Assembly (NCBI GenBank): GCA_002269645.1
Contig: NIVC01000157.1
Location: forward strand, 434,001 to 498,000
Direction of reading: 5' to 3'
Length of the DNA: 64,000 bases
DNA from: Macrostomum lignano
Taxonomy: Eukaryota
This document shows positions 1 to 64,000 of this stretch, in pieces (position 1 is the first letter of the stretch; every line of letters starts with the position of its first letter). A program made the position numbers and the translations under genes. The notes under the pieces are model-generated. The model was given only the letters and a program-made list of their open reading frames with translations. It ran no database searches and was not told the DNA's origin.

Positions 1-3000
1 GCAGGTTGGATCAAGTCTTAGTCTTGTGCCTTCAAACTCCAGCATGTCAGAAGCGGCATTCACCGCCTTCTGGATGGTGAGGATCTGCTGGGCAACAACG
101 GACAGCACTTCCAAGTCGATCCGGTTGAACTCGTCGAAGCAGGACCAGGCGCCGCACGAGGCGAGGCCTTTGAAAAATTTGCCCAGCGCAATGTAATCGA
201 GCCCGTCGGAACAGTTGAACACCACGCACTGCTTGGCCACCGCCTTTGCCAGATCTTTTGTGGTCTCCGTTTTTCCAGTGCCAGCTGGGCCCTCGGGCGC
301 TCCGCCCAGGTGCAGGTGCAGAGCGCCGAACAGGGTCCGGTAGCATCGGTCAGTCAGCGGCGTGATCACCAGCCGGCCGCTGTTGCCAAGGTACTCATAG
401 CCGTACCTCAGCATGGAGTTGATCATGCGAGTCTGCAGGTTATTATCCACCCAGTAGTAGCGTAGCTGACTCAGCCAGCTGAAGTCGTTCTCATGGCGTG
501 CTTCAACCTCGATGAGATGCGACAGGACGTCTCTAGCATGAACGTCGAGCACGATAAGCGCCTGCAGAGTTGTCCGGTTTTGTTTGGACAGTTTTCCGCG
601 AACCAGAGTTACAATCTCATCTATCTGGCTGTTGTTCTGCCTCAGGTATTCGGCCATTGCCTCGGGTCCAGCGCGCAGCGACTCGTGCACGCTGTTGGTC
701 CAGTATAGACAAGCGATGGCGAGCACCGCCTGACCCGGCCACTTTCGAACCCACTGGACTCGCTGTGTGTTATTGTAATCTTCCAATGCAGCCTGCGTTG
801 CCATGTGCACCGACTGCACCATGCCTCCCTCCAGTTCAAGAAGCCATTTCTCCACCTGACCGCGAGCCTTGGCCGTTGAAATGATCTCTTTGAGCTGCAC
901 AACCTCTCCTTCGGAGCTCTTCATGTGGGTGATGTCTAGAACTGGGGTGAACTCCAAACTAGATATGCCCTCGAAGCACTTCTTCAGGTGCGGCTGCACC
1001 CTGGTTGGGTCCTTGGTCTCGGACAGAATCTCTAACAGTTCGTCGTTGGAAAGAAAGAAGAAACGTGGAAAGAACAGCCTCTTCTTCTCCAGGTAGTCAT
1101 TTAGGCCTTTTTGGATCAGGTCGAGCAGTTCGTTAGACTTGTGAAGCCGCTCCAGCAGCTTTTCAATGAGGACAACTTGCATCACCCGCTTGTCGGAGAT
1201 GGCCGCTTTCATGATCTCGCGCCAGTTCTTGTCAACCGTGGTGAACCGGCGACCTTCCTCCGGCATCTGGGCCATGATGTCGGGCGAGCTGAAGATCGGC
1301 TCCAAGTAGAGCCAAGTTGCTTGCACCTTCAACCAATCGTCCAGCACGTCCTGTAGCAGAATCAACTTCTGCTCCCAGTCCTTTATCTCATTCTCAAAGG
1401 GCTTGATGAAAGGCGAGCCTCGCATAGTTTGAGTCTTCACGATGTGATCATCGAGCAGAATCTGGATGTCATCGATAGACGAAAGAATGTGAGTTCCGGT
1501 CTCTCTGTAGGGAATCATGACGAACTCGACCGTCTCCCACTCTGCTCGCATCTTGTTGAGCGTTTTCTCCAGATTGTACTCCTTTGTGGCGGCTTCGGAC
1601 ACCGTTTCAAATTTTTGCACGTAGGAGCCGAGGTTCATGGCAAGCAGCTTTGACAGGCTCATGTCTGAGTCCGGCTGCAGTGGACAGCCAATCATGTTGG
1701 ATATTTGGCGCCAGTGCCGGTTTCTCAAGCCCGGGTTGAACAGGCAGGAGATCAATGGCAGGTGCTCTTTGAATTCGTCAACCGATCGCGCATTCTGGCC
1801 GCCATTCGCTTTGCAGCCGGTACATCGTCCAGCACTTTCTCTAGCTTGTATAGCGAGCGCCAGATGCTGCTGACTTCGTCCGCAACAGTGTCCGGTATCA
1901 CGCCGGACATTGGGCCGTCCATCCATTCGCGACTCTTTCGCTGGAAGTCCACTGTAAGCTCGTAGAGTTGCTTGTAGGGTCGCAGAGCCGTCAGCAGCTG
2001 GACTCGCTGGGGGTAAGGCGTCGGCGGCCAACCGTAAGCCTCCTCTTCGGTATTCAGAGCCTCAACCTTCTCTGAGGCCGCCTCCAGTTGGCTGTTCAGC
2101 TTCTGCGCCTTCTCTAAATAGCGCGGCACCTGCGAGATGTCGGCAAAATTCTTGAACTCCTCCAATCGGCGCGCGTAGCTCTGCAGCTCGGCCGCAAACT
2201 GATCCCGCTTGAAGTGCAAGTTCTCTTGGAACTGGACACTTTTGTCCTTGAATATCGCTGCATGCTCATCGAACACGCTGGGCAGCCGAGCCTCCCAAGT
2301 GAAAACGGCGGCGTTCAGCTCCAAGTCGTGGTTAGCGAAGCTGACCCGCTCGATTAGGAACACAAGACGATCGCGGCTCTCGTCCAGCTGTTTAGTGATC
2401 TCAGCCATTGTCTCGGTGCGCGATTTTTCCACAAAGTCGCGCAGCTGCATCAGCTGGGCGGTGCTCGTTGGCAGGGTGAGCGCATTCTCGGCGATCTCCT
2501 CGTAGGTAGACACCAGCCGCTGGTTGCCAAGCCGGTGCAGGTCCATCATGCGGTTAAGGATGCGCTCGCAGAGAATGTCGGAGCGCTCGGTGAGTCCGTC
2601 AATCAGCTGCTGGCAGCGCATGTCGAACGTGCCAAATCGCTGCTGACGAACCGGTCCAGTCAGAGCTCGCTCTCCGAGACGGCGGTACTTCTTCAGCTCG
2701 CGCGACAGCTCGGCAAAGCTGGCACCATCGCTGATGTCGCCACCGGGTTCGCCTCGACGGTCGAGCAGCGCGGCAACCTCGCGCTCCGCCTGTTGCGTGA
2801 CCAGCGCGCCGTAGGCAGTCTCGAACTGGGCCACCTGACGACGCGGCGAGTCACCGTCGCGCTGAAGTGTCTCGGCAACTTGAGCCTTGTGCCACGGGAC
2901 CACCTCGTCGCCGAAGCAAGGCTGCAGTATTGAGGCATTGTCGATAGAATCGGGTCGCGGGATGGATGCCAGGACCGCTAGCGCGGTGTCGTAGATGGCG

Positions 3001-6000
3001 TGCAACCTCGTCACGAAGTCGTTCAAGCCTGGCTCCAAGCGGATGCGATCGTTGTCTAGGCGGCAGCGCAGGAAGAAGCCGGGATGTTCGTAGGCGAGCA
3101 CTGACGTCTGTGGCATGTTTCAAGGTTTGTTAGGCTCATAGTAAAGGGAAAAATAACACGTGTTTTGAGATTTTCTAAGACTCAACAGATTTCATTAAAA
3201 ATAAAAACCGCTCACCTTTGGCTGCACCAGCAGACTTGTCAGCTCCTCAATAGAGGCCAAGCCCATACTCTGCAGCTGCAGCGTCATAACGGTTGCTACG
3301 CAGTTGTTAAACGAGCGAAACAGTTCCGGGTCGCTAGGCACCTGACCATGCTTCTGGCCCCTGGCAACGAGGTGACGAATCTCCGGTACCCACCTTTAAA
3401 ATGAGATTAAAAATTCGTATTAAAAACTCTGAAAGATTCACATCTCAGTAATATTAAATTAGCCAGAAGTGACGCCGCACCACTTCACGAGACGCTCCCT
3501 GACCAGCTCGGTTTGCTTGGCGCAGTTGGCCTGAAATTTTCTCAACTCGAGCGGCTCCTGGCGGTTGCGAAACTGGCGAGTGTTGACGAGTCTCAGGTCG
3601 CTAAAATATTTTCGGACGATTGAGTTGAGCTGTAATTCGTGGATTATGGTTCACGTATGCTTCATCATGGCGCACTCGTACCTGAGAGAAATTTCTACGA
3701 ATTCTTGCGAATCATCTGGCGCTTGAACTCCGGATATTGCAGCAGCAATCGCTTCTGAGGCTGGCACCCTGTGAGAAACAGAGTTACTGTAGTTCTAAAT
3801 TAACTGGAGAATACGGTGTTGGATTCCAGTTAGTCCAAAGGACGACTCACTCTCGATTCATTCATTCATTTAATGGGTCCTCGTATGTTCAAAAATCTGA
3901 GCATACGAGTTAATAGTCAGTCAAGTCATTAGTCTGTAGTGACCTTCAGTGAACTTAGCTGTAAATTGGTTGCCAGCATTAGCCGTGGTAATTGAGGGTG
4001 CGTGTGTGTGGCGACCCCCCAGTCCTTGGACTGAACAGCCATACGCAGCCCCACCACTCGGATCAACCAGTGGGTGGCTTCAAAGCACAGGGAGAGGTGG
4101 GCTACACCCCCGACTGCCGGTAATCCCGCGCGGCTGTCCCCTGTCCTTCTGCCCTGCGCAGGGCCCTGCTTGGACTCAACCGCAGGGACATCAGGACGGT
4201 GACCATGGCCCTCTCGGGTCATGGCTGTTTTGCAAGGCATCGTCACCTCCAGCGAAAAATCGCAGTGAGGAATGCCATTCTGCCTCTCCGGTGTCGAGAC
4301 TGCGGAGCACTTCATCTGTGAATTACTCAAGGACAGGCTCACCGACCTCGGCCCAAACCCGGACCTCTCCGATGTTTTCAGGCCGAGAATCTCTGCCAGC
4401 TCGTCCGCTACCTAAGGGCTATCGGGCGAGCGACAATCCACCTCCTGGACTCTCAGGAGGGGGGCCGCGCTGCGGATACCGGCGCCACCGGATCTCCCTG
4501 CGCGACACCGCAGCACTAGCTGCCCGTGGTCGCCAGGGGCTAGCGAAATGGGCGGCAACGCCTCCTCGCTGTCTCCGGACGCACGGAGCCCCCTGCAGCT
4601 AAGTCAAGCCGTACGCAGTCTTCAGATGCGCCGCGCAATAGCTGCGGCAGAGCTGTTGGTTGCACATCTACCCATTGGGGCAGGTTTAATGAAAAAAAAC
4701 TACAAGATGCAGTGCGTCCCCTCCCACCAACTCACTGGACTCTCCGGTGCCAGACCTCGATCACCTGGCCCAGGCACGCGCTGGTGCAGTACAGCCTGTC
4801 CTCGATAAATCGGCGATTAATTTGAAAATCTCGCGCCCCAGGCCGAGGCGAAGTTCTCAACAGCTCCGGTGCAGTTTGCTCAGCCCCTGCAGACTCCAAC
4901 AGAGCCTCATCACTCTTAGCCCCCGGCTCGCGCAGCACAAAATCTACGATAGCCTGTTTCACGCCAGTCAGATAGTCGTCCCGAACTTCTTCTTGTAGAT
5001 CGGCCAGGAGTTCTTGGTAGGCCGGGATGCCTCGACCAGCGTCGCCGACAAACCCCATGATGTTGGTCATCCATGCTGGTTCCATTGGTGCCACGTGACG
5101 CGTGTCGATGCCGTGATGAATGTAGTAGTAGTATCGCTGAAGTTTTACGATAAAATTGCTTTGACTGATTTAAAAATATTATAGCTAGTTTATAACTATT
5201 TTTTATTCAATAGAAGTTTTTGTTCTAGCAGTGTCATAGACTGCAATTGTTGTGTCACAGACCACGATTGTTTGCAGACCACAATTGTTTACAGATTACG
5301 ATTGTATCACAGATTACGATTGTGTCATGATTGAGTCTCCGCCAATCAGCTGATTTAAAGAAGATTTAAAATAGGCATTACACAGATGTGATACAGATAG
5401 CATCGTGAAGGAGATTCGAACTCGCAGGGAGTCGGAACTCCATGGCAAATTCTATATTTTTATAGTTTGAGCAAACTGGAGATCTGAGTAGTGAACTCAC
5501 CAGCATATCCTTCTCCGTTGCTGACAAGCTAAAGTCTTCCCTTCGCAGAGCCTCCGCCGCTGTCGGGTTGAACTGCTTCTGATCACCCTGCCTGGAGAGG
5601 GCGCACAGAATTCAACAGTCAATAGGCAGAAGTACTCATAGATGTCATATAAATTTTCGCCTCTTACAGGATGATATCAACAAGAGCTTTCCGAAAGTGC
5701 TCTCTGTCGCGTTTGACTTGAGCTCGCAGTGAGCTGGCGTGACCCGAGCGTCTGCGGCGTCTTCTTGTGCTGGAATCCTCTGAATTAATTATGTTAATTA
5801 GGATAGGGGTAATGACTTGTAAGATTACGCTTCTTTGTTATACTTTTGTATGTTCAAATCCACGCCAAAATCTGACATTATCAATCAGCCTTTCAGCAAA
5901 TAGCGTGAAAAAATGCATTTTATGATTTAGTTAAATCAGTTTAAAAGATATTTTTGCGAGGTAGATAAAGTGACTTCTTATCCAGTGTCATTGAAATTTA

Positions 6001-6889
6001 TTTTGTTTTTAATAAGTGAAGAGTGAGAATTGACGACAAGCGTTTTTAGAAAGAACTAGACAAGAAATTTCCTCACCATCCAGAAAATAGTTTTCTTCAA
6101 CAAACTGCAAGAACTGCAGCCAGCTTTCTAGAGAAAAATAATTAAATTGTAAGCAATTAAGTATTTCTGAGTTAGAAACATCATATGTGTAAATAATGCA
6201 TAGCTAAATTTCAGATATTCATTGATAAGAGATAAGAGACAAAATAGAATATTAAACACTCAGGAATCAATGGAGAAAGCATATATAAGCAGTACCAAGT
6301 ATGCTGAGTACAGAGGATAGAAAGTACTTCAGAAATTATTAAAGAATGTATATTTGGAAGCATTAGGCAAAATATATATTTTAGGATTAGAATGCATTTT
6401 AACTACGAATTGTAATACAAACTGCAATAATTGTTAATTCAATTACCATTGAGTAGGGCCACCTAAAAATTAAAACAAGTATAAAATTAGAATAAAGAGT
6501 AAGTAAATTATACATATAGAAATTTTTTGAGTAACTAATAGTATGGTACTTTTAGCGAAATTTTGAAATTTTAATTTTAAAATATAAAACTCACACTAAA
6601 GAATTGTACTTTTCTCTAAAGTACTTATGCAATTATGTGTGTAAAACGTAAACAAATTTATATTATTGGATTTATTATCCGTCAGATTGCACTTACTTGA
6701 TGAAAGCTCAAACACCAGGTCAGAGTTATCCTCCTCCATTGCTTGAGTACCTTTAAGGACAAAAATTGGTTGGTTGGTTGCCCATGGGGGCACAGGTCGA
6801 GGGGCCTCTGATAGGCCAGGTGTCATCGTCATGCTTCTTGATGTGCCACTGCCGCCACTGCGTTTGTCCTTTTTTGGTTGTATAGCCAT
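1..6889 (-). CDS. DNAH7: Axonemal inner-arm dynein heavy chain, DNAH7-like. 5' part of the gene; it continues beyond window position 1. One frameshift near 1782.
   Basis: Manual exon chain on the minus strand with GT-AG introns and consistent phases: 6697-6889, 6077-6127 (symmetric, optional), 5668-5779, 5501-5591, 4736-5136, 3484-3600, 3216-3393, 1-3107. Translation gives ...[24 protein letters not shown]..., [49 protein letters not shown], the AAA1 P-loop GPAGTGKT (268-291) and [11 protein letters not shown] recognise the [18 protein letters not shown]-terminus as DNAH7-type from recall, not from a database search. Confidence 0.93.
4100..4450 (+). mobile_element. Decayed 3' fragment of a non-LTR retrotransposon ORF2 (R1/LOA/I-like) in a dynein intron
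   Basis: Joining frames across about 2 frameshifts reads [34 protein letters not shown]...EC(P)[15 protein letters not shown]...[14 protein letters not shown]. This matches the typical LINE C-terminal pattern L(T/S)GHG-F...CxxC...ETxEHF. Confidence 0.65.
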
Positions 6890-8499
6890 GAGCTATGCTT
6901 GGCTATTCAGCCCTGCTTAGTAGATAAAACTAGTGTGAGTATTATGGCTGAAATGAAATGAAGCAAAATAACAGAATTAAACTTTGAATAGTAAGCAATG
7001 AAACGCCATAATTTTATTTACTTATCATTTACTTCAAAAGAAATTACAGGGGCATATATGTCTACATCTATATGCAGACGGTATATCCTAATTAAATGTT
7101 TAGCTCGCTAAGTACTTCAACCAAGTTTGTCAGATTAATAGCGTAATTATAAGATCTAAATTATTGGTTATTGTTAGGTATATTGTCCATATAGGTCATA
7201 AAATTAAATAAAAAAGTCTATTTTATAATAAAACGATGAATAACTTCTAGACCTTCCCCCCTCCTCTGTCTGCCGCTTCTAATAAACACTAGTCTAGCAT
7301 TAGTCTAGAAATGTCTTCAATTTGAACATATATAATATAATATTCATAAAAGAAGCGATTTTGTCAGATCGAAAAAGCATGTACATAAGCAACACATCAG
7401 GATTCAAAATAAAAACTGCACTCGACCATTAAAAAACTAAATAATGCTGCTTGATCGACTGAAAAGATTTTTTGGCAGTTTGTCATTGCTCGTTTATTAT
7501 TTATTTGATATAATAGTTTACCGCGATAATAAAAAGCTTTTTTTATCACGTGACTATTAAAACATGAAACGCTTTAGACATAGCTTTAGCTTTAGCTTCT
7601 GTAATTGCTCTTTTTACAACTTTCAGAGCTTCACTTTTAGTTTTCCTAAATTTTTACTGACTACAACAATCTCATAAAAATCTAACTCGATCTACAATGC
7701 TGATTGTAAATGCTGATCCATATGCAATAGTCCTGTCGTTGAATTTTAATAAAGTAGGCTGCATGCATTCTGACAAAAGTAGCAACTTAATTTCGTCCGA
7801 GTGATATATTCAACATTTTTCTTCTTTGCTCTTTCAGAATTTAGAATTTACAGCGATAATTTATTACAACATAATATATCATCATCGAAACTTGTACATG
7901 TACACGTACTGAAATTCTAGCGTTTAACTAAAATCTTTCTTCCAAAAAATTGAAAGAATGGTACTGCACAAGAATCAGGCAAATTACTAAATGTATATGG
8001 TGCAACGAAAAATGTACGATCTTTATACGCGTATGTAAATTTGCGGGTATATAGCTACGTGTATGGCTAGTAAAATGGTACTGGCCGAGTTTATTTGATC
8101 CTGCAACATTCAAAATGATGATTTCAGTGGATTCAATTTACGTTGAGCCCAAAGTGTACAATCTCGATACATTCGATCAGATGAAATTTGCCATTAATAA
8201 TTTTTCATATCTTTCCCTATAGTCAATGTCGAAAAATAAAAATCTGCTATGGCTAAGCAATAAGAAAATTCCATTTACATCTGCAATATACATTCGCTAA
8301 GTTCTTGCATATTTCATGAAGCTGAGATCTGAGACACAGGATTAGTTAATCCAACTCATTTTCATGATTTTTTCCATGGCACTCTATGCGATGAGAAGTG
8401 TATAAATGTACATGTAAATTGTGGAGGGTATGCGATACACAGTAGCAGTCGTTCTTATGCTTCCAAGGTTGCACTTTATCAGAACTATCAAAAAAGACT

Positions 8500-9335
8500 A
8501 TAAGAGATACCCCAATGAAATTATCAGAGATACCCCAATGAGATTATCAGAGATTACAGAACGATATTATCAGAGATTACAGAACGAGATTATCAGAGAT
8601 TACAAAACGATATTATCAGAGTTTACAGAACGAGATTATCAGAGTTACAGAACGAGATTATCAGAGATTACAGAACGAGATTATCCGAGATTACAGAACG
8701 AGATTATCAGAGATTACAGAATGAGATTATCAGAGATTACAGAATGAGATTATCAGAGATACCCTATGAGATTATCAGAGATACCCAATGAGATTATCAG
8801 AGATACCCAATGAGATTATCAGAGATTGCAGAATGAGATTATCAGAGATTGCAGAATGACATTATCAGAGATTACAGAACGATATTATCAGAGATTACAG
8901 AATGAGATTATCAGAGATTACAGAACGAGATTATCAGAGATTACAGAACTAGATTATCAGAGATTACAGAATGAGATTATCAGAGATACCCTATGAGATT
9001 ATCAGAATACAATGAGGTTATCAGAGATTACAGACTGAAATATCAGAGATTGCAGAATGAGATTATTAGAGATTACAGAACGAGATTATCAGAGATTACA
9101 GAACGAGATTATCAGAGTTACAGAACGAGATTATCAGAGATTACAGAACGAGATTATCAGAGATTACATAATGAGATTATCAGAGATTACAGAACGAGAT
9201 TATCAGAGATTACATAATGAGATTATCAGAGATTACAGAACGAGATTATCAGAGATTACATAATGAGATTATCAGAGATTACAGAACGAGATTATCAGAG
9301 ATTACAGAATGAGATCATCAGATATATTAGAATGA
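8500..9335. repeat. Minisatellite, 23-bp unit GAGATTATCAGAGATTACAGAAC
   Basis: Tandem copies with point variants are directly visible. Confidence 0.95.
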
Positions 9336-10569
9336 GAGCCACAGTCAAAAATACAACTAGTAGCTCATAAGAGTCAAGTTTTTCGTCAGAGTCATTTTTG
9401 AGTCATTTCGCATCCCCCAAGGGAATCAATCTCTTTCACTTGCAGCAGTCCCCTTCTTCAACGGCCCCACATGCACTTAGCTATCTCCCAGATTTTCCTC
9501 GAAAGCCCCAGCCAGCCCATCAAGTTCCTCTTCAAGCCGTCCACATCAGCCAAATCCTCAATTCAAGATGAGCCAGCAATATAAGATGTACTTTTAGCGG
9601 ATTTCGACATCTCCTTGGCTTGCTGAGGTCATCTTATATTAATGAATTTGCAGCCTTGAGGTATTTTTAGCTTGCAAAAAATTTTCTAGGGTCAAAAATG
9701 AATCTTCATCCTTCTGATCCCGCATCAAGCATCGTCCCAAAAAACGTTGCCACCAGGGGATCGAGGCACGAGAGTCATGCAAAAACATGCAAAATCATAA
9801 CAGACAAAGTTCGTGTTTGTTTGTTTTTAAACTAAGCTTCAAAAACATTTTCGCACCCCTTTGGATGGCAATTGGATTAATAACGGAAAATTTTTTAATG
9901 CGGGACTCCAGTAACAGTGCATGCATGGATGCAGTGTCGGAACTGCTTTTCACTTCATTTTCCCGTGAGCCGCCTCACACCTTAGCGAGCCATTTTGCGC
10001 CCATCTCCATCCTGTCCACTTCACTTGGTGGTTCCGGAGCCCGCAGAACCCTCTCTGTGCACTCCTGCTGGCCCAAATCTCCACAGACCCCCCCCCTTGT
10101 CTTTCCATGCTCCCGAGCTCAGAATGCCTCTCTTCCTTGGCCTCCGCCCTCCCTGAGGATGCTGCACTGGGCTGAGCTCAGCGGCCCCCACTCCCCAAAA
10201 CGCTGGTCGATACGCCACTGAGCAGCTCAAACCGGACTGGAGCGGCCTCTCTCGTCTCTGAGGGGTGATGAGGGCGAGGAAGGGAGAGAAGGGAAGAGAG
10301 CGGAGAGTCTCCTTACTCCCGTCCCCAACACCTGAGTAGCCCTGTTTCTTCATCCCCAGAATCTCTTCCCGTTCTCTGCCCTCCGGTAATCCCCCATTTT
10401 CTCTCCCCCGCGCCGCATTTCCTTCCCTCTCCTCCTCTCTCCCCCAAGCCCCATCGCCATGCAGCAGCCCCCTACTCAAAACTTTGCGCACGAGAGAGAG
10501 AGAGAGAGTAAATGGATGGAGTAAAACAGGGCTCTGGCAGGAAGTTTCCCAGTCGCCATCGCGAATCAA

Positions 10570-10706
10570 AGTTCTGCTTCCGCTGCAGGACAGCTGGTAT
10601 TTCCTTTATAATCTGGTATAAAACCTGAAATTGTCAGTTTAAAGGCTGCCCTTCGTGACACCTGCCTGCAGTTCAGCAGTTCAAAGCTAAGAGGCTTCGC
10701 TGTCAG
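10570..10706 (+). other. Candidate 5' UTR exon of the KIAA0513-like gene (5' boundary uncertain)
   Basis: A strong donor CAG|GTAAGT at 10706/10707 could pair with the acceptor TTAAAG|G at 11532/11533, which lies 9 nt before the ATG at 11542. Confidence 0.4.
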
Positions 10707-11144
10707 GTAAGTGCTGAGCTGTGTCATGAAGAAAGTCATAATTTTTCATGACAATCGGCTTTCATTTTTAATTCCCCTGAAACGAAAATTGTAACTCAGA
10801 CTTAATTGACTTGAATGGAAGCATGGCACGAGACTTAGTTTATATTGCGTAACCTTGTTAATTTTATTAATTGAGACTGATACTGACTGACTGAGAAATA
10901 TATTACGTCATAACTGCTTCGTGTGACTTTTACTTTGACTTGGTGTGAGTGTTGAATTACAAGTGCTACAATTCATTTTATTAAGTCGATGAGAGCTAGC
11001 CTGGATGTGAACAGACTGAACTGCTTATGCAGCGACCTGGGTTCGAATCTTAACGATATAATTTATTTTATTGAAAGCTTTCATTAAATATTAAACATAA
11101 ACGTTGCGTCATGTCAAGCATGTCCAATGCTAAAAGCTTACCGG

Positions 11145-11375
11145 GGAAATAGCTGAGATGTCAAGGCTTACTGGGGGAATTGCTGAGATGTCAAGACTTA
11201 CTGGGGGAATTGCTGAGATGTCAAGACTTACTGGGGGAATTGCTGAGATGTCAAGGCTTGCTGGGGGAATTGCTGAGATGTCAAGGCTTACTGGGGGAAT
11301 TGCTGAGATGTCAAGTCTTACTGGGGGATTGCTGAGATGTCAAGACTTACTGGGGGAATTGCTGAGATGTCAAGG
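11145..11375. repeat. Minisatellite, 30-bp unit GCTGAGATGTCAAGACTTACTGGGGGAATT
   Basis: About 7-8 tandem copies. The reverse complement matches units at 62330-63280. Confidence 0.92.
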
Positions 11376-11541
11376 TAAATCGGATTCACATAAGTAGTTT
11401 TCTGTGAAGGGGGGCACTTGGTTGCTAGTCGACTATGGTTGACTTGACAACCAAGTGTTGTCTGACGCAACTCCTCAAGCTTAACGATAAATTTCAATTC
11501 CTACTTTTTTGGACCTCCCTCCCGCCTTAAAGGTCACTGTG

Positions 11542-11656
11542 ATGAATTTTGGTGGAATTTTTGGCGGAAGCGGCGGCGCTGGAGGAGGAGGCGGCGGTTC
11601 GGGAACAAACCGCCCAGGCATGTCGATGGGCCCCGCCGGAGGCAGCGGCAGCGGAG

Positions 11657-11700
<44 letters not shown>

Positions 11701-14700
11701 TTTTTCGGGGAAGCCAGCAAGTTCTTCGGATCGGTGGCCGACTCGGTGACTGCCACGGTCACCGGTGACCATCACGGCAGGCCGCATCAGCAGCAGCCGC
11801 AGCAGCCGCAGATGATGGGCCGTGGCAGAGGCCAGATGACTCCTCAGCAGCAACAGCAGCAGCAGATGATGGGTGCCGGCCCCAGGCCCGCATGGCAACA
11901 ATCCGGAATGGGGAAGATGACTGGTGGCCCACCGGGATCACAGGTCTCGGGACAGATTGGTATAGGATCTCAGACCGGCCAGATGGGTATGGGATCTCAG
12001 AGTGGCCAGATGGGTATGGGATCTCAGAGTGGCCAGATGGGATCTCAATTTAGCCAGATGGGGTCTCAACCTGGACAACTATCATCGCAGCAAGGACAGA
12101 TGGGACCTCAGTCTGGTCAAATGGGATCTCAGCCAGGGCAGATGGGATCTCAGTTCGGCCAGGCGGGATCTCAATCTGGACAGATGGGATCTCAGCTCGG
12201 TCAGATGGGATCTCAATCTGGACAGATGATATCTCAGCCAGGCCAAATGGGACCTCAATCTGGACAAATGGGATCTCAGTACGGCCAGACGGGATCTCAG
12301 TTCGGCCAGATGGGATCTCAGCCTGGTCAGATGGGATCTCAGCCTGGACAGATGGGATCTCAGTTCGGCCAGATGGGATCTCAGCCTGGTCAGATGGGAT
12401 CTCAGTCTGGACAGATGGGATCTCAGTTCGGCCAGATGGGATCTCAGCCTGGTCAGATGGGATCTCAGTCTGGACAGATAGGATCTCAGCCAGGCCAAAT
12501 GGGATCTCAGTCTGGACAAATGGGATCTCAGTTCGGCCAAATGGGATCTCAGTCTGGTCAGATGGGATCTCAGTTCGGCCAGATGGGATCTCAGCCTGGT
12601 CAGATGGGATCTCAGCCTGGACAGATGGGATCTCAGTTCGGCCAGATGGGATCTCAGCCTGGTCAGATGGGATCTCAGTCTGGACAGATAGGATCTCAGT
12701 TCGGCCAGATGGGATCTCAGCTTGGTCAGATGGGATCTCAGCCTGGACAGATGGGATCTCATTTCGGCCAGATGGGATCTCAGCCTGGTCAGATGGGATC
12801 TCAGTCTGGACAGATAGGATCTCAGTTCGGCCAGATGGGATCTCAGCCTGGTCAGATGGGATCTCAGTCTGGACAGATGGGATCTCAGTTCGGCCAGATG
12901 GGATCTCAGCCTGGTCAGATGGGATCTCAGTCTGGACAGATGATATCTCAGCCAGGCCAAATGGGATCTCAATCTGGACAAATGGGATCTCAGTACGGCC
13001 AGACTGGATCTCAGTCTGGACAAATGGGATCTCAGTTCGGCCAGATGGGATCTCAGCTCGGCGGCCAAATAGGTATGGGATCTCAGGCTAATCAGTTCGG
13101 CCTGGGGGTGTCCCAGGCGAGCCAGATGGGCATGGGGGCGGCCGGCTCGCTGCCTTCGCATTTCGGCGCCAGTCGTTCGGAATTCGGCGGCTTGGACATT
13201 CAGCAGCAGCAGCAGCAGCAGCAACAGGATCTCGGAGCACTTGGCAGTCGCTACAACGAGTGCCGACCGACCTCGGACGAAATCTACGGCATTCGAAAGC
13301 GCTTCTCCTCCGGCGCCGCCGGCGTTGGCGACTATGGCGGAGGTGGCGGCTTTGGCGACTACGGCTCGAACCGGTTTGGCGGGCCCCTCGGCCAGCGACG
13401 AGCCTCGTTGTCCTACCAGAATGTCGCCGACTCGTCGAATCTCGGCGACTACGGCGGCGTCGGTAGGAGCTACGGCCTGGCACCTGGCTCGGCCGCTGAG
13501 CAGCAGCAGCTCGGCGGCGACCCTCTGACTGGCGGAGGCTCGTGGAACATGTCGAGTCTCTCGCGGGAGATTGTGGCAACCTACAGCCAAGGGCTGGGCT
13601 TGGACTCTGGTGGGTTTGACCAGCAACAACAGCAGCAGCAACAGCCGCAGCAGCAGCCCATGTTCAGCCAGGAGTTTCGCACCTACCAGCTGCCCGGCTC
13701 GCGCCTGAGCACCAGCGTGCTGCCGACCAGCTACGGCTCCGCCAGGTTCGAAGCCGGAGGTCCGCCGCCGTCGCAGCCGCAGCAGCAGCAGCAGGAGCGC
13801 TGGATGATGTCCGGAGGAGGCTTCGGTGGCCTCGGCGGCACCGACAGTTTAGCGCTGGTCCGCCGGCAGTCCTTGGCCGGCATGGACCCCCAGATGCAGC
13901 AGCTGGACGGCGGCCTCGGAGGTGTCGGTGGAGGCGGCGTCGGCGGATGGCGAGACGACGGCGGCTGGAATGTCGGCGGCGGCATCTCCGGGCCGATGAG
14001 TCTCGAATGGCAGAAGGCGGAGGACCTGAGTGACCCGGGCGTGCAGATGTGCCGCGAGTTCATGACCAAGTATGTGGATCTGGTCATCAATAGGAGGTGA
14101 GGACGGTTGAACAATGCTTAACTATTCTGCTATAAAAGTTCGGCAAAAGTTGATGACTAATCTGATCATTGCAGTCACATGATGGGTCAGCCGGACAAGG
14201 CCAACTTTTCAAGGATGTGTCAGGTGAGAAAATTTGATGTTGAAGTTAAAAATTGTGAATAAGATTCAGACGTCATTAAAATCTGTTTATTGAGAGACGC
14301 CGAAATCAGTTTATTGGTGGCGCCGAAATCAGTTTATTGGTGGTGCCGAAGTCGGTTTATTGGTGGCGCCGAAATCAGTTTATTGGTGGCGCCGAAGTCG
14401 ATTTTTTGGTGGCGCCGAAATCAGTTTATTGGTGGCGCCGAAATAAGTTTAAATGTGGCGCCAAAATCGGTTTATTGATGGCGCCGAAAGCGGTTTATTG
14501 GTGGCGCCGAAATCAGTTTATTGGTGGTGCCGAAATCGGTTTATTGGTGGCGCCGAAGTCGGTTTATTGGTGGCGCCGAAGTCGATTTTTTGGTGGCGCC
14601 GAAATCAGTTTATTGGTGGCGCCGAAATCAGTTTATTGGTGGCGCCGAAATCTGTTTAGTGAGAGGCGCCGAAATCTGTTTAGTGAGAGGCGCTAGAAAC

Positions 14701-17700
14701 AAATTTTTTGTCCATGAATCAGAATCCAGACGCCATCAAAATTGTCTATCGGTGGCGCCAAATGTTAAAACATCATCCTCTATTCCTTGATTTCAGAAGC
14801 TGCCAGGCCGAGTCTGGTTCGTCAAGGCTCTGGAGATGTACCAACAGCAGCAGCAGAGTCGCGGCATTGGAGGCGGCTTCGCCGACAGACTTGACGAGTC
14901 GGCCTTCTACGCCATGGCGCAGAGCCTGGCGGCTGCCCTGATGGAGTGCAGCCTCGCCGAGGACTGGCGCTCCGCCAGGGCTCTGCTGGATGCCTCCTTC
15001 GTGTTTTACACCAGTGAGCTGCCGCCGCTGCTGCCCGAGGCCACTCCTGGAAACCCTGGGACTCCTTTGTCATCCCTGACACCCACAGCTTTGTAGATCT
15101 GACACCCAAATCATCGCTAATCTTACACCCACAGCTTTGTAGATCTGACACCCAAATCATCGCTAATCTGACACCCACAGCTTTGTAGATCTGACACCCA
15201 AATCATCGCTAATCTTACACCCACAGCTTTGTAGATCTGACACCCAAATCATCGCTAATCTGACACCCACAGCTTGTAGATCTGACACCAAATCATCGCT
15301 ATTATGACACCCAATCATCGCTAATCTGACACCCAAATCATCGCTAATCTGACACCCAAAGCATCGCTAATCTGACACCTAAAGCATCGCTAATCTGACA
15401 CTCAAAGCATCGCTAATCTGACACTCAGAGCATCGCTAATCTGACACCTAATGCATCGTTAATCTGACACCCAAAGCATTGCTAATCTGACACCCAATGC
15501 ATCGCTAACCTGCACTCAAAGCTTCGCTAATCTGACACTCAGAGCATCGCTAATCTGACACTCAGAGCATCGCTAATCTGACACTCAGAGCATCGCTAAT
15601 CTGACACTCAGAGCATCGCTAATCTGACACCCAAATCATCGCTAATCTGACACTCAGAGCATCGTTAATCTGACACTCAGAGCATCGCTAATCTGACACT
15701 CAGAGCATCGTTAATCTGACACTCAGAGCATCGTTAATCTGACACTCAGAGCATCGCTAATCTGACACTCAGAGCATCGTTAATCTGACACTCAGAGCAT
15801 CGCTAATCTGACACTCAAAGCATCGTTAATCTGACACTCAGAGCATCGCTAATCTGACACTCAAAGCTTCGCTAATCTGACACTCAGAGCATCGCTAATC
15901 TGACACCTGACGCCCTGATCCCCCCAGTGCCATCGAACCAGTTCACCTCGGACCGCAAGACCTACCTGTACAACTACCTGAAGGACCAGGGCATCTGGCA
16001 GTCGCAGCGGTTCTGGACTGCCGCATTCGCCGACGCTCTCGAGGCCGAGCAGCGCTCCAGGTGGGGTCCCGGGCTGGGGACCGGTTCTCATGCGCATGTC
16101 GCTTACTTACAGTAGCATAATAAACAGCTTATAACAAATTTTTAAATTTTATGTATAAATAAGGAAAGAGTGAAATATTTCAGCACCAGGCGCGATTCTC
16201 TAACCCGTGAGATTCTCCAACCCGTGAGATTCTCCAACCCGTGAGATTCTCCAACCTATGAGATTCTCCAACCTATGAGATTCTCCAACCCGTGAGATTC
16301 TCCAACCTATGAGATTCTCCAACCTATGAGATCCTCCAACCCGTGAGATTCTCCAACCTATGATATTCTCCAACCTATGAAATCCTCCAAAACGTGCGAT
16401 TCTCCAACCCTTGAGATTCTCCAACCCGTGAGATTCTCCAACCCGTGAGATTCTCCTACCTATGAGATTCTCCAACCTATGAGATTCTCCAACCTGTGAG
16501 ATTCTCCAACCCGTGAGATTCTCCAACCTATGAGATTCTCCAACCTGTGAGATTCTCCAACCAATGAGATCCTCCAAAACGTGCGATTCTCCAACCCGTG
16601 AGATTCTCTAAACCCTGAGATTCTCCAACCCATGAGATTCTCCGACCTATGAGATCCTCCAAAACGTGAGATTCTTCAGCCCCATGAGAGTATCCAGCCA
16701 GTGAGATCCTCCAAACTATGAGATTCTCCAACCTGAGATTCTCCAGCCCGTGAGATTCTCCAACCTATGAGATTCTCCAACCTGAGATTCTCCAGCCCGT
16801 GAGATTCTCTAACCCATGAGATTCTCCAACCTATGAGATTATCCCCTTAAAAATTAATCTTCTTTCCCTTCTCCATATGAGATTATCTCCTTGAGCTGTG
16901 ATTCGTCTTTTAAGGATATTTTCACTAATCTTTATATTAAGGTTATCTCCAGCTTGTGAAGACTGGCTCTCAATGAGACTCGAATCTTCATTAGATTTCC
17001 ACTCATGAGATTCCCTAAATTGAAAACTTTCAGGACGGGGAGCTACGACCAGTCGTCGTACCGGATCACCGCCCTCATCAGGTGAGCTGAGATGCGCGTG
17101 TAATTATGGCATTATTTCGCTGAAATTGAAGTTTGTTCCTAAATACTTACGATCTAGATCTGGTAATGATTCGAGCAGCTTAGACTAAAGGGAACAATGG
17201 ATGCACACAGTTTTAGCATGTACTATGAGTAGCACAATGCGCGTTTTTAACATTATAAAAATTAGTGATAGACAGTAGCAAACAGTAACTATGATAATTT
17301 GCTAACTTTCCTGCTTTCGAAATCATATTGATCTTACTTTTTTATCATCGAGATAGGCAACGAATAAATAGATTTCCAGATTAAAAGTACAGACCAAGGG
17401 CTGTACTGCAGTTGATTTAGCATCACCTCAAATAAAAAGGTGCCCCCTCAGATGAAAAGGCGCCCCCCTCAGATGAAATGGCGCCCCCCTCAGATGAAAT
17501 GGAGCCCCCCTCAGATGAAATGGCGCCCCCTCAGATGAAATGGCGCCCCCTCAGATGAAATGGCGCCCCCTCAGATGAAATGGCGCCCCCTCAGATGAAA
17601 TGGCGCCCCCTCAGATGAAATGGCGTCCCATCAGATGAAATGGCGCCCCCCTCAGATGAAATGGCGCTCCCCTCAGATGAAATGGCGCCCCCTCAGATGC

Positions 17701-20398
17701 AAAGGAGCCCCCTCAGATGAAATGGCGCCCCCTCAGATGAAATGGCGCCCCCTCAGATGAAATGGCGCCACCCCTTAATGAAATGGCGCCCTTCTAAAGA
17801 GAAGAACTCTTAAATGAAGATTTGACTTACTGAATTACTTTGTGAACATTCAGCCTGCATGAAAGTTTGACATAATGATTATTCAGCCAATTAAAAAAGG
17901 CTTCAAAGTTGTTTAAACCTGAATGAAGCGCCTTGGAATTTTGAAGATGTTAATCTTTTTGAGAGCGTACGCTCTCTCTGTGCCTGTGCACCACTCGCTG
18001 TCAGTCCAGAAACATTCTTGACATCCTTAGTTACAGCCTCTGCCCCCGCAGCTGTTGTGTTTGACAAGACAAAACAGAATCGCCACTTTAATATTCTATT
18101 TGTTCGCATTAATTAGCGGCCCCAATGCCAGGCACCCGCTGTGCTGCGCCGCGTGAGGCCAAAACGCAGGCCGCATTGTGTCCGAAGAAAGAAACAACTT
18201 TAATGAACGGCAATTTTAATCAAGCCGGAGAGGGGGGCAGAGGACTCCCCAAGACTCTATCTTGGCTGCTTCAGAATCGGCAACTTATTATGAACTGCTT
18301 GTTTGTGAGTATTCTTCAAAGCCAGAAGGCAGGCAGTGTATAACCAGCTGCCTCTAAGGCCATGCAAAGAGGAGGGGAAAAGCAGAAGAAGAATATCCAG
18401 CTTTCAGCTTTGCCTGGGTAGCTGCGGAGAAAAAGCAGGTCCGCCTGACAATGCCGCTGCCCTGACGGCCACCCCAAGCCCACAACAGAGGAAGTGAAGG
18501 CAGCGGGGGGGACCGCCCTGAGTCAGCCCCGGCGCCCAACTCCGCCTCAGCAGCAGCGGCCAGCTCTCCGGAACGGGAAATTCTTGGCGTCGAAAAGTCT
18601 GCAAACTGTCTGCTTGAAGCGGCTGCTTCTGCTGCTGCTGCTGGCAGAAATTCTATTCAAATTAAGCTCAACCGTTCCACTCTTTGAGAGAGGCTGGTTG
18701 AGATGAAGATGAGGCTTCATTTATATATAGAAAAAGGTAACGCAGCTGCATCTGCGTTGCCACACAGAATTTCGGTTGAGAATGCTCCCGGCTCTGCAAA
18801 GCTCTTGAGCATTGACTGTGCTCACCTACGCGGATTGAGATGCAGTGTGCAGAGTTGAATTGAGTGAAGTATCAACCGAAATGTTTTCAGGGTTATTCAG
18901 AGTCAGATACTTCAAGTGACCTGGATTGGAAGCTCTGGCATCACCCGAGCAGCAATTTCGCAGATTGATTGACAATTTTCAAAAAATCATTGCCCTCGAT
19001 CTATTTTCAAATTGGAACTCAATTTGTTTAAATGCGTAAAATCAATCGCGCGATGCATTCGGAATCCATCAAGAAATGAAAAACGTAATATTTGTGCATA
19101 GTGAAACTTTCAGGCTTCAGTAAAATTGAAGGTTTTCTAGGGTAGAAATTTCCCTGAGTAATTATTGATTAAAAATTAAATTATAATTTTATGAGTTTTA
19201 GAGAAATCCAATTCTTCTGCGCGAAAATCAGCCGGGGTTGTCGTGCGAATCACAGAAATGAGGGCCAACCCCCAATGAGTGCGTGCCTTTGTGTACAGTA
19301 TTGGTGCGCCTGTACGCTTGAGAAGCATGTGCTCAGGCTAGGTGGTAATCAGCAAAATAGTTCTATTTATTTTGCTTATCCCTGTGTGCATGTGTTGATT
19401 GTGTATCGCACAAAAACTTCTGATTTTCCAAAGTTCTTATAAAGTTTCTGAAGCGACAGTGAGCCCTCCGCCCAAATGAATTCAACATTGCAGTTCGTTT
19501 GTCACCAAAATGCAAGGCCTCGAGCTGCGACGAGAAGTCATAGCTGACTTTGTTCGGAAACAGTGCGAGCTGCACCACATCTCGCCAGGTGAGTGTAGAT
19601 GCAGCAGTTGAAGGCAAACGGTTTTTTGGTGTCTTTCGGCTATTCTCTGCATGTGGTGTCTTTGGACGATTATCTGTGGTTTCTTTGGATGATTCTCTGT
19701 GATGTCTTTGGATGATTCTCTGTGGTTTCTTTGGATGATTCTCTGTGGTGTCTTTGGGCGATTCTCTGTAGTGTCTTTGGGCGATTGTCTGCAGTGTCCT
19801 TGGGCGATTCTCTGTGGTGTCCTTGGGCGATTGTCTGCAGTGTCCTTGGGCGATTCTCTGTAGTGTCTTTGGGCGATTGTCTGCAGTGTCCTTGGATGAT
19901 TCTCTGTGGTGTCTTTGGGCGACGATTTTATGTGGTGTCCTTGTGCGATTCTCTGTGGTGTCCTTGTGCGATTCTCTGTGGTGTCTTTGGACGATTGTCT
20001 GTGGTGTCTTTGGGCGATTCTCTGTGCTGTCTTTGGGCGATTTTCTGTGGTGTCTTTGGGCGATTGTCTGCAGTGTCCTTGTGCGATTTTCTGTGGTATC
20101 TTCGGGCGATTCTCTGTAGTGTCTTTGGGCGATTGTCTGCAGTTTTTTTGGGCGATTCTCTGTGTTGTCCTTGGGCGTTTCTCTGCAATGTCGTTGGGCG
20201 ATTCTCTGTGGTGTCTTTGGCCGGTTCTCCGAGCATCAATTAGAAGTTGTTTTGCACACGTAAATACGAATCAGCTGGAAACCCGTTTCTGCAATGCCGC
20301 CCGCAGACCAGCAGGCGATGCTGTTCCAGAGCTTGGACCGAATGGTCATGCCCAGCTATGGCGTATCCGGGATGTCATCCTCCCTACACCAGATGTGA
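11542..20398 (+). CDS. KIAA0513: KIAA0513-like protein (SBF2-type C-terminal domain) with a long N-terminal Gly/Gln/Ser/Met low-complexity repeat region, about 1062 aa
   Basis: Exons 11542-14096, 14175-14223, 14797-15013, 15928-16060, 17034-17081, 19494-19588 and 20307-20398. All introns are GT-AG, phases match, and the total is 3189 nt = 1063 codons ending in TGA. The spliced C-terminus reads CREFMTKYVDLV...GRVWFVKAL...ESAFYAMAQSLAAALMEC...DWRSARALL...KTYLYNYLKDQGIWQSQRFWTAAFADA...SFVTKMQGLEL...DFVRKQ. This is colinear with the KIAA0513 motifs as I recall them ([25 protein letters not shown]). Confidence 0.85.
11965..13075 (+). repeat. Coding 21-bp tandem repeat encoding GSQ[P/S/F/L/Y]GQM heptads, about 50 copies
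   Basis: In frame within the 863-aa ORF. Variation is concentrated at heptad position 4 and at synonymous sites. Confidence 0.95.
14296..14695. repeat. Intronic minisatellite, 23-bp unit GGCGCCGAAATCAGTTTATTGGT
   Basis: Tandem copies inside intron 14224-14796. Confidence 0.93.
15075..15905. repeat. Intronic minisatellite, 23-bp unit TCTGACACTCAGAGCATCGCTAA, with a longer composite unit at its 5' end
   Basis: Fills almost all of intron 15014-15927. Confidence 0.93.
16200..16840. repeat. Intronic minisatellite, 17-bp unit GAGATTCTCCAACC(CGT/TAT)
   Basis: Tandem copies inside intron 16061-17033. Confidence 0.93.
17440..17795. repeat. Intronic minisatellite, 20-21-bp unit TCAGATGAAATGGCGCCCCC
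   Basis: Tandem copies inside intron 17082-19493. Confidence 0.93.
19645..20220. repeat. Intronic minisatellite, 23-bp unit GGGCGATTCTCTGTGGTGTCTTT
   Basis: Fills most of intron 19589-20306. Confidence 0.92.
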
Positions 20399-22049
20399 CG
20401 AGTGTGCACGCGAGTGCAGCTTTGATGTCGACTTGAAAGTTTCTCTGACAAAAACGTCTCCGACACAGTGAACAACCTGGCGGAACAATGCTTATTCATT
20501 TTATTATCTAAATTCCTTAGCTAAAAACATTTCAGTGTTTAATAGTTCATAACTACTTAGCGCTCTTTTAGTGCTTATTGCTAATTCAAACAAATCAAAG
20601 TTCCAGCAATAATTTTATTTAATTTTGAAACTCACGGAAACTAAACTACTAATTGAATTTATAATTGTTATCCAAATTTCCTCTAGCGATATACCAATTT
20701 TGCCTCTCATAAAATACATTGATTGCACTGTTACATGTACATGGGACTATACCTCGTGGCAGGTTAAATGTGAATATAAATTGAAATCAGGAATCGTAGT
20801 CAGCAAAACTATTTCGTTTTCAATTTAAAACAATGTTTCATTTATTAGTGTCTTAAAAAATAATGATAATTTTAAAAGAAAATATCCACATTTTTCCTAA
20901 ATCGGAGTTCCAGGCCCATATAGTCAATTTATAATTACATCGCACGAAACTCTGAAGCATAATACTTTTTGTTAATTCTAGAACGCTTTGCTTAAATTTT
21001 TAGTTTTCGCTCATATTTTTCTATTAATTTAGCACGCAGCAATTGCAATTAGTTATTTTGTTAGACTTTTCACTTTTATTAATACACTTTTCAGTACACG
21101 CCATTTTAAACACAAGAAGTTTGCTCCAAAAAAATCTTTTTGTTTTACCTAGCTAATTTTTATTTGTTCTTTAGCGTTTTACCACCAATATTTTTACTGA
21201 TCAAGCGCACGATTCGGGAGTAATTATTAATTAACCCACAATTAGCATAATAATAATAATAATACAAAACCAACTGACTGTTTGTAACATTGCTCTTTTT
21301 TAATGTTGTTTAAAATGAATATCAAATTTGAAAGCTTTTTAGACATTTTCATATATTTATTTATTAGCATATTTACGGTTTGTTTAAACATCTGCTAAAG
21401 CGATTTAAATATAATATAGTTATACGTTTGACAAAACACCCACAGTACGAGCGTACGCTATGAAACTAAAATAATGTTTCTTTCCATAGACTTTTCAGTC
21501 AATGATTTGAAGGAGTTTATTTAATTTATTATTCTATTTAGTTCAGGTTGGTGGTTGGTGGCCGCACCTTATCATTTGTACAAGATTGCATTTGTGGTCC
21601 ATTTTTATAACCAACAAAGACTAGCTGCATTAACATATACGAGCGTAGGTTAGCTATTCAAATATAAAAGTTGCAAAACAGCGGTTTATAGTAGGACAAT
21701 TTCAGTAATGAAAATTTTAGATAGAAGGCAGTTCAGCAAAGAATGTTTGTACAAGGAGCACTAGCTACTACGTCACTTAGAATTCGACGATGAGAGACAA
21801 AAGGCTGGGAACAGTTGAAACGTACAAAAAAACAATGTAACAAGTGGCTTTTTGAGATCTATAGTGTTCAAAAATCAATGGCAAGAAAAGTAAGCAAATA
21901 TTTTTGTTGTTTTTGCACATATTTACTTTCAATCAGTTTTTTAATTTATTATATTTAGTTCACTTAGCTACTCACTGAATGTCTCTGATGATTGATGAAG
22001 CATTAGGTAGCAAACCATTGTCATACGAGCTACTAGCTACTCATACTTC

Positions 22050-22770
22050 CTACCCCTCTAACCCACCACCCAATCCCAATTCCTACCCTCTAACCCACCA
22101 CCCCATCCCAATTCCTACCCCTCTAACCCACCACCCCATCCCAATTCCTACCCCTCTAACCCACCACCCCATCCCAATTCCTACCCCTCTAACCCACCCC
22201 CATCCCAATTCCTACCCCTCTAACCCACCACCCCATCCCAATTCCTACCCCTCTAACCCACCACCCCATCCCAATTCCTACCCCTCTAACCCAACACCCC
22301 ATCCCAATTCCTACCCCTCTAACCCACCACCCAATCCCAATTCCTACCCCTCTAACCACCCCATCCAAATTCCTACCCCTCTAACCCACCACACCATCCC
22401 AATTCCTACCCTCTAACCCACCACCCCATCCCAATTCCTACCCTCTAACCCACCACCCCATCCCAATTCCTACCCTCTAACCCACCACCCCATCCCAATT
22501 CCCCTACCCTCTAACCCACCACCCATCCCAATTCCTACCCCTCTAACCCACCACCCATCCCAATTCCTACCCTCTAACTCCCAATTCCTACCCCTCTAAC
22601 CCACCACCCCATCCCAATTTCTACCCCTCGAACCCACCACACCATCCCAATTCCTACCCCTCTAACCCAACACCCCATCCCAATTTCTACCCCTCGAACC
22701 CACCACCCCATCCCAATTTCTACCCCTCTAACCCACCACTCCATCCCAAAATTTCTACCCCTCTGACCCA
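22050..22770. repeat. Minisatellite, about 33-bp unit CCCCATCCCAATTCCTACCCCTCTAACCCACCA (G-rich on the minus strand)
   Basis: Tandem copies just downstream of the Sox stop codon. Confidence 0.93.
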
Positions 22771-22903
22771 CTGCCGCAGTCAGGGAGAAGAACTGTACTC
22801 ACGTAAAGGTGTCGACTTACATTATTAACTAAACATGCAGGACCTACAGAGTGCAGTCTAACTCACAGAGCAACTCAGTTTCAAACGTATTGGTCAGTTG
22901 TGG

Positions 22904-23009
22904 CTACATATCACCTAGAAGAGTTTGACCTGTAGAATCCATGCCAGACTGAGCATAGTGCATTGTGTACATCTGCATGTGCATCTGGTTTAAGTCAACA
23001 AACGGATGT

Positions 23010-23045
<36 letters not shown>

Positions 23046-26000
23046 GCTGTCATGTACATCGGGTGCCAATGCGCCTGCTGGGCCAGCTGTTGATGCTGAA
23101 TGTCGGGGTGATAACCAGACGGCAAGTAGCCAGGAGGCTGATGATAAGCCTGCTGATGCTGATAGTGCAACTCAGACTCGTCCAGCTGATGCAGCGGCTG
23201 ACTCTGGGCCGCATAAACTGCCCCCGGTTGCTGAGCAACCGCTGGAGCTGGCGGAGCCGATGCTGGCTGCTGCTGTTGGCCTGCTGTCACCACCGCTGCT
23301 GCAGCCGCAGCCGCAGCAGCAGCAGCCACCGCGTAACGATCCTGCCGCTTCACCAGCGTCTTAGCCTTGCGCCTCGGCCGGTACTTGTAGTCCGGATGGT
23401 CCTTCATGTGCATCGCGCGCAGACGTTTCGCTTCGTCGATGAATGGCCGCTTCTCGGACTCGGAGAGGCTCTTCCAGTCCGAGCCCAGGCGCTTGCTGAT
23501 CTCCGAGTTGTGCATCTTCGGGTTCTCCTGGGCCATCTTGCGGCGCTGGCCCCGGCTCCACACCATGAAGGCGTTCATCGGGCGTTTGACACGGTCCTCG
23601 AGCTTGGCGGTTGTCGGAACTTGCTGCTGCTGCTGCTGCTGCTGCTGCTGGGGCTGCGGCGGCAGCTGCTGGTGCTGGTATTGCTGCTGTTTTCCCGTTG
23701 TAGCGAACTGGACAAAAAATCAATGGAGAAGATTGGCAATATAAATCATCTCATTTTTATTAGTGCAACAACTTCTCTTGTACAAATTTTTATGAAACCT
23801 CATTGTAGCACCACCATTCGGGCCAATAATGGCAAATGTCAATAAATTACAAAGGTGTCTCAAAAGAAACGTTGGTGCCAGCACCAAGGGGCGCCAGCAC
23901 CAAGGGGCGCCAGCACCAAGGGGCGCCAGCACCAAGGGGCGCCAGCACCAAGGGGCGCCAGCACCAAGGGGCGCCAGCACCAAGGGGCGCCAGCACCAAG
24001 GGGCGCCAGCACCAAGGGGCGCCAGCACCAAGGGGCGCCAGCACCAAGGGGCGCCAGCACCAAGGGGCGCCAGCACCAAGGGGCGCCAGCACCAAGGGGC
24101 GCCAGCACCAAGGGGCGCCAGCACCAAGGGGCGCCAGCACCAAGGGGCGCCAGCACCAAGGGGCGCCAGCACCAAGGGGCGCCAGCACCAAGGGGCGCCA
24201 GCACCAAGGGGCGCCAGCACCAAGGGGCGCCAGCACCAAGGGGCGCCAGCACCAAGGGGCGCCAGCACCAAGGGGCGCCAGCACCAAGGGGCGCCAGCAC
24301 CAAGGGGCGCCAGCACCAAGGGGCGCCAGCACCAAGGGGCGCCAGCACCAAGGGGCGCCAGCACCAAGGGGCGCCAGCACCAAGGGGCGCCAGCACCAAG
24401 GGGCGCCAGCACCAAGGGGCGCCAGCACCAAGGGGCGCCAGCACCAAGGGGCGCCAGCACCAAGGGGCGCCAGCACCAAGGGGCGCCAGCACCAAGGGGC
24501 GCCAGCACCAAGGGGCGCCAGCACCAAGGGGCGCCAGCACCAAGGGGCGCCAGCACCAAGGGGCGCCAGCACCAAGGGGCGCCAGCACCAAGGGGCGCCA
24601 GCACCAAGGGGCGCCAGCACCAAGGGGCGCCAGCACCAAGAGCTACTGGCAAATTAAACAAGTTTGTGGTCAATCTGCTCGTCCGCGACTGTTTGGTACA
24701 TTACTGGAATTTTACTAGCGAGCCCTCTGAACCGAAAATAGGCTCAACTATTTCATTTCTTACCTACCAAACAAGCCTTGAGGGCAAATTTGTCCACATG
24801 CAGCCCCATGGACTCTATATAAGACCCAATTATCATACTCATTGATTCGATTCAACCACCACTGTGAGTAGAGCAGTGAGTAATCGGATTTGGGCTTGCC
24901 CGCCAACGCGCCCAGCTGCGGCATATAGGCTGGTTGCTAGGGCCCCAACACCTGCGCGTGTCACCTGCCTCCTCCCTCCTCCGCTCCCTTATTAGCTATG
25001 GGGATTGTAGCAGTTCGGTCCTCGGGCTTCGCCAGGTAATATTAGGAACTCGAATTTCTAATTCATTCTCCCACTCTCGAACCACTCCAGTGTAACCAGG
25101 GCATCACGTGCAGCACATAGCGACACATAGCGAAGCTTCGATTTGAGGCTTGGCAACACTCCACGCTGTACCCATACTAGTTATGTCACAGTCTTATTTC
25201 AAGCATTATCGATTTGTTCATATATTGTACGTTTTTAACATCCAGTTGTGTATGTATAATAAAGGTAATAGACATCCTCGAACTGTAAAAATATTAACAA
25301 AATCTTAATTAATAACTGTGGTCATTGAATAGAACCCGAACCGAAAAAAATGGAGCAAATAGGTTTGAGAAGTGACAGGGATACCAAGTGAGAGTGACCG
25401 GGATTCCAGGTGGGGAGTGACCGGGATTCAAGGTGAGAGTGAGGTCCGGGATTCCAGGTGAGTGACCGGGATCCCAGGTGAGAGTGAACGGGATTCCAGG
25501 TGGGGAGTGACCGGGATTCCAGGTGGGGAGTGACCGGGATTCCAGGTGAGAGTGACCGGGATTCCAGGTGGGGAGTGACCGGGATTCCAGGTGGGGAGTG
25601 ACCGGGATTCCAGGTGAGAGTGACCGGAATTCCAGGTGGGGAGTGACCGGGATTCAAGGTGAGAGTGAGGTCCGGGATTCCAGGTGAGTGACCGGGATCC
25701 CAGGTGAGAGTGACCGGGATTCCAGGTGAGAGTGACCGGAATTCCAGTTGGGGAGTGACAGGGATTCCAGGTGGGGAGTGACCAGGATTCCAGGTGGGGA
25801 GTGACCGGGATTCCAGGATCCAGGTGCGAGTGACCGGGATTCCAGGTGGGGAGTGACCGGATTTCCAGTTGGGGAGTGACAGGGATTCCAGGTGAGAGTG
25901 ACCGGGATTCCAGGTGGGGAGTGACCGGGATTCCAGGTGAGAGTGACAGGGATTCCAGGTGAGAGTGACCGGGATTCCAGGTGGGGAGTGACCGGGATTC

Positions 26001-27266
26001 CAGGTGAGAGTGACCGGGATTCCAGGTGGGGAGTGACCGGAATTCCAGTTGGGGAGTGACAGGGATTTCAGGTGGGGAGTGACCGGTATTCCAGGTGGGG
26101 AGTGACCGGGATTCCAGGTGAGAGTGATCGGGGTTCCAGGTGAGAGTGACCGGGATTCCAGGTGAGAGTGATCGGGGTTCCAGGTGAGAGTGACCGGGAT
26201 TCCAGGTGGGGAGTGACCGGGATTCCAGGTGAGAGTGATCGGGGTTCCAGGTGAGAGTGACCGGGATTCCAGGTGAGAGTGATCGGGGTTCCAGGTGGGG
26301 AGTGACCGGGATTCCAGGTGAGAGTGACCGGGATTCCAGGTGGGAGTGAGGTCCTGGATTCCAGGTGAGTAATCGGGATTCAAGGTGGGGAGTGACTGGG
26401 ATTCCAGGTGAGTAATCGGGATTCAAGGTGGGGAGTGACTGGGATTCCAGGTGAGTAATCGGGATTCAAGGTGGGGAGTGACTGGGATTCCAGGTGAGTA
26501 ATCGGGATTCAAGGTGGGAGTGACTGGGATTCCAGGTGAGTAATCGGGATTCAAGGTGGGAGTGACTGGGATTCCAGGTGAGTAATCGGGATTCAAGGTG
26601 GGGAGTGACTGGGATTCCAGGTGAGTAATCGGGATTCAAGGTGGGGAGTGACTGGGATTCCAGGTGAGTAATCGGGATTCAAGGTGGGGAGTGACTGGGA
26701 TTCCAGGTGAGTAATCGGGATTCAAGGTGGGGAGTGACTGGGATTCCAGGTGAGTAATCGGGATTCAAGGTGGGGAGTGACTGGGATTCCAGGTGAGTAA
26801 TCGGGATTCAAGGTGGGGAGTGACTGGGATTCCAGGTGAGGGCGACAGGGGTACCAGATGTAGCTCGTACTAGATACAACAAAAGCGCCAGAGATTCCAG
26901 AATTAATAATATTAACACTCAAATAAGCATGCAGGCAGTAAGTTGACAGCTGAGACTCACAGAAGCAGTCTGAGGTGCTCCCATGGCTGCCAACGTCATC
27001 AGAGGCGATAGCTGACAATTGCTGCTGTTGTTGTTGTTGTTGTTCGCGTTCGCGCCGCAGTCGCTGCTCTCGTGGTCGTCGGAGTTATCCTCCATGCTGT
27101 AGCAGTCATGCTGCTGCAGTTGGTGCCCTGCAGCGTACCTTTGAACTGGGTCAGTTCGGTGGACATGGTCACCCACGGTTGACAGGTAATAACTACCTGG
27201 CGAGATATGCAAGCCGTCATTGCGCAGCCTCTGCTCGTGAAGGTCTGTCAGCTCCTTTGTCTCCAT
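22904..27266 (-). CDS. soxB: SoxB-group (probably SoxB1-like) HMG-box transcription factor, 2 exons, about 369 aa
   Basis: Exon 2 (22904-23707) encodes [88 protein letters not shown], a SoxB HMG box plus group-B motif, followed by polyA and polyQ tracts. The acceptor TTTTTGTCCAG| at 23708 is phase 0 and joins the donor TCT|GTGAGT at 26961/26960 of a 102-codon upstream exon starting at ATG 27266. The HMG call is near certain; the exon 1 link is moderately certain. Confidence 0.88.
23876..24640. repeat. Near-perfect 16-bp tandem array GGCGCCAGCACCAAGG in the Sox intron, about 47 copies
   Basis: I saw no variant units. All six frames are open only because the unit has no stop codon. Confidence 0.97.
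25388..26840. repeat. Minisatellite, 23-bp unit GTGACCGGGATTCCAGGTG(G/A)G(G/A)A, switching to an approximately 43-bp dimeric unit after about 26360; in the Sox intron
   Basis: Directly visible tandem units. Confidence 0.95.
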
Positions 27267-27290
27267 AGCTTGGCAAAGGAATTGCGGGTC

Positions 27291-27303
27291 TATTTATATA
27301 TAG
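27291..27303 (-). promoter_or_regulatory. TATA-box-like element upstream of Sox exon 1
   Basis: The minus strand reads CTATATATAAATA, ending 25 nt before the ATG. That would imply a very short leader, so it may not be the true core promoter. Confidence 0.4.
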
Positions 27304-27720
27304 TTGGCTGTGTCTGAGAGCGACACAGCAATTCAAACAACAAAATAAAACTTGGAGGGGTTGTTGGCGCCTCTATAGGAGTTTGTCTGTCTATTCCCAA
27401 GCGCTTGGCTAAACTCTATCTATTATTATTGTCAATTGAATTGAATAGGAGCTGTGGAAAGATTGGGCTTGATTGTTTTTAACACAATTGAGCTCACTCT
27501 CTGAGTGAATTGAATGAAAATGAATTACTGACTCAGTCTGCATGCACCTGCGCTGGAGCTTTTGTTGAGGACTGGGGGTGGGGGCGCCGCTTTGTGTGCG
27601 TGTGTGAAAGCGCTGGAGTAATGAGGGGGTTGGGGGAGGGGGGCTTCGGGCGGTGGGGTGGCGGGTGCGGTCTCAATTGATGTGAGCAATTTGGGGTTTG
27701 ATTGTCAATGGACGCTTGCT

Positions 27721-27742
27721 ATTGGCTGAGCGGCCAGCCAAT
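27721..27742. promoter_or_regulatory. Pair of opposed CCAAT boxes in a GC-rich island upstream of Sox
   Basis: ATTGG at 27721-27725 and CCAAT at 27738-27742, followed by a CpG-rich stretch (GCGCGCG). Confidence 0.35.
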
Positions 27743-27929
27743 GACAGCGCGCGTGGCCGGAGCGCGGGCTCGACGGGACGGGACAGATAGAAAGTCAGTC
27801 AGTCGGACGATTGCCAGATCTTGTCAGAAGATGGAAAAAGCTTGCTGGCTTTGAAATAAGTTGCAGTGGAATTATTTTACTGGCTTCCTAATATAGTCTT
27901 TAAGCCTTGAGTACGTTTTCATTCTAGCA

Positions 27930-28185
27930 CCCCTTTTAGCGCCACTTTTAGCATCCCGTTTAGCGCCACTTTTAGGTGTCACTTCGAGCGTCCCTTTTAG
28001 CATCACTTTTAGTATTCTGTTTAGCGCCCCTATTACCGCCACTTTTGGAGCCACTTTAGCACCAGTTTAGCGCCAATTTTAGCGCCTTTTTAGCGCCCGT
28101 TTTAGCGCCACATTTAGCGCCACTTCTGGCGCCACTTCTAACGCCACTTTTAGCGCCCCCGGTTAGCGTCCCTTTTAGCGCCACA
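27930..28185. repeat. Degenerate 13-bp repeat TTTTAGCGCCACT
   Basis: Recurrent TTTAGCGCC units. Confidence 0.8.
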
Positions 28186-28544
28186 AAATTTCAAACGAGC
28201 CTAAACGCCAAGTCCAAAGAGAAAGAGTTTAAGGATTCAATCTGATTTTTTCTATTTTAAATCCACCTGTAATTACGGGATTATAACTGTCGGGGGTAAA
28301 AATGGTTTCAATCGAGTCCCATATGGCTCAGTACCGAAGCTCTTTTGTCCTGGTTGATTAAGTTGATCCTATAATTGGCAGTCACATTTTCTAGAATAAG
28401 CCTATCTAAGCTCTGAGCCACAGTCTAGAATAGTCTGTTGCTACGCGAAACTTCCTGACAGATAGTGGAACTGAAAAACAATGGGCTCCTAATTATTACT
28501 AAGGTCTACAGATTTCTGACCGTAAAAACTTCGCTGTGATTTCA

Positions 28545-29160
28545 CTGACGCCTGTCTTGTCACTCTCTGCCTTGTCACTCTCTTCCTTGTCACTCCTAAT
28601 CCTTGTCATTTTCTTCCTTGCCACTCTCTTCTTTGTCACTCTCTGCCTTGTCACTCTCTTCTTTGTCACTCTCTGCCTTGTCACTCTCTTCCTTGTCACT
28701 CTCTTCCTTGTCACTCTCTGCCTTGTCACTCTCTTCCTTGTCACTCTCTTCCTTGTCACTCTCTTCCTTGTCACTCTCTTCCTTGTCACTCTCTTCCTTG
28801 TCACTCTCTTCCTTGTCACTCTCTTCCTTGTCACTCTCTTCCTTGTCACTCTCTTCCTTGTCACTCTCTTCCTTGTCACTCTCTACCTTGTCACTCTCTT
28901 CCTTGTCACTCTCTTCCTTGTCACTCTCTTCCTTGTCACTCTCTTCCTTGTCACTCTCTTCCTTGTCACTCTCTTCCTTGTCACTCTCTTCCTTGTCACT
29001 CTCTTCCTTGTCACTCTCTTCCTTGTCACTCTCTTCCTTGTCACTCTCTTTCTTGTCACTCTCTTCCTTGTCACTCTCTTCCTTGTCACTCTCTTCCTTG
29101 TCACTCTCTTCCTTGTCACTCTCTTTCTTGTCACTCTCTTTTGTCACTCTCTTCCTTGTC
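28545..29160. repeat. Minisatellite, 15-bp unit CCTTGTCACTCTCTT
   Basis: Directly visible. Confidence 0.95.
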
Positions 29161-29619
29161 ATTCCACTCTTCTGCTATTCATTTCTCCATTCCACAATGC
29201 AGAGCTCTTAATGTGAATTTTCAAACAAAGCCGGCTTAAAAGTGCCATCAAACCATTAACTTTCAGCTCGCAGTCTCCCTCTCACATCTCCCATCGGAAG
29301 CTGGAAAAGCTTTCCTTCATCTTTGGGCTCCCTCATAACTCAATTTTTGAGCAGGCCAAGGAAGCGGGGCATCAAAGTTGACTTCCGCCCATGCGCTTGA
29401 TAAGAAAAGATGATTTGCGTGATTTTTTTAATTGAGGAAACCATAAAATAAAGCATTCCGATTGTTATCGGTGGCCTTGCCAACCCTTCTGAGGACGGGT
29501 TTTGGTTTTGAGCTTCGTCTGAGGCGGATGACTCAACCTCCAGACTCATTCATGGTGCAGGCAATAATGCCTTGCATCGAAATGCCGAACTCACCAACGA
29601 ATGCACTAATTATCAAGAG

Positions 29620-30080
29620 CGAGGCGATTTTCTGCGTGTCGATTTTCTGAGTGGCGATTTTCTGAGTGGCAATTTTCTGAGTGGCGATTTTTCTGAGTGA
29701 AGATTTTTCTGAGTGGCGATTTTCTGAGTGGTAATTTTTCTGAGTGAAGATTTTTCTGAGTGGCGATTTTCTGAGTGGCGATTTTCTGCGTGTCGATTTT
29801 CTGAGTAGCCATTTTCTGCGTGGCGATTTTCTGAGTAGCGATTTTCTGAGTAGTGATTTCTCTGAGTAGCGATTTTCTGAATCGTGATATTTCTGAGTAG
29901 CGATTTTCTGAGTATAGCGATTTTTCTGAGTGGTGATTTTTTGAGTGGCGATTTTTTTGAGTGGAGATTTTCTAAGTAGCGATTTTTCTGAGTAGCGATT
30001 TTCTGAGTGGTGATTTCTCTCAGTAGCGTTTTTCTATGTTGAACTTTTCTGAGTGAATTTTTTTCTGAGTAGCGATTTTC
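29620..30080. repeat. Minisatellite, 15-16-bp unit GAGT(G/A)GCGATTTTCT
   Basis: Directly visible. Confidence 0.92.
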
Positions 30081-30504
30081 TGGCTGCATCCCAATGCCAT
30101 GACCCCCAACCGCCGAGCATCCAAGCGAGCATTAATATGATGAAGCATGCCACAGCATCCACAGACTCAGTTATGGTATATAAGGGGGTATTTAATCTGC
30201 ATCAAATCGCCTTCACATTGGCAGGAAGGATAATCAGGTAGGAGAGGTAGGAGCCCGCTTTGTTGGACCGTTCGATCATTGCGGATATTATCTTAATAAA
30301 ATTACGGAATTATGACTGCGGGCTGCCCGGATCTGCAGCGGCTGGTGGCGGAGCCATTATTTAGCAGCGAGCCGGCTTATGCGCCACCCACCCCAGTTCC
30401 TGAAAATTGAACTCATGATCAGCAGACTCAGCAGTCCTCCTGTGATCACCGCTGGAGATTGAGGACTCCAGATGTATCGTAGTAACTGACAGAGGCTGGA
30501 AAAG

Positions 30505-30785
30505 AAAAGAATGGAGAGAGAAGGGAGAGAGAAGGGAGAGAGAAGGGAGAGAGAAGGGAGAGAGAAGGGAGAGAGAATGGAGAGAGAATGGAGAGAGAAT
30601 GGAGAGAGAAGGGAGAGAGAAGGCGGAGAGAATGGAGAGAAAATTGAGAGGGAAGGGAGAGAGAAGGGAGAGAGAAGGGAGAGAGAATGGAGAGAGAAGG
30701 GAGAGAGAAGGGAGAGAGAAGGGAGAGAGAAGGGAGAGAGAAGGGGGAGGGAAGGGAGAGAGAAGGGAGAGAGGGGAGAGGGGGA
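30505..30785. repeat. Purine-rich 11-bp repeat GAGAGAAGGGA
   Basis: Directly visible. Confidence 0.92.
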
Positions 30786-31274
30786 AAGAGCCCTCAAATC
30801 CCAAAGCAAGATAAAGCGGTGAACGCAGACTTTCAAGCTATGTTGGTGCCAATTTTTATAATATTTTAAACAACTAAATTGAATAACGTGAAATAATGCT
30901 GGTGTGAAATTTGACCAACTGAATTGCAGTTAACTATACTCTGCAATAAATTTTATAGTTTCATACATATAATAGCTGTACAATTATTGACCAGCAGAGC
31001 TCTGAACCTTTTCCAAAAGGCCAAGCGTAAGACCACCATTGTCTCTCTTAGCTCAGCTCGTTCTGCCATTGTCTGCATGCGAATCCCGTGACAAAAACAG
31101 CTGCCTACCCCCACCCAGTGTCTCAGCAGCTAGGGAAGAGGGAGCCAGGGGGGGGGGGGGGTCGCGGCCTCTCTCAAATAGCCACCAATGAAAGGGGCAG
31201 CTAAACTCAACGATTGACAGAAGCTCAACTACTGCACCCTCTTGGGCGTGGCATCTACCCACCGAAAGACAAGG

Positions 31275-31770
31275 ACGCCCACCGAGAGCCAGGGGGCGCT
31301 CACCGAGAGCCAGGGGGCGCTCACCGAGAGCCAGGGGGCGCCCACCGAGAGCCAGGGGGCGCCCACCGAGAGCCAGGGGGCGCCCACCGAGAGCCAGGGG
31401 GCGCCCACCAAAAGACAGGGGGAACCCACCGAGAGCCAGGGGGCGCTCACCGAGAGCCAGGGGCGCTCACCGAGAGCCAGGGGGCGCTCACCGAGAGCCA
31501 GGGGGCGCTCACCAAAAGACAGGGGGCGCAACCGAGAGCCAGGGGGCGCTCACCAAAAGACAGGGGGCGCCACCGAGAGCCAGGGGGCGCTCACCAAAAG
31601 ACAGGGGGCGCCACCAAGAGCCAGGGGGCGTCACCAAAAGACAGGGACGCCACCAAGAGACAGGGGCGCCACCAAGAGACAGGGGCGCCCACCGAGAGCC
31701 AGGGGGCGCTCACCGAGAGCCAGGGGGCGCTCACCGAGAGCCAGGGGGCGCTCACCAAGAGACAGGGGGC
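31275..31770. repeat. Minisatellite, 21-bp unit CACCGAGAGCCAGGGGGCGC(T/C)
   Basis: Directly visible. Confidence 0.92.
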
Positions 31771-32134
31771 GACCATCAATGGTCAGGGGCGCGGGAGGGG
31801 GTTGAATCCATGGAATTCAACTGAAGCTCATGCCGTTAGCCTTGAGCACCTTCCCACTCTTATTACAAAGATATATTTAGCCATGTGTCCATATCCTCTT
31901 GTTTGTAAAAAAGAGAGAAATGTCTAAATTTGAAATTTGCGCTGACAAGTGCTTTGTGAGTGATTATAAAATTTAATTGCTTTGATTTTCTTAATTAATT
32001 TCATTTGATTTCTTTCCATCTACGGTACTGCTCACACTGCACCGCCCACGATGGCCCACCCTCAAGGCACAGAGTCTGCGTGCTCAGAGTCAGCGGAATG
32101 GGCGTGACTGCTTGCTTTCTTCACTGCCCACAGC

Positions 32135-32750
32135 CCCGGCGACTGTCTGTTCTGTCGCCTCTCACTGTCTCCTCTGTCGCCTCTCACTGTCTCCTCTAAC
32201 GCCTCTCACTGTCTCCTCTGGCGCCTCTCACTGTCTCCTCTGTCGCCTCTCACTGTCTCCTCTGTCGCCACACTCTCTCTAATGACGCAACTCTGGTGCC
32301 ACACAGTCTATAATTGTGCTTCACAGTCTCTAATGCCGCGACACTCTCATTAATGGCGCCACACTCTCATTAATGGCGCCACACTCTTATTAATAGCGCC
32401 AAACTCTCATTAATAGCGCCACACTCTCATTAATAGCGCCACACTCTCATTAATAGCGCCACACTCTCATTAATAGCGCCAAACTCTCATTAATAGCGCC
32501 ACACTCTCATTAATAGCGCCACACTCTCATTAATAGCGCCACACTCTCATTAATAGCGCCACACTCTCATTAATGGCGCCACACTCTCATTAATAGCGTC
32601 ACACTCTCATTAATGGCGCCACACTCTCATTAATAGCGTCACACTCTCATTAATGGCGCCACACTCTCATTAATAGCGCCACACTCTCATTAATAGCGTC
32701 ACACTCTCATTAATGGCGCCACACTCTCATTAATAGCGCCACACGCCCTC
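32135..32750. repeat. Bipartite array: 22-bp CGCCTCTCACTGTCTCCTCTG(T/G), then 20-bp TAAT(A/G)GCGCCACACTCTCAT
   Basis: Two adjacent sub-arrays are visible. Confidence 0.92.
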
Positions 32751-34094
32751 TAATGGTACTCCACAGTCTCTAACAGCACCACACTGCCTCCGATAGCTCA
32801 AAATACCCCTCCTGCTCCCTATAGCCACAGAATTACCCGCTTCAGCGTCATAAAAATGATTACTTCTTTGAGCCCTGGAGCTGCTGTCAGACCCCGCCTG
32901 TGAAGTTGACGGAGGCTTCAGCCAGGCCGTCACTATGAAAGAGGAAATTGCGGGGAAAGAACACGTCACTCGGCTGCTCCACCACTCGACTTGAGCGATT
33001 GAAGATGAGTTCGGCAGGCAGTGAGTCAGTCAGTCAAGCCTTTTGGTCCCTGTCAGCCAGTCTGTCTGTCTGCTCAGCCTCTCTCTCTCCCTCTCTCTCT
33101 CCTTCTCCCCTTGTCTCTTTCCGCACTGTCAGAAATCCGGAAACGCATCGAAGTCTTTTTTTTCCCCCTCTCCCCAGATCTGCGCAACGCAGCTGAGTAA
33201 CGGACTGGGAGAGAGGTTCAGCGCGATAAACAATCCGATTCCCTGAAGGTGCTCAATGTTTGTAAGTACATCAGCGGGCGATATTGTCAAGGTATAGAGA
33301 GGGGAGCAGATGTGCAGACCAGATTTATTGGCAAGTGAGCAGAGTGCTTCTCTTTGTGGAAAGGAAAGAGAGAGGAGAGAGGAGAGAGGGGAGAGAGGGG
33401 AGAGAGGAGAGAAGAGAAATAGAGGAGAGATGAGAGAGGAAAGAGGGAAAGGGAAGAGCTATAGGGGAGAGGAAAAGGGAGAGAAACACAGAGCAGTCAG
33501 AAAACAACGGATATGAAGTGTCCAACAGTTCACATCAAGGAATTCTATTTATTTAATCCCCTCATTCATCGCATTGTTTTTTTAAACAACAATTTGAGAA
33601 CAATCTGAAAACTCAAAAACCGTATCGTACTACTACAGAAAGGCCAACTTAGTAGTATTGCGCCTAAAGGAACATACTAATCTGGACGAATCAATGGCAA
33701 ATAAATGAGGCCAATTTTCCATAATCTCTATAGGGCACCCGGCGAACTTGATCAGAACAGTGATATAACTAGATATAACTAGAGATATAACTAGACTATA
33801 CATAGCATAGGCAGATGTAAGTAAGTGATAGAGGATTCCTTTTTAAGCGCATCGTTCCGATCTGGCACTCGGAACCCGAATCTGATTTGCATCGAATTGC
33901 AGGCGCAGCTCATGCGAACTGGTTATTCAACGATTTTGCATGCACAGATTTTCATCGAATCATCGGCTTCCCAACGGGGCAAGCTGTCGCAATGGTGGCG
34001 GGGCTCAGGGAATGCTCAACAGGGGTCATCCGGGGGCTGCCAGATGGTAAACTCAGTGCTGGCGCCAAACTGCCTCCTGCATCAGCCAACCCTG

Positions 34095-34700
34095 CCACTC
34101 TCACTGTTTCCTCTGGCGCCTCTCACTGTCTCCCCTGGCGCCTCTCACTGTATCCTCTGGCGCCTCTCACTGTCTCCTCTGGCGCCTCTCACTGTCTCCT
34201 CTGGCGCCTCTCACTGTCTCTTCTGGCGCCTCTCACTGTCTCCTCTGGCGCCTCTCACTATCTCCTCTGACGCCTCTCACTGTCTCTTCTGGCGACCCTC
34301 ACTGTCTTTAATGGCGCCTCTCACTGTCTCCTCTGACACCTCTCACTGTCTCCTCTGGCGCCTCTCACTGTATCCTCTGGCGCCTCTCACTGTCTCCTCT
34401 GGCGCCTCTCACTGTCTTTAATGGTGCCTCTCACTGTCTTTTGGTGCCTCTCACTGTCTCTTTTGGCGCCTCTCACTGTCTTTTGGTGCCTCTCACTGTC
34501 TTTTGGTGCCTCTCACTGTCTTTTCTGGCGCCTCTCACTGTCTCCTCTGCATGGGACCCCTCACTGTCTCCTTTGGCGCCTCTCACTGTCTCCTCTCGCG
34601 CCTCTCACTGTCTATAATGCCGCCCCACTCTCACTCTCTGTAATGGCGCCACACAGTCTCTAATGGCGCCACACTCTCCCTAATGGCGCCACAATCTCTC
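34095..34700. repeat. Bipartite array related to 32135-32750: 22-bp GGCGCCTCTCACTGTCTCCTCT expanded, with a short TAATGGCGCCACAC tail
   Basis: Same two unit types in the same order as 32135-32750. Confidence 0.9.
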
Positions 34701-36204
34701 TGATCGAAAGAGATTGCAAGAAACAAAATTGAATCAAGTTTAAAGCAAATAGATTTTTTGCCTTAAATAAATTTAATTAGGTGCTGAATTTCAAAAAATA
34801 ATGTGAAGCTACCTCTGCGTCAAGAATCCCATATGACTTTGTCTTTGAGCGGCCTCAAAGAAGTTTGCCGTGCAAATTCAAGGACTTCCATATATGGAAG
34901 TTTGTCCTGTTGCGTGCGTTGTTTTATCAGAAAAGCCAAGAGCGAAACTTGTGATTAACTAATCTAATTAGGCCAAGCTTATGAATTTACTCATATCATT
35001 GGACAGTTCTTTGCTTCTATTTTCGAGCTGGGAAATTATTCCCAAAGCGAGTCGGACTGCTTTGACAAGATCGGCTTGGGGGATAGTTTATTATTCATCA
35101 ACTGTGTTCATCAATAGCGACTTCATCGTACACAGAGACACTTGTTGGTACTGGACAGTTTTTTTCTGCGGAGCACATTTTCTGAGTTGAAGAGTACTCC
35201 AGACGATCTTTTATCTCTTATCCAGATTCTACGAGCATAGTGTATGCAAATTCATTCCGGCTGTAGAGAGATTTTTGTCCGAGAAATCCTGCACAGGAGC
35301 TCTGGTGTCGAATTGCTTTGTAGGATATTGGATGCCTGAAATGTTATAGAGGCTTACATTGAGGTCCCCTTTATAATTTTCGAACTTCACATCATCGAAA
35401 CTTTGACTAACCAAAGTCAACTCTGCTTAACCTGCAGTGCTGGTAGTTAAGTGCCCGCCTAACTTTACACTAAAAAAGAATAACGACAGGCGCTTTTGAA
35501 TGTACACTCAGCAGGGCAAAGATAAGAAGTTAAAGTACAGTTGACAGGCCCAGGGTGGGGTGGCGGGTGCGCGAAGGAAAGGAATGTACATTCAGAAGTT
35601 TTAGGGGGCAGTCCACTAATTTAATCCGTGAGTGTACATTTTCGTTTAATGTACATTAAGGTTAGAAAGTAGGGTAGAATTTGTAAACAACGAATATTCT
35701 GTCTCAGTAAGTAATTTGTTACAATCGTAGAATGTTTTTGAGGTGATTGGCAACTTCACCATTAAACCTGAAAACCGCGTTCGCAGTAATCATGCTTATA
35801 TAGAGTCCCAAGTCCTCCACACATGCCCCTGAGGAAAAAACATTGCTGCATTCAATTAGTCACGCATTCGGGCTGATTCGAGTCTAGATGAAGAGGAGAT
35901 CACGGTGCAGAGGAGATATTTCAGCAATTAGCGAATATCTGCCTCGCGGTGCTGTATCGACTCAGACATCTTTCATTTTAAGCGACTAGCAGGTGCAAAA
36001 CATCTCAAAGTTACTAATATCTACTCTCGATTATGCAAGTTCCTCGCTTATAATTATCGTTGGATGAAGTAATTTGGGATTTTCTTCGATATGTACAGAG
36101 ATTCTGATGCGTTCAGCGTCTGGGATAGCATTAAAGTCTTGGGACTTTGCAAGCAAGCAGTAAATATGCATGACGCAGAGGCCCTTGGATTCCTTAGCAT
36201 CTGT

Positions 36205-36695
36205 CTGAGTAATTCCCCATGAGCCTTGGCATCTAAAGTATCTAAGTAATTCCCCATGAGCCTTGGCATCTAGAGTATCTGAGTAATTTCCCATGAGCCT
36301 TGGCATCTAAAGTATCTGAGTAATTCCCCATGAGCCTTGGCATCTAAAGTATCTGAGTAATTCCCCATGAGCCTTGGCATCTAAAGTATCTGAGTAATTC
36401 CCCATGAGCCTTGGCATCTAAAGTATCTGAGTAATTCCCCATGAGACTTGGCCTCTATCTGAGTTATTTCCCATGAGCCTTGGCATCTAAAGTATCTGAG
36501 TAATTCCCCATGAGACTTGGCCTCTGTCTGAGTAATTCCCCATGAGCCTTGGCATCTAAAGTATCTGAGTAATTCCCCATGAGACTTGGCCTCTATCTGA
36601 GTTATTTCCCATGAGCCTTGGCATCTAAAGTATCTGAGTAATTCCCCATGAGACTTGGCCTCTGTCTGAGTAATTCCCCATGAGCCTTGGCATCT
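36205..36695. repeat. Minisatellite, about 36-37-bp unit TAATTCCCCATGAGCCTTGGCATCTAAAGTATCTGAG
   Basis: Directly visible, with shorter variant units. Confidence 0.92.
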
Positions 36696-37237
36696 GAAGG
36701 TTCGAGGGTCGGCAGTGGTATTTTTGATCGGTGAGAAGTGTTAATAATTCAAGAATTAGTGCAATAACACATTTTGAACTTACGCGCACCAGAGAGCAAG
36801 AAATCTGCATATATTTGCAATTTTTACTCACGGTAAACTACTATGCCCGAATTTCCCCCGAAATAAGCAGCATAAATAAATTGTCCCAAGGGTGGCTGCT
36901 CAATTCGAACCTCGCAGGCGCAGCTGCAATAAACCGGCCCCAACTCTGGGATAATTCCTGCCCTGTCAAGTTGTGAAGTGCCAAGTCAACTCGGGTTCAA
37001 CTGGTTGAGGCAATAAGTTCGGAAAATTTCGAACTCGAACCACCGAGGGGCAAATATCGTATTATATTTGCTTTGATCTCGCCGTGACCAGTTGGCTGGC
37101 TGACAAGTTTGCTATCTTTCGTCAGAGTCATGGACTTCTAGGTGCAGCATCTGGTTTGGAAACTGGCAGGCCAAATAAGGAAACTCGTCCAGGTAGCTGT
37201 AACTCGCTGAATAATAATTAAGCAGAAACCTTTCCCT

Positions 37238-37822
37238 TTGGTGCTGGCGCCCCTTGGTGCTGGCGCCCCTGGTGCTGGCGCCCCTGGTGCTGGCGCCCCT
37301 GGTGCTGGCGCCCCTGGTGCTGGCGCCCCTGGTGCTGGCGCCCCTGGTGCTGGCGCCCCTGGTGCTGGCGCCCCTGGTGCTGGCGCCCCTGGTGCTGGCG
37401 CCCCTGGTGCTGGCGCCCCTGGTGCTGGCGCCCCTGGTGCTGGCGCCCCTTGGTGCTGGCGCCCCTGGTGCTGGCGCCCCTGGTGCTGGCGCCCCTGGTG
37501 CTGGCGCCCCTGGTGCTGGCGCCCCTGGTGCTGGCGCCCCTGGTGCTGGCGCCCCTGGTGCTGGCGCCCCTGGTGCTGGCGCCCCTGGTGCTGGCGCCCC
37601 TGGTGCTGGCGCCCCTGGTGCTGGCGCCCCTGGTGCTGGCGCCCCTGGTGCTGGCGCCCCTGGTGCTGGCGCCCCTGGTGCTGGCGCCCCTGGTGCTGGC
37701 GCCCCTGGTGCTGGCGCCCCTGGTGCTGGCGCCCCTTGGTGCTGGCGCCCCTGGTGCTGGCGCCCCTGGTGCTGGCGCCCCTGGTGCTGGCGCCCCTGGT
37801 GCTGGCGCCCCTTGGTGCTGGG
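37238..37822. repeat. 15-bp tandem array GGTGCTGGCGCCCCT, the reverse-complement relative of the 16-bp array at 23876-24640
   Basis: A few interspersed 16-bp units (GGTGCTGGCGCCCCTT) are exact reverse complements of the Sox-intron unit. Confidence 0.96.
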
Positions 37823-38715
37823 TAAGGTATGATTGAACTATTCTTTCTAAAGTTATTGCAAAGAAGAAATGCATCACACTGAGGCGACACCAAAGTTGGA
37901 AGAACTTCTCAGACAACCTCTGTTTATAAAAAATTTGGTCACACATCTTCATAACCAGATCTTCAGCTCCGGGATTCCGCGGACCTCTGCAAGGCGAAAA
38001 TCCACAAATTTGATAAATCTCTCAATGGCGAGGATTTGAGAAAAATAGTCGGCTTAAAGCCTTTGATCCAAAACCCAGTCAACTGGTCAGACTGGGCTGG
38101 GGAGTGATTAATTCTTCCATTCTAGGAAATATGCACGATCGCGAAATCTGCCCAGCAGCACTGTCGGTTAGCCTCAAATCAATCTTCTATTTTCGATCGT
38201 ATTTATTATTATTTATAATTCTATTTTATGTCAAGACTTGATTTGTTGTCTCAATCTGGCACCGTTTTGGGTCACAGTTTCTTCAACCAGAAATGGGGCG
38301 CTTTATAAATATTTTATTGCATAAGCAGCTCATGATTGTGAGCTCAGTTATGGAAACTGGTTGTAAATAAAGTTAGGTTTATAATGGATTGTACTTTAAT
38401 GTTTTCAAACGGCTGCTATGAACTGACGCCAATCTATTATGAAAATTTGTTTTTGTTTAAATTCGAATGTTAATTGATCGCATGTGAAGTCTCAAGTCAA
38501 TTTGAAAACACAAGAGAATCCCTCAAAAATTATATGATACGAGATGAAATTTTTCGCAAATTATTTATCAAGATAGCCGTTATTTTATTACTTGTTGCAA
38601 AATTATTGGACAAAATATTTTTACTAAGTTTACAGAAATTTCTGTGTTGCTATGCGGAATAAAAATTAACCAAATAATTACTCGATGAAATATTTTAAAT
38701 GGACAACAAGGCGGG

Positions 38716-38751
38716 ACAGACAGACAGACAGACAGACAGACACACAGACAC

Positions 38752-38806
<55 letters not shown>

Positions 38807-38809
38807 GGC

Positions 38810-38842
<33 letters not shown>

Positions 38843-38847
38843 CACAC

Positions 38848-38894
<47 letters not shown>

Positions 38895-38903
38895 CACACA
38901 CAC

Positions 38904-38948
<45 letters not shown>

Positions 38949-38981
38949 TAAACAGACAGACAGACACTAAGACAGACACTA

Positions 38982-39026
<45 letters not shown>

Positions 39027-39082
39027 CTAAGACAGACAGACAGATAGACAGACACTAAGACAGACAGACGGACAGACAGACA
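38716..39082. repeat. (GACA)n microsatellite
   Basis: Directly visible, imperfect. Confidence 0.96.
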
Positions 39083-39677
39083 AGCACATAAGGTTAAGAT
39101 AACAAATTATGAGATTAATCAAAAAGTGGAAGCGCACAGAATCACACATTTATAGCTGTTGATCGTGAATTACAATTTTTTAATATTTTAAATTAACAGA
39201 ACAAAGTATTTTTAAACGATTGTTTAGAGTACGGTGATAGCATAGTAATAGCATATTTGCTATTAGTGTAAAATAACTACGCCAGAGCATGTACTTTAAT
39301 TTAGGGATGGGTATGGGGATGAAGAATCAATAATGGACAAAAATTAACATGTATAGGAAAGTTAAATGAGTTGAAAAGAAGAGGAGGTAATAATGAAGAC
39401 AGGCCTGTCTTGGATTCGCTGTTAAAGCTGTATTAAAAAGTATGTGGTTCCAGTTTCTGTATAAAATACATGGTGCTAACACTTCTGTGTTAAAAGTACA
39501 TAACTCGTAGTGCCAATACCTGTGTAAAACATGTCTTTAAGCTCTCTTGTTTATCTTCTTAAAAAGCCTTATGCTGTGTTAAAATGGTGGTTGAAGTCAA
39601 GCGGGTTGAAGTGCTTTTGCTACAAGTCATGTTGAACATGGTAACATCAAATACTTGTAGATTCTGCCTCCTTGGCG

Positions 39678-41357
39678 TCATCTTCTCCGACACCTGAAGG
39701 AGCCGATCAGAGCACACACCTGCTGCTTGAAGTAGGTGTTCATGCAGCCGTAGATCAGCGGGTTGGCTCCGTGATTGATGAAGTAGAAATAGAACATCAC
39801 CTTCACCGCCTGTTTGTAGCCCCAGCCGGCGTCGGCATCGCCCGCGTTCTGCGCCCCGACAGGCTGGCGAGAATCGAGCGCAGTCTCGAATGGGGTAAAA
39901 TTATGGTTACCGGGATAAGTTGGCCGCCACCCATCGCCAGGTCCGGATAAAATCGAGGCGTTGCCAGTCTCGACAAAGAACTTGCCAGAGACGCCTTCGC
40001 TCACCGATTTGTTAAAATTGTACACCAGAAAGAAGGGCAGATAGGACAATACGTAGAAGAACGTGATGACGCTGAGTACCTTGGCCGTCTTGATGTGCGG
40101 CCGCTTCCTTGTCCGCTCCGCCAGGTCCTGCTGGGCCAAAGTCAGATGCTCCGAGGCCACTGAGTTGATTCTTTCGGGTCTGACGTCATCGGCAGCATCT
40201 TCATCGGCGAAAGTTGGAGTCAGCATCGCGCTGAGTTCGATCGCTTCGCCGGCTTGTTCGGCTTCGTTTGAGACTTCGGAGATTCGCTTCTGGCGACCGT
40301 TCTTGATGGCGCTCTCGGAATCAGCGGCCAGAGCTTCATCGATGTCGGTCTCGAGACACTGCAGCGGCTCTGCAGCTGCTTCTGGCGGCTGACTGACAAT
40401 TCCCGACGTTCTTCTGGCGTCGACGTAGCTGGTCACCTCGGTGACCTCGTCTAGGCGGCCAACAGACAGCAGCCGGCGAGATCCGCGTCCGCCGCCGCCT
40501 CCGCTGCTCCACCGGCGATTCGGCAGCCACCTTCGACCGGCGCCCCTGCCGCCGACCTCTTCGACTCTGTCGGCTCGCTGCTTCATCTTGGCCGCCACGT
40601 AGTTCCGCGACTTGTCCCAGCGCAGCTGCCGCTTCCGAACGAAGCAGAAAATGTTGGCGTAGAAGAAAACCAGGAGCAGCAGCATTATGGAGAAGATCAC
40701 TGTCAGCACCGTTCGGTAGACTTTGTAGACGGACTCGGACACGATGCTGTAATCCGTGGTGCAGTGAGTGACCCCAAAGTCACCGCCGCTCAGCCTGCTG
40801 CTCAGATTGGCGTCAAAGGCAATGCGGACGCTGGCTCCCGTGGTGAGGCCACCCGGCGCGCCCAGAGCGAAGCCGAGAAGCAGCACCAGAGCGATGTACA
40901 ACAGCGAGTTCTTCCTTGTGGACTGGATGCCCGGCACAAAGCAGATTATGACGAATCGATCAATGGAGATCAGGCAGAGCAGGAACGCCGACGAGGGCAC
41001 CAAGGAGTAGCGCAGGACGTTGAACAGTTTGCAGGCCAGGTCGCTGCTGGACTCCAGCCACACGTCCTGGTAGATCGTGGACGGAATCACGACGGCGCAC
41101 ACGATCAGGTCGAGAGCGGCCAGAGCGATCACGTAGACATTCTGGGGCAGATCTTTGAGACTGCGCGAGAAGAACATGATAACCAGACTGTTGCCCACGA
41201 TGCCGAGCACAGAGATGACAACCAGCCACAGAGTGATGGTGATGAGCACAGGCGTGGAGATGCTCTGACTGCGCCTGCGGAGTTGCATCATCTCTGAGAG
41301 GTCCTGGAACTGGTGCGCGTCCATGCTGCGATCTGCTGCAATCGTGAGGAAGTTCAT
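39678..41357 (-). CDS. Intronless rhodopsin-like (class A) GPCR, probably a peptide or orphan receptor, 559 aa
   Basis: Seven hydrophobic segments with GNSLV (TM1), LAALDL (TM2), a Cys at the top of TM3, ISIDRF, KTAKVL...SYLPF (TM6) and NHGANPLIY...FK (TM7/helix 8). Confidence 0.93.
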   Translation of the reverse strand: MNFLTIAADRSMDAHQFQDLSEMMQLRRRSQSISTPVLITITLWLVVISVLGIVGNSLVIMFFSRSLKDLPQNVYVIALAALDLIVCAVVIPSTIYQDVWLESSSDLACKLFNVLRYSLVPSSAFLLCLISIDRFVIICFVPGIQSTRKNSLLYIALVLLLGFALGAPGGLTTGASVRIAFDANLSSRLSGGDFGVTHCTTDYSIVSESVYKVYRTVLTVIFSIMLLLLVFFYANIFCFVRKRQLRWDKSRNYVAAKMKQRADRVEEVGGRGAGRRWLPNRRWSSGGGGGRGSRRLLSVGRLDEVTEVTSYVDARRTSGIVSQPPEAAAEPLQCLETDIDEALAADSESAIKNGRQKRISEVSNEAEQAGEAIELSAMLTPTFADEDAADDVRPERINSVASEHLTLAQQDLAERTRKRPHIKTAKVLSVITFFYVLSYLPFFLVYNFNKSVSEGVSGKFFVETGNASILSGPGDGWRPTYPGNHNFTPFETALDSRQPVGAQNAGDADAGWGYKQAVKVMFYFYFINHGANPLIYGCMNTYFKQQVCALIGSFRCRRR

Positions 41358-41684
41358 TGACAGACAGAAAGTCTTACATTCAATTTATGACTATTGTTCT
41401 AATCTGTTCTAATATTCTAATGTTCTAATAATTTGACTTTAGTCAAATTATGACTAAAGTGACGAAAGGCTATGCAAAAACTGCACGTGTGATCACACGA
41501 ACATTGGCCTCTTTTGTGTGAAAAAACCTTAAGGAAGACAGACTGAAGCAAAGACGGTCAGACACCGCGACAATCATATACTATTGCGCCCAGGTGCACT
41601 TGCATCGATGAGTAATCTCTGACTGTCAGTCTCTCTCTGCGCCCCTAAGCTGCTAACTTTTCTGTGCCCCCTCCTCATTTCAAA

Positions 41685-42350
41685 GACAGGCAGACGTAGA
41701 GGGACAGAAATTCACAAAAAGAGGCAAACACAGATGGGCAGAAAGTCACAAAAAGAGGCAGACATAGAGGGACAGAAAGTCACAAAAAGAGGCAGACATA
41801 GAGGGACAGAAAGTCACAAAAAGAGGCAGACATAGAGGGACAGAAAGTCACAAAAAGAGGCAGACATAGAGGGACAGAAAGTCACAAAAAGAGGCAGACA
41901 TAGAGGGACAGAAAGTCACAAAAAGAGGCAGACATAGAGGGACAGAAAGTCACAAAAAGAGGCAGACATAGAGGGACAGAAAGTCACAAAAAGAGGCAAA
42001 CACAGATAGGCAGAAAGTCACAAAAAGAGGCAGACATTGAGGGACAGAAAGTCACAAAAAGAGGCAGACATAGAGGGACAGAAATTCACAAATACAGGCA
42101 GACAGAGATGGACAGAAAGTCACAAAGACAGGTAGACACAGATGAACAGAAATTCACAAAGACAGGCAGACACAGATGAACAGAAAGTCACAAAGACAGG
42201 CAGACACAGATGAACAGAAAGTCACAAAGACAGGCAGACACAGATGAAAAGAAAGTCACAAAGACAGGCAGACATAGAGGGACAGAAAGTCATAAAGACA
42301 GGCAGACAGAGATGGACAGAAAGTCACAAAGACAGGTAGACACAGCGACA
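41685..42350. repeat. Minisatellite, 34-bp unit GAGGGACAGAAAGTCACAAAAAGAGGCAGACATA
   Basis: Directly visible upstream of the GPCR. Confidence 0.93.
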
Positions 42351-43039
42351 CACAGAGAAAGACAAACACCGAGTCAGGGAGATATCTTGCAATTAATCAT
42401 CCCTTCCAGCTCCCGCTCAGCTTCTCTCTACTCAGTCCATGACAGATGCGTGAGGCGGTCAGACTGGAAGATAAACATCAGCACCACCTTTCGAATGCTC
42501 GCTGCGACGGACAGAAAATCGATAAAAGTACACCTTTGTTCGGCCAGCTGCGCAAACCTCAGCCTCGCAAAGGATGCCGCGCTCTCTGCTTATGGCAGCA
42601 AATGGGCACAGGAAAAAATCGAAGAGCCGCCTCAACCAGAGTTAAATTAGTAAATCTCACATCAATAAGATACGGTCGCGAGTAAAAGGATTTTGTTTCC
42701 CGATTTTACCGACAGACAGAGATTCTGTGTACATCGCGATTACATGAATTACATGAATCGATGTTGAATCGTCTTCAAGACTATCGAGCTCCGCTTTGTG
42801 ACAAGAAATTCAGCTGTTTTATTAAGGCTTCAATGCCTGGCGTTGCAGATGATCTATCTATCTGATCATTCGCATATCTCCGCTTAGCAACGAGAAACCT
42901 CATCGACTCGTTTCATCCTTGCCTTCTCTGTCTTCTTCTGTGCTTTCAGAATCATTTTTTGGGGCATTAGGCTTTCTAAAACTTGCATGTTTTCACCTGG
43001 CAAGGGATAAAGGGCTTGACTTTTGCGCTGATTTTGTCT

Positions 43040-43405
43040 CTCTGGCCTCCCTTCATTCCCTCCCTTCAGTTTCTTCATTCATGATTTCCCTTCATTATCT
43101 CCCTTCATTCTCTCTCCTCATTCCGACCCTTCATTCCCTCCCTTCATTCCCTCCCTTCATTCCCTCCCTTCATTCCCTCCCTTCAGTTTCTTCATTCATG
43201 ATTTCCCTTCATTCTCTCCCTTCATTCTCTCTCCTCATTCCCTCCCTTCATTCCCTCCCTTCATTCCCTCCCTTCATTCTCCCTTCATTCCCTCCCTTCA
43301 TTCCCTCCCTTCATTCCCTCCCCTCATTCCCTCCCTTCATTCCCTCCCATCATTCTTTCTATTCGTTCTATTCCTTCATTATCTCCCTTCATTTTCTCCC
43401 TTCAT
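43040..43405. repeat. Pyrimidine-rich 13-bp repeat CCTTCATTCCCTC
   Basis: Directly visible. Confidence 0.9.
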
Positions 43406-44039
43406 TTATCGTCTTCTCCCTCCCATTACTTTTAGACATCACTCGAGCGCAAAAAATGCGCGAAAAGCTGACAAAAAGAATCCTAATGCTTGTAGTTGCA
43501 TCACCTTCGACTATAGTAGCAAAGCATGAAGAGCAAAGCCGTTAGCTAGTGCAAAAAGAATGCCAATGTTAAGTATGGTTAACAAGTCTGTTGGAATCGA
43601 GTAAGTAGAATATGTAGAGCCAAAAAAGCTTTCTGATTTGCAAACACATGCAAACACAGAGCTCATTCATAAGCGCGACTCCGTGTGTGAAAATGATTTA
43701 GAGGGCGATAAGCTCAAATTGGCAACCGTAAAATTCGTGCTTGGTTGAAAAAGCCTCAAAGGCAGCAGGGACGGAGTACCCTGCAGTAGCAAGCTTTTTG
43801 AGACATTTCTTGAGTCAATGCTTTGTTTCATGTGTAGCTTTCCTTTTTTACTCTGGCTGGCAGGCAAAACCTCCGTCGTGTTGTTAAAGTACAAAAGCCT
43901 TTACCGATTGTTTCAGTTAGCGGAGGAACTACCAGACGGGAAATCACCACGACGACTGTGTGTTTGCACTTCTTTCTCGAATTTAGAGCCGATAGCACGT
44001 TCGACTTGTTTTATCGTGACGCGAAAGTTGCTGATTTGA

Positions 44040-44260
44040 CTGTTACTGGAGTTCTTTGGGATCTTCCTACCAGCGAAGACTGCTCTCTGCTGTGGCGACG
44101 TGTGGGTCGACACCAACCTGTCTCAAGTGTCGGCCTGGTGATCAACACGCAGAAGACCATCGGGTCTGTGAGTCCGACAACATCAAGGCGCTGACGGGCA
44201 GGCGATGTAGCTTCCGCAGTATCAGGAGTTCGTCTACCTCGGCTGCGTCCGTCAGGCTTG
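44040..44260 (+). mobile_element. Highly decayed non-LTR retrotransposon reverse-transcriptase fragment (possibly RTE-like)
   Basis: GLVINTQKT (44132-44158) is followed, in another frame, by FVYLG (44229-44243). These resemble the GLxINxxKT and FxYLG motifs of RT domains 6-7 at plausible spacing. No intact YADD motif is visible. Confidence 0.4.
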
Positions 44261-45194
44261 CTTGTGCTGTGTGGGGCGGTGCTGCTGTTCGACGACCAGA
44301 ATGCGGTGTTGTTCGAAGCGGTACTCAACCTGAACGCTGAAAGACCCGTCCGGACAACAAGTTGAAGCGGACCTGTTGCACCATTTTGTCGACTCGAGCT
44401 TTCACGCTGCATCATCCTTGCCGACACTCAGAGTATAAAAACAGGTTGCCATTTTTGTTTCGGGGGGGGGGACGCTGTACATTCTATGTGAGCGAGTGCT
44501 TGAGTACGCATGCATCGTTGTGCGGGTGTGTGCTCAAGGGTCAGAGTGAAATGGCAGGCATCCCTAAGTTATCAGTGCCTTGATATTCGGCAGTAACAAA
44601 AGCCCTCTCACGACAAACACTCTGGCATAGCTATTGAATCTCGCTGCACCTGTATCAATCTCAGCCAGTCAGGTAAACAAAGCAGCCAGTTATAAATCCG
44701 GATTTTCTTACCTGTTTTGCTCTTCTAATTTCGCGATATCAGACAGGAAAGAAGACTTTTCTGCGGTAGGTGCGTGTTTATCGGCGAAGCTGGAGTTGCT
44801 CAGAACTGAGTCTCAGTGTTTGCGGACCGGCCGAGTATCGCTCTGGGGGATTTTTTTGCGGACTTATCTCTGGCCAGGACAGACTGCTCCCACTGACCAA
44901 TTATGCCTGCTCTGAGGCAGGGGGTGGGGTCGGCTAGTTGTGAGCAAGATCGGGGGAGCAGGGAGAGCAGCTGCTGGCTACAGGATATCCTACTGGCTGG
45001 GGACGGGCTGAGTTAGAAGGATTTCTTCGCGTAAGCGAATGGGATAGTGCAGATCGATAGAGTGTAGCATGGAGAAAGAGATTAGAGACTGTAGGGTAGG
45101 AAATACGAGATAGAATAGAGAGGAGAGGTAGACAGGATAGTTGGATAGGGAAGGAAGAGGGGAGAGAGTGGAGAGGAGACGAGGCAGAGGGTGA

Positions 45195-45430
45195 CATGGG
45201 AGAGGGAGACAGGGGAGAGGGAGACATGGGAAAGGGAGACAGGGGAGAGGGAGACAGGGGAGAGGGAGACAGGGGAAAGGGAGACAGGGGAGAGGGAGAC
45301 AGGGGAGAGGGAGACAGGGGAGAGGGAGACAGGGGAGAGGGAGACAGGGGAGAGGGAGACAGGGGAGAGGGAGACAGGGGAGAGGGAGACAGGGGAGAGG
45401 GAGACAGGGGAGAGGGAGACATGGGAGAGA
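45195..45430. repeat. 15-bp purine-rich repeat GGGGAGAGGGAGACA
   Basis: Directly visible. Confidence 0.95.
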
Positions 45431-46199
45431 AGGAAGGGGAGAAGAATATAAGGGCGAGGAAAAGAGGAGATTTTATTGACTAACTAACTGAAAGTTCCCT
45501 GCATCATAGTAGCATGGAATTCTACTTCAATAAATTAACTTTTTATGCTTGCGTGAGCGCTGAACGCATCGGACGCAGCCAGCCTCAGTTTCCAAGAATT
45601 TCCAAAGTTCGCTCCGCGCTTAATTCCCAAGTATCTTCCTCTCCGAGAGGTCCACGCTGGCTAGACTAAGATTGAATTGTTTTGGCGGCTGAAGTCAGGA
45701 AGAGCGTAGTGCACGAAGGCACTGAGTAATAGCTATAATCCTGCAAATTGGCAGGTGAAGGTGTCGAACAGAAGCTGGAAGAGCTCGTGACGCACGAACA
45801 CCAGCTAGTTGCGGGTAACAAGAAGAGGTCGAGATGGCTGCCTCGGACAACTGTCAAGTCGGCCAGGCATTTCCTGCCAGGAAAATGGTCCCGATTGAAA
45901 GTCTCGAAGGCAGATTTGAAGGAAAAAAATAATTACTCAATTTTCATTAAGCTTCACAAATTACTATATTTATTTAGTAAATACATGTAATCATTATTGA
46001 CGCACAATACGTACAGGTGTGTTGAATTTTTTTCTATAAAATTCAGTCTAGCATGCGATAGGTTATCACGAGATCTGATAGGATTAACAATAAAGCATCA
46101 GATTGAGACCAGTGTATTGATGATGAGGATAATTTAGAAAGTGAGAATAGATTGCATGAATGAGACAAAGGGTTGTAAAACTAAATGAGCAGGGAGAGG

Positions 46200-47490
46200 A
46201 GAGATGAGGTAAGGAGTAGAGAGAGAAAGAAAATGAGGGTAAAACAAAGAGAGAGAGTGAGATGCACAGAGAGGGTAGTGAGGAGACAGAGGGTGGGAGA
46301 CAGGGGGTGAGGAGACAGAGGGTGAGGAGAGAGAGGGTGAGGAGACAGAGGGTGAGGAGAGAGAGGGTGAAGAGAGAGAGGATGAGGAAAGAGAGGATGA
46401 GGAGAGAGAGGGTGAGGAGACAGAGAGTGAGGAGAGAGAGGGTGAGGAGACAGAGGGTGAGGAGACAGAGGGTGGGAGACAGAGGGTAAGGAGACAGAGG
46501 GTGAGGAGACAGAGGGTGAGGAGACAGGGTGAGGAGAGAGAGGATGAGGAGACAGAGGGTGAGGAGACAGAGGGTGAGGAGACAGAGGGTGAGGAGAGAG
46601 AGGGTGAGGAGACAGAGGGTGAGGAGAGAGAGGGTGAGGAGACAGAGGGTGAGGAGAGAGAGGGGGAGGAGACAGAGAGTGAGGAGACAGAGGGTGAGGA
46701 AAGAGAGGATGAGGAGACAGAGGGTGAGGAGAGAGAGGGGGAGGAGACAGAGGGTGAGGAGACAGAGGGTGAGGAAAGAGAGGATGAGGAGAAAGAGGGT
46801 GAGGAGAGAGAGGGGGAGGAGACAGAGAGTGAGGAGACAGAGGGTGAGGAAAGAGAGGATGAGGAGACAGAGGGTGAGGAGACAGAGGGTGAGGAGACAG
46901 AGGGTGAGGAGAGAGAGGGTGAGGAGACAGAGGGTGAGGAGAGAGAGGGGGAGGAGACAGAGAGTGAGGAGACAGAGGGTGAGGAAAGAGAGGATGAGGA
47001 GACAGGGTGAGGAGAGAGAGGATGAGGAGACAGAGGGTGAGGAGACAGAGGGTGAGGAGACAGAGGGTGAGGAGAGAGAGGGTGAGGAGACAGAGGGTGA
47101 GGAGAGAGAGGGTGAGGAGACAGAGGGTGAGGAGAGAGAGGGTGAGGAGAGAGAGGGTGAGGAGACAGAGGGTGAGGAGACAGAGGGTGAGGAGAGAGAG
47201 GGTGAGGAGACAGAGGGTGAGGAAAGAGAGGATGAGGAGACAGAGAGTGAGGAGACAGAGGGTAAGGAGACAGAGGGTAAGGAGACAGAGGGTGAGAAGA
47301 CAGAGGGTAAGGAGACAGAGGGTGAGGAGACAGAGGGTAAGGAGACAGAGGGTGAGGAGACAGAGGGTGAGAAGACAGAGGGTGAGGAAAGAGAGGGTGA
47401 GGAGACAGAGGGTGAGGAGAGAGAGGGTGAGGAGACAGAGGGTGAGGAGAGAGAGGGTGAGGAGACAGAGGGTGAGGAGAGAGAGAGGGT
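46200..47490. repeat. 15-bp purine-rich repeat GAGGGTGAGGAGA(C/G)A
   Basis: Directly visible. Confidence 0.95.
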
Positions 47491-47803
47491 GCAGTGCAAT
47501 AAGATAGAGACGAGAGACCGGATGCAGACAGAGTTAAGAAGGCTTACAGAAAGCCAGAATCAAACGACGAATCGGGAACGCAGACAGCACAAAAAGCACT
47601 TTTAGAAGCTACAAAACTTCTCTTTGAGTCTTGGTCTGTCTGTCAGATTAACCGCAAATTTGATTGACAGTCATGCAGACTCTCTGCACTTCGGTGGGTT
47701 CAGCTGTGGAAACATATTTGTGAGGGCATAGCTCTGGGTCTCCTTGTTGCACTATTCTGACTAGGAAACTGCACTTGAGCTGGCTGAGTGGGATTCAAGA
47801 GTT

Positions 47804-48170
<367 letters not shown>

Positions 48171-48485
48171 AGTTTGTTTCTGTTTATATTACGAGCAAGC
48201 AATAGATGTGGCTAAATCCAGTGCGTGAACTTCGACCCGAATAGAATAGAATCACTTTGCTCGAATTGTGAGCACAGATCCCGAAAGAAACTAAGCAGCA
48301 GGACCCCTCGGCTGTTCCCATAATCTTTTAAGCCTCGTGAGTTGAGTGCGTCTGGCTCGCTTTGCTACAAATTGAACCGGAGAAGCTCCGCATGGGGCAG
48401 AATTGGCTGCCGTGTGGCCTCTGGGGAGACATCAATCTTCTCCTTGAAGCTGTGCCTCACTGCACTTGTGGGAACTGCGCACGAG

Positions 48486-49145
<660 letters not shown>

Positions 49146-49874
49146 GATGTCAAAACAGTCGGTGACGTGGGTCCCTGCTAAAAGCAGATTCACTGCAGAT
49201 CGTTGGCTCCTGGATCTCTTGGGGGATCTAACAGGATAAACATTTACCCAAGCCTTGTACTGCTTGTTTGTCTGTGCTCATGCCACATTTGGGTAAATTT
49301 CTCGCTCAGTTGCGCAGCAGGGGACCCACTGCCCGTCAGACAGTTTCCGCCATTTACGATGTTCTAATTAGCTCCCAAGAGGACTGTAACTTCTGGTTGT
49401 TTACGTTAAGAATTCGGGTTGGACTTTACATTCATATGCTATTCGACATTTTTCCATCCCTAAATTTGGGAGAGAATGTCTTGTAGGTCAAACTGAACTT
49501 ATCATTGATAAACAACAAAGTTTCAACAAAGCATACATCATTTTACGCTGAAGCAATAAAATACCCAGCGCTGTTTATTTATAAAAAAAACAAAATATTT
49601 CCGCAGAGATTCTCATGCATCTACTGTACATAATGTATAGTTTTAGCGAATACAATAGCTAATTATCATATCATTTATTTCATAAACAGAAATTAAGGCA
49701 TTGAACCGGCGTTCCTAAGTAAAAATGTTTAATATTATAATTTAAGGTTTTTCAGGATCTCACAGCTATTCGAACTTGAAAACCTACGCTATAAAACCGA
49801 TAGTCACACCCAGCTCCCCAACCCGAAGTCACAACCTGCTCCCTAGCCGGAAGTTACACCCCCGAACCCGGAAG

Positions 49875-52524
49875 TCACACCCGCCGACTGGTCAGCTGAG
49901 ACGGAATCACGCTGGAGTCCACGTGTCGCCAGTTCTCCATGCAGAAGGTGCCAAACCATTCCTTCCTGGACTCCGCAGCCAGTCGTCGATTCCGCTCCAG
50001 CTCCTCCGAGTTGTCGTCGCGCACCATCGGGCGCATCTCCGGCGATATCGGCATGGTGAAGATCAACGGCGCCGGCTCCGTGGTCAGCACCGAGCCGCCG
50101 TGTCGCCGACACTCGGGCAGCGCGTCCGACTGCAGCGGCTGGCTGACGCTGACAAACAGAAGGCGATCGGTGAACTCCAGGCGGTCCCACATGTACTTTA
50201 GGGAACCTTCGGATAGTTCTCGAACCCCGGAGGTCACGTCCGCATCCGATGTCACCTCCAGGTGGTTGGGATAGCGATGGTACAGCAGGGTGAGCCACTG
50301 AGTCCGGCTTAGCAGCACTGGCAGAGCGATTATCTGCGAAAATCATTTGTTATAACTTATATCGCAAACTTGAGCATAAAAAACTCTTAGGCAATGTCTA
50401 AAGCCTGTTAGTGCCTCAAAGCCTATTGGACAGTGCCTCAAATACAGTGTCTCAAAGACTGTTAGACAGTGTCTCAAAGACTGTTAGACAGTGTATTAAA
50501 GACTGTTAGACAGTGTCTCAAAGACTGTTAGACAGTATCTCAAAGACTGTTAGACAGTGTCTCAAAGACTGTTAGACAGTGTATTAAAGACTGTTAGACA
50601 GTGTCTCAAAGACTGTTAGACAGTGTCTCAAAGACTGTTAGACAGTGTATCAAAGACTGTTAGACAGTGTATTAAAGACTGTTAGACAGTGTATTAAAGA
50701 CTGTTAGACAGTGTCTCAAAGACTGTTAGACAGTGTATTAAAGACTGTTAGACAGTATCTCAAAGACTGTTAGACAGTATCTCAAAGACTGTTAGACAGT
50801 GTATCAAAGACTGTTTGACAGTGTATTAAAGACTGTTAGACAGTGTATCAAAGACTGTTAGACAGTGTATCAAAGACTGTTAGACAGTGTCTCAAAGACT
50901 GTTTCGAGTACTGTCTGTAAGAAAACTGTCTATCAGGCATCGAGTTCAAGAAAATATGACCAGTAAGTAAATTAGGCATAACTATACATGCCAACTACAA
51001 ACTCTATTATATTAGTGGTAGTAGCATCATAAAGTGATTGCTTACATCCCATTCAACATCGAAACCTAAAGATTGAATCTCGTTGATCGTGTCCACCACC
51101 GGTACGTCGGAGTCTTGCACCCGGTCCCTGGCTTCCGAGTAGTACGGCAGCGTGATCATGTCGGCTGGTCGCTGGATTATCAACAGGCTTCCCTGGGGTC
51201 GAAGGCAGCGCATCGCGTTCATGTAGAACGTCTTCCGATCCTGAAGGTACTCGAGCGAGTCGCGAACAATCACCTTGTCGTAGCGTATCGGAGGTGAGTC
51301 TTCGTCGTCATCGCGTTGGGAAGCGAGTTGACTAAAGTGCTCTTCAGCTTCACTGTTCACCACCGAGACTGGGATCAGACTGCAGTGGCACACGGAGTTA
51401 AATGGCATCGGGATATGTTAAAAGTTTTGGGATGGGGATAAAAGTAGGATATAAACCACAGTTTTTACATTGTTTTGTACTACGAAGTACTCGTAGTATT
51501 AGATTACAACTGGACCTTAAACTGACGGTCCATGACATTATCCTGCCCTCAGTAGTGAAGATAATATACTCGTACATGTTCTAAAGATGGTACATCTGTT
51601 CTGAAGGATACTTCTGTCATTAGGTATCACGTCTGTCCTGAAGGTGATGCTACTGTCCTGAAAGTGATTTTCCTGTCCCGGAGGCGATGTTCCTGTCCTG
51701 AAGGAGATTTTCCTGTCCAGGAGACGATGTTCCTGTCCTGAAGGCGATGTTCCTGTCCTGAAGGATGCTCCTGTCCTGAAGGGGATTTTTTCTGTCCCGG
51801 AGGCAATGTTCCTGTCCTGAAGGCGATGTTTTTGTCATGAAAGTGATTTTCCTATCCCGGAGGGGATTTTTCTGTCTTGAAGGTGATTTTCTTGTCCTGG
51901 AGGCGATGTTCCTGTCCTGAAGGTGATGCTCCTGTCCTGATGGTGATTTTTCTGTCCTGAGAGCGAGTCCTCCTATTCTGAATAGAATTGATTCTGTTTT
52001 CTGAAAGGACAACCGACTTGAACAAAGAGTCTCGCTGAGGTTTTTCATATATTTTCCTGCAGCGCCAGAACAAAGGCAGCTGTCAATGTCAAACCGAGTG
52101 TTAGGGTAGACAACCTCAAACAAAACTTGCAACAGACTATGCAGAAAACTACTCGGTGATTTATGTAGAGCTTAAAGACTAGTGGCACAAAACGTTTTTT
52201 TCCTTACCGTCCGGTTTTGGCCGCCTCGTAGACAATTTCGCCCGGTGTCACCTCTTGAATGCCTTTGACAAGCTTTAGTCGCTGCTCCAGTACTTTGGCC
52301 AGCGAGCCCTTCTTTGGACCGACATAGCAGACAAGATCGTCAACGTTGATTTCGGCTAGACGGGACACGGAATCGCAGATGGCCTTATTGTACTCATCGC
52401 CGAAGCTGAACTGAGAGCCGTCGTCAATGGCGGGCAATTGGCGTTGAATTGGCACGTCGCGTTGGTATCGCTCGGAGATGACGCTGAAGGGCCTCGGCGA
52501 TTCGGGGCCATAGAATGCGGACAT
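49875..52524 (-). CDS. Class I SAM-dependent methyltransferase-fold protein, 3 exons, about 369 aa
   Basis: Exons 52208-52524, 51046-51379 and 49875-50333 are GT-AG with phases 2 and 0, total 1110 nt. The sequence contains DLVCYVGPKKGS at the motif I position and YDKVIVRDSLEYLQDRKTFYMNAMRCLRPQGSLLII, which resembles motifs II-III. An AG acceptor directly precedes the ATG, so an upstream exon is possible. Confidence 0.72.
50430..50905. repeat. Intronic minisatellite, 22-bp unit GTGTCTCAAAGACTGTTAGACA
   Basis: Inside intron 50334-51045. Each unit carries a mini-hairpin ACTGT-TAG-ACAGT. Confidence 0.94.
51625..51965. repeat. Intronic minisatellite, 20-bp unit GAAGGCGATGTTCCTGTCCT
   Basis: Inside intron 51380-52207. 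Confidence 0.88.
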
Positions 52525-54171
52525 CTGCAGAATACGAGGGAAGAAGTGTGTGGCTTCCGTGTGATTTTCTGAGACATTTGATAATTTAGACCTTCAATAC
52601 GCATTCATTTCGCAGCGTAAAGCACTATTATTAAATTCGCTGAAGTAGGCATTCAGTTTCGTCTCAAACTAGCAATTTATTTGGATCACACCGTCAGCGC
52701 ATGATAAGAGCAGTCTAACGAAGTAAAATAATGTTGATAAGAGTTCATTTTGATCTGGTTACGTCGCTTGTTAAAAGTGCTTGAGCGATGTTTCACTATG
52801 CAATAAATTAACCTTAAAAAAGCATGTGATGTTAGTATCTGCAACTCTGTGAAGTCAATCAACAAGAACTGGCATTAGACTTAGCAGCAAGCAGATTAGA
52901 TCCGTTCAGTCCCCCAGCAGCAGCTGGTACAAGCATGTCTAGATGGTTATCTTTACCTTTTAGCTTAATCAGAGCTCTCTTCTGTCGCGAAAATTTACAC
53001 TCTTGATGCTATCTTTGTGCAAAAGTGTCCAGCCCAGCTGTAAGACTGCCTGTGTGCCCCTCGCTTGGCAAAGCGTCTTTTAGTAGACAGGATTGAAGAG
53101 GGCAGAACAGGGGCTGGGCGAGAGGAGACTGGCCAAGCCCAGTTGGTTGGGTGCCAAGGTGAGAGTACGAAAAAGACCATCGCGCTTAGAAACCGACGGG
53201 GTAAAATCGAAAATGAGAATGCTGCCTAGAAAGAGAATTTTGTAGGAGAGTTTGAGCTAGGAGCTCACAGGCTCGCTAGATAAACAATGAGAATTTGGCA
53301 GACTTTGCTTAAGCATAAAGACGTAGTACATAAGAGGCTCATGCTGGTGCAAATGAAAGGCATGGAATTGAACTTGCTATTTTTAGAGTTGCAAGCTAAC
53401 ATATACGCTCGTAATATCCTAACTATGAGATATATAATATGCTTCGCGCACCGCGTTAGTTGGCTTAAAAATTAAACAACAGCTTAGCCCGTGCATTCCT
53501 GTAGCAATAGCAGTTTTTTGTGCTTTTAATTGTACTCACTAATTAAAATTCGTTAAAACCTTAACCCAGTATTTCTGCGCGCGTAAAAACTTAAATGACC
53601 GAGATACGCTGCACTCGCAAATCGTACGAATTTCCTAGCAGTTTTTGGTGCAGTTTTTTAGCACAAATTTAAATGCTTCACCTCTTGACTTCCAAATATT
53701 GTAAATCCAGTATGTGTTTCGTTCGAGGTGTACTCCACCAATTTTTTAGAATTGAAAAGAAGCATTTTTGGAGAGCAACAATGCTCAAAATAGTTCCGTT
53801 GTGCTCTCTAAACAGATTTGGTAAAGATTTGCTTTTTTTGAACAGCGCTGAAGCGGCTTTCGCAATAGACAAATACCGACTAGTTCTAAAACCAAGAAAA
53901 TCCTGTATCGCGCCAATGCGTTTTGCACGATATGCGAGTGCAGTGTCATACCCTTACATGTCCATAAATAAACATTAAAGCATTTTTTAACGCTCGCTTT
54001 AGTTTCTATTACAATATATATTGCATAGCAAACAGCCAGTAGATGTGATGAGTTTTAGTTGAAAAAACACAATACAATACACTGTCGTTGGGTGTTCCTC
54101 TGGGCTAAGGAGCCACAGCAACATAATTTTTTATCTCGAAGGATTAAAAGCATTGGTAGAGACCCTGAATT

Positions 54172-55191
54172 CTAGTCGGCCATCTCCACCATCCACAGGT
54201 CGGGATCCAGCGTGTTCAGGCAGCTGATTTCGGCCGAATTCGATCCACCTCGATGCACCAGCGCTGCCGTCGGCCAACGTTGATTCCTGATGGTGATTCG
54301 GTCGCCATCTCTCGGGTGCGGATTGCTTAGTTGCCACACCTGAGACTGGGAGCTGTCCCGCCGGGTGTCGAAGTAAACTCCGCCTCGAAGGGAGGCATAC
54401 GCGTAGCGATAGCCGCCGTAGGTGTGCGTTTCCGCTTCGATTCGAACGCCTGAACCGAGACCAAGTCCGATCAGTCTGTAGCGATACTGCCGGTTGTAGC
54501 CGAGGGTTGCTGCCTCCCAGCCTCGCTTGTGTCTCATCATCAGGTAGCATCCCGTAGCGACGTGTCTCAATCGCACAAACGTGTCTTCCAAAACCAACTG
54601 TCGAGTTCTGTAATCGGATGTGCAGTCAACAACCCGACTAGGCGGCTGAAAACCACCAGCTGTAATGGCAACTCTTTCAAGGTTGTATCGGCGTTGCACT
54701 TCTTCTTCTGACGTTGTCATGGTGGCAGTAACTGTCAGCTGCCAGACGGTGAGAGTGCCGCGCTCCGGTACGGTCACGGTCAGCTGCCGCTGCTCAGACT
54801 GCTTTAGTTCGTTGCCATTGACGCGGATCGTTGTCTCATCCAGAGACGTCTCTAGACGAACTCTCAGCCCTGTCAGAACTTCCAATGGTTCATCCTGCTC
54901 GAGAAGTTGCTCACTAGCGACCGCGTGACGACCCAACGATGCGGCAGTCAACTGCTGTCCGATGAGGTAAGAGATCCCGACGCGTATCTCGCCGGCACCT
55001 ACAAGCTGATTCTCCTGTGTGCTCAACACAGTCCATCGAGCTGTGCAGTCTCGACTGCTCCTAGGAGAACCTGCTGCTGCGCCAGCTGCTGAGCTCAGAC
55101 AGCAGTGCTGATTGACGAGCAACAAGAAGCAGATATGAAACAATTGTAACAGCGGTTGTTTTGACGACGGAAACATTCCACACAGGCTCAT
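54172..55191 (-). CDS. Intronless secreted protein: signal peptide, Ig/cadherin-like beta-sandwich and C-terminal beta-trefoil (ricin-B/MIR-like), 339 aa
   Basis: A hydrophobic N-terminus (LLQLFHICFLLLVNQHCCLSSA) and a stop-free 339-aa ORF in AT-rich surroundings. The central TTIRVNG...LTVTA...RYNLE segment and the C-terminal threefold beta pattern (VRLRHVATGCYL, SQVW, DLWMV) suggest the domains. Domain calls are by eye. Confidence 0.75.
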   Translation of the reverse strand: MSLCGMFPSSKQPLLQLFHICFLLLVNQHCCLSSAAGAAAGSPRSSRDCTARWTVLSTQENQLVGAGEIRVGISYLIGQQLTAASLGRHAVASEQLLEQDEPLEVLTGLRVRLETSLDETTIRVNGNELKQSEQRQLTVTVPERGTLTVWQLTVTATMTTSEEEVQRRYNLERVAITAGGFQPPSRVVDCTSDYRTRQLVLEDTFVRLRHVATGCYLMMRHKRGWEAATLGYNRQYRYRLIGLGLGSGVRIEAETHTYGGYRYAYASLRGGVYFDTRRDSSQSQVWQLSNPHPRDGDRITIRNQRWPTAALVHRGGSNSAEISCLNTLDPDLWMVEMAD

Positions 55192-55734
55192 GCAAGCATG
55201 TTATTTAGTCATTTGAATTTCGAGCCAAAAACGTGAAAGTTCTTTGCAAGTTAAATTTTTTGAGATAAAGTGCATAAAAAGGCGATTTGGCCTTCAATTT
55301 AGCTCGTATAGCATAAAAACTGGGGTAAAGTCCAACATGTGTGTGCCCGTGCAATCGCAATGTCACTTACATCTAACTCAGAAAGATAGCTTTCTACAGT
55401 GTACAAGAAAGACAAGCCAAGCTTTTGATGCTTTAGACGCACTTCGCTATCAATCTCTTGGATATATTAGCTACCGTAGAAGACCGAGTTTTTATACTTT
55501 AAAATTAAAACTGAAAACCATTTATATCTAACTACTCTACTTGGAGTAGAAATATAAGGAAAATACAAAGACTAATAGAAAAGTATTTTCTATACTTTAT
55601 TCGCCGTAAAAGAAATAGCAATCTTCAAACCACGTTTGGGAGGCAACAAAAAAAGTTTTTAATCAACAAACAATTTTGAAAGCATAAGTACAGTCAGCAT
55701 TGGTATTTTTTAAAGACAGAGACTAAAGCATCTA

Positions 55735-56560
55735 ATTGATTCCCCTGGCATTTCATTAATTCCCCTTGCAGCATATCGATTCCCCTGTCAGCTCATTGAC
55801 TCTCCTGGCAGTTTTTTGATTCACCCTTGAACATTGGCATCTTATTGATCCCCCTGAAAGCTTATTGGTCCCACTGAAAGCTCATTGATTCCCCTGGCAG
55901 CTCATTTATTTCCCTGTTAGCTCATTGATTCCCTTGGCAGCTCATTGAATCCCCTGGCAGCTCATTTATTTCCCTGGCAGCGCATTGATTTCCCTCGAAG
56001 CTCATTGTTTCCTCCTGGCCTCATCTCATGGATTCTCCTGGCAGCTCATTGATTTTCCTGTTAGCTCATTGATTTCCCTGTTAGCTCATTGATTCCCTTG
56101 GTAGCTCATTGAATCCCCTGGCAGCTCATTTATTTCCCTGTTAGCGCATTGATTTCCCTCGAAGCTCATTGATTCCCTTGGCAGCTCATTGATTCCCTTG
56201 GCAGCTCATTGATTCCCTTGGCAGCTCATTGATTCCCTTGGCAGCTCATTGATTCCCTTGGCAGCTCATTGATTCCCTTGGCAGCTCATTGATTCCCTTG
56301 GCAGCTCATTGATTCCCTTGGCAGCTCATTGATTCCCTTGGCAGCTCATTGATTCCCTTGGCAGCTCATTGATTCCCTTGACAGCTCATTGATTCCCTTG
56401 GCAGCTCATTGATTTCCCTGTTAGCTCATTGATTCCCTTGGCAGCTCATTGATTTCCCTGTTAGCTCATTGATTCCCTTGACAGCTCATTGATTCCCTTG
56501 ACAGCTCATTGATTCCCCTGGCATCTAATTGATTCGCTGGAAGCTCATTGACCCCTTGAG
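55735..56560. repeat. Minisatellite, 20-bp unit GGCAGCTCATTGATTCCCTT
   Basis: Homogeneous centre with degenerate edges. Confidence 0.94.
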
Positions 56561-56786
56561 CATGTGCATCTTGACCCCCTTGAGCATTGGCATCTCAGAG
56601 ATTTCACAATTTTATTTTCGAAATCTTAGGTTTCTTAGTACTAAAGTTTCAAAAGTAACACTAGTTCCACCAGTGAACGAGCCGAGCCCGGCGTCGGGCG
56701 AGAGCGAGAGAACCCGAGTGAATAATTTCTACCCATGGCGGCCGAAGGCCTAGGGTGCTAGAAAGTATTTACGAGTAAATAAGTTA

Positions 56787-57046
56787 GGGCCTTTTCATAT
56801 TACCAATTCCAGAACCAGAATCGGTTCGGAATTCCAAGAAAAACAGCAGTATAACTATTAAACTCTGTTAATATTTGACTGCCTTAACAACCTAACTTAG
56901 CACAATTTTTCACTTTCTTCTTGGCCATTGTCATTCAATAATAAAAACTTTATAGTACGTATCTCCGTCTAGTTATGGAGACAAAAAGTTATGCTTCACA
57001 AATTGGTTCTGGTTCTGGAACCAGAGCAAGCAATATGAAAAGGCCC
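56787..57046. mobile_element. 260-bp MITE, PIF/Harbinger (Tourist-like)
   Basis: Perfect 15-bp terminal inverted repeats GGGCCTTTTCATATT (56787-56801) and AATATGAAAAGGCCC (57032-57046). TTA flanks both sides (56784-56786 and 57047-57049). Subterminal inverted TTCCAGAACCAGAA motifs are also present. Confidence 0.85.
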
Positions 57047-59160
57047 TTAGACTCCCATGCATTTTGAAATTTCACGTTTTTTCGCCAAAAAATGCTCCTG
57101 TTTTGCAACCACTGCACGGATTGAGTTGAGTGAGGTGTCGATCGATAGAAAACTTTTAGGTCTATCGAATGAATATACTTTTGAATGCAAAGTTTTTTTT
57201 AAATGAGCCGTAAATTAACTGGAAAGACGATTTTTTCAAAAGTGCTTCTAGGAGATCTCAAAATTCTGGTACACCTTACGAGATACGGCTTCGACATCTG
57301 CGGATCAAAGTTGTCAAACTAAATTTCCTATAAAATGGTATATGGCGCTTTGATTTATTTTGGTATCTTTATGTAGTTTTGGTGGGTTTTTTGGGTAAAA
57401 AAATTACCCTCATTTTATTATTTCCCCACTTTTTCCTACGAAGCTTTTTGAGTTTCGGCTTCAAAGCAGTGCAGTTAGATGCGCAATGCAAAAATCTACA
57501 AGTGTCTAAAGTTTTGTTTTCCTACGATTCTGCAGTGCTAAGAAAATTGATAAAAATCGATTTTTCAAAAAATCACATGACTTTCGTATTATTGCTCATT
57601 TTAATTATGAGAACATGGTGCGAATAATCCGATTTCGAATTTCGATAGCATAGTTGCTGTACTATATTGGTTTAAATTGCCGCCGTCTGATTTCGCTGCT
57701 TTCGGGTTGAAAAATCGATCAGAAATCGATAATTTGTGATTTTTGGCTGATTGGGTGCCAGACAAATGGGTGATTAAATTTTTAAAAGAATGGTAGATCA
57801 AATGCGGATACTGCAACGAGTTGTACTAATGTCTGGCTAAAATCAACCAAGTTTTTGAGTGTCTGCAACAAGTGCTCATGTGTCAAAAGTGATTGGAATT
57901 GGAAATCGATCAGAGTAGTGATTTTTTTAATATTTAGCTTGAAATCAGGCAAAATAACGCAATAGGACGGCAATATTTTAATGACGCCTGATTTCCCACA
58001 TAACGAGGCATATTTGTATGCAATTTCTAGAGATTCGGTTCATTGGGTAAAAAATTATCGATAAAAAACTGAAAACTTGACTTTTTACTTTTATGTTAGT
58101 TCCGGGCTACTTAAACTGGAAATGGTAGGAATTTTGCACTGAAACCAATGAATTCCATATACCTGTAGTTAATTTAACAAATTTCATAACCATTCGATGT
58201 TTTTTTCATGTAAAAAATGCCTTTTTTTGCATCGAAATTCATCACATTAAGCTGCATACCGCTTTGCATAATCTGCATTTGCATGCGATTGCTTGCATGG
58301 CTTTGGCATTGGGCTGAGTTAAGCTGGTTAGAAAGGAAAGGAAAGGAAAGGAAGGAATATTCGTACATACAATGTAAACACCCGTCCCTTCCAAGTGGGG
58401 TTGTGGCAACGCGAGAGGGCTTGGCGGCTTGGTTTTGAGGGCGTGTAATAAGAAGCTTCATGCGACTCGCACACAGACCAAGGGAAATTAGATCGATAAA
58501 CGGGCGTCACGTGATTAGAATTTCGTATTAAATTTAGCTCTTTAACTGCACATTTGAATTGCAAGCCCAGTACAAAGTTTGTCGGGCGCAAGATCCAAGT
58601 CACTACGTGTACAATCCTCCCCCCGACTAAAAAGTCAGGCGATACGGCTTCTGAAGTAGGTATGTACAGTGTTTTGGAATAACTTTATTTATAGCTTTCT
58701 TTGCAACCCCGTATCTTATGTCAGTTTAGTGTACTATCTGATTGATAGTATCAGTCAGTATGAGTATTAGGTCCCACAAAACTGGCTTGGCTTTCCAAGC
58801 ACTTAAGCTGATGCTAGAGGATCTTGCGCCGAAACAACCAGCTTAAATGGAGTTGTATAACCCTGCTACGCTCTAGAGACTTTAGACAATTTTTTTAGAT
58901 CGAGGGCCTATTGTAGAAGATTCCAGTTCATGGTTGCGGGCCAGATAAGAGAGGAAATGAAAGAGAATAGATGGAGAAGAGAAAAGAGGAGATAAGAGAT
59001 AAAGATAAGGCAAGGCGAGAGAAAAGCGAGAGGAGAGGGGAGACTAGAGAGAGATTAGAGAGGAGAAAAACAGAACAGACAAAGAGAAAAATGGGATAAG
59101 TAGAGATTTAAATTTTTCTTGAGATTCTCAGTTTTTTTATCGGTACAAAACTAGGTTTAT

Positions 59161-59239
59161 CAAGTAGTATGAAGACCCACGTCTAAAAAGAAGCCCGTTC
59201 ACTGGTGGCAAAAAGACGTGTGCGTCTTCATACTACTTG
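59161..59239. repeat. 79-bp inverted repeat (hairpin)
   Basis: CAAGTAGTATGAAGAC (59161-59176) pairs perfectly with GTCTTCATACTACTTG (59224-59239), and pairing extends via ACGTCT/AGACGT. Confidence 0.85.
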
Positions 59240-62200
59240 TACATTATATCCTTAATCATAGAAGTTTAAACATTTAAACAAGCCTGCAGAATTTTGCAAG
59301 GTACCTAGCTGGTTCAACATACTTTTTTATAGAAATGTGACATACCTGCATCTGGAGAGCTTTTTTTGCAACATAGCTTTGCTTGGCATGCAATTTAAAT
59401 ATATTAATTTATTTAGGCTCATTCCTTCTCGTTTCTACAGGAGTCACTCTTCTCTATCGGGCGCACAATTATGTTGACGGCTTTGCTCAGCCTCTCTACA
59501 TGTACTTTAGCCTCTGCCCTCTTGAGCTGCACTTACGAGTATTTATTTCTGCCTCCCAGTTTCTACTCGCAGAGGCAGAGCTTGGCCTAAGAGACTGTCG
59601 CTCTCCCAGATCCTCAGTTATTTAACCACCCCCACCCAAATCCTCAGTTCCTTGTCCAACCTCTCAGATCCTCAATTACTGGGTCACGTTACCATGCAGA
59701 TTCTGAAGCCCATTTCTTGATTTTCACCTCTTACAGTACATTGAGAGTAGGGATTACAAAATCATGATTTTTGCGATCCCGGGATCAGAAAAATACAGAT
59801 TTAAAGCTTCTGGGTTGAAATTTTAAGTCAAAATATGCGCTAAACGTTTTTGCTTGCATTTTTTATTGTTATAGAGTTAATGATCTTTTTGTAGATGAAA
59901 AACAGCATTATCTTATTTTTTAAGTAAGTAGTATAAAAGTACTAATTAGTAGTAAAGAAGCAAATCATAGATCAAAATCTACATTGGAATAAATTTCACA
60001 TTTAAATCTGTGACGAGGGGTTTAAAAAGGAGCCAAGCGACGTGAGGCAATTAACGGAAACTAGCGTATTGAGAGTCGAAACTCTGTCTCTAAAAATGTT
60101 CGTGAACTTTTAAAAGTGCTTTGTAAGATGTTTAGTTTCATTCAATTTCTAAGCTGGGTTTCTTGCTCCTTGAGTGCATTAAAAAAACGAAGGATTGATA
60201 ACTTCAGCCATAGACAAGTTTACTGAAATCAATTCCTTTACATGCCTGCAGCCAAAACTTGGTGGTGGGGGAAAGGATTGTCTATGGCACTGCAGTCTGG
60301 AGCTTAGGCTCCTTCGATCGATCGATAAAACTCACCCCTTCCCCCAAACCCAGTCAGATAATTTGTGACCTCTGCTGAGCTTCTATTTCCCCGCAGCTCT
60401 CTTCTTATTGGCTGAGACGCTTGAGGCAGTTGGATGAATTTCAGCCCAAGTGGCAGGGTGGTTGGTTTTTTTTGGGGTGGGGGGGAGGTGGTCGGCTCTA
60501 AAGCAGTAAATAAAACCAGCCACCGTTTCAAGAGTAGGGGCGCCAAAAATCTAAAAGCCCACAGTTTAAATTTTTTTTGAGATCTTGGACGATTTTTAGG
60601 TAAGTACCAACACTCAACACATTGTCTTTTATTTGACAATCTTTATACAGACAGAAATTTCTCGAAATTTCTATGTCGGCTTCAGCTTTAAGTTTTAACT
60701 GTTGAATAAGTGAGGACGCAGACTACTTGCATTTATATGTTGTCACTTGTCAGTGTTGACAAAGATTTTCATTAACCAAACCAAGCAGTGTAGTACTATA
60801 GTGTTAATTTATAATGATGCATATAATACAACATTTTGTCAGTTATTTTAATTAGTATATAAGATTAGATACTATTTTTAGATTAGTACGAGCTAGAAAA
60901 AGCTAAGATCAAAGTGATTCGACCCAAAAGGAGCCCGAGTCTATCGCCGCTATAATCTCTTAATGATAATGAAGCAGGCTAATCCCTTCTCTAGCTGCCT
61001 CTGTATGTCTTAGCACCAGAATCCATTATGCATTCAGTATAAGAATAGGAGTCTGGTCTAACTGACTAACTCTGCATTTTCACTCAAAAAGTATTTCACT
61101 TTTTATTTTTATTTTTAAGTTTTTATTGTTTTATTGGCCGAATAACCAATAGAGCTACATATTTTTAGCCGAAACACCAATAGAGCTAAATACGGTCTCT
61201 GCTTTGTAAAAGCAGAGACCCTAGGATATACCATGCTCGCCAATTTTAGCATCCATTTTACGCATCTATTGGCTTGTATTATGGGGGTTGGTTTTCGCGG
61301 ATCTGTATTGGCCGATGACAAGGTCACCTGTATACTGTCTAAGATCATCCCCCATTTATATTTAGCTCGTTGGTATCGAAATAGAAAGCATGAGGGGTAG
61401 CCCGCTAACTGATAAAAACGCGCGCGCGCGAGCAACAATCGAAGGCAGAATGTTAACTCTTCAATCTATGGTTAGCTAAGTTAGTTAGCTATATTCTCTT
61501 GCTTGCGAGTTTTGATCATTTCGCGCATTCGCCCAGTCTGTCCGCTTCGTTTGGTTGTTTCTGGAATCCTGGATTATGATAAACTGTGATTGAAATTGAA
61601 CTTGTGATTGAACTGGAATATAGTGCGCCGTGTTGATTTATAATTGATTGATTGACGCGTATTGGATTCATTCATCTGTTTATTGAAATATTTAAAATTG
61701 GCGCGTTCACATTTTCTTCATACTATGTCCATTTCAACTTTCAAATCCAACGCCTAATTAAATTCCTCAGTCTTTTTCTTTCCAGTCACAATGGATTCCC
61801 CTGTACTTTCAAACCACCCACCAAACCTCAACTCCGCGGTCGCTTACCACCTCCACCGCTGACCATTCTGCCCCCAAAAGCCCCAACCCCCCTACCCCCC
61901 ATCCTCTCGCCCGCCTGGCCCCCCGCCCAACACTGTACTTTGATTGATCGATCGAAACCCCTAAACTTCCACGCACGCGCTCTTTTAGCCCGTCTAACTA
62001 GCTAGCAAACCAATTTGATATCAAATGATGAACACACAACGGTCCGTTGTACGCACAAGACGACGATGTGCGGTCGGTTATTCGCTGTCTGTCTGTCTGT
62101 CTGTCCGTCCGTGTACAAACGCGGCGCTCTCTCTTCCAATTTCATACTAAATAGATGGGCTAAGGCTACCACAACGTTGTATTTTGCCAACCCTCTCTCT

Positions 62201-62329
62201 ATCTCTCTGTCTCCCAATAGATTAAACTAGCAATCTACGCCCCCCGTTGGGGAGCCAAAGAAATGCAATACACGTTTTTTTAATAAGCTACATGTATCCT
62301 TGAAATCTTAAAAAATCTCCTGTCAAACC

Positions 62330-63290
62330 TTGTAAGCCTGGACATGTCAGTAATTCCCCCCCCACAAGCTTTAACATATCAACTTCCCCCCTTGACATCT
62401 CAGCAATGCCCCCAATAAGCCTTGGAAATCTAAAAATATCTGTCAACCTTCTAACCCTAACCCTAGCCTAACCCTAACCCTAACCCTAACCCTAACCCTA
62501 ACCTAACCCTAAAACATTGAAATTTCAGTAACTCTGAGTCATTATAGCACTACTACAGCATTATAGCGATTCCCTGCAAGCCTCGACATCGTAGGGATTC
62601 CCAAATGAATCTCTTAACTTCGACATGAAGCTTTTATTTTTTACATTATCTTTTTCTATCAGCGAGCCCTGAGGAGCCAACAAATAATGTAATAAAAAGT
62701 TTTCAATAAACTACATGTAGCTTCTGACTTTAGCCTTGAAATCTCATTTATACCCCGTGAGCCTTGACATCTCAGCTATTCCCCCCGTAAGCCTTGACAT
62801 GTCAGCGATGGCCCCCATAAACCTTGAAATCTAAAAAATCCCCTGTTATTCTGTTAACCTTGAAACCCGATAAAATATAACCCTCAACCCACACCTGACC
62901 TAAACCTAACTTTAACCCAACCTAAAGCCTTGAAATCTCAGCAATTCTTCTCCCCTAAGCCTTGGAATTTAAGTGATTCCTTCTTTAAGAATCACAGCAC
63001 TATAACGATTTCCACCAAGCTTTGACATTGTAGCAATTCCCAAATGAATATTTTAACTTCGACATGACTTTTCTTTTATGTATACGTAGTGCTACTTTTA
63101 TTTTTTACATGACTCTTCTTCTATCAGCACCCCCCCCGTGGCGAGCCAACAAAGAATGCAATAAAAAAATTGAGTAAAGTACATGAACTTTGAAGTAGCT
63201 TCTGACTTTGCTTTGACATCTCAGAAACCCCCCCCCCCTGTAATCTCAGTTATTCTCTGTGAGCCTTGACGTCTCAGTAATTCTCCCCAG
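62330..63290. repeat. Complex repeat: diverged tandem duplication of a roughly 400-450-bp unit containing AAGCCTTGACATCTCAGC...TTCCCC subunits
   Basis: Blocks TTCCCAAATGAAT...TTAACTTCGACATGA, TTCTATCAGC, GAGCCAACAAA and GTAGCTTCTGACTTT each occur twice in the same order. Confidence 0.8.
62450..62512. repeat. Interstitial telomere-like (CCCTAA)n tract
   Basis: About 10 units, some imperfect, with non-telomeric sequence on both sides. Confidence 0.9.
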
Positions 63291-63344
63291 CACAGCACTG
63301 TACTATAGCTTCATTCAATTTTTACATGACACCTTTAATGTCTG

Positions 63345-64000
63345 ACATGACGCTTCTTTGGATTTTTACATGACGCTTCTATGATTGTTTACATGACGCT
63401 TCTATGATTGTTTACATGACGCTTCTATGATTGTTTACATGACGTTTCTATGATTGTTTACATGACGCTTCTATAATTTTTTACATGACGCTTCTATGAT
63501 TGTTTACATGACGCTTCTATGATTGTTTACATGACGCTTCTATGACTTTTTAAATGACGCTTCTATGACTTTTTACATGACGCTTCTACGATTTTTTACA
63601 TGACGCTTCTATGATTGTTTACATGACGCTTCTATGATTTTTATATGACGCTTCTACGATTCTTTACATGACGCTTCTATGATTTTTTACATGATGCTTC
63701 TATGATTTTTTAAATGACGCTTCTATGATTTTTATATGACGCTTCTACGATTTTTTACATGACGCTTCTATGATTTTTTACATGACGCTTCTATGATTTT
63801 TTACATGACGCTTCTACGATTCTTTACATGACGCTTCTATGATTTTTTACATGACGCTTCTATGATTTTTTACATGACGCTTCTACGATTCTTTACATGA
63901 CGCTTCTATGATTTTTTACATGATGCTTCTATGATTGTTTACATGACGCTTCTATGATTTTTTACATGACGCTTCTATGATTTTTATATGACGTTTCTAC
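63345..64000. repeat. Minisatellite, 22-bp unit TTTTTACATGACGCTTCTATGA, running off the window end
   Basis: Directly visible. Confidence 0.95.

Follow-up and report, generated by a model that had tools for sequence, protein, structure and literature searches.

Vertebrate KIAA0513 proteins are 411 to 425 aa long and carry a C-terminal SBF2-type helical domain, preceded by a disordered region of ~100 aa that is acidic, Ser-rich and 22% charged and contains no tandem repeat; DENN, PH-GRAM and phosphatase domains are absent. The zebrafish member of the family is the SBF1/2-domain protein Krang, and maternal-effect mutants of krang/kiaa0513 are defective in cortical-granule function and chorion elevation (PMC11302925). 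The Macrostomum lignano protein described here has the same type of domain at its C terminus (~30% identity to the eel protein P0037), likewise lacks DENN, PH-GRAM and phosphatase domains and likewise has a disordered region ahead of the domain. In contrast to the vertebrate proteins, it is predicted to be 1062 aa long, of which 825 aa precede the domain, and only 6.5% of the residues in this pre-domain region are charged. Tapeworm orthologues (Hymenolepis microstoma CDS26871.1, 863 aa; Echinococcus multilocularis CUT99494/5, 862/835 aa) share with it an MNFGxFF start, poly-Gly before an FxxxSKxFxS motif, the C-terminal domain and a very long disordered pre-domain region (624 to 650 aa), but their linkers are 26 to 28% charged, non-repetitive, contain a PRPPRPPPP motif and lack the GSQxGQM unit found here. 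Fluke orthologues are much shorter (464 to 529 aa).

Invertebrate orthologues as a whole range from 395 to 863 aa, each with a disordered pre-domain region of 100 to 650 aa, and the premise of an earlier note on this DNA, that KIAA0513 proteins are ~400 aa long and lack such a region, holds for vertebrates only. Among 74 complete homologues, the pre-domain region has a median length of 174 aa and a maximum of 650 aa, against 825 aa here, and charged residues make up 22 to 31% of it in relatives. Judged by these comparisons, what is new in the M. lignano protein is the length, composition and repeat of the pre-domain region; the extension itself is not new. The earlier note had claimed a novel protein architecture and had named in advance, as a finding that would count against it, the same extension in orthologues. 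The extension is present in relatives, and that claim falls.

Gene model and domain organization

The locus is the M. lignano orthologue of the conserved KIAA0513/Krang gene, and it lies in a window (the whole stretch of DNA analyzed) of 64,000 nucleotides. A seven-exon GT-AG model reads in frame over a total of 3189 nt and predicts a protein of 1062 aa; five of the six introns start with GTGAG and the other with GTGGG. The features of the model, in window coordinates, are as follows.

11499..11533, + strand: pyrimidine-rich tract ending in AG, ttcctacttttttggacctccctcccgccttaaAG/gtcactgtgATG, 8 nt 5′ of the ATG
11542..14096, + strand: exon 1, aa 1-852, ATG-initiated, phase 2 end; 2555 nt open frame up to the GT donor at 14097
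11542..11700, + strand: MNFGGIF start then poly-Gly, aa 1-53, by comparison with tapeworm and fluke orthologue starts
11701..11766, + strand: family N-terminal motif FFGEASKFFGSVADSVTATVTG, aa 54-75, from a profile of 15 orthologues and alignment A1
11767..12039, + strand: Q/P/M-rich tract, aa 76-130, then degenerate GMGSQxGQM nonamers, aa 131-166
12040..13068, + strand: coding minisatellite of 49 x 21 bp, GSQxGQM heptads, aa 167-509, no indel
13069..14001, + strand: post-array G/Q/S/Y/F-rich low-complexity region, aa 510-820, from composition and AlphaFold2
14002..14096, + strand: start of the SBF2-type helical domain, from ~aa 821, within exon 1, from AlphaFold2 and homologue alignments
14175..14223, + strand: exon 2, AG/GT borders, in frame
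14797..15013, + strand: exon 3, AG/GT borders, identical to UniProt A0A1I8HS21
15928..16060, + strand: exon 4, with the most conserved family motif QGIWQSQRFWTAAF
17034..17081, + strand: exon 5, AG/GT borders, gap-free against flatworm orthologues
19494..19588, + strand: exon 6, in the gene model and the flatworm alignment
20307..20398, + strand: exon 7, TGA stop at 20396-20398

UniProt A0A1I8HS21 (P0001), a 119-aa M. lignano protein, is identical across exons 3 and 4 and spans their junction, and the exon 4-5-6 joins align to flatworm orthologues without gaps. The joining of exon 1 to exons 2 to 7 and the use of the ATG at 11542 are predicted from homology and frame; both the N terminus and the last ~30 aa of exon 1 align with regions conserved in the family. 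We infer that the tract at 11499..11533 is a candidate 3′ splice acceptor or spliced-leader trans-splice acceptor; trans-splicing occurs in 38.8% of M. lignano genes (PMC5730564). Looking up the exon 1 product as an exact protein sequence gave no record. Word-indexed homologue searches with the C-terminal domain or with all of exon 1 gave no matches, a weak negative in that the identical A0A1I8HS21 was also missed. M. lignano may carry paralogues with a different array copy number.

The 244-aa C-terminal query matched Pfam SBF2 (PF12335) at 30.1 bits over its residues 82 to 227 (gathering cut-off, 22.1). The best non-self matches among the 154 homologues found are named KIAA0513 or KIAA0513-like (33 to 40% identity) and carry the domain C-terminally, in agreement with the KIAA0513-type gene first proposed. 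The top KIAA0513 matches (E of 1e-28 to 1e-20) align up to their C terminus; a protein combining DENN and SBF2 (P0103) matched far more weakly (E = 6.5e-6). No further Pfam family, whether DENN, PH-GRAM, phosphatase or F-BAR, was found in the 818-aa N-terminal and 244-aa C-terminal queries, which span the whole protein. AlphaFold2 places helices from residue 821 (pLDDT 76 to 98), and a model of the spliced C terminus that includes the exon 1-derived residues reached a pLDDT of 89.6 and a pTM of 0.85. Homologue alignments start at residues 8 to 22 of the 244-aa query, and the conserved domain begins inside exon 1, at ~aa 821 to 826. The repeat exon is in frame with the domain, as had been claimed, but the domain begins within that exon and not only after the splice. 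A PDB sequence search found no informative relative, and Foldseek with the confident domain model matched only generic helical repeats (best E = 0.02, TM < 0.31).

At the other end of exon 1, poly-Gly (aa 8-53) precedes FFGEASKFFGSVADSV (aa 54-69), with QQP/M tracts following at aa 76-130. Tapeworm orthologues begin MNFGSFF or MNFGNFF and have poly-Gly at this place; flukes begin MSFGNFL. A profile of 15 orthologues, with the window protein left out, ranked the exon 1 ORF first among 1792 six-frame pieces, at an E value of 0.014 that is weak alone. The position of the N-motif in exon 1 (M-x-F..., then [SF]F..[TA]S.[FL]F.S[VMI]...) is consistent with the family, and Ser59, Phe62 and Ser64 are invariant in a nine-sequence alignment (A1). 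When the N-terminal and post-array segments were compared by BLAST with 159 homologue sequences, nothing significant was returned, and the N-motif was found only by the dedicated profile. This alignment and profile assign the MNFG start, the poly-Gly tract and the FFxxxSKxFxS motif to an N terminus that belongs to the family itself and that tapeworm orthologues also have. The FFGEASKFFGSV stretch, which the earlier note had set apart as helix-like, is together with the preceding poly-Gly this conserved N terminus, and AlphaFold2 predicts no helix for the motif here. Because a conserved family N terminus stands ahead of the array, the architecture is orthologous; the scaffold once thought to be fused to a KIAA0513 module is not a fusion, and its N terminus is orthologous to that of the tapeworm relatives. 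Docking of the N-motif onto the domain was considered and rejected, as full-length AlphaFold2 leaves aa 1-818 unstructured, the motif included. No signal peptide was seen by inspection: the N terminus, MNFGGIFGGSGGAGGGG..., lacks a hydrophobic core and corresponds to the conserved N-terminal motif of the family.

The KIAA0513/Krang plan comprises a short N-terminal motif, a disordered linker of variable length and a C-terminal all-helical SBF2-type domain. All three parts are colinear here, and exon 1 runs from the N-motif through the entire linker into the first helices of the domain.

The heptad array and its flanks

Exon 1 (11542-14096) contains the poly-Gly, QQP/M tracts, heptads and G/Q/S/Y-rich tail originally described, and its 852 codons include 223 for Gly, 166 for Gln, 116 for Ser and 68 for Met. 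Within it, 49 contiguous units, each exactly 21 bp, encode G-S-Q-x-G-Q-M (12040-13068), preceded by three GMGSQxGQM nonamer variants; the ~50 heptads first counted resolve into these 49 strict units, to which three to four degenerate units at the edges are added. Position 4 of the heptad reads FPQSPFSLSPSYFPPFPSFPS..., reflecting a 63-bp F-P-S higher-order unit, and Tandem Repeats Finder reported periods of 42 and 63 on the array (scores near 1200) and a 27-bp period at 11953-12041. Across the window there are 49 occurrences of the 21-bp pattern, always in or just before the array, against 0.05 expected by chance. The 343-aa block is 29% Gln, 28% Gly, 18% Ser and 12% Met (41 Met) and contains no Asp, Glu, Lys or Arg; both the near absence of charge and the F-P-S cycling noted earlier are borne out. 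It has 13 Phe, with aromatics mostly spaced 21 to 35 residues apart; each 21 residues hold three Met and about one Phe. Lys and Arg are absent from all 379 residues of aa 131-509, and the 825-aa pre-domain region contains 57 SQ dipeptides.

Over its 1029 bp the array shows neither an indel nor a frame break. Its core consists of near-identical 63-bp units and its edges of degenerate ones. In all, 10 pairs of 63-bp triplets are identical and one exact repeat spans 126 bp; the near-identity of the core indicates recent expansion or homogenization. A variant run, ISQPGQM-GxQSGQM-GSQYGQT, is present twice, 34 units apart. Third codon positions hold 56 of the 74 minor-allele counts outside codon 4 (exact permutation p = 0.005, a test that overstates independent events because the units are non-independent and variants are copied along with them), and codon changes are 35 synonymous versus 13 non-synonymous. 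This third-position excess suggests that the array is translated and its peptide constrained. An antisense ORF of 519 aa (12082-13641, minus strand) was rejected as a candidate gene product: it is open only because the unit lacks stops in that frame, and it has the variable sites at first codon positions. GSQxGQM heptads occur in none of 196 homologues, and a heptad-only query against 5.8 billion protein clusters found no match (best E = 0.24), in keeping with the lineage-specific array first suggested.

From the array end to aa 825, the sequence is G/Q/S/Y-rich. Residues 510-820 contain poly-Q runs, GDYGG motifs and RRxS sites, are predicted to be disordered and have no Pfam match; AlphaFold2 gave a pLDDT below 50 and no secondary structure for aa 1-818. 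A profile of the acidic, Ser-rich pre-domain motif of the family (SSxxEYGG ... SWxSSxSxDSQxDE) misses exon 1, its best window matches lying elsewhere at E values of at least 0.3. As this motif is not detectably retained, ancestral short motifs may be missing from the linker. The GDYGG and RRQS strings were dropped as candidate retained family motifs, since the pre-domain profile misses exon 1 and the GDYGG likeness is loose and visual only.

Comparison with other repeat and low-complexity proteins

Abductin (Met/Phe), high-molecular-weight glutenin and spider flagelliform silk (Gln/Pro) are made of short Gly-rich units encoded by in-frame tandem DNA repeats, and are secreted, often cross-linked structural materials. 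Like these elastomeric proteins, the array is likely turn-rich and without stable structure. Unlike them, the M. lignano protein has no signal peptide and carries a conserved C-terminal SBF2-type helical domain. A second likeness is to the Met-rich prion-like domains of yeast Pbp1/ataxin-2 and of TDP-43, which, as the array, are Q/G/S-rich, charge-poor and Met-dense. The heptad block falls within the composition used to define such domains (Q/N/S/G-rich, charge-poor, at least five clustered Met), its 41 Met in 343 aa (~12%) standing against a proteome mean near 2% and a census minimum of 5 (PMC9312190). The Pbp1/ataxin-2 and TDP-43 domains are irregular and long conserved, with droplets and redox response shown experimentally, whereas the M. 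lignano array is young and a near-perfect tandem repeat.

Nup98-type FG domains and the engineered GLFG52x12 (PMC9918544, PMC8938434) resemble the array in their dozens of short regular repeats, predicted disorder and FG dipeptides set in uncharged G/S/Q-rich spacers. In contrast, Phe recurs only once per 21 to 35 residues in the array against one FG cluster per ~12 residues in Nup98-type domains, and the array has no Leu-Phe cluster and no nuclear-pore anchoring domain. In Nup98-type domains, each added spacer residue raises the saturation concentration 3- to 5-fold (PMC9918544). By this published rule, the array would gain very little cohesion from FG motifs alone, and the Phe spacing rules out membership among cohesive, FG-nucleoporin-like repeats. 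With at least three S/T-Q per 100 residues, the sequence also classes as an SQ/TQ cluster, a definition that more than 25% of yeast proteins satisfy (PMC3564818).

Origin of the array and its possible role

Tandem repeats abound in the M. lignano genome (PMC5730564), and 33 tandem arrays with a median length of 496 bp cover 28.8% of the window. With tandem arrays over so much of the window, the simplest account of the heptad array is a coding minisatellite: its 21-bp units run head to tail, are a multiple of three in length and show no frame-breaking indel, and the array sits within an ORF flanked by the family N-motif and the SBF2-type domain. We propose that the linker reached ~750 aa and lost nearly all its charge chiefly by in-frame expansion of this 21-bp minisatellite with its 63-bp higher-order unit, along with GC-rich triplet runs (poly-Gly, poly-Gln). 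The route would be replication slippage or unequal exchange, the same process to which the introns of the gene and 29% of the window would owe their arrays of 11- to 40-bp units. Such expansion would be tolerated because it occurred in a disordered region and by a unit divisible by three. The third-position excess would then mark a translated array whose G-S-Q-x-G-Q-M peptide is under purifying selection. Both conserved ends would keep their ancestral job, probably in secretory-granule or vesicle biology given the zebrafish krang mutants and the SBF2 domains of DENN- and F-BAR-containing proteins. The heptad block would most likely be an uncharged, compact, weakly self-attracting disordered tether, with Met and sparse Phe as sticky residues and Gly, Ser and Gln as spacers, altering how far the protein reaches and how concentrated it is locally, and adding no new catalytic or binding activity. 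Taken whole, this explanation of a KIAA0513/Krang orthologue with ancestral ends, a minisatellite-expanded, constrained linker and a tether-like heptad block is the one we hold to be reasonably probable. The functional role that it gives the array is putative, and a tolerated passenger would give the same sequence picture.

Such a passenger, with the array and its flanking poly-G/poly-Q as by-products of tandem-repeat dynamics and no selected function, is somewhat unlikely in our judgment, though much is consistent with it: the other minisatellites of the window have similar unit and array sizes, the core units are near-identical down to whole 63-bp triplets and the 126-bp exact repeat, no part of the family proteins is less conserved than the linker (~100 to 650 aa) and the heptads occur in no other organism among the homologues and protein clusters searched. 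The third-position bias and the preponderance of synonymous changes argue instead for selection on the peptide, but the same signal would equally be expected from selection against harmful variants without any positive function. The G/Q/M-rich, charge-poor composition also reaches well past the young array on both sides, which indicates that this compositional regime predates the latest expansion. A prion-like or elastomeric scaffold, as the earlier note envisaged, would instead drive condensates of the KIAA0513 module, with ATM/ATR phosphorylation at SQ sites or Met oxidation as the switch. The uncharged composition of the block fits Met-rich prion-like domains, which are reported to undergo redox-controlled droplet formation by reversible Met oxidation (PMC9312190); redox-controlled Met-rich droplets are likewise reported in PMC7682574 and PMC8394241, and the formal SQ/TQ-cluster definition (PMC3564818) applies. 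Yet that definition is non-specific, SQ is inherent to the repeat unit with Gly at -1, aromatics come only every 21 to 35 residues, and the family is tied to granule or vesicle biology and not to DNA damage, all of which makes the scaffold improbable. We are more doubtful still that the array may be a selected, "designer-like" cohesive domain that condenses the KIAA0513/Krang orthologue on secretory or cortical granules and is dissolved by Met oxidation or Ser phosphorylation.

The remaining alternatives concern the product and the assembly. The repeat could lie outside the main product if a downstream trans-splice site or start codon (e.g., Met819) or an internal intron were used. Several trans-splice sites are found in 7% of M. 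lignano transcripts (PMC5730564), in-frame Met codons lie 3′ of the array, and the sole public protein model of the gene covers exons 3 and 4 only. However, the genome annotation deliberately dropped transcripts that overlap repeat annotations (PMC5730564), which may account for the fragmentary model. The family N terminus lies 5′ of the array and reaches the domain solely by in-frame read-through, and the third-position bias is a sign that this frame is translated; we rate exclusion of the repeat as no more credible than the condensate scaffold. An internal intron removing the array was rejected, as exon 1 has no GTRAG donor and its weak GTATG sites do not share a frame with the pyrimidine-rich acceptors. 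Mis-assembly of a real array, such that the figure of 49 units is wrong, would be favored by core units that are near-identical over hundreds of bases in a genome hard to assemble for its simple repeats and duplications (PMC5730564). Against this stand the ordered internal structure, diverged edges, repeated variant run and unbroken frame, and we consider it the least probable reading; a wrong number would in any case leave the nature of the feature unchanged.

The gene model is improved to 1062 aa from a 119-aa fragment, for which no longer public counterpart from M. lignano was found, and the three-part KIAA0513/Krang architecture had previously not been made explicit for invertebrates. The array is a real lineage-specific oddity with a putative function and not a new protein architecture: a repeat-rich genome has remade a charged polyampholyte linker into an uncharged G/Q/S/M tract while frame and peptide were kept. 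If the array is not functional, it cautions against reading function into low-complexity exons of repeat-rich genomes. If it is functional, it would offer a naturally regular sequence in which to study Met- and Phe-mediated cohesion, in an animal with RNAi and transgenesis. Were the cohesive-domain reading true, the poorly understood KIAA0513 family would gain a lineage-specific, switchable self-assembly module.

A KIAA0513/Krang orthologue with a repeat-expanded linker

The locus is an orthologue of KIAA0513/Krang in which both conserved ends are intact and the linker, the disordered sequence between the N-terminal motif and the C-terminal SBF2-type domain, is repeat-expanded and charge-free. 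Exon 1 is a single open frame of 2555 nt, running from the ATG at 11542 to 14096 (+) with a GTGAGG donor directly after it. The frame is kept through six more exons with AG/GT borders to a TGA at 20396-20398, giving a predicted product of 1062 aa.

Translated segments of exon 1 and the remaining exons of the gene model (all + strand; exons 2 to 7 with AG/GT borders)
Exon 1: MNFGGIF, then poly-Gly, aa 8-53
Exon 1: FFGEASKFFGSVADSVTATVTG, aa 54-75
Exon 1: Q/P/M tract, aa 76-130
Exon 1: three GMGSQxGQM nonamer variants between the Q/P/M tract and the heptads
Exon 1: 49 contiguous G-S-Q-x-G-Q-M heptads, aa 167-509
Exon 1: G/Q/S/Y/F-rich stretch of 316 aa after the heptads
14175-14223: exon 2
14797-15013: exon 3
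15928-16060: exon 4
17034-17081: exon 5
19494-19588: exon 6
20307-20398: exon 7, with the TGA at 20396-20398

The earlier note had read a single exon carrying near-charge-free heptads, and both points hold: the 49 units, each exactly 21 bp, span 12040-13068, and their translation (Q 29%, G 28%, S 18%, M 12%, P 5%, F 4%) contains no charged residue. A 63-bp higher-order unit sets TTCGGC, CCTGGT and TCTGGA in turn, placing F, P and S at position 4. Chance predicts 0.05 occurrences of the 21-bp pattern in the window; 49 were found, all within the array or immediately before it.

Pfam SBF2 (PF12335) matches the C-terminus above its curated cut-off, and an exhaustive HMMER search that took the last 244 aa as query returned 154 homologues (an M. 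lignano fragment of identical sequence plus 153 relatives). A word-indexed search with the same domain returned no match, so its negatives are not readable as absence for M. lignano. The best non-self homologues (33-40% identity), from nemerteans, molluscs, annelids, brachiopods, insects and priapulids, bear the NCBI name "uncharacterized protein KIAA0513(-like)", in line with the KIAA0513-type identity given in the earlier note. Family members have 464-529 aa in flukes (Schistosoma, Fasciola, Opisthorchis and others) and 835-863 aa in tapeworms (Hymenolepis, Echinococcus). SBF2 is the sole domain of KIAA0513 homologues, with DENN or F-BAR domains added in remoter matches, and neither sequence nor fold search found a solved structure like it. 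The only genetic evidence found in a literature search for the family concerns zebrafish krang (kiaa0513), a maternal-effect gene required for cortical-granule function and chorion elevation (PMC11302925).

The top HMMER match, A0A1I8HS21 (119 aa, M. lignano, "SBF2 domain-containing protein"), is identical to the window over exons 3-4, their junction included, and ends ...RSRWG by running past the exon 4 donor (CAG|GTGGGG; 15928-16066) without splicing to exon 5. Thus the protein found for this gene in public data is a fragment, its model both truncated and mis-ended, perhaps because the M. lignano annotation explicitly discarded transcripts overlapping repeat annotations (PMC5730564). The splice model proposed here is supported by AlphaFold2 (31 homologues), which predicts an all-helical domain for the spliced C-terminus (pLDDT 89.6, pTM 0.85), and by a gap-free alignment with flatworm orthologues over the exon 4/5/6 joins. 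A pyrimidine tract with AG at 11499-11541, 8 nt upstream of the ATG, resembles a 3' splice or spliced-leader acceptor; its use would leave a 5' UTR of only 8 nt after trans-splicing.

Matches to other gene families lie elsewhere in the window. About 2.5 kb downstream of the KIAA0513 stop, tail-to-tail with it, lies a SOX-type transcription factor gene (22904-23700, -; HMG box 88.5 bits, SOXp region present) carrying poly-Ala and poly-Gln runs. A 559-aa single-exon ORF (39678-41357, -) matches the rhodopsin-family receptor model 7tm_1 (101 bits) and has a long third intracellular loop. A 454-aa ORF (1752-3116, -), matching dynein heavy chain N-terminal region 2 barely over cut-off (32.9 bits), probably represents a single exon of a dynein heavy chain gene extending beyond the window.

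Orthology of the N-terminal region

The earlier note had proposed a scaffold fused to a KIAA0513 module, a reading that fails on both sides of the supposed join. Homologue alignments begin at residues 8-22 of the 244-aa query, and the first domain helices, predicted with high confidence by AlphaFold2 at aa 821-850, lie inside exon 1; repeat and domain start are therefore joined by plain reading, with no splice. At the other end, tapeworm proteins start MNFGSFF or MNFGNFF, fluke proteins MSFGNFL and the M. lignano protein MNFGGIF; tapeworms carry poly-Gly in the same position, and all three share the motif [SF]F..[TA]S.[FL]F.S[VMI]..K.... A profile of this motif built from 15 orthologues, with the window's own protein left out, ranked exon 1 first among 1792 six-frame window pieces (E=0.014, weak alone, with position and context right). 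Long disordered pre-domain regions are also normal in the family (median 174 aa in 74 complete homologues, up to 650). Domain start, family N-terminus and this length range together show, through alignment and structure prediction, that the N-terminal region is orthologous. The premise of proteins about 400 aa long with no such region therefore fits vertebrate KIAA0513 only. In tapeworms the region reaches 624-650 aa. Neither SQxGQ nor any notable tandem repeat occurs in the 196 homologous sequences.

Origin and constraint of the heptad array

The M. lignano pre-domain region is the longest among those compared (825 aa), with 6.5% charged residues, 27% G, 20% Q and 8% M against 22-31%, 4-15%, 2-7% and 1-4% in every orthologue examined. 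The best match to the heptads alone among 5.8 billion protein clusters had E=0.24, and a profile search detected no trace of the family's acidic, Ser-rich pre-domain motif in the M. lignano protein. A short open piece in intron 5, GYSESDTSSDLDWKLWH (18864-18965, +), weakly resembles that Ser/Asp-rich motif (E=0.34), probably by chance, as its location is wrong. In the full-length AlphaFold2 model, aa 1-818 lack secondary structure and stay under pLDDT 50. Charge-hydropathy reasoning predicts a compact disordered globule for such an uncharged polar tract, and a more expanded state for the charged linkers of the orthologues.

Tandem arrays abound here: 33 of them (units 4-40 bp, mostly 11-40 bp; median length 496 bp, maximum 1470 bp) cover 28.8% of the window, among them 8514-9337, 14279-14682, 15076-15907, 16194-16844, 23877-24640 (a 16-mer, 47.8 copies, 100% matches), 25371-26840 and 46248-47487. 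Introns 2, 3, 4, 5 and 6 of the KIAA0513 gene hold one each, and 15% of the M. lignano genome consists of simple and tandem repeats (PMC5730564). Such arrays, read in open frames, account for many of the window's long "ORFs". The unit of another 21-bp minisatellite, CGCTCACCGAGAGCCAGGGGG (31276-31771, 24 copies), is likewise a multiple of three and leaves two + frames open. The heptad array itself has typical minisatellite anatomy, with diverged units at either edge, a homogenized core (10 identical 63-bp triplet pairs and a 126-bp stretch repeated exactly 273 bp away) and two copies of the variant block ISQPGQM-GxQSGQM-GSQYGQT, 34 units apart. In the simplest account, the 21-bp unit would have grown in frame, by slippage or unequal exchange, within a host linker already G/Q/M-rich.

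Several features of the sequence favor an array that is translated and whose peptide is under selection. There is no indel in its 1029 bp; 56 of 74 minor-allele counts occupy third codon positions in the heptad frame (codon 4 excluded; exact permutation p=0.005) and 35 codon changes from the consensus of each unit type are synonymous against 13 non-synonymous, the units in both counts not being independent. No GTRAG donor was found in exon 1 (the gene's introns begin GTGAG in five of six cases and GTGGG in the other), and its weak GTATG sites do not keep the frame when paired with the few pyrimidine-rich acceptors. A 519-aa antisense ORF over the array was rejected as coding: variable sites would be first codon positions in its frame, which is open only because the 21-bp unit lacks stops there.

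Possible roles of the linker

We propose that the conserved ends would keep an ancestral role, likely granule- or vesicle-related, and that the array would serve as a tether, flexible yet compact and weakly self-attracting, in which Met, at three in every 21 residues, and Phe, at roughly one in 21-35, would be the sticky residues. A stronger claim, that it is a prion-like, cohesive or SQ-regulated module, is possible but unsupported. By the criteria of PMC9312190, the heptad composition agrees with prion-like domains rich in Met. Cohesive FG domains, in which saturation concentration rises 3-5-fold per added spacer residue (PMC9918544), carry Phe at a much higher density. The SQ-cluster definition is non-specific and covers the array trivially (PMC3564818). 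A serious rival to the tether is that the array is a tolerated passenger. From the earlier interpretation, a KIAA0513-type gene with lineage-specific heptads survives; the fusion, and the 400-aa premise beyond vertebrates, do not.

The feature is a lineage-specific, minisatellite-built low-complexity linker within an otherwise orthologous KIAA0513 gene. The 1062-aa model improves on the existing model of this M. lignano gene, and its linker is an example of disordered regions remodelled by repeats.
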